Shown here: positions 1 through 64,000 of the stretch, in pieces | Layout: each line of letters starts with the position of its first letter | How positions within the stretch are numbered: position 1 is the first letter of the stretch | DNA from: an uncultured bacterium | GTDB taxonomy: Bacteria > Acidobacteriota > Thermoanaerobaculia > Multivoradales > JAHZIX01 | NCBI GenBank assembly: GCA_965368975.1 | Contig: CBDUPA010000016.1 | Span: 32,001 to 96,000, forward strand | Direction of reading: 5' to 3' | Length of the DNA stretch: 64,000 nucleotides | Notes under the pieces: generated by a model | Seen by the model: only the letters and a program-made list of their open reading frames with translations | Databases searched by the model: none | Told to the model about the DNA's origin: nothing | Position numbers and translations under genes: made by a program

Positions 1-327
1 ACGGTCGCGGCGTGTTGGCTGTACTCCACTGCCCATGGAATCGTTGGCTCCCTTTGGCTCGGTGGTACGGGTGGAATCGGTGCTTGTCGGTGTCGTCGGC
101 TTCAAGATTGGGTCCCCTCCGTTCAGCGCCCATGGTAGCACCTCCGGCGCTGCTGCCGGAGGGGCACTGCACCATGTCGAGCCGCCACGGTGGGCGCGAC
201 CCAGGGGAAGGATTTGTGGTAGAGAATAGGCATCATGAAAGCGCAGCTGTTCCCCGATATCTTTGCCCTAGGCGCGGCAGCCGTGCCCCCGTCCAAGAGG
301 TGATGCAGATGCGAGCCACGGAGGTGA

Positions 328-3152
<2,825 letters not shown>

Positions 3153-3155
3153 GCT

Positions 3156-3731
3156 TCAGCCCTGCGTGCATTCGACCAGAGCCTCGACCACCCGCTCGGC
3201 TTGTTGCAAGTGACGCTGCTGGTGTAGCACCAGCATTTCCAAGGCGGCACCGACGCGCAGGCTCAGGAAACGGCTCTGCGGTGACGTCACCTCGACAGCA
3301 TTCAAGTCGAGACCGCGGGCGGTCTGCAGCAAGTCGAGCAGGGCCGACTGACCGTCGCAGAAGCGGTCGACGGAGGCGGCGTCGACGACGTCGTCGCCCG
3401 GCTGGAAGATACGGAAAGTCTTGATCCTGAATCCTTCGGGGCCAGCGGAGCGTACGAAGAGCTTGCCGAACCAGCCGGGATTGTAAACCGAGTCCGGGGC
3501 GGCTGCCGGTGCCTGAGCCAGTGCTTCGCGGATCCGTGGAACGTAGAGCCCGTCGGTGACGACGAGGTGCTCGAAGCACTGAGCGATACTCCAGGCCTTA
3601 CGGTCCGGTTGCCAAGTGCGCTGTGCCTGTGACAGGTTCTCGACGAGCAGTCGGGCTTGGTCGATGGTCGTGCGCGAGGTTGTGTCAATGGTGTCCAGAA
3701 GTTGATCGAAGGTGCGGGGAGTGCGGCTCAT
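3156..3731 (-). CDS. DinB/DinB_2 family protein
   Basis: WSIAQCFEHL and C-terminal HQQRHLQQA His pattern typical of the DinB four-helix fold. Confidence 0.8.
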   Translation of the reverse strand: MSRTPRTFDQLLDTIDTTSRTTIDQARLLVENLSQAQRTWQPDRKAWSIAQCFEHLVVTDGLYVPRIREALAQAPAAAPDSVYNPGWFGKLFVRSAGPEGFRIKTFRIFQPGDDVVDAASVDRFCDGQSALLDLLQTARGLDLNAVEVTSPQSRFLSLRVGAALEMLVLHQQRHLQQAERVVEALVECTQG

Positions 3732-3857
3732 GAGGCTCTCTTACGAATGCGGTGGTTGAAGTGGAGGGGTGGCCAAATGAGGTCCAAGTATAGAACTTTG
3801 GCCACATCTTTGTGTGGGATATCTAGTGCAGACTCTCTGGTGATGCTGGTGATGTGC

Positions 3858-3886
3858 TTGACAGCCACGATGGTGTCTGGTTCAAT
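3858..3886 (+). promoter_or_regulatory. Putative sigma70 promoter of the his operon
   Basis: Perfect TTGACA (3858-3863), 17-nt spacer, TGn-TTCAAT extended -10-like element (3881-3886), just upstream of the leader peptide SD. Confidence 0.5.
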
Positions 3887-3908
3887 GCGGCGCCTGAGGA
3901 CACCGACC

Positions 3909-4013
3909 ATGCGCACTTTGACCACCAACCCGCTCCGCCTCGACGCCGCTTTCGCGGCCCGCGGACGCGTTGCACGTGCGCACGCCCGGCATCACCATCA
4001 TCACCACGCGTGA
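3909..4013 (+). CDS. hisL: his operon leader peptide (34 aa, six consecutive His codons)
   Basis: MRTLTTNPLRLDAAFAARGRVARAHARHHHHHHA*; GAGGA SD 8 nt upstream; lies directly before hisZ. Confidence 0.88.
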   Translation: MRTLTTNPLRLDAAFAARGRVARAHARHHHHHHA

Positions 4014-4128
4014 TCCGGGCTCTCCACCCCGGACACCAGATTGTTCCGGGACGGCGGCCCTCGACCCTCACCTCATGACTCCCCGATAAAGCTTCGAAGC
4101 CAGCCTCCTCCCGGAACGGGATCGGAGG
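4014..4128 (+). promoter_or_regulatory. His attenuator RNA with alternative pairings, ending in an SD-sequestering hairpin
   Basis: TCCGGG(4014-19) pairs with CCCGGA(4028-33), which alternatively pairs with TCCGGG(4045-50). GTTCCGGGA(4043-51) pairs with TCCCGGAAC(4109-17). Hairpin 4104-4128 pairs CCTCC with the hisZ SD GGAGG. Confidence 0.65.
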
Positions 4129-4136
4129 AAATCCAC

Positions 4137-5234
4137 ATGCGCGTATCCGCAGCCTTGCCGACAGGTGTCGCAGCTCTGTTCTTCGACGCTGCCCGGCAGC
4201 GCAGACGCCTGGAAACCCGTCTCGTCGAGCGGTTGGAAGCCGAAGGTTTCGCCGAGGTCATGCTGCCGATCCTCGACTACCTCGAACCCTACGAGCCTCT
4301 GCTTTCCGGTGCCGCGCGCGGTGAGCTCTACCGTCTCTTCGATCGCGACGGTGAGCAGCTGGCCTTGCGCTCGGACTTCACGCCCATGCTGGCCCGCCTG
4401 CTGGCGCCGCGCCTGGACTCGCTGCCGCGGCCGCTCAAGCTGTTCTACAGCGGCGATGTCGTGCGCTATCACGACGATGGCTCGGGTCGTCAGCGTGAGG
4501 CGTACCAGATCGGTGCCGAGTTGCTCGGAGCCCCGGCTGCGATGGGAGACGGCGAGGGAGCGCCGGCAGGGGACGCCCCGGCGGAGGAAATGCTGCGCCT
4601 GTTCCTGAGTCTGCTCGACGCCTGTGGCATCGCGGACACGCGCGTCGTTCTCGGCTTCGCTGGCTGTCTCGATGGCCTGTTACTAGATGCCGTCGAGCTC
4701 GAGGATACGGGGCTCAAGGATACAGAACTCGAGGACGCCAAGCGCCGGGTGCACCTGCTGACGGAGGCTGTGCTGCGCCGCGAGCGGAGTGCGGCACGCG
4801 CGGCGTCACGGGCGCTGCTGCAGGTCGTGGTCGACGGTATCCCGGAGGACAGCGACAGCCTGGGGGCGCGGGCCGGCGCCGAGCTGCGACGTTTGCTCGA
4901 CCTGCGCGCGCGCCTGGCTCCAGACTTTCCCAACGTTGATCTGCGCATCGACCTGGCCGAGTTCGCCCGTCACCACCGCGATCCGCGCTGCCACAACGGG
5001 GGGCCGCGGCGCTCCTACTACGACGGCCTGATGTTCCGAGCCTATGGTGCCGGAGGCTCCAACCCGCTGGCCAGCGGCGGGCGCTACGATGGTCTGTTCC
5101 AGCAGCTCAACGTGCCGCTGCCGGCGGTCGGTTTCTCGCTCATGCTCGATCGCATCCTCGAGGGTGTGCCCGAGGGTGTCACCGACTGCGGTCGCGACGG
5201 CGCTAGCGAGACCGCCGCGGGAGGTACCGCATGA
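4137..5234 (+). CDS. hisZ: ATP phosphoribosyltransferase regulatory subunit
   Basis: HisRS-like motifs LRSDFTP, REAYQIGAEL, YYDGLMF, GGRYDGL; precedes a short-form hisG; start placed at ATG 4137 after GGAGG. Confidence 0.92.
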   Translation: MRVSAALPTGVAALFFDAARQRRRLETRLVERLEAEGFAEVMLPILDYLEPYEPLLSGAARGELYRLFDRDGEQLALRSDFTPMLARLLAPRLDSLPRPLKLFYSGDVVRYHDDGSGRQREAYQIGAELLGAPAAMGDGEGAPAGDAPAEEMLRLFLSLLDACGIADTRVVLGFAGCLDGLLLDAVELEDTGLKDTELEDAKRRVHLLTEAVLRRERSAARAASRALLQVVVDGIPEDSDSLGARAGAELRRLLDLRARLAPDFPNVDLRIDLAEFARHHRDPRCHNGGPRRSYYDGLMFRAYGAGGSNPLASGGRYDGLFQQLNVPLPAVGFSLMLDRILEGVPEGVTDCGRDGASETAAGGTA

Positions 5235-5857
5235 TCCGCCTGGCTCTGCCCAAAGGACGCAACTTGCAGGTCGCTCTGGCCGCCTTCTCGGCTGCCGGTC
5301 TCGACTTGGGGGCCGAGGATGTGGCGCGCAAGCTTCGCCTCGAAGTGCCCGAGCTGGATCTGGAAGTGCTGCTGCTCAAGGATCCCGACGTGCCGCTCTA
5401 CGTGCAGCACGGAGCCGCCGATTTCGGTGTCGTCGGCACGGACGTGTTGGAAGAAAAGGGCGGCCAGCTGTTGCTGCCGGTGCGCTTTCTCGAGGGCGGC
5501 TGCCGGCTGTCGTTGATCGGTCGTCGAGGGGCCCAACTGCCGCCGCCGGGTGAGCAGGTGCGGCTGGCCACGAAGTACCCCAACATCGCACGCCGGGTGG
5601 TCGACGAGATGGCCTGGAGCGCCGAGATTCTGCGCCTGTCGGGTTCAATCGAGCTGGCGCCGCTGCTCGACCTCGCCGAAGTGGCACTCGACATCGTGCA
5701 GACCGGTCGCACGATCCGTGAGAACCACCTGCAGGAACTGCGCGTGGTGCGCGATGTCGCGCCCTGCCTGGTGCTCAATCCCGCGGCGTTCCAGCGCTAC
5801 CGGCCGCAGTTCAATTCGTGGATCGAGGCCCTCGAGGGCACCGGCTTGGTGGCTTGA
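5231..5857 (+). CDS. hisG: ATP phosphoribosyltransferase, short form
   Basis: ALPKGR, DVPLYV, ATKYP, GSIELAP, DIVQTGRT; 208 aa with no C-terminal regulatory domain. Confidence 0.96.
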   Translation: MIRLALPKGRNLQVALAAFSAAGLDLGAEDVARKLRLEVPELDLEVLLLKDPDVPLYVQHGAADFGVVGTDVLEEKGGQLLLPVRFLEGGCRLSLIGRRGAQLPPPGEQVRLATKYPNIARRVVDEMAWSAEILRLSGSIELAPLLDLAEVALDIVQTGRTIRENHLQELRVVRDVAPCLVLNPAAFQRYRPQFNSWIEALEGTGLVA

Positions 5858-5914
5858 GGTGAGGCGGCCCTACCAGGATTTTCGCGCCAAGAGCGGCGCA
5901 CAAGGACCTATGTC

Positions 5915-7351
5915 ATGAGTACAGATTTCCAGAACACCCCGCAGCAGAGAACTCTGGACCTGAACCTGTTCCCCATCCTCGACGCCGACAGCGCGGAGGG
6001 CCATCAAGCCCTCGACCGTCTGCTCGGCCGCGGCAGCCTGGTGCTCGATGCCGGCTTGCGCAACCGGGCGGCGACGCTGGTCGACACCGTGCGCTCTGGT
6101 GGTGATCGAGCCCTGCTCGACGCCGTGGGTCGTTTCGACCTGCGGGATGTGGAGGACACCGCCGCTGGTGAGGCGCTGAGCTCGGCGGATCTGCGCCTGG
6201 CCCCGCTGCCCCAGGATCGGCCCAACGACGTGGGGGACGACGGCGGTTGGCACGGTCTGCCGGTCGGCTTCGCCGAGGCGCTCGACCGCGCCATCGAGGC
6301 GGTGCGCGCTTTCCACGAACGCCAACTGCACGACGGCTTCCGCATGCAGCGCGAGGGTGTCGAGCTGGTCGAGAACCGATGGCCGCTGCGCCGTGTTGGC
6401 GTCTACGTGCCGGGCGGGCGTGCCAGCTATCCCTCGACTGTCGTCATGACCGTGGTGCCGGCACAGCTGGCTGGCGTCGAAGAGATCGCCGTTGCCACGC
6501 CACCGTCCAGCTACCGCACCATGCCGGCGCTGCGCTACACGCTGGCGCGCCTGGGGGTACACGAGGTGTGGGGGATGGGGGGCGCCCACGCGGTGGCGGC
6601 GCTGGCCTACGGTACCGAGAGCGTGCGCCGGGTCGACAAGATCGTCGGCCCGGGTAACGCCTGGGTGACCGCCGCCAAGGCCCTGGTCATGCCCGATGTC
6701 GCGATCGACGGCCTGGCCGGTCCGACGGAAGTGGTGATCGTCGCCGAGGGCGGAGCGGACATCTCCGCCGCCTGGCTGGCCGCCGACCTGCTGGCACAGG
6801 CCGAGCACGACCCGGTCGCGGCACCGGTGCTGATCACCGACAGTCACCAGCTGGCCGAGGCAGTGCGCCTCGAGCTGGCAGGGCAGCTCGCCGAGCTGGC
6901 GACCGCCGAGACCGCGCGCGCGTCGCTGCGTCACTTCGGCACTGCGCTGGTGGTGCGGGATCTCGACACCCAGGCGCTCGACCTGGTCGAGCGCATCGCC
7001 CCCGAGCATCTGCAGTTGATCGGCCCGCGGCCTGAAGCTCTGGCCGAGCGCGTGCGCAACGCGGGCGCCGTGTTCGTCGGTGCCAGCACGCCCGAGGTCT
7101 TCGGTGACTACGTCGCGGGTCCGAGCCACGTGCTGCCCACCTGCGGTAGCGCGCGCTACGCCTCCGGCCTGGGCGTCGAGGACTTCGTGCGCCGCAGTCA
7201 CGTCGTGCGTTTCGATGCCGAGGCCGCCGCCCAATGGGCCGAGGCTGCCGCTATCCTGGCCGACGCCGAGGGCTTGCCGGCGCATGCCGCCGCCGCCCGC
7301 CGGAGGGCGGGCAAAGACGATACCCACGCCCGCCGGAGGGCGGAGTCATGA
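5915..7351 (+). CDS. hisD: Histidinol dehydrogenase
   Basis: YVPGG..YPST, GPGNAWVTAAK, AGPTEV, QAEHD, APEHL, GDYVAGPSHVLPT. Confidence 0.97.
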   Translation: MSTDFQNTPQQRTLDLNLFPILDADSAEGHQALDRLLGRGSLVLDAGLRNRAATLVDTVRSGGDRALLDAVGRFDLRDVEDTAAGEALSSADLRLAPLPQDRPNDVGDDGGWHGLPVGFAEALDRAIEAVRAFHERQLHDGFRMQREGVELVENRWPLRRVGVYVPGGRASYPSTVVMTVVPAQLAGVEEIAVATPPSSYRTMPALRYTLARLGVHEVWGMGGAHAVAALAYGTESVRRVDKIVGPGNAWVTAAKALVMPDVAIDGLAGPTEVVIVAEGGADISAAWLAADLLAQAEHDPVAAPVLITDSHQLAEAVRLELAGQLAELATAETARASLRHFGTALVVRDLDTQALDLVERIAPEHLQLIGPRPEALAERVRNAGAVFVGASTPEVFGDYVAGPSHVLPTCGSARYASGLGVEDFVRRSHVVRFDAEAAAQWAEAAAILADAEGLPAHAAAARRRAGKDDTHARRRAES

Positions 7352-8448
7352 GCTGGCAGATCGGCGACGATCCCAGCTCCTTGGTGCGCCCCGAGCTGCG
7401 CGAGCTGTCCCTCTACCACCTGGACCAGCAGCCCTATCGCTGGAAACTCGACCAGAATGAAGTTCCCTGGGACCTGCCGCGCCGGCTCAAGGAGCGCGTC
7501 GTCCGGCAGTTGGTCGAGCGCAGCTGGGCCACCTATCCGGACTTCCACGGCGACGAACTGCGGACCGCCCTGGGGCGGCGCTACGACTGGCCGACCGAAG
7601 GGGTGCTGGTGGGCAACGGCTCGAACGAGCTGCTGGGTCTGATACTGGAAGCCCTCGACACCTCCCGCGGCGGTGCGGCGGCGAACGGCGAGATCCTGAG
7701 CCTGCTGCCCGGCTTCAGCCTCTACCGCATGCTCACCCTGCGGGCGGGCAGAACCCCTCGATTCCTCGGGCCGGCAAGCGACCTCGGCTTGCCCCTGGCC
7801 GAGTTGCGAGCCGAGATCGAACGCGATCCGCACAGGCCGGTGATCCTGTGCAGTCCCAACAATCCCACCGGCTCCGCGGCGACCGTCGAGCAGGTCGACG
7901 CACTGCTGCAGCGGTTGCGGGCCCCGCTGCTGCTCGACAACGCCTACGGCGAGTTCTGCCGCCACGACTACCGCCCCTTGCTCGATCGGCATCCACACCT
8001 GATCTTGCTGCGAACCTTCTCCAAAGCCTGGTCCCTGGCCGGCATGCGCTTGGGGTATCTGCTCGCCGATCCGGGCCTGGTGCGGGAGCTGATCAAGGTC
8101 AAGCTGCCCTACAACCTGAGTCACGCCGGCGTGCTCGCCGCGCTCGCGGTGCTCGAGGAGCCTCGGCACGCCGAGCGCGCCGTGGACGCCATCCTACGTC
8201 GACGGGAGCAGTGGGCCGACTTACTGCGTGGTGCCGGGCTTCGGGTCTATCCGTCCGAGGCCAACTTCCTGCTCGTCGACTGTGGTCCTCGCGCGGCCAG
8301 CCTGCGCCAAGGCCTGGCCGAGCGGGGCATCCTGGTGCGCGACGTCAGCACCTATCACGGCCTCGCCGGCTGTCTGCGCTTCGCCATCGGCAGCGGCGGC
8401 GCCCTGCGAGCCACCCGCCGTGCTTTGGCGCAACTGGCATCAACCTGA
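7348..8448 (+). CDS. hisC: Histidinol-phosphate aminotransferase
   Basis: LDQNE, GNGSNE, CSPNNPTG, RTFSKAWSLAGMRLG (PLP lysine); start moved to ATG 7348, which overlaps the hisD stop. Confidence 0.95.
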   Translation: MSWQIGDDPSSLVRPELRELSLYHLDQQPYRWKLDQNEVPWDLPRRLKERVVRQLVERSWATYPDFHGDELRTALGRRYDWPTEGVLVGNGSNELLGLILEALDTSRGGAAANGEILSLLPGFSLYRMLTLRAGRTPRFLGPASDLGLPLAELRAEIERDPHRPVILCSPNNPTGSAATVEQVDALLQRLRAPLLLDNAYGEFCRHDYRPLLDRHPHLILLRTFSKAWSLAGMRLGYLLADPGLVRELIKVKLPYNLSHAGVLAALAVLEEPRHAERAVDAILRRREQWADLLRGAGLRVYPSEANFLLVDCGPRAASLRQGLAERGILVRDVSTYHGLAGCLRFAIGSGGALRATRRALAQLAST

Positions 8449-8466
8449 CCTTCAGGAGGAGATTTC

Positions 8467-9159
8467 ATGACTTCTGCAGCTTCCCCCGAAACCGCGTCCG
8501 TGGCCGCGGCCGCGTCCAACCGGCGCCGCGCGAGCTACGAGCGTACGACCGGCGAGACCGCCATCCGGCTGACGCTCGACCTCGATGGCCCCGGCGGCGA
8601 TGCCCGAGAAGCGGTCGGCAGACAGATCGACGTACCCGACGGCTTCTTTGCTCACATGCTCGACGCCCTCACCACGCACGGGGGTCTGGGTCTCGACCTG
8701 AGCGCGCAGGGTGACGTGGATATCGATCTGCACCACACCGTCGAGGACGTCGGCATCGCGCTCGGCGACGCGCTGCGCCAAGCCCTCGGCGACCACCGAG
8801 GCATCACGCGCTTCGCTCACGCCTATGCGCCGCTCGACGAAGCCTTGGCGCGCGCCGTTATCGACCTGTCGGGACGCGGCTTCTTCGCCTGGACCGTACC
8901 GCCCGAGCTGGAGCAGATCTGGGTCACCCGGGACTTCCCGCTCACCCTCGTCGCTGACTTCTTCCAGGCTTTTGCCGACCGCGGCCGTTTCACCCTGCAT
9001 CTGGAAGTGCTCGCCGCGCGCAACGGCCATCACGCCGCCGAAGCCGCCTTCAAGGCCGCCGCGCTGGCCCTGCGCCAGGCGCTGGCTCTGCGTCCGGAGT
9101 TGGCCCTGCGCGCGGGTGAAGCCGCGATCCCGTCCACCAAGGGTACCCTGTCGGCTTGA
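8467..9159 (+). CDS. hisB: Imidazoleglycerol-phosphate dehydratase (monofunctional)
   Basis: DLHHTVED, APLDEAL, NGHHAAEAAFKA, IPSTKG; AGGAGG SD. Confidence 0.96.
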   Translation: MTSAASPETASVAAAASNRRRASYERTTGETAIRLTLDLDGPGGDAREAVGRQIDVPDGFFAHMLDALTTHGGLGLDLSAQGDVDIDLHHTVEDVGIALGDALRQALGDHRGITRFAHAYAPLDEALARAVIDLSGRGFFAWTVPPELEQIWVTRDFPLTLVADFFQAFADRGRFTLHLEVLAARNGHHAAEAAFKAAALALRQALALRPELALRAGEAAIPSTKGTLSA

Positions 9160-9166
9160 GGAAACC

Positions 9167-9829
9167 ATGATGTCCAGTCCCTCTCGACGCAGAGTCACCG
9201 TCATCGACGCCGGCGTCGGCAACCTCGGCAACTTGGTGCGCGCGCTCGAACACCTCGGTGCGGAAGTGCGCGTCAGCGAAGATCCGTGGGAAGTGCGCGC
9301 CGCCCGCTGCCTGGTGCTGCCCGGCGTCGGTGCCTTCCGACCGCCGCGCGAAACCCTGACCAAGAAACGCCTCGAGAGCGCCCTGCGCGGGGCACTCGAC
9401 CGGGGCGCCTGGCTGCTCGGTGTGTGCGTGGGCTTCCAACTGCTGTTCGAGGCGAGCGAAGAGTTCGGCGTCACGGACGGTCTCGGCCTCCTGCCCGGTC
9501 GTATCGAGCGTCTCCCCAGCAACGTGCCGCTACCGCACATCGGTTGGAATCGCTTGCACGGCCTGGTGCAGCATCCCCTGCTCAACGGTGTGCATCCCGA
9601 CGATCTCGACGCCGATCCCTACGTCTACTTCGTGCACAGCTTTGCTCCTGCCGACGTGCCGGCGACCCTGACTCTCGCCAGTTGCACGCACGGCCGCGAG
9701 TTCCCGGCCGTTGCCGGCTACGGCCGCGTGCTGGGCACCCAATTCCACCCCGAGAAGAGCGGCCAGGTCGGCCTGCGCCTGCTCGCCAACTACCTGGAGA
9801 TGGCCCATGGAACTGCTGCCGGCGATTGA
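9167..9829 (+). CDS. hisH: Imidazole glycerol phosphate synthase, glutaminase subunit
   Basis: LPGVGAF, GVCVGFQ, PHIGWN, YFVHSF, QFHPEKS; start at ATG 9167 after GAGGA. Confidence 0.96.
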   Translation: MMSSPSRRRVTVIDAGVGNLGNLVRALEHLGAEVRVSEDPWEVRAARCLVLPGVGAFRPPRETLTKKRLESALRGALDRGAWLLGVCVGFQLLFEASEEFGVTDGLGLLPGRIERLPSNVPLPHIGWNRLHGLVQHPLLNGVHPDDLDADPYVYFVHSFAPADVPATLTLASCTHGREFPAVAGYGRVLGTQFHPEKSGQVGLRLLANYLEMAHGTAAGD

Positions 9830-10613
9830 CCTGCGCCACGGCGAAGTCGTCCGCCTGCGTCAGGGGGACGACGCCCGCCGCACCGTCTATAGTGCCGACC
9901 CTCGAGCGCAGCTCGAATCCTTCGCTGCCGCTGGCGTTCGCCGCGTCCACGTCGTCGACCTCGACGCCGCCTTTGGGGATGCGCCGCAGCGATCACTGCT
10001 CGAACGCTTGGTGCGCCACGCGCACGAACTGGGCATCGTGGTGCAGCTGGGTGGTGGCCTGCGGGATCGTGCCAGCGTCGAGTGGGCGTTCGAGCTCGGC
10101 GCGGTCCGAGGTGGAGTCGACCGGGGCGTCATCGGTTCCATGGTGGCGCGTGATCCCGACCTCTTCGCCACCCTGGTCACAGAGCACCCCGGCCGCATCG
10201 TCGCCGGCCTCGACTTCAAAGACGGCCAGCTGGCGATCAGCGGCTGGCGTGAGACCAGCGACGAGAGCTTCGACACCCTATGCGCTCGCCTGCGGGGCTT
10301 GCCCTGCGCCGCCGCGCTGGTGACCGACGTGCGCCGCGACGGCGAACTCGGCGGTCCGAATATCGAGTTGGCGCGTCGTGTGGCGCAGCAGACGGGCTTC
10401 CCGGCGCTCCTGTCGGGCGGTGTCCATGGCCTCGACGATCTGCGCCAGGCGCGTCGATGTCCCGAGATCGAGGGTGCCATCGTCGGGCGGGCGCTCTATG
10501 ACGGCAACTTCACGCTCGAAGAGGCGCTGCAGGCCTGTGCCGCAGAGACTCCAGAAACCACAGAGACTCCAGAATATGGAGAGAACCCACTGACCGGGGA
10601 GAGTGCCGCATGA
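9807..10613 (+). CDS. hisA: ProFAR isomerase
   Basis: LLPAIDL, HVVDLD, QLGGGLR, TDVRRDG, SGGV, IVGRALY. Confidence 0.95.
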
Positions 10614-11422
10614 GCCGCAATGGAACCAGTTTCCTCACCCGTCGCATCATCCCGTGTCTCGACGTCAGAGATGGACGGGTCGTCAAGGGTGTGCGCTTCC
10701 AGAACCTGGTCGACCAGGGCGATCCCGCCGAGTGCGCCCTGCGCTACGATCAGCAAGGCGCCGACGAACTGGTCTTCCTTGATGTCAGCGCCGCCCCCGA
10801 GCGTCGCGGTACCGATCTCGAATGGGTACGGCGCACCGCCGAGCAGGTCTTCATTCCCCTCACCGTCGGTGGCGGCGTCCGCAGCCTCGACGATGCACGC
10901 GCCCTGCTGCGCGCCGGAGCCGACAAGGTTGGCATCAACACCGTCGCCGTCGCGCGTCCCGCACTGCTGTCGGAACTCGCCAGGCGCTTTGGCAGCCAGT
11001 GCGTCGTGCTCAGCATCGACGCCAAGCTCACCGAAGACAGCACGCCAGAGCAGCCAAAGTGGGATGTCGTCACCCACGGCGGCCGCAAGAGCACCGGCAT
11101 GGACGTCCTCGAGTGGATGCAGCGCGCCGTCGAGTTGGGAGCCGGCGAGATCTTGCTCACCAGCATCGACGCCGACGGCACCCGAGCAGGCTACGACCTG
11201 CCGCTCCTGCGCGCTGCCGCCGAAGCCGTCTCGGTCCCGGTGATTGCCTCCGGCGGCGCCGGCAATGTCGATCACCTGGCCCAGGCGCTGGAGACCGGGA
11301 CCTCTGCGGTCCTGGCGGCGTCCATCTTCCACCAAGGCCAACTCACCGTTGGCCAAGTCAAGGCCGCCCTCGCCGCCCGGGGCTATCCCATGCGCGCGGT
11401 ACCGGAAGCGGAGGCAGCATGA
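10610..11422 (+). CDS. hisF: Imidazole glycerol phosphate synthase, cyclase subunit
   Basis: [46 protein letters not shown]. Confidence 0.97.
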
Positions 11423-12045
11423 AATCCGATCTCGATCCCAAGAGCCTGACCTACGACGACAAGGGGCTACTTCCCGTCGTCGTGCAAGACGTCACCAGCG
11501 GTGCCGTCTTGATGCTGGCCTACGCCAACCGGCAAGCCGTCGAGTTGACGCTCGAGACCGGCGAAGCCCACTTCTGGAGCCGCTCGCGCCAGCAGCTGTG
11601 GCGCAAAGGGGAGACGTCGGGCAATGTGCTGCACGTCGTCGAGATGACCACCGACTGTGACCGCGATGCTCTCCTCGTGCGCGCCCACCCCGCCGGTCCG
11701 ACCTGCCACAAGGGGACGCGCAGCTGCTTCGAGCCGAATGTGAGCTCGCTGGAACTGGGCTGGCTAGACGACGTGCTACGTCAACGCGCCGAGGCCGATC
11801 CGGAGCAAAGCTACACCGCGCGGCTGTTGCGAGAGGGGATTGCGCGGGTGGCGCAGAAGGTGGGAGAGGAAGGCGTCGAGACGGTGATTGCGGCGATGAA
11901 GGGGGAGGCGGGGAAAGAAGAGCTGGTCAACGAGGCCGCAGACTTGCTGTACCACTTGTTGGTATTGCTGCGTGCGTCGGGCGTCGAGGCGGGGGAGGTA
12001 GCGTCGCAGTTACGGCGGCGTCACGAGGGGCCGAAGAGGCACTGA
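11419..12045 (+). CDS. hisIE: Bifunctional PR-AMP cyclohydrolase / PR-ATP pyrophosphatase
   Basis: [48 protein letters not shown]; ATG 11419 overlaps the hisF stop. Confidence 0.96.
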
Positions 12046-15016
12046 GGTCCGAGCTGGCGGTTTCGAAGCGGTGCAGCGCGATCTCGCGCTGATCGTCACT
12101 GGCCCGGATGCGCACGCTCGCTTGCCATTGCTCGTTGCCAGCCCACACGCGCAACTGGTAGTGCCCGGGGCTGAGCCGGCCCAGCGACAGGTGCCCGTCG
12201 TCCGAGAAGCGCATGGCGGAGGTGACGCCGGAGAGGTAGGGGGCGATGTCGACGCCGCCGGCCTGGCTGTACAGGGCGACGCCGCTGATGGCGACGCCGG
12301 AGCAGTCGCTCACGGCACAGCCGATGCGCCCGGAGGTGCCCTCGTCAAGAGCAATCCGCACCTCGGACTCGCCGCGCGCGGCATCGACCCGAATCGCCCG
12401 CGTGCCCGTCCCGGCAACGGCATCGGTCCAGGTGACGAAATACTCACCGGCGGGCAACTGCTCGAAGTGACGCCGACCGTAAGTGTCGGTCATGCCGGCG
12501 CGCACCAGCTGGCCGTCGGTGCCGAGCAGCGTCACCATGGTGCCGGAGGCAGCGCTGCCGTCCGTGCGTTCGAACAGGGTGTGCAGCGCACCGGCTTCGC
12601 TCTCTCCCAGCACCACGGTCACGGGGGCGGCTGCTTCGGCCAGGCCCACCGGAACGTCCGGCAATCTGACGGGAGAGAAGTCTTCCGCCTGCACGCGCAG
12701 ACCGTAGCTGCCGGCTTCGAGCGACGTCAGCGCGAAGGCGCCTTCGACGTCTGTGTGACCACTGTCGAGGCGCTGCCCGAGATCGTCGAGCAGGTGTACC
12801 TCGGCGTGCACGATCGGCAGACCGGAGGTGTCGAGTACGACGCCGTCGAGGTCGTGGCCGGCGAGGTCGATGCGCAGCTCGGCCGTATCCTCATCCGGGA
12901 TCAAGACGCGCCGCCGCACCGTCTGGCCGTCATAGCCGAAGAAGGTCAGTCGAGCCGGGCCGGTCGGCACGTCGTCGAGATACAGCCATCCCTCGGCGTC
13001 GACCTCACCGCTGATCTCGGTCGCCGCCAGGCCGTAGCCGTCGATGCCGTTGCCCAGGTGCGGGGCCGACACCACGACTTTGCCGCGCCGCGCCTCCGGG
13101 TCCAGCAACTCGGAGAGCAGGACGAAGCCGCCGTCGATCGGGATGCCACCGCGCGTGACGCGAGCCTCGAGGCGCACGCCGCCGAGCACCCAGGTCTTGC
13201 GCTGCGGCTCGAGCGACGCCGGGATGGCGATCTCCTGACTCAGGAGCTGGCGCAGTCCGTGTTGATAGCCGGCAATCTGGACTCTGTACAGCCCTGCCTC
13301 CAGCTGCACCGGCGGGACCCAGCCCTCGGCGTCCGTCAGGCGCTCCAGGATCGGCGTCAGCGCCGCGCGCTCCGGGTCGAACCAGCGCACCGAGACCCCG
13401 GCCAACGGCTCGCCCTGGCGGTCGACGACCTGGCCGTCGAAGGTGGCGCCAGGGCTGACGCTGCGCAAGCCCAGATCCTTGACCTCGTGCTGCGCCAGGT
13501 TGAAGCGTTCCAACGCCGGAGCGTGGCTGCTGTGGCGGGCGCGCAGTTCGTAGCGTCCCGGTGACAGCCCACCGAGCAGGAAGTGTCCGCGCGCGTCGGT
13601 GACCGCCTGGTAGCTCTGCTGCTGGCCGAGTTGCGCCAGGGCTGCAGTGCCCTGCGGCAATAACTCCACCAGGCTACCGGCGACCGGATGACCGTTGACT
13701 TGGTGGACCAAGGTGCCCCGCACGGCGGCGCCGAGGTCCAGGCCGACCACGCCCAAGTCGTAGACCTCGCGTGGCCCGACGTACACCTCGGGCAGGCGGA
13801 ACTCGCGGTAGTTCTTCGCGCCGATGGCGATCTGGTAGGTGCCGTCACTCGGCAGGTCGATACGGAAGGTTCCCTCGTGCGTCTCCACCTCTTGTCGCCA
13901 GGTGCGCTTGGAACCCGCGTCATGGACCTTGGTCAGCTTCAGTGTCACCGTTTCCAGCGGTGTGCTGTCCAGTGCCAGGGCCGTCCCCGTCAGCTGCTCG
14001 CCTGGCGTCAACCGCACCTCGACGTTGGCCGCGCGTCGCTTGTGGCGCACCGGTACCGAGCCCTGGCGGAAGCCGTGCGCCGTGACCGTCAGCTCGGCGG
14101 GCAGTGCAGCGACGGGCAGGACGAACGAGCCATCGGCCTGGCTCGAGGTCTCGGCACCCAGAGGTCCGCGTATCTTCGCATCGACCACGGCAGAACCGGT
14201 GTGATCGAGAATGCGACCTCGAATAGGTTGACCCGCAGGCAGCTCGAGCACGCTAGAAGCCTCCGTGCCCGGCTCGACCGCTTGCTGGTAGAGCGGTGCT
14301 CGTCCTTCTGCCAGCACCAGCACGTTCACCGGCCGCTCGGGCAGTCCGGCGAGGGAGAAGCGGCCCGCTTCGAAGTCTGTGCACCGCTCCCAGCTCTTCG
14401 ACGGCTGCCCGGCGGGTTGCGCGTCGGTGGTCGCGGGCTCGCTCCAGGAGGCACAAACCCGCCCGTGCAGCGGAGTCGGTGGTGGCGGTGCGGTCGCCTC
14501 CAGCTCGATGCGCCCTTCCCACGTGACGCCCCTGTAGAGGAAGATGGGCGTCGAGTCGGCGCCGGAGCGGTGTTGCACGAACGGCGCAAAGTCCGGGTGG
14601 TCGACGCGTACCACGAGGTCGTCGAGATGCGGCAGCGCGAAGTCCAGCCTTCCGTCTTCCAGCGTCTTGCCGGTCAGCTTGGCCTTGGTGTGGAGTTGGC
14701 TCAGCAGGTCGTGTCCCGCAATGGGAATGCGCACCTCCACGACGGCACCTTCTACCTGGCCCGTTGAACTCAGGACTTGCAGGCCGGCGAGCGTCGGAGC
14801 GCTACCGTATTCCTCTGGGGCTGGCTCCGGTTCCGGGGCTGGTTCTGGCGTTACCGGCAGCGCGGAAGCTGCCAACAGCGCCACAAGCAGCCCACGCCGC
14901 AGCCGGGCTCGCAGCGGGTGTCGCTGGCCGGTGCGTTTCGCCGGGAGTGTCGAGAGGGGACTAGGCATCGGATTCGAGGGGTCGAGTGAACGACCTCGCC
15001 GAGCTGACCTCTTCAT
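11927..15016 (-). CDS. Large secreted protein with tandem carboxypeptidase-regulatory-like (CarboxypepD_reg-type beta-sandwich) repeats
   Basis: Signal-like LLVALLAASALP; repeated G-x-V-x-D..G..P..GA.V...TD..G.F.L..L.PG.Y units. Start uncertain (15022, 15016 or 14968); 3' end overlaps hisIE convergently. Confidence 0.7.
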   Translation of the reverse strand: MKRSARRGRSLDPSNPMPSPLSTLPAKRTGQRHPLRARLRRGLLVALLAASALPVTPEPAPEPEPAPEEYGSAPTLAGLQVLSSTGQVEGAVVEVRIPIAGHDLLSQLHTKAKLTGKTLEDGRLDFALPHLDDLVVRVDHPDFAPFVQHRSGADSTPIFLYRGVTWEGRIELEATAPPPPTPLHGRVCASWSEPATTDAQPAGQPSKSWERCTDFEAGRFSLAGLPERPVNVLVLAEGRAPLYQQAVEPGTEASSVLELPAGQPIRGRILDHTGSAVVDAKIRGPLGAETSSQADGSFVLPVAALPAELTVTAHGFRQGSVPVRHKRRAANVEVRLTPGEQLTGTALALDSTPLETVTLKLTKVHDAGSKRTWRQEVETHEGTFRIDLPSDGTYQIAIGAKNYREFRLPEVYVGPREVYDLGVVGLDLGAAVRGTLVHQVNGHPVAGSLVELLPQGTAALAQLGQQQSYQAVTDARGHFLLGGLSPGRYELRARHSSHAPALERFNLAQHEVKDLGLRSVSPGATFDGQVVDRQGEPLAGVSVRWFDPERAALTPILERLTDAEGWVPPVQLEAGLYRVQIAGYQHGLRQLLSQEIAIPASLEPQRKTWVLGGVRLEARVTRGGIPIDGGFVLLSELLDPEARRGKVVVSAPHLGNGIDGYGLAATEISGEVDAEGWLYLDDVPTGPARLTFFGYDGQTVRRRVLIPDEDTAELRIDLAGHDLDGVVLDTSGLPIVHAEVHLLDDLGQRLDSGHTDVEGAFALTSLEAGSYGLRVQAEDFSPVRLPDVPVGLAEAAAPVTVVLGESEAGALHTLFERTDGSAASGTMVTLLGTDGQLVRAGMTDTYGRRHFEQLPAGEYFVTWTDAVAGTGTRAIRVDAARGESEVRIALDEGTSGRIGCAVSDCSGVAISGVALYSQAGGVDIAPYLSGVTSAMRFSDDGHLSLGRLSPGHYQLRVWAGNEQWQASVRIRASDDQREIALHRFETASSDLSASSAPRDAAVTATLPPPPRRPTHAAIPTSGTASLRPR

Positions 15017-15590
15017 AGACATCGTCCTCTGATGCCGTCTGGGGGACGCTGCGTAGCAAGAGCAGGCGTCCGGGGTGGTCCCAGACTTCGATTCGTGGGT
15101 GGGGGCCCTCGACTCTAGCAGTTTCGAAATCTGCTGGCGAGACGTGGACCACATCGCCTGGAACAGTACTTCCGTACAGGGTCGATATCTCGGCTCCTCG
15201 GGGTAAGACCGTGTAGATCTTGATATCCGGATACTCTCGTTCGACACGCAGCAACGCCCGCGCGATCTGGAGCTCGTGGGGTGTGCAGTCTTGGAGCCGC
15301 GGGTGGAAGAAGACCGTCATGCGGTTCTGGGGGATCAAGGAACCGAGGGCGTGCGGCAACGAGTCGAGAGCTCGGGCAGCAAGTTGGCCCGCGCTGGGCT
15401 GGCCCGTGCTGGGCGGACTGGGCGATTCGGAGCGGGTGAGCAGGGCTCCCGCCTGGAAACTGCCCCAGGTCAGCAAGCCGAGCGCGGCGAGTCCCAACAG
15501 CCAGAGGCGGCCCGTCACCAGCTGCCGAGCCCCGCCAGAGGTAGCCCCGCTAGAAGTAGACGCGCTAGTTGCAGACCGGACCATCGCCAT
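14961..15590 (-). CDS. Membrane-anchored hypothetical protein, possibly a thioredoxin-like fold lacking full CxxC
   Basis: N-terminal TM segment (LWLLGLAALGLLTW); VFFHPRLQDCTPHE followed later by a HPRIEVWD..G motif; overlaps both neighbours, as in an operon. Confidence 0.55.
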   Translation of the reverse strand: MAMVRSATSASTSSGATSGGARQLVTGRLWLLGLAALGLLTWGSFQAGALLTRSESPSPPSTGQPSAGQLAARALDSLPHALGSLIPQNRMTVFFHPRLQDCTPHELQIARALLRVEREYPDIKIYTVLPRGAEISTLYGSTVPGDVVHVSPADFETARVEGPHPRIEVWDHPGRLLLLRSVPQTASEDDVYEEVSSARSFTRPLESDA

Positions 15591-16773
15591 CCTCCCGGAG
15601 TGCTGGGTTGGTGGGATCTTCGACCCACGGCGTCGGCACCAAGACCATGCTCTTGATCTCGTGCTGCGCGACTTCGTTCACCGGTCCCTTCTCGATCAAA
15701 GCCCACTGCTGGCTGCCGGGTGCGAGCAGCAGATGCTCGGTCTGCGTCGGCAGGGTCAGGGAGCGGACCAGCTCGTCGGCCTCCGGATCGATCTGGTGGA
15801 GTCGCCATGTGGTCTTGTAGCCGTCCTCCGTGCGGAGTGGATCGCGGGTCAGCAGGTAGAGGTAAGCGCCGTGGCCGTAGAGGGCGACGGGGATGGACTG
15901 CCGCTGGACGAACTTCAGCCGTAGGGCGGTACCGAGTGCATTGCCTGGCGTGTTGGGGAGAGGTGTCAGCTTTTCGTAGCCGGCAGGGAAGACCTCCAAG
16001 GCTTGCACGGTTGGGGATAGCCGGTAGAGCTGGGATGGATTCCCGAAGACGAGGCCATAGATCTTGCCATCTGAGATCGCGGTTGAAGGGCCAGCCATCC
16101 GTTGATAACGGGCCTCGACGTCCATCGGGTCCTCCGAGAAGGCGACCGCAAGATCCAGGAACTCTGGACTCTCGCCCAGGGAGAAGCGTGCGAACCCAGT
16201 CTTGTCTTCTCCGTCAAGTTTCAGGTACGCCCTGGATACCAAGTGAGTACCGTTCCAGATCCGACCGACTGCCGATACATGTTCCAGGCGAGGAAACTGC
16301 TCGGCACTCAACCGCACCGAGCGCGTTCCCTGAAACTCGTTGTTCAACCAAATGGAGTGATTGCCGCTCTCGTGAATGACGAGGTCGCCGTTCGAGAAGC
16401 TCTGCACAACGTGTGGCCTGGTGAATTCATAGGGACCCAGACCAGGGTTGGCGATGAACTCCATGTATCGCCCGGTATCGTCGTAGACGAAGACCTTGCC
16501 CTCTAGTGGCCCAGCCACGAAGAGCCGCCCGTCGACGGACCAAGCCGCTGAGTAGGAAAAGCTAGGGCTCTGCTCCAGGGCGACGCGATGACACGGTAAA
16601 GCTGTGTCTTCCACTTCTGCAGTCAGGGCGGCTGCCTGATTCGGCAGGCCGAGCAGGAAGAAGCCGACCGTCGCAAGGCCCAAAGTAGACCTACGACGTG
16701 ACCCGAACCGCAAGTCAGAGGGTTGGTCCGGCTTGGGACCAGAGGCAGGAGCCTCGTTGGTGTCCATTCTCAA
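15565..16773 (-). CDS. Secreted beta-propeller-like (6-bladed/NHL-like) protein
   Basis: Signal peptide (RRRSTLGLATVGFFLLG..AAA); KVFVYDDTGRY..PGLGPYEFTRP resembles the GxGPGEF propeller motif. Confidence 0.6.
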   Translation of the reverse strand: MRMDTNEAPASGPKPDQPSDLRFGSRRRSTLGLATVGFFLLGLPNQAAALTAEVEDTALPCHRVALEQSPSFSYSAAWSVDGRLFVAGPLEGKVFVYDDTGRYMEFIANPGLGPYEFTRPHVVQSFSNGDLVIHESGNHSIWLNNEFQGTRSVRLSAEQFPRLEHVSAVGRIWNGTHLVSRAYLKLDGEDKTGFARFSLGESPEFLDLAVAFSEDPMDVEARYQRMAGPSTAISDGKIYGLVFGNPSQLYRLSPTVQALEVFPAGYEKLTPLPNTPGNALGTALRLKFVQRQSIPVALYGHGAYLYLLTRDPLRTEDGYKTTWRLHQIDPEADELVRSLTLPTQTEHLLLAPGSQQWALIEKGPVNEVAQHEIKSMVLVPTPWVEDPTNPALREDGDGPVCN

Positions 16774-16782
16774 AAGCTGGAA

Positions 16783-17001
16783 TCAGGTCTGCTGCAGGGG
16801 GCCGCTTGGGCAAGCGATACTGACTCCCGAACAGTCGACGTGGCTGCCTCCGACACAGTCGAGGTTTCCATCGTCCCAAGTTCCTTCCCACTCGATCGTG
16901 GTGCAGCCTTGTTGGCTCTCGACTTGGGTGGGGACAAAGAAGAAGATGGCGGCCACGGCCACGACCAAGCCAACGAGGATGAGCTTGCGCGTTGTTTTCA
17001 T
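16783..17001 (-). CDS. Small secreted Cys-rich peptide (72 aa)
   Basis: AAGGAG SD; Sec-type signal MKTTRKLILVGLVVAVAAIFFFVPTQVES; mature part has 4 Cys; first gene of the four-gene unit. Confidence 0.7.
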   Translation of the reverse strand: MKTTRKLILVGLVVAVAAIFFFVPTQVESQQGCTTIEWEGTWDDGNLDCVGGSHVDCSGVSIACPSGPLQQT

Positions 17002-17051
17002 GAAGATGCTCCTTGTGTCAGGGCTCTTGGTGAAAGGAAAGAATTTCGACG

Positions 17052-17080
17052 ACGCTACCTTGTGAGATTGCTGTTGTCAA
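17052..17080 (-). promoter_or_regulatory. Putative sigma70 promoter for the peptide operon
   Basis: Minus strand TTGACA (17080-17075), 17 nt, TAGCGT (17057-17052) in an AT-richer intergenic region ~50 nt before ATG 17001. Confidence 0.55.
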
Positions 17081-17133
17081 CTATTCAATTGTGATGCCAA
17101 GAATCGATGGGTGTGAGGCCCAGGTGGCACGAA

Positions 17134-36534
<19,401 letters not shown>

Positions 36535-36592
36535 ACCGGCATCCTCACCCGTGGAGGTGCGCCAATCAACCCCCTATCCGCAGAGGGACACG

Positions 36593-39500
36593 TCAGGCGC
36601 CGGCCGGGGCCGCATTCGGACTGTTCGCCATCTCCTTGAGCCGCTTCAGGTGCTCCAGGCTGTCCATCACCTCGTTGACGCTGACACCGAAGTCGAGCAG
36701 GCAGCCGAGGTCGGTGACGCCGGAGGCGCGCATGGTGTTGACCAGGTCCATGCAGCTTTCCGGTGTGCCCATCAGCGAGGCGGTGTGGAAATAGCGCTCG
36801 AATTCCATCTCCAGCAGCTGGTTGAGGTCGTCCTCGTTGATCGCGGCGTCGTTGAACTCGTCGCCGGAGACGCTGCGTGCCAGCTCGCGCAGCAGGTTGG
36901 TGTGCGAGCGCAGGTAGTCGATGAAGGGCTGGCGGGCGGTGTCCATGACCTTCTGCATGTCGTCGCCGAGGAAGGCGTGCATCATCACCGACACCTGGCC
37001 GGTCGCGGGATCGAACCCGCTGGCGGCACGAGTGTCCCGGTAGAGCTGCACCCGATCCTTCACCACGTCGAGCGTCAGGCCAATCATGGAGGTCAGGACG
37101 TGACCGCCGATCTGGGCCGTGCGTTCGAAGGTGCCCGGCGTCGAGGCGCAGGTCACCCAGGTCACCATTTCCTTTTGCACCGGTGTCGGATAGACGCGCA
37201 CGTCGATCTCACGGCCGACGCCGTTGGGTCCGTGGAAGGTCTCTCCACGCCACAGACGCTGCATGGTCTGGATTTTGTCGAACATCAGCTCGCGGCGGTT
37301 CTGGAAGGCCTCCGGGTTGAACAGGAAGTCGTCCGGGTGGAAGCCCGAGGCGAAGCTGACTTCGGCACGCCCGTGGCTGAGGTTGTCGACCACCGCCCAT
37401 TCCTCGGTGATCTTGACCGGATGGTGCATGGGCAGGACGACGCTTCCCGAGCGCACCTTGATGTTCTCGGTGACCATGGCGATGGCACCGGCGAGCACGG
37501 CCGGGGCCGGATACAGGCTGCCGAAGTTGTTGAAGTGACGCTCGGGCGTCCAGATCGCCGAGAAGCCGTTGGCATCGGCCCACTTGGCGGCCTCGAGGAT
37601 CAGCTCGTACTTGTTGTCCGGGAACATATCTTCGTCGCCGGAGAAGAAGAACAGGCTGAAGTCCATCGGCTGCGGGTGAGCGCCTTGCGGGGCGCTGGCG
37701 GCCTGCGGTGCCGGGGCGGGTGTCGAGACCTGGACGGTCGCCTGTGGAGGAGCGGCCTGCTGTGATGGGGCTGGCTGTTGGGCCGCCGGTGCCGGTGCTG
37801 GCGCCGCCGGTGCGGGCTCCGGTTCGGAGGCCGCCGGCACCTCGGCACCGCTCAGCGTCGCCTCGATCTCGTCGGCGCTCATGCCTTCGATTTCCTCCAG
37901 CAGCTTCAGCTGATCGGCCAGGTCCGGCGACTCGTTCTCGATGATCTGCGCCAGCTCTTCGATGGTCGGCGACTCGAAGAAGGTGCGCACGTTCAGTTTG
38001 ACCTGGAACACCTCCTGGATGCGCGAGATCACCTGCAGGGCGACCAGCGAGTTGCCGCCGAGGGCGAAGAAGTTCTGGCGGATACCGATGCCCTGGGCGC
38101 CCAGGACGTTCTCCCACATGTCGACCAGCACTTCCTGGATCTCGTTCTCGGGAGCCACAAAGTCCTGGTCGTAGTTGTCGATCGAGTAGCGCTTGGCGAC
38201 GTAGGAGTCCTTGCCCCCTTCTTTGCTGCTGTCGTTGCCACTGGCGGGGAGTACGGCGTCCGGTTCCTTGGCGGCGACCGGTGCGGGAGCAGCCGCCGGT
38301 GCGGGTGCCTGCGGCGGCGGGGCCACCGGGGCGGCCGGTGCCGGTGCGGGGGCGGGTGCCGGTGCGGGAGCGCTCTGGGGTAGCGATGCGGCGCCCAGTT
38401 GCGGCTGCACACCACCGCTGGCGGCCTGCAGATCCCGGACGTCGATGACGTACCGCTGGCGCTCGTAGGGGTAGCCGGGCAGCGGCACCTTGCGCCGCTT
38501 CTGGTCCTCGTTGAATGCCTGCCAGTCGAGGTCGACACCGGCGCACCACAGGGTGCCCAGGGCCTTGAGCAGGTAGGAGTCGTCGGCCTCCGGGTCGCGC
38601 GGGTGCGGCAGGCTGGAGTGCACCGCGTGCTTGCTCTCGTCGCGCCCGGCGTGCTGGCTGGCGAGGGTGGTCAGGGCGGTACCCGGACCGACCTCGAGCA
38701 GCAATAGCGCTTCCTTCTCGAACAGCGTGGCGATGCCGTCGCCGAAGCGCACTGTCTCGCGCAGGTGGCGTACCCAGTAGTCGAGATTCTGCACTTCTTC
38801 GGCACCGATCCAGGTGCCGGTCAGCGTCGATACGTAGCGGCTCTCGGGGGCGTTGAGGGTGACGCCGGCCACCGCTTGGCGGAAGCTGTCGAGGATCGGA
38901 TCCATGGCCGACGAGTGGAAGGCGTGCGAAGTGTGGAGGTCGCGCGCCTCGACGCCCAGGCCGTCGAGCTTGGTCTTGAGCGCCGCCACCGCGTCGGCGG
39001 GGCCGGAGACCACGCACTGGCCGGGCGCGTTGACCGCCGCCAGTGCCAGGTCACCGGTGAGGTGCGCCTGCAGGTCCGCCTCGGCCATCGGCACCGACAG
39101 CATGGCGCCGCCGGGCAGGTCCTTCATCAGCTGGATGCGCGCCGACACCAGGGCAATGGCGTCTTCGAGCGACAGCACACCGGCCTGGTGGGCGGCGGCA
39201 TACTCGCCGATCGAGTGGCCGATCATGGCGCCGAAGTTTACGCCCCACGACTTCCACAGCTCGGCCAGCGCGGTCTCGACGGTGAACAGCGCCGACTGCG
39301 CGTACTCGGTCTGCTGCAGCTTGGCGCCGGCGGTTTCTTCGTCTTCCATGGTCAGGGCGCCGCCGCCGGTGGGGTAGACGGCCTGCACGAGGTCGAAGTC
39401 CGGCACCGCGCCCGAGCCGAGGCCGCCGAGCTGTGCCTGGAACAGTGCCGCGCACTGGTCGAAGGCCTGGCGGAACACCGGCTCGCCCTGGTAGAGGCGA

Positions 39501-41155
39501 GCGGCCATGTTCGGATGCTGGCTGCCCTGGCCCGAGAACATCAGCGCCACCGACGGCTTGCGGCCGCGGTAGCGGGCCTCGACGCTGCGGCTGGCCATGC
39601 CACCGCGCAGCGCCGCGATGGCGTCCTGGTGCTCACGGCAGACGATGGCGCGCCGCTGCTCGAAGGCACGGCGGCCGACCTGCAGCGAGTAGGCGACATC
39701 GGCCAGGTTCAGGTTCGGGTGGCGCTCCAGGTGGTCGGCCAGCTGCTGGCCTTGCGCCGCCAGGGTGCTGGGCGAGCGCGCCGACACCAGGAATAGCTTG
39801 TGCGCCTTGCCAGCGTCGGTGCCCGGCCGCGCAGGCGCTTCCTCGATCACCGCGTGAGCGTTGGTGCCGCCGAAGCCAAACGAGCTGACGCCCGCCATGC
39901 GCTTCTTGCCCGGCGTCCAGTCCATCAGCTCGGTGTTGACGAAGAACGGGCTGTTGTCGAAGTCGATGCGCGGGTTCGGGCGGCGATAGTGCAGAGTCGG
40001 CGGGATGGCGTTGTTGTAGACGCTAAGCGCCGCCTTGATGAAGCCGGCGACGCCGGAGGCCACTTCGGTGTGGCCGATGTTGCTCTTGACCGAACCGATC
40101 GGCACCGAGTGACGCGCGACGCGCTTGCCGAACGCCTTGTTGAGGGCGCTGACTTCGATCGGGTCGCCCAGGGTGGTGGCGGTGGCGTGGCCCTCGACGA
40201 AGCCGATGTCCGACGGTTCGACGCCGGCCGCGGCCAGTGCCTCGACGATCACCTGTGCCTGACCCTTGACGCTCGGGGCGGTGTACCCGACCTTGTCCGA
40301 GCCATCGTTGTTGAGCGCCGAGCCGCGCACCACGCAGTAGATGTGGTCGCCGTCTTCGAGCGCGTCGTCCAGGCGTTTGAGCGCCACCACGCCGACCGCG
40401 TTGCCGAACACCGTGCCCTCGGCCTCGGCGTCGAACGGTTTGCAGTGGCCGTCGGGGCTCAGGATGCCGCCTTCGGTGTAGTGGTAGCCGTGGTCGCTCG
40501 GCAGGCTCTGCGACACCGCGCCCGCCAGCGCCAGGTCGCATTCACCGTTGAGCAGGTTCTGGCACGCGACATGGATGGCCACCAGCGAGGTCGAGCAGCC
40601 GGTCTGGATGGTCAGGCCGGGCCCGGTGAGGTCGAGCTTGTAGTTGACGCGGGTGGTCACCGAGTCCTTCTCGTTGCTGACCGTGAACAGCGTCGTGTCG
40701 ACGCCCATGGCGTGCAGCTGTTCCTGGTAGGGGTACAGGCCCAGCATGTAGTGGCTCATGGTGATGCCGCCGTAGACGCCCACCTTGCCATCGAAGCGCA
40801 CGGTGTCGCAGCCAGCGTCTTCCAGGGCGTGCCAGGCGGTCTCCAGGAAGCAGCGTTGCTGCGGGTCGATCACCTCGGCCTCGCGCGGCGAGTAGCCGAA
40901 GAAGCCGGCGTCGAAGTGATCCATGTTCGGGATCACGCCGTGCACCGGCACGAAGTTGGGCTTCTTGAAAACCTCAGGCGAGACGCCCGCCGCCACCAGC
41001 TCTTCTTCGCTGAAGCGGTGCAGACCCTCCACGCCGTCGCGCAGCATGCGCCAGTATTCTTCCGCGGTCTCGGCGCCGGGGAAGCGGCAGGCGATACCGA
41101 CTACCGCGACTTCGCTGCCTTCGAATTCCAGGTCATCATCATGTTCGTCGTGCAT
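36593..41155 (-). CDS. Type I PKS KS-AT-ACP fused to a luciferase-like monooxygenase (MupA/Atu3671-type LLM)
   Basis: KS QTGCSTSL/HATAT/NIGH; AT GHSIG and HAFH (malonyl type); ACP GGNSL; C-terminal MDFSLFFF..WTPERHF LLM domain; ATG 41155 after GAGGA. Confidence 0.92.
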   Translation of the reverse strand: MHDEHDDDLEFEGSEVAVVGIACRFPGAETAEEYWRMLRDGVEGLHRFSEEELVAAGVSPEVFKKPNFVPVHGVIPNMDHFDAGFFGYSPREAEVIDPQQRCFLETAWHALEDAGCDTVRFDGKVGVYGGITMSHYMLGLYPYQEQLHAMGVDTTLFTVSNEKDSVTTRVNYKLDLTGPGLTIQTGCSTSLVAIHVACQNLLNGECDLALAGAVSQSLPSDHGYHYTEGGILSPDGHCKPFDAEAEGTVFGNAVGVVALKRLDDALEDGDHIYCVVRGSALNNDGSDKVGYTAPSVKGQAQVIVEALAAAGVEPSDIGFVEGHATATTLGDPIEVSALNKAFGKRVARHSVPIGSVKSNIGHTEVASGVAGFIKAALSVYNNAIPPTLHYRRPNPRIDFDNSPFFVNTELMDWTPGKKRMAGVSSFGFGGTNAHAVIEEAPARPGTDAGKAHKLFLVSARSPSTLAAQGQQLADHLERHPNLNLADVAYSLQVGRRAFEQRRAIVCREHQDAIAALRGGMASRSVEARYRGRKPSVALMFSGQGSQHPNMAARLYQGEPVFRQAFDQCAALFQAQLGGLGSGAVPDFDLVQAVYPTGGGALTMEDEETAGAKLQQTEYAQSALFTVETALAELWKSWGVNFGAMIGHSIGEYAAAHQAGVLSLEDAIALVSARIQLMKDLPGGAMLSVPMAEADLQAHLTGDLALAAVNAPGQCVVSGPADAVAALKTKLDGLGVEARDLHTSHAFHSSAMDPILDSFRQAVAGVTLNAPESRYVSTLTGTWIGAEEVQNLDYWVRHLRETVRFGDGIATLFEKEALLLLEVGPGTALTTLASQHAGRDESKHAVHSSLPHPRDPEADDSYLLKALGTLWCAGVDLDWQAFNEDQKRRKVPLPGYPYERQRYVIDVRDLQAASGGVQPQLGAASLPQSAPAPAPAPAPAPAAPVAPPPQAPAPAAAPAPVAAKEPDAVLPASGNDSSKEGGKDSYVAKRYSIDNYDQDFVAPENEIQEVLVDMWENVLGAQGIGIRQNFFALGGNSLVALQVISRIQEVFQVKLNVRTFFESPTIEELAQIIENESPDLADQLKLLEEIEGMSADEIEATLSGAEVPAASEPEPAPAAPAPAPAAQQPAPSQQAAPPQATVQVSTPAPAPQAASAPQGAHPQPMDFSLFFFSGDEDMFPDNKYELILEAAKWADANGFSAIWTPERHFNNFGSLYPAPAVLAGAIAMVTENIKVRSGSVVLPMHHPVKITEEWAVVDNLSHGRAEVSFASGFHPDDFLFNPEAFQNRRELMFDKIQTMQRLWRGETFHGPNGVGREIDVRVYPTPVQKEMVTWVTCASTPGTFERTAQIGGHVLTSMIGLTLDVVKDRVQLYRDTRAASGFDPATGQVSVMMHAFLGDDMQKVMDTARQPFIDYLRSHTNLLRELARSVSGDEFNDAAINEDDLNQLLEMEFERYFHTASLMGTPESCMDLVNTMRASGVTDLGCLLDFGVSVNEVMDSLEHLKRLKEMANSPNAAPAGA

Positions 41156-41232
41156 CTTTCCAATCCTCAAGTCAGGTCAAACAAGGTACGGCGTCGGTTC
41201 GCTGTCGAATCAGGGTGGCGTTTCTGGCTGCC

Positions 41233-44200
41233 TCAGCGGCGGCGGCGTCCGCGCCGACGTGCGCCCTGGGCACGCGCCTTGGCGAACAGGTCTTCCTCGT
41301 CGTCCTCACCCTCGGTGTCGGGGTCGACGACGCGGCACACGGCTTCAATGGTCGGGCTCTCGAACAGCACGATGGCGGACGTGTCCGTGCCCAACTCGCG
41401 CTGCATCAGCTTCATCACCCGCAAGCTGGTCAGTGAGTCGCCGCCCAGCTCGAAGAAGTTGTCGGTGACGCCGATGCCGTCGATGCCCAGCACCCGCTCC
41501 CAGATCGCCACCACCTGCTTTTGCAACTCGGTGGTCGGTTCCTGGTAGGGGTTGATCAGTTCCGGTCGCGGATGACCCTTGGCGGCGACGAAGCCGGTGG
41601 CTTCGCCGGTGCCGGTGGCGCGCTGCTGGCGCAGCTCGGCGGGGTCGCCGGCCGACAGCACCAGCTCGGTCTGTGCCACGTCGCGGCTGAGCACGCGCGC
41701 CAGGGTCTCTTCGACGCGGCTGTTGTCGTCACTCGCTTGCATCTGGGGCGCCAGGTCGGCCGTCTGCCAGCCCTGGAAGTGGATGGCGGTGCTGAGGTCG
41801 CCCGGGTGCACCGTGCGGCGGCCGTGAGTGTAGGCGTCGAGGAAAGCCTTGGAGGCGCGCTCCAGGGCTCGTCGCCGGCCGTCGGCCTGGACCGAGCTCT
41901 GACTGGCGAACAGCATGAAGTCGACCGGCTTGCCGCCCTGCGCGCTGTCGACCATCAGCAGGCCTTCGACCAGCTTCTCGAGTTCGGCACCGGTGGCTTC
42001 GACGGTGTCTAGTTGCAACTCGTCGCGCAGCAGCGCGGGGTAGGCGGCGTCGGCGGCGAACACCAGGCCGCGCACCTCACCCAGGGTCTCGTTCGTCCAC
42101 TTGAGTGTCGCCATCACCTGGCCAACATCGCTGACGTCGGCGCGCAGCAGGCTGGCGTCGCCGTTGCGGCCGAGCACTGGACCGCCCGTGCTGGCGTCCG
42201 GAGCGTTGTTGCCGTCACTGCCGAAGGTCGAGCGCAGCCAGGTAGCTACGTCCCCTTGCGGCTGGTCGCCGGCCGGTAGCACCAGCGCGACCTGCGCCCC
42301 CGCCCGCCGCAGCAGGAACTGCGCGATGGCTGGTGCCGGACCGCGGCTGGAGCCGAAGACGATGCACACCGAGCCGGCACGCAGACGCTCGTTGAGGTCG
42401 CTCACGCCGGTTTCGGCGTCGGGCAGCGAGGCGGGCGCGAAGTCGTGCACCCAGCGCTGGCGGTGGCGCCAGGCGACCAGCATTTCGCTGCGGTTCGAGG
42501 TCACCTCGCGCAGCAGGTCTTTGGCCAGGCGGCGCTTGTGGTCCGCGTCCTCGCTCGGCGCGTCGATGTCGATCAGGCGGCAGCGCACGCCGGGATAGGC
42601 CTCGGCGACCGCTTCCAGCGCGCCCAGCGCCGTGCTCTTGCGCGGCACCGTGCCCTCGGCGAACAGCTCCACCTGCTGGTTGGCGACCGAGATGATCTCC
42701 ACCGGCGGCAGGCTGCCGTCGCTCTGCTGGATGTGCTCGGCGGCACGCAGCAGGCCCTGGAAGCCCCACTCTGGGATCAACCACGGCTGTTGCACGAAAG
42801 TGCTGCCCGCCAGGTTCCACATGTGCAGCACCTTGAGCGGCGGCCGTCGCGGCGGCAGCATGGCGCCCATCAGCAGGGCGTAGCCGTTGGGGTCGGACGG
42901 GTTCATGGTGTAGGCGCTGCCGCTCACCTTGAGGAAGGCGTCCGCCGCCGTGACGCCGACCACCAGCTGGTTCTGCTCGCGCAGGCGGTCGACGATGTAG
43001 GAGCCGATGCCGTGCTCGTCGAGGAACACCAGCCAGTCGGCCTGCTCGCCGCCACCGGCGTCGCCGGGGATCGGCTGCAGCTGCCAGCGGCCCTCGTAGA
43101 GCCCGGGGCCCTGGGCACCGCCGGAGGTCACCTGGGCCTGTGCCGCGGCCGTCAGCTGCGCCACCTGCGCTCCCGCACCAGCCGGGGCGGTGGCGGGCCA
43201 GAAGCTCTTGCGCTCGAAGGGGTAGGTCGGCAGCTCGACGCGCTGGCGCTGTTGGCCGGCATAGAAAGCCGACCACTGTGGCTCCCGACCGCTGATCCAT
43301 AGCTGCAAGATGGCGTTGACGAGGTCGCGTAGCGGCCCGTCGCCGGGCAGCGTCGGGATGGCGCTCTGTCCCTGCAGCGGCGTGCCGTCGCTGTCGCTGC
43401 CGGTGTTGAGCTTGGGGGTCAGCGCGTCGGTCAGCGTGCGGCCCGGGCCGATCTCGACGAAGGTGCGGCCGGGCTCGGCGAGCAGGGCGGCGAGGGCCCC
43501 CGTTGGCGGTTCCTGCGCGCCCGGGCCCAGGAGGGCATTCCAGGTCTGCACGTTGGCCAGGGCGGCGGCGTCCAGGGTGCGACCGTCGCGGTCGAGCAGG
43601 GCGTGGCTCGGATCGTTCCAGCTGACGCCGGCCAGCGCGTCACCCAGGTTGCCATTCTTGTGCGCACTGGCCAGCTTCAGCGCGTCGTCCAGGCTCAGCG
43701 CGCCCGCGTCGCAGGCCGCGGCCAGCATGCCCAGGCCCTGTCCCGCCGCCGCGCGCGGCGCGTGGCCCCAGGCGCGCAGCAGGCTGGCCAGCGCCACTTC
43801 GGCGAGCACCAGGGCCGGCGCCGAATCGGACGGCGGACTCTGCAGCGCCTCGAGGGCCGGGTCGTCCTCGGCCAGGGCGTCCGAACCCTCCTGCCGCAGC
43901 AGCTCGAAGAGGCCCACGGGCAGGCCCTGGGCGACCGAGCCGGTGTCGCCGTTGAAGACGAATGCCAGCGGCCGCTCGGCCGGTTCACAGACCGCATTCT
44001 GCATGCGCTCGGCCGGTGCTTCCAGGGCCGACAAGAGCTGTCCGCCATCACTTACCACGATGCCCCGGCGGTGTTCGAAGGCGCTACGACCCACGGCCAG
44101 CGTGTGTGCCACCTCGGCCAGCGGCAAGTCGGGGTGGGCGCGCAGGTGCGCGGCCAGGTTGCGGGTCATGGTGTCGAGCGCGCTAGCGGTGCGCGCCGAC

Positions 44201-45570
44201 AGCACCACCAGGTGCTGCTCGCGCGCCGCTCCGGCGGCCTCGCGCGGCGGTGCTTCTTCCATCACCACGTGGGCGTTGGTGCCGCCGACGCCGAACGAGC
44301 TGACGCCACCGCGGCGCGGCAGGCCCCCCTCGGGGTTCCAGTCACGCAGCTGGGTGTTGACGAAGAAGGGACTGCCCTCCATTTGCAGCTTGGGGTTCGG
44401 CTTCTCGTAGTGCAGGCTCGGCGGCAGCTGCTGGTTCTGCATCGACAGCACCGTCTTGATCACACCGGTGACACCGGCGGTGGCGTCCGTGTGGCCGAGG
44501 TTGCTCTTGATCGAACCGAGGGCGCAGAAGTGCTGGCGCTCGGTGGTGGCGCGGAAGGCCTGGGTCAGTGCCTCGAACTCGATCGGGTCGCCGACCGGCG
44601 TGGCGGTGCCGTGCGCTTCGATGTTGGTGATCGTGTCGGCGTCGACCTCGGCCAGCGCCTGCGCCATGGCGATCGCCTTGGCTTGGCCCGGCACGCTGGG
44701 CGCCGAGTAGCCGACCTTGGCCGAGCCATCGTTGTTGACCGCCGCGCCGCGGATCAGCGCCAGGACCGTGTCGCCGTCGTCGACCGCGTCCTCGTAGCGC
44801 TTGAGGCAGATCACGCCGACCGCGTTGCCGGGGAGTGTGCCGGTAGCGCGATGGTCGAAGGTGCGGCAGTGACCGTCGGTAGAGAAGTAGCCGGCCGGAT
44901 CGTAGATGTAGCCACACTTCTGCGGCACGCGGACCGAGGCGCCGCCGGCCAGCGCGATGTCGCACTGGTAGTTGAGCAGGCTCTGGCAGGCCGTGGTGAT
45001 GGCCACCAGCGACGTCGAGCAAGCGGTCTGGATGTTGAGACTGGGGCCGCGCAGGTTGAGCTTGTAGGAGACGCGTGTGGTGAGGTAGTCGTTCATGCTG
45101 CCGATGGTCGACTGCATCTCACCGGCTGCCGAGTCATCGAGCCGCGCCAGACCGGTACCGTTGAGGTACGAGCTGGGCGTCGCACCGGCGAACACACCGA
45201 CCGAGCCCTCGTAGGTCGACGGATCGTAGCCCGCGCGCTCCAGCGCTTCCCAGCAGCACTCCAGGAAGAAGCGCTGCTGCGGGTCCATCATCTCGGCTTC
45301 CTTGGGCGAGAAGTTGAAGAAGGCGGCGTCGAACTTGTCGATGTCCGGCAGGATCGAGGCAGCGCCGACGTAGTTCTCGTCGTCGATCATCGCTTCCGGC
45401 ACGCCATCGGCGATCATCTGCTCACGGGTGAAGAAGGTGACCAGCTCGTCGCCGTTCTTCAAGTGCTGCCACAACTCGTCGAGGTCACGGCTGCCCGGAT
45501 AGCGGCCGGCCATGCCGACAATGGCGATGGTCTGCATCGGGTCGAAGTCACTGTTGTGTTCGGTACTCAA
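41233..45570 (-). CDS. Type I PKS KS-AT(inactive)-KR(degenerate)-ACP
   Basis: KS QTACSTSL/HGTAT/NLGH intact; AT nucleophile motif reads GQGLG; KR lacks GGxGxxG and the catalytic Tyr; ACP GGDSL; TTG 45570 after GAGGAG. Confidence 0.9.
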   Translation of the reverse strand: MSTEHNSDFDPMQTIAIVGMAGRYPGSRDLDELWQHLKNGDELVTFFTREQMIADGVPEAMIDDENYVGAASILPDIDKFDAAFFNFSPKEAEMMDPQQRFFLECCWEALERAGYDPSTYEGSVGVFAGATPSSYLNGTGLARLDDSAAGEMQSTIGSMNDYLTTRVSYKLNLRGPSLNIQTACSTSLVAITTACQSLLNYQCDIALAGGASVRVPQKCGYIYDPAGYFSTDGHCRTFDHRATGTLPGNAVGVICLKRYEDAVDDGDTVLALIRGAAVNNDGSAKVGYSAPSVPGQAKAIAMAQALAEVDADTITNIEAHGTATPVGDPIEFEALTQAFRATTERQHFCALGSIKSNLGHTDATAGVTGVIKTVLSMQNQQLPPSLHYEKPNPKLQMEGSPFFVNTQLRDWNPEGGLPRRGGVSSFGVGGTNAHVVMEEAPPREAAGAAREQHLVVLSARTASALDTMTRNLAAHLRAHPDLPLAEVAHTLAVGRSAFEHRRGIVVSDGGQLLSALEAPAERMQNAVCEPAERPLAFVFNGDTGSVAQGLPVGLFELLRQEGSDALAEDDPALEALQSPPSDSAPALVLAEVALASLLRAWGHAPRAAAGQGLGMLAAACDAGALSLDDALKLASAHKNGNLGDALAGVSWNDPSHALLDRDGRTLDAAALANVQTWNALLGPGAQEPPTGALAALLAEPGRTFVEIGPGRTLTDALTPKLNTGSDSDGTPLQGQSAIPTLPGDGPLRDLVNAILQLWISGREPQWSAFYAGQQRQRVELPTYPFERKSFWPATAPAGAGAQVAQLTAAAQAQVTSGGAQGPGLYEGRWQLQPIPGDAGGGEQADWLVFLDEHGIGSYIVDRLREQNQLVVGVTAADAFLKVSGSAYTMNPSDPNGYALLMGAMLPPRRPPLKVLHMWNLAGSTFVQQPWLIPEWGFQGLLRAAEHIQQSDGSLPPVEIISVANQQVELFAEGTVPRKSTALGALEAVAEAYPGVRCRLIDIDAPSEDADHKRRLAKDLLREVTSNRSEMLVAWRHRQRWVHDFAPASLPDAETGVSDLNERLRAGSVCIVFGSSRGPAPAIAQFLLRRAGAQVALVLPAGDQPQGDVATWLRSTFGSDGNNAPDASTGGPVLGRNGDASLLRADVSDVGQVMATLKWTNETLGEVRGLVFAADAAYPALLRDELQLDTVEATGAELEKLVEGLLMVDSAQGGKPVDFMLFASQSSVQADGRRRALERASKAFLDAYTHGRRTVHPGDLSTAIHFQGWQTADLAPQMQASDDNSRVEETLARVLSRDVAQTELVLSAGDPAELRQQRATGTGEATGFVAAKGHPRPELINPYQEPTTELQKQVVAIWERVLGIDGIGVTDNFFELGGDSLTSLRVMKLMQRELGTDTSAIVLFESPTIEAVCRVVDPDTEGEDDEEDLFAKARAQGARRRGRRRR

Positions 45571-45743
45571 GGCGCTGCTCCTCAAGGAAACCCCAGGTCG
45601 CGAGCCGTGCCGCTGCAGGTCAGGCCGCGCGAGGCCGGGAGGTCAGGTCCCGGGCCAGGGAAGAATCGGGTCGTTCAAGATCGGATCAGGTCATTCGGGC
45701 AATCGAGCCATTCAGGTTAATTCAGAGTCTCGGGCGGATCGAA

Positions 45744-47144
45744 TCAGTCGTCGTCCTCGGGCGGCAGCTCCCAGGCCTCGGCCCCCAGCGTCACCGGTTG
45801 CCGGCTCTCCTGGGCGTTGTACGCATCCCAGTCGATCCTGACACCGGCCAGCCAAAGTCGCGACACCGTGGAATGCAGCCAGCGCGACGCCGGCAGGGTG
45901 TCGCCGGGGTGTGGAATCGACGTCAAGTGCTGCTCGTCACTCTTCTCGGTCGTGCTCGGCGCCTGCGCCGCCAGCGTGGTCAGCGCGCGTCCGGGGCCCG
46001 CTTCGAGCAGGATCTGGCGCGTCTGTCCGGCGCGTACCGTCGCCAGGCCATCGGCGAAGCGCACCGTCTCGCGCAGGTGGCGCACCCAGTAGTCGGGGTT
46101 GAGCGCTTCGGCGTCAGTGGCCCAGGTGCCGGTGACGTTGGAGAGATACGGGATGGTGGGCGACGACAGGTGCAGTCCATCGTGCAGGCTGCTGCGGAAC
46201 TCATCCAGGATCGGGTCGACCATGGTCGAGTGTCCCGCGGCCTTGATGGCCAGCATGCGCACCTCGTGGCCGCGCAGTTCCAACATCGCCTGCAGCTCTT
46301 GTACCCGCTCTTCCGGTCCCGAGACGACGCAGCGCGCCGGCCCGTTGACCGCCGCGATGTCCAAGCCGCCGAGCAGAGGTCGCACCTCGGCCTCCGGCAT
46401 CGGCACGCTGAGCATGGCGCCGCCCGGCAGGTTCTCGATCAGTCGTCCGCGCAGCGCCACCAGTAGCACCGCGTCGTCCAGCGTCAAGACGCCGGAGAGA
46501 TTCGCCGCCACGTACTCACCCAGGCTGTGCCCGAGCATCGCCCGCGGTGTCACGCCCCAGGACAACCACAGCTTGGCCATGGCGTACGAGGTCGAGAACA
46601 GTGCCGGCAAGGCGACCGACGTGCGCCGGATGGCGGCCTTGGCGGCGTCGAGATGGGCTGGGTCAGGGTAGAGCGTGCCACGCAGGTCGAAACCCAGGTG
46701 CGGTTCGAACAGCTCGGCACAGCGGTCGATCTCGCGTCGGAACACGGGCTCGGAAGCGTACAGCTCGACGCCCATGTTGACGTACTGGGTGCCGCCGCCC
46801 GGGAACAGGAAGACCACCGGTAGCTCGTTTTTGCGCAAGGCCGTGCGCAGTCGCTGCGGGTCACGCTCGTCGAGAGCGCCGATGGCGTCGCCGTGCTGCT
46901 GGAAGAGCAGTGCCGCTCGGTGCGACAACCCTCGCTCGCCACGCTGGAAGGCGTACGCGACGTCACCTGCTGCCAGCTCGGGATGGTCCTCGACGAAATT
47001 GGCCACCGCGTCCGCGGCGTCGTCGAGGCCCTCGACACCGTCGCCGGAAAAGGGCAACACATGCCAGGAGCGTGCTTCCACAGAAGGAAGCTCCGCCACC
47101 GGTCGGATCCTCGGATCCGCCGTCGGATTCTGGCCTTCGCTCAT
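45744..47144 (-). CDS. Standalone (trans-acting) acyltransferase with KS-AT linker
   Basis: FLFPGGGTQY, GHSLGEY, AAVNGP, AAGHS, YWVRHLRETVRF; no KS or ACP. Confidence 0.88.
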   Translation of the reverse strand: MSEGQNPTADPRIRPVAELPSVEARSWHVLPFSGDGVEGLDDAADAVANFVEDHPELAAGDVAYAFQRGERGLSHRAALLFQQHGDAIGALDERDPQRLRTALRKNELPVVFLFPGGGTQYVNMGVELYASEPVFRREIDRCAELFEPHLGFDLRGTLYPDPAHLDAAKAAIRRTSVALPALFSTSYAMAKLWLSWGVTPRAMLGHSLGEYVAANLSGVLTLDDAVLLVALRGRLIENLPGGAMLSVPMPEAEVRPLLGGLDIAAVNGPARCVVSGPEERVQELQAMLELRGHEVRMLAIKAAGHSTMVDPILDEFRSSLHDGLHLSSPTIPYLSNVTGTWATDAEALNPDYWVRHLRETVRFADGLATVRAGQTRQILLEAGPGRALTTLAAQAPSTTEKSDEQHLTSIPHPGDTLPASRWLHSTVSRLWLAGVRIDWDAYNAQESRQPVTLGAEAWELPPEDDD

Positions 47145-47436
47145 TCCAAGGTCTCCTCCCCGTACCCCCTAGTATCTACACCCGCAAGGCGGGCGCCGTG
47201 GTGGCAGCGGGTGATGCAAAGCAAGTCAGAGCAAGAGAATAACGGCCGCGCATCAGGGTTTGGGGTGGGGCGCGGTGCGTTGACCCATCCGGCTTTGGGG
47301 CCTCATCCAGCACCGCCGCGCGCGTCCTCGCCTGGCTACCGCTCCGCTGGTGGGTAAGCGGCGCGCCAGGGTATCAGCGACTGTAGACCATGCTCGGTAT
47401 CAGGTCAAGGAAGGGAGGTGCCAGGGAGGTGTCGCG

Positions 47437-48153
47437 TTACCGTGCTCCGCCCTCGAACCGATCCAACACTCGACGCACGTAGTTTCGTGTCTCCCGGTAG
47501 GGCGGAATGCCACCATGACGATCGACGGCTCCCTCGCCCGCGTTGTAGCCGGCGAGGATGCGGGGGAGGTCGTCGTCGAAGCGCTTGCGCAGCCAGGCCA
47601 GGTAGGTGACGCCGGCTTCCAGATTGCGACGAGGGTCGAAGAGTTCGTGCGTGCGCACGCCGAAGCGTTCGGCGGTGGCGGGCATGAGTTGCATCAGGCC
47701 GCGCGCGCCCTTGACGGACACGGCTCGAGGGTCGAAAGCGGACTCGGCGGCGACGACGGCGGCGACGAGGTCGGCGTTGAGACCGTGACGCTGGGCAGTG
47801 GCGTGGATCAGCTGGCCGTAGGGAGTTTCGGGGACCGGGAGGTGGGCCAGGAAGTCGAGGTTGGGTCTAGTGACCTCGGGCTCGGGTGGTGGCTCGGGGA
47901 CGATCTCGTCGTCGACGATGCGCTCGACGGCTGTGACGGGCAGGGTGACGGCGCCGCCGGACGGTAGCGTGAACTCGAAGCGGCTGCCGTCGTCGAGCAG
48001 CTGGAACGCGTCGACCTTCATCACCCGACCGTGGTGCATCACCACCAGCTCGGCGCTCGAGGGCAGCGTCGGAGCGAGCAAGGCGGCAGTGACGAGCGGC
48101 AGGAGCCGGCGCACGATCTGCGGCAAAGGCAGCTTCAACAAGGGCAGCTTCAT
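47437..48153 (-). CDS. Soluble lytic transglycosylase (SLT) family protein, secreted
   Basis: AESAFDPRAVSVKGARGLMQLMPATA, AGYNAGEGAV, PPYRETRNYV; signal peptide; start placed at ATG 48153. Confidence 0.92.
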   Translation of the reverse strand: MKLPLLKLPLPQIVRRLLPLVTAALLAPTLPSSAELVVMHHGRVMKVDAFQLLDDGSRFEFTLPSGGAVTLPVTAVERIVDDEIVPEPPPEPEVTRPNLDFLAHLPVPETPYGQLIHATAQRHGLNADLVAAVVAAESAFDPRAVSVKGARGLMQLMPATAERFGVRTHELFDPRRNLEAGVTYLAWLRKRFDDDLPRILAGYNAGEGAVDRHGGIPPYRETRNYVRRVLDRFEGGAR

Positions 48154-48222
48154 TAATGACAGTATACGTGCGGGGTGTCGAGGCTGTTTGCCGTAGTCTG
48201 TCTGATCGCCGCGAGAGGCACC

Positions 48223-48257
48223 AAAAAAAGCGGACCCCGGTTGGCCGGAAGCCCGCT
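48223..48257 (-). terminator. Rho-independent terminator after the YVTN gene
   Basis: Minus strand AGCGGGCTTCCGG-CCAA-CCGGGGTCCGCT stem followed by a T run. Confidence 0.8.
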
Positions 48258-48307
48258 CAAGAGACACGGAAGCGTTGTTGATTCTGGATCTTGTGGTTGC
48301 GCCGCCG

Positions 48308-49351
48308 TCAGCTGTCTTGCAGCACGGTGACGCTGGCGCCGTAGGTGTTGGCGACGTAGATGCGGCCGTTGTCCGGGTTGGCGCACACCCACTCCGGGCC
48401 CTGGCCGACGCTGACGGTGGCGATCACCTGGTTGGTGGCGCCGTCGAAGGCGGTCATGGTGTTGTCGAAGTAGTTCGAGGTGTAGACGTGGTTCAGCGTC
48501 TCGTTGACCGCGATCACCTGCGGGTAGCCGCCGACCGGAACTGTGGCGACCTGCTGGTTGGTGCTGCCGTCGAACACTTGGACGTTGCTCTCCAGCAGGC
48601 TGGAGGCGTAGATCATGTTGGTCTTCGAGTTGACGGCGACGCCACAGGCGTTCAGTTCCAGCGGGATGCGGGTCTCGATCGTGTTCGTGGCGCCGTCGAT
48701 CACGAACAGTCCGAAGCCGGTCCAGGCGCCGTCGTAGATCACCACGTAGACCTTGTTGGTCACCGGGTTGCAGGCGATGTAGTACGAACCGACGCCGATC
48801 GAGAAGCTGGTGATCTGCGTGTTGCTGGAGGTGTCGATCACCGCCACGCCGCCGCCATTGCCGTTGAGCGAGACGTAGGCCCGGTTGGTCTTCGGGTTGA
48901 CCGCGACGCCCCAATCGGTGGGGGAGCCGTTGAGCGGGATCTGCTTTTGCAGGCTGTTCGTGGCACCGTCGACCACGCCGAGTGCGAAGTCCCACCAGTT
49001 GCACACGTAGATCTTGTTGGTCTGCGTGTTGATGTCCATGCCCTGGCTCTGGGTGTCGACGCTGAAGGTCTTGGTCACCTGGTTGGTGTTGGTGTCGATC
49101 ACCGACATGCTGGCGTACATGTCGACCACGTAGAGCTCTTTAGTGTTCGGGTTGACCACGCAGCTCTGCGGATGCCCGCCGACGTTGATCGTCGCCACCG
49201 TGCTGATCGAGCCCGACGCGGCGTCCGCTTGCAGGTTGGGCTGGCCGTGGTGGCGCTGGTGCGCGGCTTTCAGGTAGCTGGGGCCGGTGCCGGCGGACCA
49301 GCGGGCATGCGGACGGGCGGGGGATGCGGTATCGCTCGGATAGTCGGTCAT
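48308..49351 (-). CDS. YncE/YVTN-repeat beta-propeller protein
   Basis: Seven ~42-aa repeats: P..VAVNP.TN.(I/V)YV.N.....V.VIDG.TN.V..T(I/V).VG. Confidence 0.9.
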   Translation of the reverse strand: MTDYPSDTASPARPHARWSAGTGPSYLKAAHQRHHGQPNLQADAASGSISTVATINVGGHPQSCVVNPNTKELYVVDMYASMSVIDTNTNQVTKTFSVDTQSQGMDINTQTNKIYVCNWWDFALGVVDGATNSLQKQIPLNGSPTDWGVAVNPKTNRAYVSLNGNGGGVAVIDTSSNTQITSFSIGVGSYYIACNPVTNKVYVVIYDGAWTGFGLFVIDGATNTIETRIPLELNACGVAVNSKTNMIYASSLLESNVQVFDGSTNQQVATVPVGGYPQVIAVNETLNHVYTSNYFDNTMTAFDGATNQVIATVSVGQGPEWVCANPDNGRIYVANTYGASVTVLQDS

Positions 49352-49432
49352 TGCTCTCTCGGCCTTTCTCTTGTCTCTTGGAAGCGCAATCCCGGTCGCT
49401 ATTGGACCGTTTTCGTTGGTACCCAGATATAG

Positions 49433-49448
49433 AGCAAGGGAGATGCCA
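49433..49448 (-). promoter_or_regulatory. Putative sigma54 (-24/-12) promoter for the YVTN gene
   Basis: Minus strand TGGCATCTCCCTTGCT has exact GG-N10-GC spacing, ~80 nt upstream of ATG 49351. Confidence 0.6.
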
Positions 49449-49516
49449 GCTCCGCGAAGAGGCGGAACTTGTTGACTGTCAGTGACTTGACGGAATTCTA
49501 GGATGTCAGGCGGGAT

Positions 49517-49557
49517 GTCGATCGACGTCGAAACTCGGCGGCTCGACGTCGATCGAC
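49517..49557. terminator. 15-bp perfect inverted repeat just downstream of the patatin gene (terminator-like, no clear U tract)
   Basis: GTCGATCGACGTCGA-N11-TCGACGTCGATCGAC. Confidence 0.5.
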
Positions 49558-49570
49558 GTTGGGGAGGGGT

Positions 49571-51313
49571 TCAGAGGTGCAGCCAGTCGTTGAGCGCGCC
49601 GCGGACGAAGAAGGTCTTGACCGCCTTGCGCGCGACCCACTTCCAGCCGAGATCGAGCGTGATCTGGTCATAGCGCTCGAGCAGGGCGTCGCGCAGGTCG
49701 CGCCGCGAGTACTCGTCGACGTCTTCGATGCCGACGTCGGGGAAGGTCCGGTGCCAGCTGTCGGGGATGTCGTAGTCCTGGTGAATGCTCGGATCTTGCG
49801 GTGGCATCGCCGGCGGGTCGTCCGGGTCCGCCGGTTCGTGCCCATAGGAGGCGCCGAGGATGCCCTGCAGCGCCTCGAACGCCTGCGTGCGGCCGATCCG
49901 GTAGTCGTACTCGCGCCAGTCTTGCTGGAAGAAACCGATGAAGCCGGCGAACTCGTCGCCCGCGAGGCGGCTGTCACTGACGCCGATCTGGTGCATGTTG
50001 ATTTCGGATTTGTCGGCCAGGTGCGAAATATAATTCAGGATAAGGGTCGTCAAGTTGAGGATTCTTCGTTTTTCGGCGCTTTCGAGCTGGGCTGATGCGG
50101 CGTCGATGACCGGCACCTCGCGCACGGCGCGCAGACTGCGGTCGAGGTCCAGGTCGACGCCGGTGCGGGCGGCTTCGGTCGCCAGGACGTCGCTGGCCAG
50201 GCGTTCTAGTTGTTCCGCGTAGGACTGACTCTGAGACGTCGGCAGCTGGTCCAGCAGGCCACTCAGCTGCTCGACCAGGCGATCGCGCCAGCCGATCTCG
50301 ATGTTGTGACGCCCGGCGCGCATCCAGTCGCGCGCCGTACTCTCGCCGCGGATCATCTGGAGCAGGCGCCAGCCATGCTGACGCAAGGTGCCGTCGGAGG
50401 AGATGTCGGCCTGGTGCCGGGACCGGTTGATGCTCGGATCGACCAGCAGGTAGATACGGTCGGGATTGGCGCCGCCGTCCGCCTGGCGGGCGCGGTCGAT
50501 CGCTTCGCCCAGCGGTTCGTTGTTGAACAGGCCGCCGTCGATGAAGCACAGGCCGCGCTCGAACAGCGCGGAGTCTTTCCGCTCCAGGGCATCCGGATAG
50601 GCGGCGATGGGACGCACCAGCTGTTCCGGCTGGAAGGCCAGCGGGAAGTTGCCACAGGCGACGGCGGTGCGCGCCAGGTGATCCCAGCTGCTGGCGATGC
50701 GTTCCGCCGCGGTGGCATGGAAGGCGTGCACGCGGTCGTCGCCGGCATCGTGCTCGATCTCGAAGCGACCCATGTCCGAGAACAGGGTAGTGACGAAGCT
50801 GTTGCCGGCCAGCGCGGGCACGGCATAGGTCATGCCGTGCATGTTGCTCAGCGACAGCGACAAGCGCAGCACCTCGGGCGCGAAGCTGGCCGGAGTCACC
50901 GGTGGCTGGTCGGCGTCGCTCAGCACCAGGTTGTGGATGATCTCGAACAGGGCCTGCTTGGAGAGCAGCGCGTTGGTCGGCGCCTTGTCCAGGAGCTTGC
51001 GGATGTCGATGTCCCGGACCCAGGCGCGGTGCAAGTGGCGCCGTCGCCCGGGTAGGTCGTACATCAGGATCCGCGCCGCCAGCGCCGCCGTCATGCCCCC
51101 GGCCGAGCCGCCGGTCATGACGTCCAGCTCGTAGTGGATGCCGGTCGCCCGCGTGCGGCGGTTCAGCGTGTCGAGAGCGTAGAGCAACTCCGTCACCACG
51201 CCCGCTTCGAAGCTGCCGAGCGACACCCCGCCGGCCATCACCAGTGCAATCTTGACGGTGCGGACCGACGGATCGTCGAATGTCGGTGTGTTCTCGCGTT
51301 GTTGATCGGGCAT
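49571..51313 (-). CDS. Patatin-like phospholipase
   Basis: GGVSLG oxyanion loop, GGSAG nucleophile, DGGLFNN. Confidence 0.9.
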   Translation of the reverse strand: MPDQQRENTPTFDDPSVRTVKIALVMAGGVSLGSFEAGVVTELLYALDTLNRRTRATGIHYELDVMTGGSAGGMTAALAARILMYDLPGRRRHLHRAWVRDIDIRKLLDKAPTNALLSKQALFEIIHNLVLSDADQPPVTPASFAPEVLRLSLSLSNMHGMTYAVPALAGNSFVTTLFSDMGRFEIEHDAGDDRVHAFHATAAERIASSWDHLARTAVACGNFPLAFQPEQLVRPIAAYPDALERKDSALFERGLCFIDGGLFNNEPLGEAIDRARQADGGANPDRIYLLVDPSINRSRHQADISSDGTLRQHGWRLLQMIRGESTARDWMRAGRHNIEIGWRDRLVEQLSGLLDQLPTSQSQSYAEQLERLASDVLATEAARTGVDLDLDRSLRAVREVPVIDAASAQLESAEKRRILNLTTLILNYISHLADKSEINMHQIGVSDSRLAGDEFAGFIGFFQQDWREYDYRIGRTQAFEALQGILGASYGHEPADPDDPPAMPPQDPSIHQDYDIPDSWHRTFPDVGIEDVDEYSRRDLRDALLERYDQITLDLGWKWVARKAVKTFFVRGALNDWLHL

Positions 51314-51412
51314 GGCGCGGATTCCTTTCTGACTCCGAGGGTCCTGCGATCTAGGTTGCGTGAGACGGATACGTTTCGCGAGCCAGCCTGCGACCGGCTC
51401 ACCGCCGAGGTT

Positions 51413-53074
51413 CTACTCGTCCGGCAGCTCCAGTAGCTTGCGCAAGCGCCCGCGCGCCCACAGCTTCAAAGGCAGCTGGGCGGCCTCCGGCAGATCCAGA
51501 TCCTCGAAGCTCTGCTTGGCGACGAGCATCAGCTGCTCGCACAGCTGGAGGCGTATCTCTTCGTCGGTGTTGGCGATGGTGAACTCGTTCGGCGGAACAG
51601 GGGGCGGTCCCGGCTCCGCGGGCGCTCCGAAGGCGGCGAGAGCGCGCGGAAAGTGCTCGTCCAGGATCTTGGGAACGTCGCGCCGGGCCATGAACTCGCC
51701 GACGGCGAAGTCGTGCTGGCGCAGTTTCTTATCAAAGAAGCCGAGCAGGCCGAAGAACTCCTCGCCCGCCAGCTCGTCCGGGTCGGCGCCGACCAGGCCC
51801 AAGCGCAGGTCGGCTTTGTTCTGCAGGCCCGCGGCATTGTTCAGGACGAAGGTGCATAGATGGAAGATTCTTCGTTTATCTGCGCTCTCGCCTGCAATAT
51901 GTGCGGCTGTCTGGAGTTTCACTTGACGATCCTGCAGTTTCAGGCTGTTCTCTAGGTAGTCCTCGGGATAGCGTGTGAGGCCGAACAACTGGCGCTTGTG
52001 CTCGACGATGTCGCCCGCCAGCTGCCCCAGGCCCTCGAGCAGTTGCAGGTCGGTTTCCGCCGAGCTGCCGGCGATCAGGTGGGCGAGCTGCTCGCTCAGG
52101 CCGTCGCGCCAGTCGAGTTCCTGGTTACGCCGGCACACGCGCAGCCACTCGCGCGCCAGGCTCTGGTCGCGGATCACCGAGGCGATGCGCCGGAGCTGGT
52201 CGGGCAGGCTCGACTCGGAGTTCAGCTCCGGGTCGTGGCGCGACGAGTCGAGCTTGGGGTCGACGAGCAGGAACAGGCGTCGATCGTCCGGGCCTCCGTC
52301 GGCCTCGCGCGCCAGCCGGATCGCCTCGCCCAGGGGCTTGTTGTCGAACAGGCCACCGTCGATGAACGCCAGGCCCTGCTGCAGTAGCTCCAGGTTGTCC
52401 ACTTCGCGCGCGCCTGGATAGTCGTCGACGTTGCGGGCCAGCGTCTGCGGTTGGAAGGCGATCGGCAGGTTGGCGCATGCCATGGCGGCGTTGCCGACGC
52501 GGTGCCAGTCGGTGTCCTCGGGCGCGTCGCGCCGCACCAGGAAGTGGGCCACGTCCTTGAACACCGTGGTCACGAAGTTGCGCCCCTTGCCGCGGCCGAT
52601 CGGCAGGAAGGGCAGCTCGTAGGTCATGCCCTGCAGGTTGCTCAGCGTCATGCCCAGGCGCAGCAGCTCGGGCGTGCAGGAGAACGGTCCGCCGTTGCCG
52701 GGCAGCACTGCCTCCGGGCCGCGCAGCAGTCCTGCTTGCAAGATCTGCTCGATGATCTTCTTGGAGAAGGCCGCGTTCTTCGGCGGATCGGTGAGCAGGT
52801 GGCGGACGTCGATGTCGCGCACCCAGGAGCGATACAGCGGATTGCGCTCCGGCTGCTCGTTCGGGGCCGGTCCATCCTGCAGGTAGCGCGCGGTCAACGC
52901 TCCGACTACGCCGCCCGCCGAGGCGCCGGTGATGATGTCGATCTCGAAGTGGTGCGGACCTTCGGCATTGCGCTGTTCCAGCTGCCGCAGCAGCTCGGTG
53001 ACGACGCCGGATTCGAAGGCTCCCAGCGAGCCGCCGCCGGCCAGGATGAGCGCGATCTTGTGGGTATGGGGCAT
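51413..53074 (-). CDS. Patatin-like phospholipase (paralog of the neighbour)
   Basis: GGGSLG, GASAG, DGGLFDN; start set at ATG 53074 after AGGA. The longer 978-aa ORF extension overlaps menE and is not credible. Confidence 0.9.
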   Translation of the reverse strand: MPHTHKIALILAGGGSLGAFESGVVTELLRQLEQRNAEGPHHFEIDIITGASAGGVVGALTARYLQDGPAPNEQPERNPLYRSWVRDIDVRHLLTDPPKNAAFSKKIIEQILQAGLLRGPEAVLPGNGGPFSCTPELLRLGMTLSNLQGMTYELPFLPIGRGKGRNFVTTVFKDVAHFLVRRDAPEDTDWHRVGNAAMACANLPIAFQPQTLARNVDDYPGAREVDNLELLQQGLAFIDGGLFDNKPLGEAIRLAREADGGPDDRRLFLLVDPKLDSSRHDPELNSESSLPDQLRRIASVIRDQSLAREWLRVCRRNQELDWRDGLSEQLAHLIAGSSAETDLQLLEGLGQLAGDIVEHKRQLFGLTRYPEDYLENSLKLQDRQVKLQTAAHIAGESADKRRIFHLCTFVLNNAAGLQNKADLRLGLVGADPDELAGEEFFGLLGFFDKKLRQHDFAVGEFMARRDVPKILDEHFPRALAAFGAPAEPGPPPVPPNEFTIANTDEEIRLQLCEQLMLVAKQSFEDLDLPEAAQLPLKLWARGRLRKLLELPDE

Positions 53075-53160
53075 GGTCTGGTTCCTGTCGAAGACGGGGT
53101 TCCGGTCGGAGGTTCGAGTTGGAACGTCGGATCCGCTGGCCGGGTCCGGGCGTTCGGAAG

Positions 53161-54705
53161 TCACGGTCGGGCGTCTGACGCGGGCGAGGTACCCAGGTGC
53201 CGCAAGTATGCACGCGTCTGGACCGCCGCCTCGCGACGGTCGATCTTGCCCGTTGCGTTGACGGGCAGCGCCTGCACATAGGCAACGCGCCGAGGGCGCT
53301 TGAAGCGGGCCAGCTGAGTTTCTAGGAAGTTTAGCAGGTTCTCGTCTGTGGGTTCTTCCGGCGCCACCAGCGCCGCCGCCACCACCTCGCCCCACTCCGC
53401 GTCGTCGACCCCGAACACGCACGCCGCCGTGATCGCCGGATGCGCCAGCAGCGCCGCTTCGACCTCGGCCGGATGCACGTTCTCGCCGCCGCTGATGATC
53501 AGCTCCTTGGCGCGCCCCAGCAGGTGCAGCCGGCCGTGCGCGTCGAGACGTCCCAGGTCGCCCGTGCGCAGCCAGCCATCGTCGGTGAAGGCGGAGCGAT
53601 CGAGGCCCGCAGCCGTGGTAGCAGTCGCGGGCGTCCAATACCCGTCCATCAGCGTCCCTCCCGCCACCTGCACCTCGCCGTCGACGATGCGCACCCCGAC
53701 TCCGTCGAGCGGCGGTCCGACGCCCGCGTCCGTCGCGTTCTCGTCGAGCGAGCGATAGCGCTGCGTCGTCACCTGCGCGCAGGCTTCGGTCAAACCATAC
53801 GTCGCGAGCACCGGCACACCACGCTGCCGAGCCTCGTCGAGCAAGCCCGCCGGCGTCGCCGCTCCGCCCACCAGCACCGCGCGCAGCGACGGCGGAGGCG
53901 TCCAGTCGGGCAGCTTGAGCAGCCGTCGTAGCATCGTCGGCACCAGCGACATCAAGGTCACCCCTTGCTGCTTGACCACCGCCGCCACCGCGTCCGCGCG
54001 TCCCGCGTCCGTTCGCTGCATCACCACTGTCCGGCGCGCGACCAGGCAGCGCGTCAGCACCGACAATCCTCCCACGTGCCCGATCGGCAACCCGAGCCAC
54101 CAGCGATCGCCGTCGATCCAGCCCAGGTTCTCCGCGCTGGCGTTGGCGGCGGCGAGAAAGGCACGCCGGCTGAGCACCGCGATTTTCGGCTCGCTGGTGG
54201 TGCCGGAGGTGAAGAGGAGGGCGAGGGGGGAATGGAGATCGGGTCTGGTTCTGGGTAGGGGCAGGCCCATGCGGTCGGCGCCCCGATGCCTGCCCTCCGG
54301 GGTTTGGGCGGGAGAAGAAGCGGATGCGGCTTCGCCGCAGGGCACCCACATGGGGGTGCCCCTACCCAGATAAGACGTCTCGGCCAACATCGCCACCCGC
54401 CGCGCCCGTTCGGCCTCTGTCCACCTCGGATGCAGCAACGCCAGCGGATGCCCCAGCTCGATCAGCGCATAGATCCGCACCAGTACCCCCGGCCGTAGCT
54501 CACCGACCACCGGCACGACCGGCGGCAAGTCCTCGCCCCGCAGAGCCGCGATCTCACCGCGCACCGCCTCGGCGACGCGCGCGTACGTCCACACCTCGCC
54601 GTCCTTACTGGCGTCCCCGAAGAGCCACGCCGGACGCTCGGGCACCTCCTCGGCGGCGCGCAGGATCGACAGCGCCGCGTCGTCCTGCTTGGTCACGGAA
54701 TCCAT
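53161..54705 (-). CDS. menE: AMP-dependent acyl-CoA ligase, o-succinylbenzoate-CoA ligase-like
   Basis: FTSGTT, LPIGHVGGL, TYGLTE, RTGDLG, ISGGENVHP, TGKIDR; contains an in-frame REP insertion; no other men genes in the window. Confidence 0.6.
   Translation of the reverse strand: MDSVTKQDDAALSILRAAEEVPERPAWLFGDASKDGEVWTYARVAEAVRGEIAALRGEDLPPVVPVVGELRPGVLVRIYALIELGHPLALLHPRWTEAERARRVAMLAETSYLGRGTPMWVPCGEAASASSPAQTPEGRHRGADRMGLPLPRTRPDLHSPLALLFTSGTTSEPKIAVLSRRAFLAAANASAENLGWIDGDRWWLGLPIGHVGGLSVLTRCLVARRTVVMQRTDAGRADAVAAVVKQQGVTLMSLVPTMLRRLLKLPDWTPPPSLRAVLVGGAATPAGLLDEARQRGVPVLATYGLTEACAQVTTQRYRSLDENATDAGVGPPLDGVGVRIVDGEVQVAGGTLMDGYWTPATATTAAGLDRSAFTDDGWLRTGDLGRLDAHGRLHLLGRAKELIISGGENVHPAEVEAALLAHPAITAACVFGVDDAEWGEVVAAALVAPEEPTDENLLNFLETQLARFKRPRRVAYVQALPVNATGKIDRREAAVQTRAYLRHLGTSPASDARP
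54250..54370. repeat. REP doublet, in-frame inside the MenE-like gene
   Basis: 14-bp perfect terminal inverted repeat TCTGGGTAGGGGCA...TGCCCCTACCCAGA; contains TGCGGCTTCGCCGCA hairpin. Confidence 0.85.
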
Positions 54706-54750
54706 GGCCGCATTGTACGGCGTGCGTCTACGTCATCGGCGACGCTTCTT

Positions 54751-55695
54751 CTACGCCTTCGGCAGGGCTTCCGACAGCGTCTTGCCACCCTTGATGCCGA
54801 AATCGAGCGTGCGGATCGGGAACGGAATGACGATGCCGTTGGCGTCGTACGCCTTCTTGATCGCCAGGATCGCGTCGCTCGCCGCGTGCGCCCGGTCGCC
54901 TTCGCGCTGGTAGGAGATCCAGAAGCGCACCTGCAGGTTGATCGAGCTGTCCCCGAACTCCGTGAACACCACCTCCGTCTCGGTGTCCTGCAGCCGCCGC
55001 TCCAGGCCATCGACTGCGTCCCGGGTCACCCGCGCCACCGTCTCGAGATCCTCCGCGTACGACACCCCTATTGCCAGGTCGACCCGCCGCCGCTTGGTGG
55101 CGGAGAGGTTGACGAGGGTCTGCTCGTACACTTCCTTGTTCGGAATCAGCACCAGCTGGCCTTGCTGCGTCAGCACGTGCGTGGTGCGCAGATTGATCTC
55201 CTGCACCGTCCCGAACTGCCCTGCCGCCTCGATGATGTCGCCCGGCACGAACGGCTTGCGTAGCGAGATCAGGGTGCCGGAGAGGAAGTTGGCGATGATG
55301 TTCTGGAAGGCAAAGCCGATCGCCAGCCCCAGCACGCCGGCACCGGCCAGCAGCGAGGTCACCGCCTTGTCCAGCTGCAACACCCCGAGCGCCACGAACA
55401 GCCCCGTCGTCAGCACCGCGAAACGCGCTACGCGCTCGGTCAGCTTGACCAGTGTCCGGTTGTCCGCGAAGCGCCGGAACACCCGGCGGATCGACGCACC
55501 GACGAAGCGGGAAGCGATCCAGAACAGGAGCATCACCAGCACTGCCACCACCAGGTTGGGCAGCATGCTGATCAGCTTCTCCAGCCAGTCGTGGAGCTTG
55601 CTGAGAACCAGGTCGACGGGCTGCTCCAGCGAGTCTGTTGCTCGATCAGCAACAGCGGCGGCATCTTCGAGCACGTCTTGGGCCTGCATGACCAT
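54751..55695 (-). CDS. mscS: Small-conductance mechanosensitive channel
   Basis: LLAGAGVLGLAIGFAFQNIIANF, PFVPGDII, GTVQEINLRTT, IPNK, FGDSSIN, IPFP; start uncertain. Confidence 0.9.
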   Translation of the reverse strand: MVMQAQDVLEDAAAVADRATDSLEQPVDLVLSKLHDWLEKLISMLPNLVVAVLVMLLFWIASRFVGASIRRVFRRFADNRTLVKLTERVARFAVLTTGLFVALGVLQLDKAVTSLLAGAGVLGLAIGFAFQNIIANFLSGTLISLRKPFVPGDIIEAAGQFGTVQEINLRTTHVLTQQGQLVLIPNKEVYEQTLVNLSATKRRRVDLAIGVSYAEDLETVARVTRDAVDGLERRLQDTETEVVFTEFGDSSINLQVRFWISYQREGDRAHAASDAILAIKKAYDANGIVIPFPIRTLDFGIKGGKTLSEALPKA

Positions 55696-55758
55696 GGAGT
55701 CTAACATGCGGTCAGTGCAGGGCTTGAGGGGCCTCAAGCAGCAGAGCGGCGGCGGGGA

Positions 55759-56199
55759 TCACGCCACCGTGGGCAGAGAAGGCACACTCGATCCCAGCCG
55801 CCGCGAAAGATGCCCCGCGATCTGCTGTGCCCGCTGCACAAAGATCTCCGCCGCCGTCCCGGAGGTCTCCTCGTGCACCGTCGCGCTGAACAGCTCCAGC
55901 CAGCGGCCCCAGAGTTCTGGTGGTAGGTGCCCGAGTGCTCGGTGCTTGGGCAGAGGCTGGCCTTGATAGCGTTTCGAGGACAGCAAGATGGTGGACCAGA
56001 AGTCCACCATGGTTTCCAGGTGTTGGGACCAGTGGTCGGCCAGGTGCGGTTCGAACACGGGGCCGAGAAGGTCGTCGCCGCGCACCTTGGCGTAGAAGCT
56101 GTGCACCACGGCGCCGATGGCGGCTTCGCTGGGGAGTTGCTCTGCGTTGGCGCTAGGGGCCGGAGATTCCGGTTGGGGATGCGTCGAGTGTGCTTGCAT
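55759..56199 (-). CDS. Group III truncated hemoglobin
   Basis: VHSFYAKVRGDDLLGPVF, WSQHLETMVDFWS, YQGQPLPKH, RWLELF. Confidence 0.9.
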   Translation of the reverse strand: MQAHSTHPQPESPAPSANAEQLPSEAAIGAVVHSFYAKVRGDDLLGPVFEPHLADHWSQHLETMVDFWSTILLSSKRYQGQPLPKHRALGHLPPELWGRWLELFSATVHEETSGTAAEIFVQRAQQIAGHLSRRLGSSVPSLPTVA

Positions 56200-56250
56200 C
56201 GCGGCAGACCTCTGGATTCGAGTTGGGAGCTAGAGGCTGGGGGTTGAGGT

Positions 56251-56297
56251 CGGGGTGGGGGCAGCTCCATGCGGCCGGCGTCCCGGTGGCTGCTCTC
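56251..56297. repeat. Degenerate intergenic copy of the REP family
   Basis: GTGGGGGCAGCTCCATGCGGCCGGCGTCCCGGTGGCTGCTCT shares TGCGGCCGGCGTCCCGGTGG with the copy at ~30669-30688. Confidence 0.6.
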
Positions 56298-56303
56298 CGC
56301 TCT

Positions 56304-56546
56304 CTAAGCTGCGACCCGGGCGCGCTGGTATAGGAATTCCGGGGCGAAATCGGCGCCGTTGGGCCAAGTCACGGTGTGCAGTTCGGGATGGACTTGGAAC
56401 TGGCGAAAGACCGTCGGATCCTTCAGCGGCTCGAACATCGGGCCGTACAGTTCGTCGGTCAGGTCGACCTGGCCTTCGCTGCCGTCGTTGAAGCGGAGGA
56501 GAAGGGTGTAGGCGTCGAGGTGGTGGGCTTCGGTGACACGGATCAT
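56304..56546 (-). CDS. DUF2442-family protein (putative antitoxin)
   Basis: 80 aa; LLLRFNDG..VDL..L.GPMFEPLKD...F....TVTWPNGADFAPEFLY. Confidence 0.85.
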   Translation of the reverse strand: MIRVTEAHHLDAYTLLLRFNDGSEGQVDLTDELYGPMFEPLKDPTVFRQFQVHPELHTVTWPNGADFAPEFLYQRARVAA

Positions 56547-56550
56547 GGCT

Positions 56551-56808
56551 TTACTCCAAAGGTTCGACCGGGAGAAGTGGCTCCCTAGCTCTGGCACGTT
56601 GCCAGTTGGATTCCAACTCGGCTTGGTGAAGCTTGTACCATTCCAGAACAAGTTTCAACGCACGGCGCGGAAACTTACCGTTGACGTTGCCACTTCCAAT
56701 GTCGACTGTGATTTCATACTCCCCATACTTCGCATGGAAATGGGGCGGAGAATGATCGCGGTAGTACATGGCAATGAGAATGCCGAGGAAACGGCTTATT
56801 TCGGGCAT
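56551..56808 (-). CDS. DUF4160-family protein (putative toxin partner)
   Basis: 85 aa; MPEISRFLGILIAMYYRDHSPPHFHAKYGE...LVLEW...HQAELESNW. Confidence 0.88.
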   Translation of the reverse strand: MPEISRFLGILIAMYYRDHSPPHFHAKYGEYEITVDIGSGNVNGKFPRRALKLVLEWYKLHQAELESNWQRARAREPLLPVEPLE

Positions 56809-56890
56809 CCTTGAACTCCTTGATGGGCTGAGGTCCTTGCCTGCGAATGAGTATCTCACGGTCGAGATTTGATTTTAGTGAGGCTGCAAA

Positions 56891-59800
56891 ATGCTTGATC
56901 CAATAACTCTGACGATTGTAACCGGAGCTGCGGGCAATCTCGCAGCGGCGGCTGTTGCTTACTCTGCGGGCAAGATCAAGGAGCGTTTTGACCGAGACGC
57001 TGCACTCGAGCGGGCTTTGAATTCTTGCTGCCAGGCTGGTTTGACTGCCTTGATTCTCAGTGCCAAGCAGCAGGTGCCACAGTTCGACGATGTTGTCGAG
57101 CTTGGGTTTCGGGAGGCTCTCGAAGGCGAGAAGCTCATAGATGGCTTCGGGTCTCGCTTGCGCCGGGTCCTGCGCGGCAAGTCTCTGGAAGTCGATGACA
57201 TGGCCGATCTCTTCCAAGATCATGGGTTCGACCTTTCGAAGGTCCCAGGTCTGGATCTGGAGGTCAGCTTCCGCGAGTTCGAGGCGGTGTTTCTCGAGAG
57301 AGCTGTACAGGAAGACATCCTTCGCAAGGAAGCAGAGGCGTACCAGAGTCGCAAACGAACGCAGCTTCTGGAGCGGGTCGTTGAGTTGCTGGAGGCGGGG
57401 CAGAAGACGATAGTTGAGTCTTCGCAGCCACGTCAGAACACAGATGCAAAGCAGGCCCACGACCGCTATCTCGAACGCCTGATTCGCGACTGCCAGGGGC
57501 TGGCCTTAGCGGAGCTGGGTGGACAAGGTGATGCGACATCGAAGGTCAAGTTGGACGATGTGTATGTGGATCTGCTGACGAAGAGCCGCATCGAGCTGAC
57601 GCCGGAGGAGAAGAAGGAACGTCGCTCTCGCCACAAGAAGGACCGCCCTCTCACGGCCTTGGAAGCAACGGCCCAGACTCCGCACCTCGTCTTGCTCGGT
57701 GATCCCGGCAGTGGCAAGAGTTCGTTCGTTCGCCATCTGACGGCGCGACTGGCGCGAGCACGCCTGGACGGAGCGGAAGCGTACGAGGGCACCCGCGACC
57801 TGCTGCCGATCTTCGTCATTCTGCGGCGCCTGGTGCCTCACCTGCGGAACCTGAAGCTGAAGGGCTTGACGAAGGATCGGCGCCAGCCGCTCTTGCTCGA
57901 TGCGCTGAAGGAAACTGTCCTGGAGTTCGTGGGCGAATGTGATGCTAAAGCATTCGGGGAGGCGGCACGGGATGCCCTGGTGGACGGCAAGTGCTTCTTG
58001 GTGCTGGACGGCCTGGACGAGGTGCCGACGGACCTTCGCCCGGCAGTCGCGGAGACGGTGGCGGCAGCGGTGGAGAAGTATGCCTTGCCGCGGGTGATCG
58101 TCACCTGCCGCGTGCGGTCCTACCAGAGCGGTGCCGTACTGACCGGCTTCCAGGACCACGAACTCGCGCCCTTCACGAAGGAGCAGGTACAGCGTTTCGT
58201 GGCGGGTTGGTACGGGGCGCAGCAGCGGCACGGGCACGTGACCTCTGCTGAGGCCAAGGAGCGCACGGAAGATCTCCAGCAGGCGGCCGGTGGGCTGCAC
58301 GAACTGGCGCAGAATCCGATGCTGCTGACCACGATGGCACTGATTCATCAGCAGAACATCGGCCTGCCGCGCCAGAAGGTGTTGCTGTACGACGAGGCGG
58401 TGAAGGTGCTGCTGGTGCGCTGGCAGAAGCGCATTGGATTTGCCGGGGCCGTCTCGGGAGAACTGGCCGAGGTGCTGCAAGATGCGACGCGGATCCGGCC
58501 GGTATTGGAACGGTTGGCGTTTGAGGTGCACTTGGCCGAGGAGGCGGATGCTGCAGCGGAAGAGCAGGGCGAAATGTCGGGGCTGGACTGGGGGCGGATC
58601 GTCCAGATCTTGAAGGAAGACAAGTACCTCGGCTCGACCTCACTGGCAGAGGCGTTCCTCGACTACGTGGACCAGCGCGCCGGGATCTTGGTGGGACGAG
58701 GGGGTGGTCCGGGCGAGCCGCTACGCTACAGCTTCCCGCATCGGACCTTCCAGGAGTACCTGGCCGGCTGCTACTTGGTCGCCGAAACGGACGATGCCGT
58801 GGGCGCGGTATACGAGCGGGCAGCAGCCGGGGACTTCTGGTACCTGGCGGTGCAGCTGGGAGCGGAAGAGTTAGTCTACAGTCGGCGCTTTCCGTCCTTG
58901 GTCCAGCGGCTGGCGCTGGGCCTGTACCCGTCGGGTGGCAAGCGAGATGAGTCGGCGCGGCGGGCGAGCCTGTGGGCTACTTGGATGGCGACGCTGCTGG
59001 AGGCGCAGCCGGGCGGGGTGGCGAGCAGCGGACCGGAGAGCTGGAAGAGCTTTCTAGGCCGGTGTCGGAAGCGGCTATGTGCGCTGCTGGGCAAGGGGCT
59101 GCCTGTGCGGGAGCGAGTGGAGGTGGGACGGTTGTTGGCCAAGCTCGGAGACCCGCGGCCGGAGGTGATGACGGTGGAGGGGATGGAGTTCTGCCGCGTG
59201 CCGGCGGGGCCGTTCTGGATGGGCAGTGATGACTCGGACGAGCTTGCCTTCGGTGATGAGAAGCCGATCACACGGCAAGAGGTGAACTACGACTACTGGA
59301 TGGCGCGCTACCCAGTGACGCAAGCTCAGTTCCGGCTGTTCGTGGAGGCCGGCGGTTACCGGGACTACCGCTACTGGTCGGAAGCCCAGGCCGCCGAGCG
59401 CTGGATGGCGGAGACTGGGTTCGATCGGCGACAGGGGCCGGTCTCGTACGGAGAGCGCTTCGACTTGTCGAATCACCCGGTTGTCGGGGTGAGTTGGTTC
59501 GAGGCGTTGGCGTTCACGCGTTGGCTGACGGCGGAGTACCGCGAACGAGGCTGGCTGCCGGATGGTTGGTGCATCTCTCTGCCCTCGGAGTTGGAGTGGG
59601 AGAAAGCGGCCCGTGGCGGGGAGCAGGTGCTCGTATCTGCGCTTGGTGAGGGTATTGAAATGGTGCAAGGGTGGATCTGTAAAGCACTTCAGGCCGAGCA
59701 GCAAGAGAACCCGGAACCTCGCCGGTTCGTTCCGTGGACGGGTGGTTTCGAAGCGGATCGGCTGAACTGGAGTGGGCAGCGGCTAGGCGCAACGTCGGCA

Positions 59801-60109
59801 CCGGGGCTGTTCCCGAAAGGCAGCAGCCCGGTGGGCTGCGAGGAGATGTGCGGCAACGTCTGGGAGTGGACGCGCAGCATCTGGGGCGAGGTCCCTTATC
59901 CTACAGCCGCTGCGGATCGACGAGATAGAGAGGATTTTTCGAATTCAAGCGAGTTCCGCGTCTGGCGTGGCGGTTCGTTCGCCGACTATCGGCAAGGCGT
60001 GCGCTGCGCCTACCGCTACAGGGGTCCTCCGGACTTCCAGTTCTTCGACGTGGGTTTTCGTGTTGCGCTCCTCCCGTTATCTCTGAACTCTGAAGACTCT
60101 GAACTCTGA
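56891..60109 (+). CDS. NACHT/STAND NTPase with C-terminal FGE-sulfatase (CLec-fold) domain; DGR target protein
   Basis: Walker A GDPGSGKSS, Walker B LVLDGLDE, NPMLLT, FPHRTFQEYLA; FGE motifs FWMGS, YPVTQAQF, HPVVGVSW, LPSELEWEKAARG, GNVWEWT, RGGSF..GFRV; VR at the 3' end. Confidence 0.95.
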   Translation: MLDPITLTIVTGAAGNLAAAAVAYSAGKIKERFDRDAALERALNSCCQAGLTALILSAKQQVPQFDDVVELGFREALEGEKLIDGFGSRLRRVLRGKSLEVDDMADLFQDHGFDLSKVPGLDLEVSFREFEAVFLERAVQEDILRKEAEAYQSRKRTQLLERVVELLEAGQKTIVESSQPRQNTDAKQAHDRYLERLIRDCQGLALAELGGQGDATSKVKLDDVYVDLLTKSRIELTPEEKKERRSRHKKDRPLTALEATAQTPHLVLLGDPGSGKSSFVRHLTARLARARLDGAEAYEGTRDLLPIFVILRRLVPHLRNLKLKGLTKDRRQPLLLDALKETVLEFVGECDAKAFGEAARDALVDGKCFLVLDGLDEVPTDLRPAVAETVAAAVEKYALPRVIVTCRVRSYQSGAVLTGFQDHELAPFTKEQVQRFVAGWYGAQQRHGHVTSAEAKERTEDLQQAAGGLHELAQNPMLLTTMALIHQQNIGLPRQKVLLYDEAVKVLLVRWQKRIGFAGAVSGELAEVLQDATRIRPVLERLAFEVHLAEEADAAAEEQGEMSGLDWGRIVQILKEDKYLGSTSLAEAFLDYVDQRAGILVGRGGGPGEPLRYSFPHRTFQEYLAGCYLVAETDDAVGAVYERAAAGDFWYLAVQLGAEELVYSRRFPSLVQRLALGLYPSGGKRDESARRASLWATWMATLLEAQPGGVASSGPESWKSFLGRCRKRLCALLGKGLPVRERVEVGRLLAKLGDPRPEVMTVEGMEFCRVPAGPFWMGSDDSDELAFGDEKPITRQEVNYDYWMARYPVTQAQFRLFVEAGGYRDYRYWSEAQAAERWMAETGFDRRQGPVSYGERFDLSNHPVVGVSWFEALAFTRWLTAEYRERGWLPDGWCISLPSELEWEKAARGGEQVLVSALGEGIEMVQGWICKALQAEQQENPEPRRFVPWTGGFEADRLNWSGQRLGATSAPGLFPKGSSPVGCEEMCGNVWEWTRSIWGEVPYPTAAADRRDREDFSNSSEFRVWRGGSFADYRQGVRCAYRYRGPPDFQFFDVGFRVALLPLSLNSEDSEL
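59951..60073 (+). repeat. DGR variable repeat (VR)
   Basis: Aligns ungapped to TR at offset +635; in the 115-bp core, 20 of 22 mismatches fall at TR adenines. Confidence 0.95.
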
Positions 60110-60134
60110 ATCTCTGATCTGGCAAAGGGGGAGC

Positions 60135-60156
60135 CCGAGGGGGCTTGCCCCCTCGG
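60135..60156. other. GC-rich hairpin downstream of VR (DGR homing hairpin/cruciform candidate)
   Basis: CCGAGGGGG-CTTG-CCCCCTCGG, perfect 9-bp stem with 4-nt loop, 25 nt after the target stop codon. Confidence 0.75.
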
Positions 60157-60181
60157 AGGATTGTGGTATCTTCTGCGCGCA

Positions 60182-60535
60182 ATGAGTCGACCGGAGATGC
60201 CAATCTTCGTCCGTAGCTTCGATTTCTTGACTTGGTTATTGCCTCTTACCAATCACTTTCCACGTGCCCACCGGCACACAGTTACGCAGCGTCTCCTGAA
60301 TGCTGCCTTCGATCTACGAGAGTGCCTGGAAGCAGCGAACACGCGGCTGGGTCCTGAGCGGTTAGAGTTTCTGGTAGAGGCTGATGTCGCGTTGGGGCGA
60401 GTCAGGACCTACTTGAGGCTGGTGGAGAAATGGCAGTGGATATCGCCGGGTCAGTATGAGCACGCGGCGCGAATGGTCGCGGAGATCGGCAGGCTCCTCG
60501 GAGGTTGGAAGAAGACAGTCTTGCCTCGAACTTAG
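60182..60535 (+). CDS. avd: DGR accessory variability determinant (Avd, four-helix bundle)
   Basis: 117 aa from ATG 60182; PIF..FDFL.WL....FPRAHR....RL, LRL......I...QYEH....[10 protein letters not shown]; lies between VR and TR. Confidence 0.92.
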
Positions 60536-60585
60536 GCGACAGTTCCCGGCGTCTGACGCCGGTTTCTGTGGGGATTCGCCCGAAG

Positions 60586-60708
60586 GAGTTCCGCGTCTGG
60601 CGTGGCGGTTCGTTCGCCAACAATCACAACAACGTGCGCTGCGCCTACCGCAACAGGAATCAACCGAACAACCAGAACAACAACATGGGTTTTCGTGTTG
60701 TTCTCCTC
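60586..60708 (+). ncRNA. DGR template repeat (TR)
   Basis: A-rich copy of VR with 11 AAC/AAT codons, intergenic between avd and RT; flanked by hairpins (60546-60562 and ~60721-60739). Confidence 0.95.
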
Positions 60709-60842
60709 ACATTCTCCGATCGCCGGAACTTCCTGGCGGGTCTCCGACCTTTCAGGCCGAGGCGGAAAATGGCGGGGTGGGTTCCCGGCCGCATCCGGGC
60801 AATGTACACAACTGAGCCTTGCTCGGATCGGGCATATAGGTA

Positions 60843-61958
60843 GTGGCTCCGCCTCCTGGCTCCGGCCTGAGGCGGGGCGAGTTCGCCTCGGAGTTCGACC
60901 ACCTTATCGAGTGGTCGAATCTACGCCTCGCCTACCGCAAGGCCAGCAAGGGCAAGCGCGGCCGGTCCGATGTGGCCGCATTCGAGCTGTGCCTCGAAGA
61001 TAACCTCTTGGACCTGCAAGCCGACCTGCAAGCCAGAACCTATCGCCCCGGCGGCTATCGAAGTTTCTTTATCCACGAGCCAAAACGTCGGCGCATCAGT
61101 GCCGCACCGTTTCGGGATCGCGTAGTGCACCACGCGCTGTGCAACGTGATCGAGGAGCGCTTCGAACGCTCGTTTGTTTCTGAGAGTTTCGCCAACCGAG
61201 TTGGCAAGGGTACCCATCGAGCGCTCGAACACGCCCAAGACTGTGCGCAGCGATTCCGTTTCGTCGTCCAACTCGACATCCGGCAGTTCTTCCCCAGCAT
61301 CGATCACGAGATTCTGTTCGCGTTGCTGCGGCGGAAGATCGAAGACTCCGCAGTGCTCTGGTTGATCGGGCTGATCCTGGCCTCGGGAGAGGGAGTGCTG
61401 GCGGACGAGTACGATCAGGTCTTCTTTCCGGGTGATGATCTGTGGGCTGCGTTGCGACCGAGGGGCTTGCCCATTGGCAACTTGACCAGTCAGTTCTGGG
61501 CCAATGTCTACATGAGCGGTCTGGATCACAAGATCAAGCGGCAGCTGCGTTGCCGGGGGTATGCACGCTACGTAGACGACCTGCTCTTGTTCTCGAACAG
61601 CAAGCGTGAGCTGTGGATGTGGAAAGGGGCGCTGGGGGCGGAGCTGGAGCGCTTGAGGCTGAAGGTTCATCCCGGCGTGCAACCACGGCCGGTGCCAGAA
61701 GGTGTTCCGTTTTTGGGCTTCGTGATCTATCCGCACAAGCGCCTGCTCAAGCGGCGCAAGGCGGTGCACTACCGGCGACGTTTGCGGGGCAAGCTGAGGG
61801 CCTCGACTCAGGCAGAAGAGCCGTTGCGGCAGAGCGTGCAATCGTGGTTGAATCATTGCCGATACGGGAACACGTTTCATTTGTGTGCGAAGCTCCTGGC
61901 GGAGGCTGGAGTTAGCTGCGAGTTGTGGCCGGAGGAACTGGCCGCCCATGATCTGTGA
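60843..61958 (+). CDS. DGR reverse transcriptase
   Basis: EPKRRRISAAPFRDRVVHHAL, GKGTH, LDIRQFFPSIDH, GLPIGNLTSQFWANVY (DGR-type SQ), RYVDD, FLGF; start codon uncertain. Confidence 0.95.
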   Translation: MAPPPGSGLRRGEFASEFDHLIEWSNLRLAYRKASKGKRGRSDVAAFELCLEDNLLDLQADLQARTYRPGGYRSFFIHEPKRRRISAAPFRDRVVHHALCNVIEERFERSFVSESFANRVGKGTHRALEHAQDCAQRFRFVVQLDIRQFFPSIDHEILFALLRRKIEDSAVLWLIGLILASGEGVLADEYDQVFFPGDDLWAALRPRGLPIGNLTSQFWANVYMSGLDHKIKRQLRCRGYARYVDDLLLFSNSKRELWMWKGALGAELERLRLKVHPGVQPRPVPEGVPFLGFVIYPHKRLLKRRKAVHYRRRLRGKLRASTQAEEPLRQSVQSWLNHCRYGNTFHLCAKLLAEAGVSCELWPEELAAHDL

Positions 61959-62010
61959 GGGTAAGTTGTTCGAATTCGTTTACTAACGATTGAGTCTTCA
62001 AGAGGTTCAC

Positions 62011-64000
62011 ATGACGGACCCTTTTTCCAGCATTCTGATCGGCGCCGCCGGTAACGTCACCGCCGGTCTGATTTCCTCCTCCATCGGTGAAGTCGGGGCG
62101 TGGCTCAAGGGAGATGCGGAGCGCGAAGCGGCGCTGAACCGAGCTACACAGACGGGACTGGCCGCCCTCCTGGTCAAGGCCAAGGGGCAGGCCCCGGACC
62201 TGTCCGATCACGTCGAGACTGCCTTCCAGCTGCCCTTGCGCCATCCGGACCTGATGGCGGATCTCGGTAAGCTGCTGCAGGTGGCGCTGCGCGGCCGAGA
62301 GTTCGACAGCGAGACCGGAGCACGCCTGTTCAGGGAATACCAGTTCGATCTCGCGGATCTACCGGGCCTCGACCTGCAGGAGTGCTTGCGCGAGCTAGAG
62401 GCGGCGTTCATCGAGACCGCTGACCGCCAGGAGGTCCTGCAGACCGAACTGCTGACCTTCCACGCCCGCCGGCACTCGCAGTTGCTGGAGGAGGCTGTGG
62501 CGCTGCTGCGGCGCATCGGAACGGCGCCTGCGGGGCTCGCTGGTGCGGCGGACGCAGAGACGACGCGTCAGTTGTACCTCCAGCAACTGGCGAGGCATTG
62601 CCAGGCGCTGCCGTTGGCCGAGCTGGGTGGCAAGGGGCAGGGGTTGACCAAGGTGCGGCTTGGCGATGTCTTCATCGAGCTGAACACCCAGACGCGGATC
62701 CCGCGGACGCCGGAAGAGAAGAAGGTCTTCGAAGAAGAGCACGGCTACCCCTCGGATGATCGCCTACTGACCGCCGAGCAGGCCGCGGACCGGCACCCGC
62801 AGCTGGTGCTGCTGGGCCACCCCGGTAGCGGCAAGAGTTCGTTCATCCGGCATCTGGTGGCACGGCTGGCGGCTCCGGGGCCGGCTGCCCCCGCACCGCC
62901 GTGGGCGGAGGGATTGCTACCGGTCCTGCTCGTCTTGCGCCATCTGGCGCCCCTCCTCGCCCGGCTCGAGCTTGACTCGCTCGACCTGGAGCAACGGCGG
63001 CAGCGGCTGGGCGAGGCGCTGCAGGCGGCCGTGGTCGAGAGCGCCAGGCTGTGCGGTGCGGAAGCCTTCGGGGAGAGGCTGCGCGAGGCTCTGATCAGCG
63101 GCCGCTGCCTGCTGGTCCTGGACGGGCTGGACGAGGTGCCGGCGAAGCTGCGACCGATCGTCCGGCGCGCGGTTGAGGCCGCGCTGCAAACCTACAGCCT
63201 CGCCCGCGTGATCGTGACCTGTCGGGTCCATTCCTACCAGGGCCGGGCGCAGCTGCCGGACTTCACCGTCCACGAACTGATGCCGCTGACTTCCGGCCAG
63301 GTCGAGCGCTTCGTAGAGGTGTGGTACCACGCCCGCCACCTCCACGGGTATGTCACCGCGGCGGAGGCCGAAGAGCGGGCCGAAGACTTGAAGCGCGGGG
63401 CGCGGGGCCTGCTTCAGCTGGCGGACAATCCGATGCTGCTGACCACGATGGCCCTGGTCCACCAGCAGAATATCCGGCTGCCGCCGCAGAAGGTCTGTCT
63501 CTACCACGAAGCGGTCAAGGTGCTGCTGGTGCGCTGGCAGGAAAGCAAGGGGCTGATCCGGGAACTGGCTCCGCGGCTGGTCGAGATCCTGAACGAGGAC
63601 GGCCGCATCCGCCCGGTGCTGGAGCGGCTGGCCTTCGAGATCCACCGCAGGGAGCAGGAGGTGGGTGAGAGCGAGGAGTCCGGCCTGGAATGGGAGCGGA
63701 TGCTCAAGATTCTCAAGGCACCGGTGTACCTGGGTTCGACATCCCTGGCGGAGGCCTTCCTGGAGTACGTCGATCAGCAGGCCGGGATTCTGGTGGGTCG
63801 CGGTGGGGGACCGGACGACGCGTTGCGCTACAGCTTCCCGCATCGCACCTTCCAGGAATACCTGGCTGGCTGTTATCTGGTCAGCCAGTCGGAACCGGTG
63901 ACGGAGATCTATCAGCAAGCGGCGGCCGGCGACTTCTGGTACCTACCCGTGCAGCTGGCGGCGGAAGAACTGCTGCACAACCGCCGAGTTCCTCAATTCC
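62011..64000 (+). CDS. Second NACHT paralog, 3'-truncated by the window edge (likely second DGR target)
   Basis: Not in the ORF track because it has no stop in the window. ATG 62011 after GAGG; MTDPFSSILIGAAGN..., GHPGSGKSS, LVLDGLDE, NPMLLTTMALVHQQNI, YSFPHRTFQEYLAGCYL all in one frame. Confidence 0.9.
   Translation, partial: MTDPFSSILIGAAGNVTAGLISSSIGEVGAWLKGDAEREAALNRATQTGLAALLVKAKGQAPDLSDHVETAFQLPLRHPDLMADLGKLLQVALRGREFDSETGARLFREYQFDLADLPGLDLQECLRELEAAFIETADRQEVLQTELLTFHARRHSQLLEEAVALLRRIGTAPAGLAGAADAETTRQLYLQQLARHCQALPLAELGGKGQGLTKVRLGDVFIELNTQTRIPRTPEEKKVFEEEHGYPSDDRLLTAEQAADRHPQLVLLGHPGSGKSSFIRHLVARLAAPGPAAPAPPWAEGLLPVLLVLRHLAPLLARLELDSLDLEQRRQRLGEALQAAVVESARLCGAEAFGERLREALISGRCLLVLDGLDEVPAKLRPIVRRAVEAALQTYSLARVIVTCRVHSYQGRAQLPDFTVHELMPLTSGQVERFVEVWYHARHLHGYVTAAEAEERAEDLKRGARGLLQLADNPMLLTTMALVHQQNIRLPPQKVCLYHEAVKVLLVRWQESKGLIRELAPRLVEILNEDGRIRPVLERLAFEIHRREQEVGESEESGLEWERMLKILKAPVYLGSTSLAEAFLEYVDQQAGILVGRGGGPDDALRYSFPHRTFQEYLAGCYLVSQSEPVTEIYQQAAAGDFWYLPVQLAAEELLHNRRVPQF

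Follow-up and report, generated by a model that had tools for sequence, protein, structure and literature searches.

Among the described systems, the closest in architecture are the cellular DGRs of clade 5D, for example DGR 3 and DGR 6 of Thiohalocapsa PB-PSB1. Like the locus reported here, they are chromosomal, and their targets contain both a STAND NTPase and a C-type-lectin-fold (CLec) domain. In its sections on this clade, Doré 2024 PNAS (PMC10907252) records the same architecture, including a DGR with "two targets with central STAND NTPase", as well as several DGR loci per genome and unequal VRs within one locus. According to these sections, CLec domains on STAND proteins have so far had no experimental characterisation. 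Another related group is formed by the FGS-type "antigen receptor" bacterial NACHT proteins (Kibby 2022; Kaur 2020 eLife, PMC7159879), described with an NNH-type N-terminal helical domain; the passages concerned with them in the two papers report no experimental test. The idea of a DGR-diversified NLR antigen sensor has already been published (Kaur 2020; Kibby 2022 preprint; Doré 2024), and the sensor hypothesis is stated in the relevant parts of the preprint's Supplementary Discussion (10.1101/2022.07.19.500537) and also in Doré 2024. The DGR of Bordetella phage BPP-1 (Mtd, Avd, TR, bRT) has the same A-specific flow from TR to VR, a lectin-fold ORF with a 3'-terminal VR, and Avd and RT. As described in the target-recognition passages of Guo et al. 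2011 (PMC3240598), BPP-1 retrohoming needs a hairpin, a GC-rich structure of 7–10 bp located downstream of VR and absent from TR, and short internal identities suffice for 5' cDNA integration. Eukaryotic NLRs (NLRC4, NOD2) resemble the present proteins in having three parts with a NACHT/NOD module in the middle.

The locus analysed here was found in a window of 64,000 nt (the whole stretch of DNA examined) from an uncultured bacterium of the Acidobacteriota. It is very probably a chromosomal DGR organized as one same-strand cassette, target 1-avd-TR-RT-target 2, which would diversify two NLR-like receptors. Its likeness to clade 5D is one of architecture, and the host lineage is different; the N-terminal domain is NNH2-like and helical, whereas EAD8, TIR or peptidase domains are given for clade 5D in Doré 2024. 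As in that clade, the genome holds more than one DGR locus (at least 2). Compared with the FGS-type NACHT proteins, the N-domain is too divergent for a direct Pfam NNH2 match. Unlike BPP-1, the locus is cellular, one TR serves two targets, and in place of a tail fibre these are NTPase receptors of an intracellular type. The differences from eukaryotic NLRs are in the sensor, which is one lectin-fold domain instead of LRRs and would be diversified somatically by a retroelement instead of being germ-line encoded, and in the N-domain, which is unrelated to CARD or PYD.

TR, VR1 and the retroelement genes

All features are located on the forward (+) strand. VR1 (variable repeat, 59951..60065) lies in frame in target gene 1 and encodes residues 1021-1058; TR (template repeat, 60586..60700) contains 30 adenines and, when read in the frame of VR, 11 AAY codons. 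The gapless alignment of the two repeats had 22 mismatches, with 20 of the 30 TR adenines changed vs 2 of the 85 non-A sites (Fisher exact p=4.8e-13). The two non-A mismatches were 59992 G/C and 59995 A/C. The first 33 nt (5') of VR1 were identical to TR letter for letter, including synonymous sites, and past the repeat end homology faded, weakly reaching ~60081. Read in the TR/VR frame, the translation of VR1 contains ..ADYRQGVRCAYRYRGPPDFQFFDV... Codon positions 1 and 2 hold 29 of the 30 TR adenines, and no substitution at a TR adenine can create a stop codon. The diversity ceiling is 4^30 = 10^18.1 DNA variants, or ~10^17 protein variants. The sequence-only reading of this DNA had given exactly these repeat coordinates and mismatch counts; the codon strings it quoted for TR and VR were correct on translation, and its upper limit of 4^30 DNA variants agrees with the adenines counted.

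The avd gene (accessory variability determinant, 60161..60535, probable ATG start at 60182) matched bAvd PF22296 (E 1.4e-18) and NF033474 DivGenRetAVD (82.2 bits, above the NCBIfam cut-off of 80), and was the sole DivGenRetAVD/bAvd-type match genome-wide. The DGR reverse transcriptase (60843..61958, 371 aa; RVT_1 E 5.9e-15) has kept the motifs DIRQFF at 145, LPIGNLTSQ (SQ) at 209-217, and YVDD at 243. Judged from these matches and motifs, RT and Avd are apparently intact, as the sequence-only reading had stated for avd and for an RT with YVDD and SQ. A small GC hairpin (60546..60562) between the avd stop codon and TR was detected by a terminator-like scan; it is a weak candidate, since the scan gave 6 sites vs 4.0 expected in shuffles, and possibly belongs to the DGR RNA.

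Domain composition of target 1

Target gene 1 (56891..60109) encodes a protein of 1072 aa in which an N-terminal helical domain precedes a NACHT NTPase; a helical arm then leads to an FGE-sulfatase/CLec domain. The AF2 model of the full-length protein (pLDDT 87.4) matched EgtB/FGE at E ~1e-12 and NLRC4 and NOD2 at E ~1e-9 in Foldseek, the NLR structures being 4kxf (E 1e-9) and 5irm (E 4e-9).

The N-terminal all-helical domain (residues ~1-175, 56891..57415) had no Pfam match of its own at E<=10. With a profile built from three paralogues, 350 proteins of the N-domain family were collected at E<=1e-3. PF22734 NNH2 (NACHT N-terminal helical domain 2) was matched by 23 of the 45 long members scanned, and fusions to NACHT (43/45) and FGE-sulfatase (40/45) prevailed among them. 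The domain was assigned as a distant NNH2 relative, a tie that runs through relatives only because the domain itself is too divergent for the direct match. Its AF2 model (pLDDT 82.5) consisted entirely of helices; a fold search of the PDB with this domain gave nothing at E<=0.001. It is a candidate effector or adaptor.

The NACHT NTPase core (residues 256-441, 57656..58213) matched PF05729 at 266-441 (36.4 bits, cut-off 26.7) and carries Walker A GDPGSGKS at 270, Walker B LDGLDE at 372, and VTCR at 404. Residues G270, G273, G275, K276, D373, and R407 were invariant across 45 family members. The FGE-sulfatase/C-type-lectin-fold domain (residues 766-1059, 59186..60067), which contains VR1, matched PF03781 (E 2.7e-46), and its sequence matches in the PDB were EgtB, CalU17, and FGE. 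Its scores against the EgtB, SenA, and OvoA equivalogs were far under the cut-offs, and so was the match to antiphage EruA (NCBIfam; 54.5 bits vs a cut-off of 1000). In PADLOC (2023), the targets matched none of the defence families.

Second target gene and VR2

A NACHT paralogue, target gene 2, starts at 61990 and is cut by the window end at 64000. The complete gene extends to window-equivalent position 65202 (contig C16, 93990-97202) and encodes 1070 aa with 52% protein identity to target 1. VR2 is located in this gene at window-equivalent 65044-65158, past the window end. In VR2 positions 34-115 (the 3' 82 nt), 21 of 29 adenines vs 4 of 53 non-A sites were changed relative to TR (p=1.7e-9). 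Overall, 16 of 85 non-A sites of VR2 differed from TR, 12 of 32 in the 5' third and 4 of 53 elsewhere. From this distribution it follows that VR2 has had no recent complete overwriting, and its 5' end appears partly decayed. The assignment of the DGR to an NLR-like NACHT protein in the sequence-only reading was right, with VR in the C-terminal lectin-fold domain; it had described one target, whereas two paralogous targets flank avd-TR-RT. The second target with VR2 just past the window and the hairpin after each VR were absent from that reading.

Hairpins and short repeats near the variable repeats

Past the end of VR1 and ahead of the hairpin, short direct repeats of the CTCTGAA type (60081..60125) extend across the stop codon of target 1. 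A 12-mer of these repeats has 3 copies in the genome, every one just past VR1 or VR2. They are followed by a GC-rich inverted repeat of 22 nt (60135..60156), which can form a 9-bp stem with the 4-nt loop CTTG, or 10 bp with a 2-nt loop. An identical hairpin stands after VR2 (window-equivalent 65229-65250). The 22-nt sequence occurs exactly twice in the 7.1-Mb genome, one copy per VR; TR is without one, and the flanks of both hairpins are also letter-identical. This VR-side GC inverted repeat is a candidate target-recognition hairpin/cruciform of the DGR. The position on the VR side only is the same as in BPP-1, and the role of short internal identities in 5' cDNA integration there may be likened to the present locus. 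In comparison with phage DGRs as characterized in the hairpin passages of PMC3240598, the loop is CTTG and not the GRNA consensus, and the distance from VR is ~55-70 nt instead of 4-34 bp.

Proposed mechanism and alternative explanations

TR would be transcribed first, and RT with Avd would turn the TR RNA into cDNA, misincorporating opposite adenines. In each target gene, the cDNA would then substitute for the 3'-terminal VR, presumably guided by the common GC-rich 3' boundary and by the GC hairpin farther downstream, present at VRs only. The outcome would be 18 variable codons, with up to ~10^17 variants, on the lectin-fold (FGE-sulfatase-like) domain of two paralogous STAND proteins, each with an NNH2-like helical N-domain, NACHT NTPase, helical arm, and lectin domain. 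VR1 was probably overwritten across all 115 nt, while in VR2 the A-specific changes are confined to the 3' 82 nt, the 5' 33 nt having drifted. If other NACHT proteins are a guide, the binding of a ligand to the variable face may set off an oligomerisation that depends on NTP and so switch on the N-terminal domain. From the domain families we infer an adaptive-like immune or non-self sensor, the purpose of which could be the sensing of invaders or of non-kin.

The excess of non-A mismatches at the 5' end of VR2, together with the two in VR1, could also be left by a DGR that was once active and is now silent, so that the VR/TR differences are historical and the receptors effectively fixed alleles; the finding in Doré 2024 that VRs of a single locus are diversified unequally would fit this too. 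We consider such a fossil unlikely. None of the three genes is interrupted, and each has retained its catalytic or family motifs; the 5' 33 nt of VR1 and 83 of its 85 non-A sites still match TR. With the paralogues otherwise at 52% identity, a TR-like VR1 and letter-identical hairpins with their flanks are unexpected under long neutral decay, and we count the preserved 5' end of VR1 in favour of the main reading.

An origin in a phage or prophage, with diversification of a tail-fibre-like receptor-binding protein for tropism switching as in BPP-1, has next to no probability and is already contradicted by the data. The machinery of avd, TR, RT, and lectin-fold VR is the same, and a gene with an SLT domain 9 kb upstream matches phage endolysin PHROGs; the targets, however, contain a NACHT NTPase and are NLR-like in fold. 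A search of the flanking ORFs between window position 36593 and ~15 kb beyond the window end gave no capsid, terminase, tail, integrase, or further phage module. These ORFs are cellular genes, which bears out the earlier statement that no phage genes flank the locus. Upstream they comprise PKS, SLT, beta-propeller, two patatins, MscS, and DUF2442; downstream they comprise UbiA, TPP enzyme, chorismate-binding enzyme, MarR, and M13 peptidase. PHROG matches in the flanks were at the domain level only (SLT domain, DUF2442, TPP domain). The chorismate-binding, TPP-enzyme, and UbiA genes look like menaquinone biosynthesis genes. The diversified receptors may have a role other than anti-phage defence, namely kin/non-kin recognition within filaments or aggregates, or tuning of a signalling pathway, and this we regard as possible, though rather improbable. 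Kin recognition is put forward as an alternative in the discussion of Doré 2024, and regulatory tuning is proposed in a paper on cyanobacterial DGRs (BMC Genomics 2020, PMC7517822); PADLOC recognised no defence genes beside the locus, except that a patatin gene lying 2.5 kb upstream had weak phospholipase matches. Against this stand, without being decisive, the phage defence by experimentally tested bacterial NACHT proteins reported in the Kibby 2022 preprint, and the intracellular NTPase-coupled sensor, better sited for an invader inside the cell than for a neighbour.

Related loci in other genomes

The comparison set comprised 71 RT-related loci from other species, mostly Chloroflexota/Anaerolineae MAGs. 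An A-biased TR/VR pair was present in 55 of them. VR lay inside a CLec match in 49/71 loci, the VR-bearing CLec adjoined a NACHT match in 22/71, and in ten loci (10/71) at least two CLec domains carried a VR. In the 160 nt downstream of the repeat, a GC hairpin was found for 28/69 VRs vs 5/57 TRs.

Template and variable repeats

The source genome comprises 7.13 Mb in 59 contigs, is 99.3% complete and has a G+C content of 65%; the window corresponds to C16:32001-96000. The template repeat (TR, 60586-60700) and the variable repeat at the 3' end of target 1 (VR1, 59951-60065) were found exactly where the sequence-only reading had placed them and were aligned without gaps, with 22 differences. Twenty of the 30 TR adenines were changed in VR1 vs. 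2 of the 85 other bases (Fisher p=4.8e-13), which reproduced the counts of that reading, and the TR and VR1 peptides quoted there proved correct upon translation in the target frame. The altered adenines became G (9), T (9), or C (2), and the first 33 nt of VR1 were identical to the TR. Read in the target frame, the TR contains 11 AAY codons; the adenines fall in codon positions 1-2 in 29 of 30 cases, and a stop codon cannot arise from any adenine substitution. The potential diversity amounts to 10^18 variants at the DNA level and, over 18 codons, ~10^17 at the protein level. Among the 1072 residues of target 1, VR1 occupies 1021-1058, within the PF03781 match (766-1059). It has been overwritten over its full length, and recent activity is likely, since 83 of the 85 non-adenine sites match the TR inside otherwise diverged paralogues.

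Target 2 starts at 61990 (+ strand), 32 nt past the RT stop codon, and extends beyond the window. Its full-length product has 1070 aa with the same domains as target 1, to which it is 52% identical over 670 residues within the window. The end of this gene carries VR2 (window-equivalent 65044-65158, + strand). Over the whole repeat, 21 of the 30 A sites and 16 of the 85 non-A sites differed from the TR. The non-A changes were clustered: the first 33 nt had 12 of 32 such sites changed, and the other 82 nt had 4 of 53, against 21 of 29 adenines changed there (p=1.7e-9). This clustering at the 5' side, together with the A-specific changes over the 3' 82 nt, argues that VR2 is a true VR with a drifted 5' third, synonymous sites included. 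In the Bordetella phage model BPP-1, at least 8 bp of identity is reported to be enough for 5' cDNA integration (PMC3240598), so that rewriting of VR2 could still start at an internal 15-nt block common to VR2 and the TR.

Between target 1 and the TR lies avd (60161-60535, + strand, probable ATG at 60182), a 124-aa ORF which passes the NCBIfam threshold for DGR Avd (NF033474, 82.2 bits, cut-off 80; PF22296, 67.8 bits, cut-off 40). It is the sole gene of its type in a genome-wide scan. The RT gene (60843-61958, + strand; RVT_1, E 5.9e-15) keeps the DIRQFF, LPIGNLTSQ, and YVDD motifs. Motifs of the LPIGNLTSQ and YVDD types are marks of DGR RTs. With Avd above the curated cut-off and the catalytic motifs of the RT retained, both genes can be regarded as intact, as had been claimed. 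Rfam searches over 59800-62100 yielded no family at E≤1, and promoter and terminator scans remained at chance level. Taken together, we are highly confident of the DGR anatomy of the locus. The DGR described in the sequence-only reading is real and complete; its extent was understated, with the second target, which runs past the window end, and VR2 beyond that end left out.

Candidate target-site hairpins

Downstream of each VR come short CTCTGAA-type repeats and, after them, a 22-nt inverted repeat, letter-identical in both copies (60135-60156 and window-equivalent 65229-65250, + strand). The predicted hairpin has a GC stem of 9 bp (or 10 bp) and, with the 9-bp stem, a 4-nt loop CTTG. The 22-mer is present in exactly two copies in the genome, none of them behind the TR. 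A hairpin or cruciform is reported to be required for DGR target recognition, with the phage loop consensus GRNA and a distance of 4-34 bp from the VR (PMC3240598). The cassette hairpins differ from those of phage DGRs in both respects, having the loop CTTG instead of GRNA and lying ~55-70 nt from the VR. Their occurrence behind VRs only is compatible with a role as target-recognition hairpins, though loop and distance deviate from the phage consensus. Among 71 loci of other species found with this RT (RT-related loci), 28 of 69 VRs had a perfect GC-rich hairpin in the 160 nt downstream vs. 5 of 57 TRs, and the stems in some of these loci were similar to that of the cassette. The 3' boundary shared by VR and TR, GGTTTTCGTGTTG..CTCCTC, is a putative IMH.

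Domain architecture of the targets

Target 1 (56891-60109, + strand) encodes 1072 aa with a NACHT domain above the Pfam cut-off (PF05729, 36.4 bits, cut-off 26.7; 28.7-30.5 bits in target 2) and an FGE-sulfatase domain (E 2.7e-46). The NTPase motifs GDPGSGKS (Walker A, 270), LDGLDE (Walker B, 372), and VTCR are all present and sit on columns invariant in 45 family members. The full-length AF2 model, built from 45 relatives, had a pLDDT of 87.4 and a pTM of 0.76. Foldseek matched it with lectin folds of the EgtB/FGE type (E ~1e-12 to 1e-9) as well as with NLRC4 (E 1e-9) and NOD2 (E 4e-9). According to the model, target 1 is predicted to be a tripartite protein with an NLR-like fold, consisting of an N-domain, a NOD, and a sensor at the C terminus. 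The Pfam and Foldseek matches agree with the earlier description of the target as an NLR-like NACHT protein bearing its VR in a lectin fold.

The FGE-sulfatase domain was also considered as an EgtB, SenA, or OvoA enzyme. Equivalog models of NCBIfam did match the lectin domain; the scores were far under the cut-offs, with 85.5 bits for EgtB (cut-off 360), 76.5 for SenA (420), and 32 for the OvoA N-terminal model (400), and this assignment was rejected. The lectin domain is common to these enzymes by fold, not by family.

The N-terminal domain

The N-domain (residues 1 to ~175) was predicted to be helical throughout (AF2 pLDDT 82.5). No Pfam family was found at E≤10 in the N-terminal 250 aa of target 1, including a direct comparison with PF22734 (NNH2); Foldseek found no PDB entry matching the AF2 model of the domain at E≤0.001, and a word-indexed protein search with residues 1-255 returned the query itself only. 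By tblastn, the domain was detected in none of the 71 RT-related loci. A profile made from the N-termini of the three paralogues in this genome was searched against 1.84 billion representatives and detected 350 proteins (E≤1e-3). Among 45 long relatives, 43 contained NACHT and 40 FGE-sulfatase, three had TPRs instead, and 23 matched Pfam NNH2 (best E 7.3e-12), which makes the link to NNH2 a transitive one. Alignment A3 consisted of protein P0001 and 44 matches picked by eye among the 150 listed, ~800 aa or more in length and matching near the profile start; matches to the pre-NACHT segment alone (profile ~165-250) were excluded, as were shorter fragments. Alignment A4 combined the three paralogue N-termini with 33 short matches. 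An Atlas feature match to NNH3/NNH1 at 0.90 serves as a lead.

The NACHT fusions of the relatives and the NNH2 matches in 23 of the 45 place the N-domain in the NACHT N-terminal helical family as a divergent member, one that is usually fused to the NACHT-lectin architecture seen in the targets. By its position, it is a candidate effector or adaptor. A membrane effector similar to HeLo or Bell was considered and set aside; the sole pointer to it is the first helix, which is hydrophobic and Gly/Ala-rich in the paralogues. Within the genome, tblastn detected the N-domain in the three paralogues only, so no sharing of the EAD type with the neighboring patatin proteins was found.

Genomic neighborhood

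ORFs were searched from window position 36593 to ~15 kb beyond the window end. Upstream of the cassette, they encode three PKS, an SLT transglycosylase, a beta-propeller protein, two patatin-like proteins, MscS, and a DUF2442 ORF; downstream, UbiA, a TPP enzyme, a chorismate-binding enzyme, MarR, and an M13 peptidase. Location of the cassette in a prophage was also considered. PHROG matches in the flanks were confined to SLT, DUF2442, and TPP domains, the flanking genes were cellular, and the prophage reading was rejected; the earlier remark that no phage genes flank the DGR holds for the whole span searched.

PADLOC assigned no defence family to the targets or Avd, and the NCBIfam model of antiphage EruA reached 54.5 bits vs. 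a cut-off of 1000. Two patatin-like phospholipase genes, 49571-51313 (- strand, 580 aa) and 51413-54349 (- strand, 978 aa), are located 2.5-7 kb upstream of target 1, and the larger one had weak PADLOC matches to 'phospholipase effector'. No domain common to the patatin genes and the NACHT proteins was detected by BLAST. Two small ORFs on the opposite strand, 56304-56651 (-) and 55759-56199 (-), directly precede target 1; one belongs to DUF2442 (also matching two PHROGs of unknown function), and the other matched no family. The three PKS genes at 36593-47144 (- strand), KS-AT-ACP with a luciferase-like monooxygenase, KS-KR-ACP, and a stand-alone acyltransferase, form a secondary-metabolite cluster.

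Related loci in the same genome

A second DGR was present on contig C15 (3500-10300, locus L089), with an RT at 6097-7014 (- strand) 39% identical to that of the cassette, a TR at 7183-7341, and VRs at 8046-8204 and, inverted, at 5584-5655. These VRs end two convergent NACHT-lectin genes, and the differences, T-specific on the + strand, are A-specific on the RT strand. No match to Avd was obtained at this DGR. A third DGR-like RT on contig C9 (139638-140474, + strand, 39% identical; locus L090, 138000-143100) is flanked by a NACHT-lectin gene (143060-140856, - strand) and a lectin-domain gene (138154-138864, + strand); the A-bias scan revealed no TR/VR pair there.

The third full-length paralogue of the targets, on contig C10 (223760-227089, - strand; locus L088), is 51% identical and has the same N-domain. 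No TR-like relationship or VR was detected at its 3' end, and it looks like a non-diversified 'orphan' copy. On contig C2 (345300-348950), a NACHT-lectin gene and a lectin-domain gene share 26-28% identity with target 1, and 340000-352000 contained no A-biased repeat. The RT match nearest to these genes (335958-336710, in a 637-aa frame, 33% identical) possibly belongs to a different RT class. About 25 more FGE-sulfatase-like stretches are dispersed over the genome.

Relation to described systems and possible function

FGS domains of conflict systems have been tied to DGRs (Kaur et al., 2020, PMC7159879), and bacterial NACHT proteins are the subject of earlier work (Kibby et al., 2022, 10.1101/2022.07.19.500537). 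Like the clade 5D DGRs of Doré et al. (2024), the cassette has two targets beside the RT, both of them combining one CLec with a central STAND NTPase. It is thus a further case of the already described DGR-NACHT/lectin kind and no fresh category. The sequence-only reading had regarded the target as an adaptive-like immune or non-self sensor. As an idea, this coincides with the published hypothesis, as Doré et al. (2024) put forward antigen sensing or kin recognition, stated as a proposal (PMC10907252); for the targets described here, an immune or non-self role would follow from family membership.

We also formulated a combined proposal, to which we assign a low likelihood: one TR would serve the two receptors unequally, and the NNH2-like N-terminal helical bundle common to both would be a death or membrane effector freed on oligomerisation. 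VR1 would be rewritten whole, and VR2, having lost its 5' homology, would be rewritable solely from the internal 15-nt identity block onward. If true, one of the cell's two sensors would stay fully 'exploring' and the other would be partly frozen. Neither the unequal service by one TR nor such an N-terminal effector role was found described in the portions of the literature available to us.

Among bacteria, nothing known comes closer to a somatically diversified antigen receptor than DGR-diversified NLR-like proteins, and our literature search retrieved no paper with an experimental test of such a protein. The locus would not surprise a specialist; its value is that of a tidy case for an experimental question. 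It is compact and clean, with one TR, two paralogous targets, intact avd and RT, and identical candidate target-site hairpins, and the 99%-complete genome also offers a built-in non-diversified paralogue as a control, besides another DGR of this type. The locus could thus be used to ask whether such receptors bind invader molecules and how a VR is chosen within one locus.

Occurrence in other genomes and metagenomes

Among 41 genomes of the family and order of the window (genome G000 included), 11 gave RT matches at E≤1e-20; several of these were 30%-identical 457-aa frames, which we regard as other RT classes. The distribution of the RT in the family and order is patchy. None of the 41 genomes was of the same genus, and the best other RT was 53% identical. 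Relatives of target 1 on metagenome contigs numbered 488, the best 80 of them all being ≤39% identical.

Matching words were present in five sequencing runs from two studies, each with 0.06 of the sampled words, and no RNA run was among them. Four of the five runs were examined, and sludge-metagenome contigs of one study (runs X1, X3, and X4) contained a relative ~86-88% identical at the DNA level, with, for example, 143 letters different over 58000-59013 and 154 over 60618-61906. Its gene order was that of the cassette: target, avd, TR-RT, and then another NACHT gene. The sludge contigs stop at the VR, where the bin 59963-60113 had a summed depth of 0.8-2.1 vs. ~5-20 beside it; such breaks arise from repeats and variable sites alike, and no conclusion is drawn from them.

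The 71 RT-related loci belonged mostly to MAGs of Anaerolineae/Chloroflexota. Many of these loci lie on short contigs, so the following counts are lower bounds. A NACHT match was detected in 29 loci, a lectin-domain match in 56, and an A-biased TR/VR pair in 55. The VR fell within the lectin match in 49 loci, 22 of which had an adjoining NACHT as well, and 10 loci carried two or more VR-bearing lectin domains.

Follow-up and report, generated by a model that had tools for sequence, protein, structure and literature searches.

A DGR probably shared by two paralogous NLR-like receptor genes in an uncultured acidobacterium

According to the part of Doré et al. (2024, PMC10907252) that covers clade-5D DGRs, these elements commonly had two STAND-CLec targets. 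In the same account, DGR 3 of Thiohalocapsa sp. PB-PSB1, with its duplicated NACHT-CLec targets, and DGR 6 of this bacterium combined one reverse transcriptase (RT) and one template repeat (TR) with two targets, and the locus on contig C16 of the genome analyzed here had the same composition. The likeness extended to the proteins, since the PB-PSB1-type targets, as portrayed there, and the C16 targets each had an NTPase of the NACHT/STAND type in the center, one FGE-type CLec domain at the C-terminus that carried the variable repeat (VR), and an N-terminal extension in which no effector has been characterized. Several DGR loci per genome were likewise present, as in that account of PB-PSB1; here they were located on C16 and C15, with a DGR-like locus on C9. 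The two-receptor DGR arrangement has therefore already been described in other bacteria, and the C16 locus adds no new principle. Our comparison with the clade-5D systems depicted in that source was one of architecture rather than of an RT tree, and the C16 proteins were at most 45% identical to anything retrieved outside their own genome. In contrast to those systems, the C16 genes followed the order target-avd-TR-RT-target on one strand and were flanked by men-operon genes, with no neighboring protease/WD40 partner seen.

The second reference system was the DGR of phage BPP-1 (Mtd/VR, TR, Avd, bRT), as laid out in the relevant part of Guo et al. (2011, PMC3240598). Both elements had an Avd protein, an RT of the IGxxxSQ type, an AAC-rich TR, adenine-specific differences between TR and VR, a VR at the 3' end of a gene with a CLec fold, and a GC-rich hairpin downstream of the VR. 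In the text of that paper on such hairpins, GC-rich stems of 7-10 bp with 4-nt loops downstream of VRs were needed for BPP-1 homing and were conserved in other DGRs; the phage hairpins had a GRNA loop consensus and were located 4-34 bp from the VR. Unlike BPP-1, the C16 locus was cellular rather than phage-borne and had two targets, which were NLR-like NTPases of the cytoplasmic type and not a tail fiber. In addition, its hairpin loop was CTTG instead of GAAA/GRNA, and its distance from the VR was 58-59 nt instead of 4-34 bp.

The C16 targets also resembled the "antigen receptor-type, FGS domain" class of bNACHT/Avs proteins, as outlined by Kibby et al. (10.1101/2022.07.19.500537) and Kaur et al. 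(2020, PMC7159879), in combining an N-terminal module, of the NNH family in that class and putatively so in the C16 targets, with NACHT and a C-terminal sensor. The corresponding passages of these two papers predicted that FGS-type sensors were diversified by DGR RTs and likened them to adaptive antigen receptors. In the account given in PMC10907252, a CLec/FGS sensor was found in none of the experimentally tested bNACHT/Avs proteins, and the CLec-STAND proteins were without experiment.

The window analyzed here was a stretch of 64,000 nucleotides (C16:32001-96000) from an assembly of 7,125,974 bases in 59 contigs, in which the 3' rest of the second target gene was read. The features of the locus were as follows.

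56891..60109, + strand: target 1, an ORF for a 1072-aa NNH2-like/NACHT/FGE(CLec) protein (Pfam NACHT, 36.4 bits; FGE-sulfatase, E 2.7e-46)
59954..60076, + strand: VR1, with adenine-site changes in its core (59983-60076)
60126..60160, + strand: conserved element after VR1, containing a GC-rich inverted repeat with a 9-bp stem and a CTTG loop (hairpin 60135-60156)
60161..60535, + strand: avd (DGR accessory variability determinant), a 124-aa ORF (PF22296 bAvd, E 1.4e-18)
60589..60711, + strand: TR, in the three-copy repeat family D3
60843..61958, + strand: DGR reverse transcriptase, 371 aa (PF00078; motifs IGNLTSQ and YVDD)
62011..64000, + strand: in-window part of target 2, an ORF open at its 3' end
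Window-equivalent 65076-65169 (L006:9077-9170; C16:97076-97169), outside the window, + strand: VR2, a TR copy
Window-equivalent 65220-65254, outside the window, + strand: conserved element after VR2, with an identical hairpin at 65229-65250 (C16:97229-97250)

The hallmark of a DGR-type RT is the motif 4 sequence [ILV]GxxxSQ, and the C16 enzyme had this motif. Its nearest solved structure was 8ub7_A (a 328-aa "Reverse transcriptase", E 2.3e-53), which we take to be the BPP-1 bRT; a group II intron RT gave E 2.8e-22. The Avd protein scored 82.2 bits with NCBIfam NF033474 DivGenRetAVD (cut-off 80) and 67.8 bits with PF22296 bAvd (cut-off 40). A DGR-type RT motif, an Avd gene adjoining the TR and RT, and an adenine-specific TR/VR pair were all present. 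The TR contained 31 adenines, all within 60619-60711, and 18 adenine-containing codons, of which 11 were AAY and none could turn into a stop. We consider it likely that this single DGR (avd, TR, and RT) has a paralogous gene for an NLR-like sensor on either side, with the ORF at 62011 as its second target.

Within the window, target 2 was a + strand ORF running from a TTG at 61990 or an ATG at 62011 to 63999 and open at the 3' window edge. An AGAGG motif was located 8-9 nt 5' of the ATG, which lined up with Met1 of target 1. The full gene (L006:6012-9203; C16:94011-97202) had its stop at window-equivalent 65202, 1.2 kb past the window, and from the ATG encoded an intact product of 1063 aa. Pfam placed NACHT (PF05729) at residues 265-441 (28.8 bits, cut-off 26.7) and FGE-sulfatase (PF03781) at residues 760-1050 (E 2.2e-43), and the Walker A (GHPGSGKS) and Walker B (LLVLDGLDE) motifs were both intact. 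In the full-length AF2 model (pLDDT 88.5, pTM 0.78), Foldseek matched the central module to NLRC4 (E 1.9e-09), NOD2 (3.7e-09), and also NAIP, and the C-terminal domain to EgtB/FGE folds (EgtB E 2.4e-12). The layout of target 2 is a helical N-terminal module, a NACHT NTPase, a helical linker, and a C-terminal FGE/C-type-lectin domain; with its NACHT, Walker A/B motifs, NLR-like fold, and tripartite layout it belongs with the NACHT-clade STAND NTPases. The C-terminal domain had the same fold as the FGE, EgtB, and OvsA enzymes. Unlike these, it was far below the NCBIfam equivalog cut-offs (EgtB 87.7 bits against 360, SenA 86.2 against 420, PvdO 34.1 against 500) and is a putative variable binding scaffold. 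Target 2 also differed from the tested bNACHT/Avs proteins, as those papers present them, in carrying a CLec/FGS sensor; it matched the NCBIfam EruA NACHT model weakly (39.6 bits, cut-off 1000), and no PADLOC model fitted it or the third paralog described below, target 1 giving one weak P-loop match.

A first-pass annotation of the window had proposed that this ORF was colinear with the first target, and the comparison agreed: BLASTP aligned the in-window part to target 1 from residue 1 with 347/673 identities (52%, E = 0). The near-identical blocks it had pointed out, NPMLLTTMAL[IV]HQQNI.LP.QKV.LY.EAVKVLLVRWQ and LRYSFPHRTFQEYLAGCYLV, were found in both proteins, and the N-terminus, which it had called diverged, was the most diverged region (30-42% of amino acids identical in the five leading 40-codon windows; dN of the N-terminal modules 0.61). 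The two targets were 58% identical in amino acids and 66% in coding nucleotides. Synonymous sites were saturated (dS ~1.07), with a synonymous third-position identity of 0.58 over 562 codons. The dN/dS of target 2 against target 1 was 0.31, and target 2 was therefore under purifying selection. A tract at target 2 codons 724-763 with 92% nucleotide identity to target 1 may reflect exchange between the genes. In a search of 41 genomes, the own one and 40 relatives, 11 contained a match at E <= 1e-30, and outside the own genome identity reached 41-42% at best; species-representative genomes gave only 2 distant loci, at 31-32% identity. Tandem target matches were observed in relatives G036 and G011.

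The annotation had further predicted an FGE domain and a second VR 1.0-1.3 kb past the window. Both were present before the ORF ended: the FGE domain was the PF03781 match given above, and a TR-like repeat with adenine-specific mismatches was located 1.08-1.17 kb past the window edge, followed by the same hairpin as VR1. VR1 differed from the TR (L006 4590-4712) at 22 of the 31 adenines and at 4/92 other positions (4/63 in the core). The core of VR2, over the last ~94 coding bases of target 2, showed the same 22/31 and 4/63, and a slightly wider table (L006 4617-4712) gave 22/31 against 6/67 (Fisher p = 8e-10). The four non-adenine mismatches in each VR were a mild departure from the adenine-only rule, and their sites differed between VR1 and VR2. 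Sixteen adenine sites were changed in both VRs, with the same base in only 9 of them; six were changed in VR1 only and another six in VR2 only. VR2 had no indels, was located inside PF03781 with the fold backed by the model, and ended 33 nt before the stop codon. When the whole genome was scanned for further VRs with adenines tolerated, as had been suggested, exactly two were found for the C16 TR (non-adenine matches: TR 63/63, VR1 59/63, VR2 59/63, next best 41/63).

The extent of the homology differed between the two VRs. In VR2 it began at the first adenine, window-equivalent 65076, with a sharp edge there: non-adenine mismatches were 4/63 within the core and 11/29 immediately 5' of it (Fisher p = 3.5e-4). 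In VR1 it was 29 nt longer, this adenine-free 5' stretch being kept without mismatch (0/29). Inside the core, 27/30 third codon positions of VR2 were the same as in the TR (binomial p = 1.4e-4) despite the old divergence of the genes (dS ~1.07, background 0.58), which argues that the TR sequence was written into VR2 later than the gene duplication. Gene conversion from VR1 was an unlikely source of this identity because VR2 equaled the TR, and not VR1, at L006 4702-4703. On this sequence evidence, the proposal of one TR for two target receptors was supported.

The same data bear on the possibility that VR2 is TR-like only because target 2 arose as a copy of target 1, the DGR never having acted on VR2. 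The genes are paralogs with 58% amino acid identity, a VR that was diversified before being duplicated would pass on adenine-biased mismatches to the copy, and 9/16 doubly changed adenine sites carried the same base. However, with synonymous sites this diverged, simple descent is contradicted by the 59/63 non-adenine and 27/30 third-position matches and the sharp edge, as well as by the two positions where VR2 followed the TR against VR1 and the 12 adenine sites changed in one VR only. What paralogy alone looks like was seen in a third paralog (target 3) on contig C10, which had 38/92 non-adenine mismatches to the TR and no hairpin. Since the synonymous-site and boundary tests already contradict it, we regard this explanation as almost certainly wrong. 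The C10 paralog was itself considered as a third target of the C16 TR and rejected on these mismatches, the missing hairpin, its place in the tail of the genome scan (41/63), and the lack of any RT/Avd match on C10.

A 35-nt non-coding run was identical after both VRs and occurred at these 2 places and nowhere else in the 7.1-Mb genome. Its hairpin stem started 58-59 nt past the end of TR homology at both VRs. Past their ends, VR1 and VR2 resembled one another (74/89 positions) and did not resemble the TR (48/95). Thus, target-recognition elements were present at and after the VR 3' ends, namely the end of homology (IMH) and a GC-rich hairpin. A role of the hairpin as an intrinsic terminator was rejected since sequence inspection found no T-run after either copy. 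A metagenome scan for the post-VR flanking element, in which other alleles were sought, gave 0 matches, and a look-up of public sequencing runs covering L006:3600-9400, meant to reveal VR2 polymorphism, listed none.

Other DGR-related loci were observed in the genome. The DGR on C15 had one near-perfect VR (adenine mismatches 10/29, non-adenine 1/130) and a second, decayed VR with two indels (14/25 and 15/122); in the same genome, therefore, a second target may be used unequally or have dropped out of use. The DGR-like locus on C9 was rejected as a working DGR, as a TR search that extended to blastn-short came back empty.

Placed beside the C16 pair, the C15 pair favors a reading in which VR2 was rewritten after the duplication and is now no longer a substrate, target 2 being a fixed-specificity NLR-like receptor and the element serving target 1 only. 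The loss of the 5' adenine-free homology at VR2 (11/29 against 0/29) and its four core non-adenine mismatches point the same way, and two targets of one locus were unequally diversified in the case treated by Doré et al. (PMC10907252). Nevertheless, VR1 had just as many core mismatches (4/63), VR2 was free of indels with 27/30 third positions still as in the TR, and the 35-nt non-coding element was perfectly conserved next to coding sequences only 66% identical. We therefore hold this reading to be unlikely. The points against two active targets were the four non-adenine mismatches in the VR2 core, the missing 29-nt 5' homology of VR2, the CTTG loop in place of GRNA, and the hairpin distance of 58-59 nt in excess of 4-34 bp.

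Under the preferred explanation of one DGR with two targets, the RT-Avd complex would make cDNA from the TR RNA, placing random bases opposite its adenines, and this mutagenized cDNA would take the place of VR1 or VR2, with the 3' end of the homology and the hairpin beyond it as guides. In this way, 18 codons (~10^17 peptide variants) would be rewritten by one TR independently in each of two receptors. VR2 may be rewritten less efficiently than VR1 because its homology stops at the first adenine, 29 nt short of that of VR1; the missing stretch could weaken or prevent integration of the cDNA on the 5' side of VR2. If bacterial NACHT/Avs proteins and the predictions published for such an architecture are a guide, an invader-derived ligand would be bound by the variable lectin surface, ligand binding would release NACHT-driven oligomerization, and the N-terminal helical module would deliver or recruit the output. 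A sensor or defense function of target 2 is predicted from its family membership and the literature.

The N-terminus of target 2 (residues ~1-200) appeared to be a divergent, NNH2-like helical module. Neither target 2 nor target 1 alone gave any Pfam match to NNH2 (PF22734) even at E <= 10; among aligned homologs with full N-terminal coverage, 9/13 matched it (best E 4.7e-10). A profile built from 10 metagenomic homologs only, which spans the conserved pre-NACHT stretch at ~189-205, scored the N-termini of targets 2, 1, and 3 at 99.8, 97.0, and 131.9 bits, with 300 shuffles at <=12.7. Atlas scores of 0.83-0.89 for the module as NNH2 were taken as leads only. Foldseek found no match for the module in the PDB (best E 0.44), and the best VIA-align Z of 5.3 was at the noise level for helical bundles. 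The first helix had Kyte-Doolittle maxima of 1.2-1.6, too little to establish a transmembrane segment.

The annotation had added that the two receptors might hetero-oligomerize; such mixed oligomers would form in the manner of NAIP/NLRC4, with either variable domain triggering a common complex. This idea draws on the NACHT module conserved between the paralogs, the match of the model center to NLRC4/NAIP/NOD2, the possible gene exchange at codons 724-763, and the recurrence of paired or duplicated STAND-CLec targets at DGR loci, including the tandem matches in G036 and G011. It is rather improbable, since in both proteins the sensor and the N-terminal module were complete and neither looked like a dedicated helper, and the N-terminal modules were the most diverged part (dN 0.61). 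More speculative still is a tiered set of receptors that all descend from a single NLR-like ancestor, with fast and slow rewritable paralogs that differ in 5' homology and possibly co-assemble, a frozen C10 copy, devoid of TR identity and hairpin, that keeps a useful variant as a memory in the germline, and a Gly/Ala-rich first helix acting as a membrane-inserting executioner like alpha-1 of plant CC-NLR resistosomes; we give this combination, taken as a whole, very little chance.

Thus, the C16 locus was a clean, fully assembled case of one TR and two receptors in a DGR acting, in all likelihood, on NLR-like proteins. It provided useful internal controls: the targets were saturated at synonymous sites and yet both were held to the TR, the orphan third paralog displayed the look of an untargeted copy, and the hairpin was present only at the two VRs. 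Its value lies in the chance to study, in a tractable setting, how homing proceeds at two targets that differ in their 5' homology, and what the hairpin and the NNH2-like module do. Such loci are candidates for a bacterial counterpart of adaptive antigen receptors, an idea that has already been published.

The open reading frame directly downstream of the RT gene (target 2, T2) was stop-free on the plus strand from 61990 (TTG) or 62011 (ATG) through 63999 at the window's end, and AGAGG was located 8-9 nt 5' of the ATG at 62011. The window corresponded to C16:32001-96000 (C16 being contig CBDUPA010000016.1) in an assembly of 59 contigs (7.13 Mb, 99.3% complete). To cover the sequence past it, we read region L006 (C16:88000-106000), where the window coordinate equals the L006 coordinate plus 55999; coordinates beyond the window's end are called window-equivalent. 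The T2 frame ended at L006:9203 (window-equivalent 65202), giving a product of 1063 aa from the ATG. The in-window product was colinear from residue 1 with that of target 1 (T1, 56891-60109), with 347/673 identities (E = 0). Both sequence blocks quoted in the first-pass annotation were found, confirming its view of T2 as a second NACHT paralog of T1. The N-terminus, described there as diverged, was the most diverged part (amino acid identity 30-42% for the first five windows of 40 codons), and the FGE domain predicted about 1.0-1.3 kb beyond the window was present:

T2 residues 265-441: NACHT domain (Pfam, 28.8 bits, cut-off 26.7)
T2 residues 760-1050: FGE-sulfatase domain (Pfam, E 2.2e-43)

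Both Walker motifs were intact (A, GHPGSGKS; B, LLVLDGLDE). An AlphaFold2 model built with 56 homologues as input was confident (pLDDT 88.5, pTM 0.78); the central part of this predicted model matched the structures of NLRC4/NOD2/NAIP, and its C-terminus matched EgtB/FGE folds. Since dN/dS between T2 and T1 was 0.31 and dS was 1.07, T2 was an old duplicate maintained by purifying selection. Separately, T2 codons 724-763 (L006 ~8181-8300), in the linker/HEAT-like 'LGDPR' region that precedes the FGE domain, were 93% identical to T1 at the amino acid level and 92% at the nucleotide level, with a synonymous third-position identity of 0.86, versus 66% identity outside this tract, which was possibly a gene-conversion patch.

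For T2 residues 1 to ~200, the Pfam search returned no match. This part was predicted as an all-helical bundle (pLDDT 76.7), and structure comparison gave no informative match to it. Among the aligned homologues with full N-terminal coverage, 9/13 matched PF22734 (NNH2). Moreover, a profile made from 10 metagenomic homologues alone scored the N-termini of all three paralogues in this genome at 97-132 bits, with shuffles at 12.7 or below. We read the module as a putative divergent NNH2-like domain.

A direct repeat was present in three copies, at the T1 3' end (VR1), in the TR and at the T2 3' end. The last of these was the TR-like second VR anticipated past the window:

L006 9077-9170 (window-equivalent 65076-65169), plus strand: VR2 core, in ungapped register with the TR

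VR2 core mismatched the TR at 22/31 adenines and 4/63 other bases, and VR1 at 22/31 adenines and 4/92 other bases. The two VRs differed in how they were diversified: 16 of the 31 adenine sites were changed in both (to the same base in 9), 6 in VR1 only, 6 in VR2 only and 3 in neither, and 14/18 variable codons gave different residues in T1 and T2. The TR had the classic DGR design: of its 18 codons with an adenine, 11 were AAY and none could turn into a stop, which allows ~10^17 peptide variants.

Downstream of the end of TR homology, VR1 and VR2 were alike at 74/89 positions, versus only 48/95 against the TR. A 35-nt identical non-coding run 3' of both VRs held a GC-rich inverted repeat with a perfect 9-bp stem and a CTTG loop, which began 58-59 nt past each VR and occurred in exactly two copies genome-wide. 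As described by Guo et al. 2011 (PMC3240598), BPP-1 homing needs such a hairpin, and phage DGR hairpins have a GC stem of 7-10 bp, a loop of 4 nt and a distance of 4-34 bp; the present locus differed from that consensus in loop sequence and distance. Further GC-rich inverted repeats lay 3' of T2 at L006:9276-9295 and ~9390-9420 (window-equivalent ~65275-65420), namely GGGCGCAA-TGCC-TTGCGCCC and the related GGGGCGCAGGGGTCTGCGCCC.

The likeness of VR2 to the TR could have been inherited through paralogy from an already diversified VR. Since such a copy would itself show adenine-biased differences from the TR, a comparison with the background was made. Outside the VR, only 58% of 562 identical-residue codons of T1 and T2 had a common third base, whereas 27/30 non-adenine third positions of the VR2 core equalled the TR (binomial p = 1.4e-4). 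Non-adenine mismatches of VR2 to the TR were 4/63 in the core but 11/29 over the 29 nt directly upstream (Fisher p = 3.5e-4); VR1 had 0/29 in the matching 29 nt. This loss of 5' homology may make the rewriting of VR2 slower. At L006 4702-4703, VR2 was the same as the TR but VR1 was not. An untargeted copy served as a control:

C10:223760-227095 (L007:8761-12096), minus strand: third paralogue, 1111 aa, with NACHT and FGE-sulfatase domains and ~51% identity to both T1 and T2

This paralogue mismatched the TR at 38/92 non-adenine positions, lacked a TR-like 3' end and the post-VR hairpin, had neither an RT nor an Avd gene close to it, and was an orphan, non-diversifiable copy. Therefore, VR2 has been overwritten from the TR after the gene duplication. 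Public reads were looked for over L006:3600-9400 and none was listed; a metagenome search found no further allele of the locus, and there were no close relatives of it among the genomes searched.

Avd of the C16 locus scored 82.2 bits against the NCBIfam DGR-Avd cut-off of 80. The RT carried the IGNLTSQ and YVDD motifs, and its closest solved structure was 8ub7 (E 2.3e-53), with group II intron RTs far behind. BLAST of the genome with the TR returned VR1 and VR2 as sole matches, and a genome-wide scan on the 63 non-adenine positions gave 63 for the TR, 59 for each VR and 41 for the next best site. Thus, the TR had exactly two targets in the assembly, in line with the earlier proposal that one TR diversifies at least two receptors: VR1 in T1 and VR2 in T2 were each adenine-biased relative to it.

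The genome also contained other DGR or DGR-like loci:

C15:3500-10300: second DGR, one TR with two oppositely oriented NACHT/FGE targets and VRs
C15:6040-7083, minus strand: RT, motif IGAHSSQ
C15:7183-7341: TR
C15:8046-8204: VR_B, near-perfect (A 10/29, non-A 1/130)
C15:~5584-5722: VR_A, decayed or diverged (A 14/25, non-A 15/122, two indels)
C9:136000-143500: DGR-like locus, RT at 139482-140531 (IGAHSSQ) between two convergent NACHT-FGE ORFs

The 3' ends of the C9 pair were 83% alike over 225 nt, and the RT was also flanked by a 71-nt inverted repeat; a TR was looked for at this locus and none was detected. A hairpin (GGCCGGCA/GGGCT loop) was common to one C9 flank and the C15 VR_A flank. Further RT matches at C2:335967-336833 and C45:13853-14719, which both aligned with residues 14-304 of the DGR RT at ~29% identity, were probably copies of another retroelement class, e.g., a group II intron.

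The DGR island extended from window 54700 to 64000 and on to window-equivalent ~66400, and also held an MscS channel gene and an unannotated 146-aa ORF, besides the first of the following features:

56304-56859, minus strand: overlapping DUF4160 (102 aa) and DUF2442 (115 aa) genes, directly upstream of T1 on the opposite strand
51413-53170, minus strand: patatin-like phospholipase (PF01734, E 8.4e-18), ~3.7 kb upstream of T1

No evidence tied the phospholipase gene to the DGR locus. The island sat inside a menaquinone-type operon with minus-strand genes on both sides (window 53161-54705 and L006:10406-17780). The upstream side had an AMP-binding menE-like gene, and the downstream side had ECH/menB-like, TPP/menD-like, chorismate-binding, UbiE and HMG-CoA reductase genes. 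This position, together with the low G+C content of parts of the island (0.53-0.61 at 56500-57500 and 60000-62000 versus 0.62-0.72 in the flanks), suggested an insertion.

According to the sections of Doré et al. 2024 (PMC10907252) on such targets, two targets are common in clade-5D DGRs, each combining one CLec domain with a central STAND NTPase; those of Thiohalocapsa DGR 3 are duplicated NACHT-CLec proteins with uncharacterised N-terminal extensions, diversification can be unequal between the two targets of a locus, and no CLec-STAND protein had been experimentally characterised. DGR-diversified FGS sensors on NACHT proteins have been predicted to be analogues of antigen receptors in the relevant parts of Kaur et al. 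2020 (PMC7159879), and likewise in those of the bNACHT preprint (10.1101/2022.07.19.500537). Among 8000 scored metagenome candidates, 254 proteins were homologous to T2 at E <= 1e-20; identity outside this genome was at most 45%, and most homologues spanned ~82% of T2, i.e., had no T2-type N-terminus. The T2-type family is thus widespread in metagenomes. Therefore, taken with the published two-target STAND-CLec DGRs and the earlier predictions, the C16 two-target DGR belongs to an already described kind of system, of which it is a further example.
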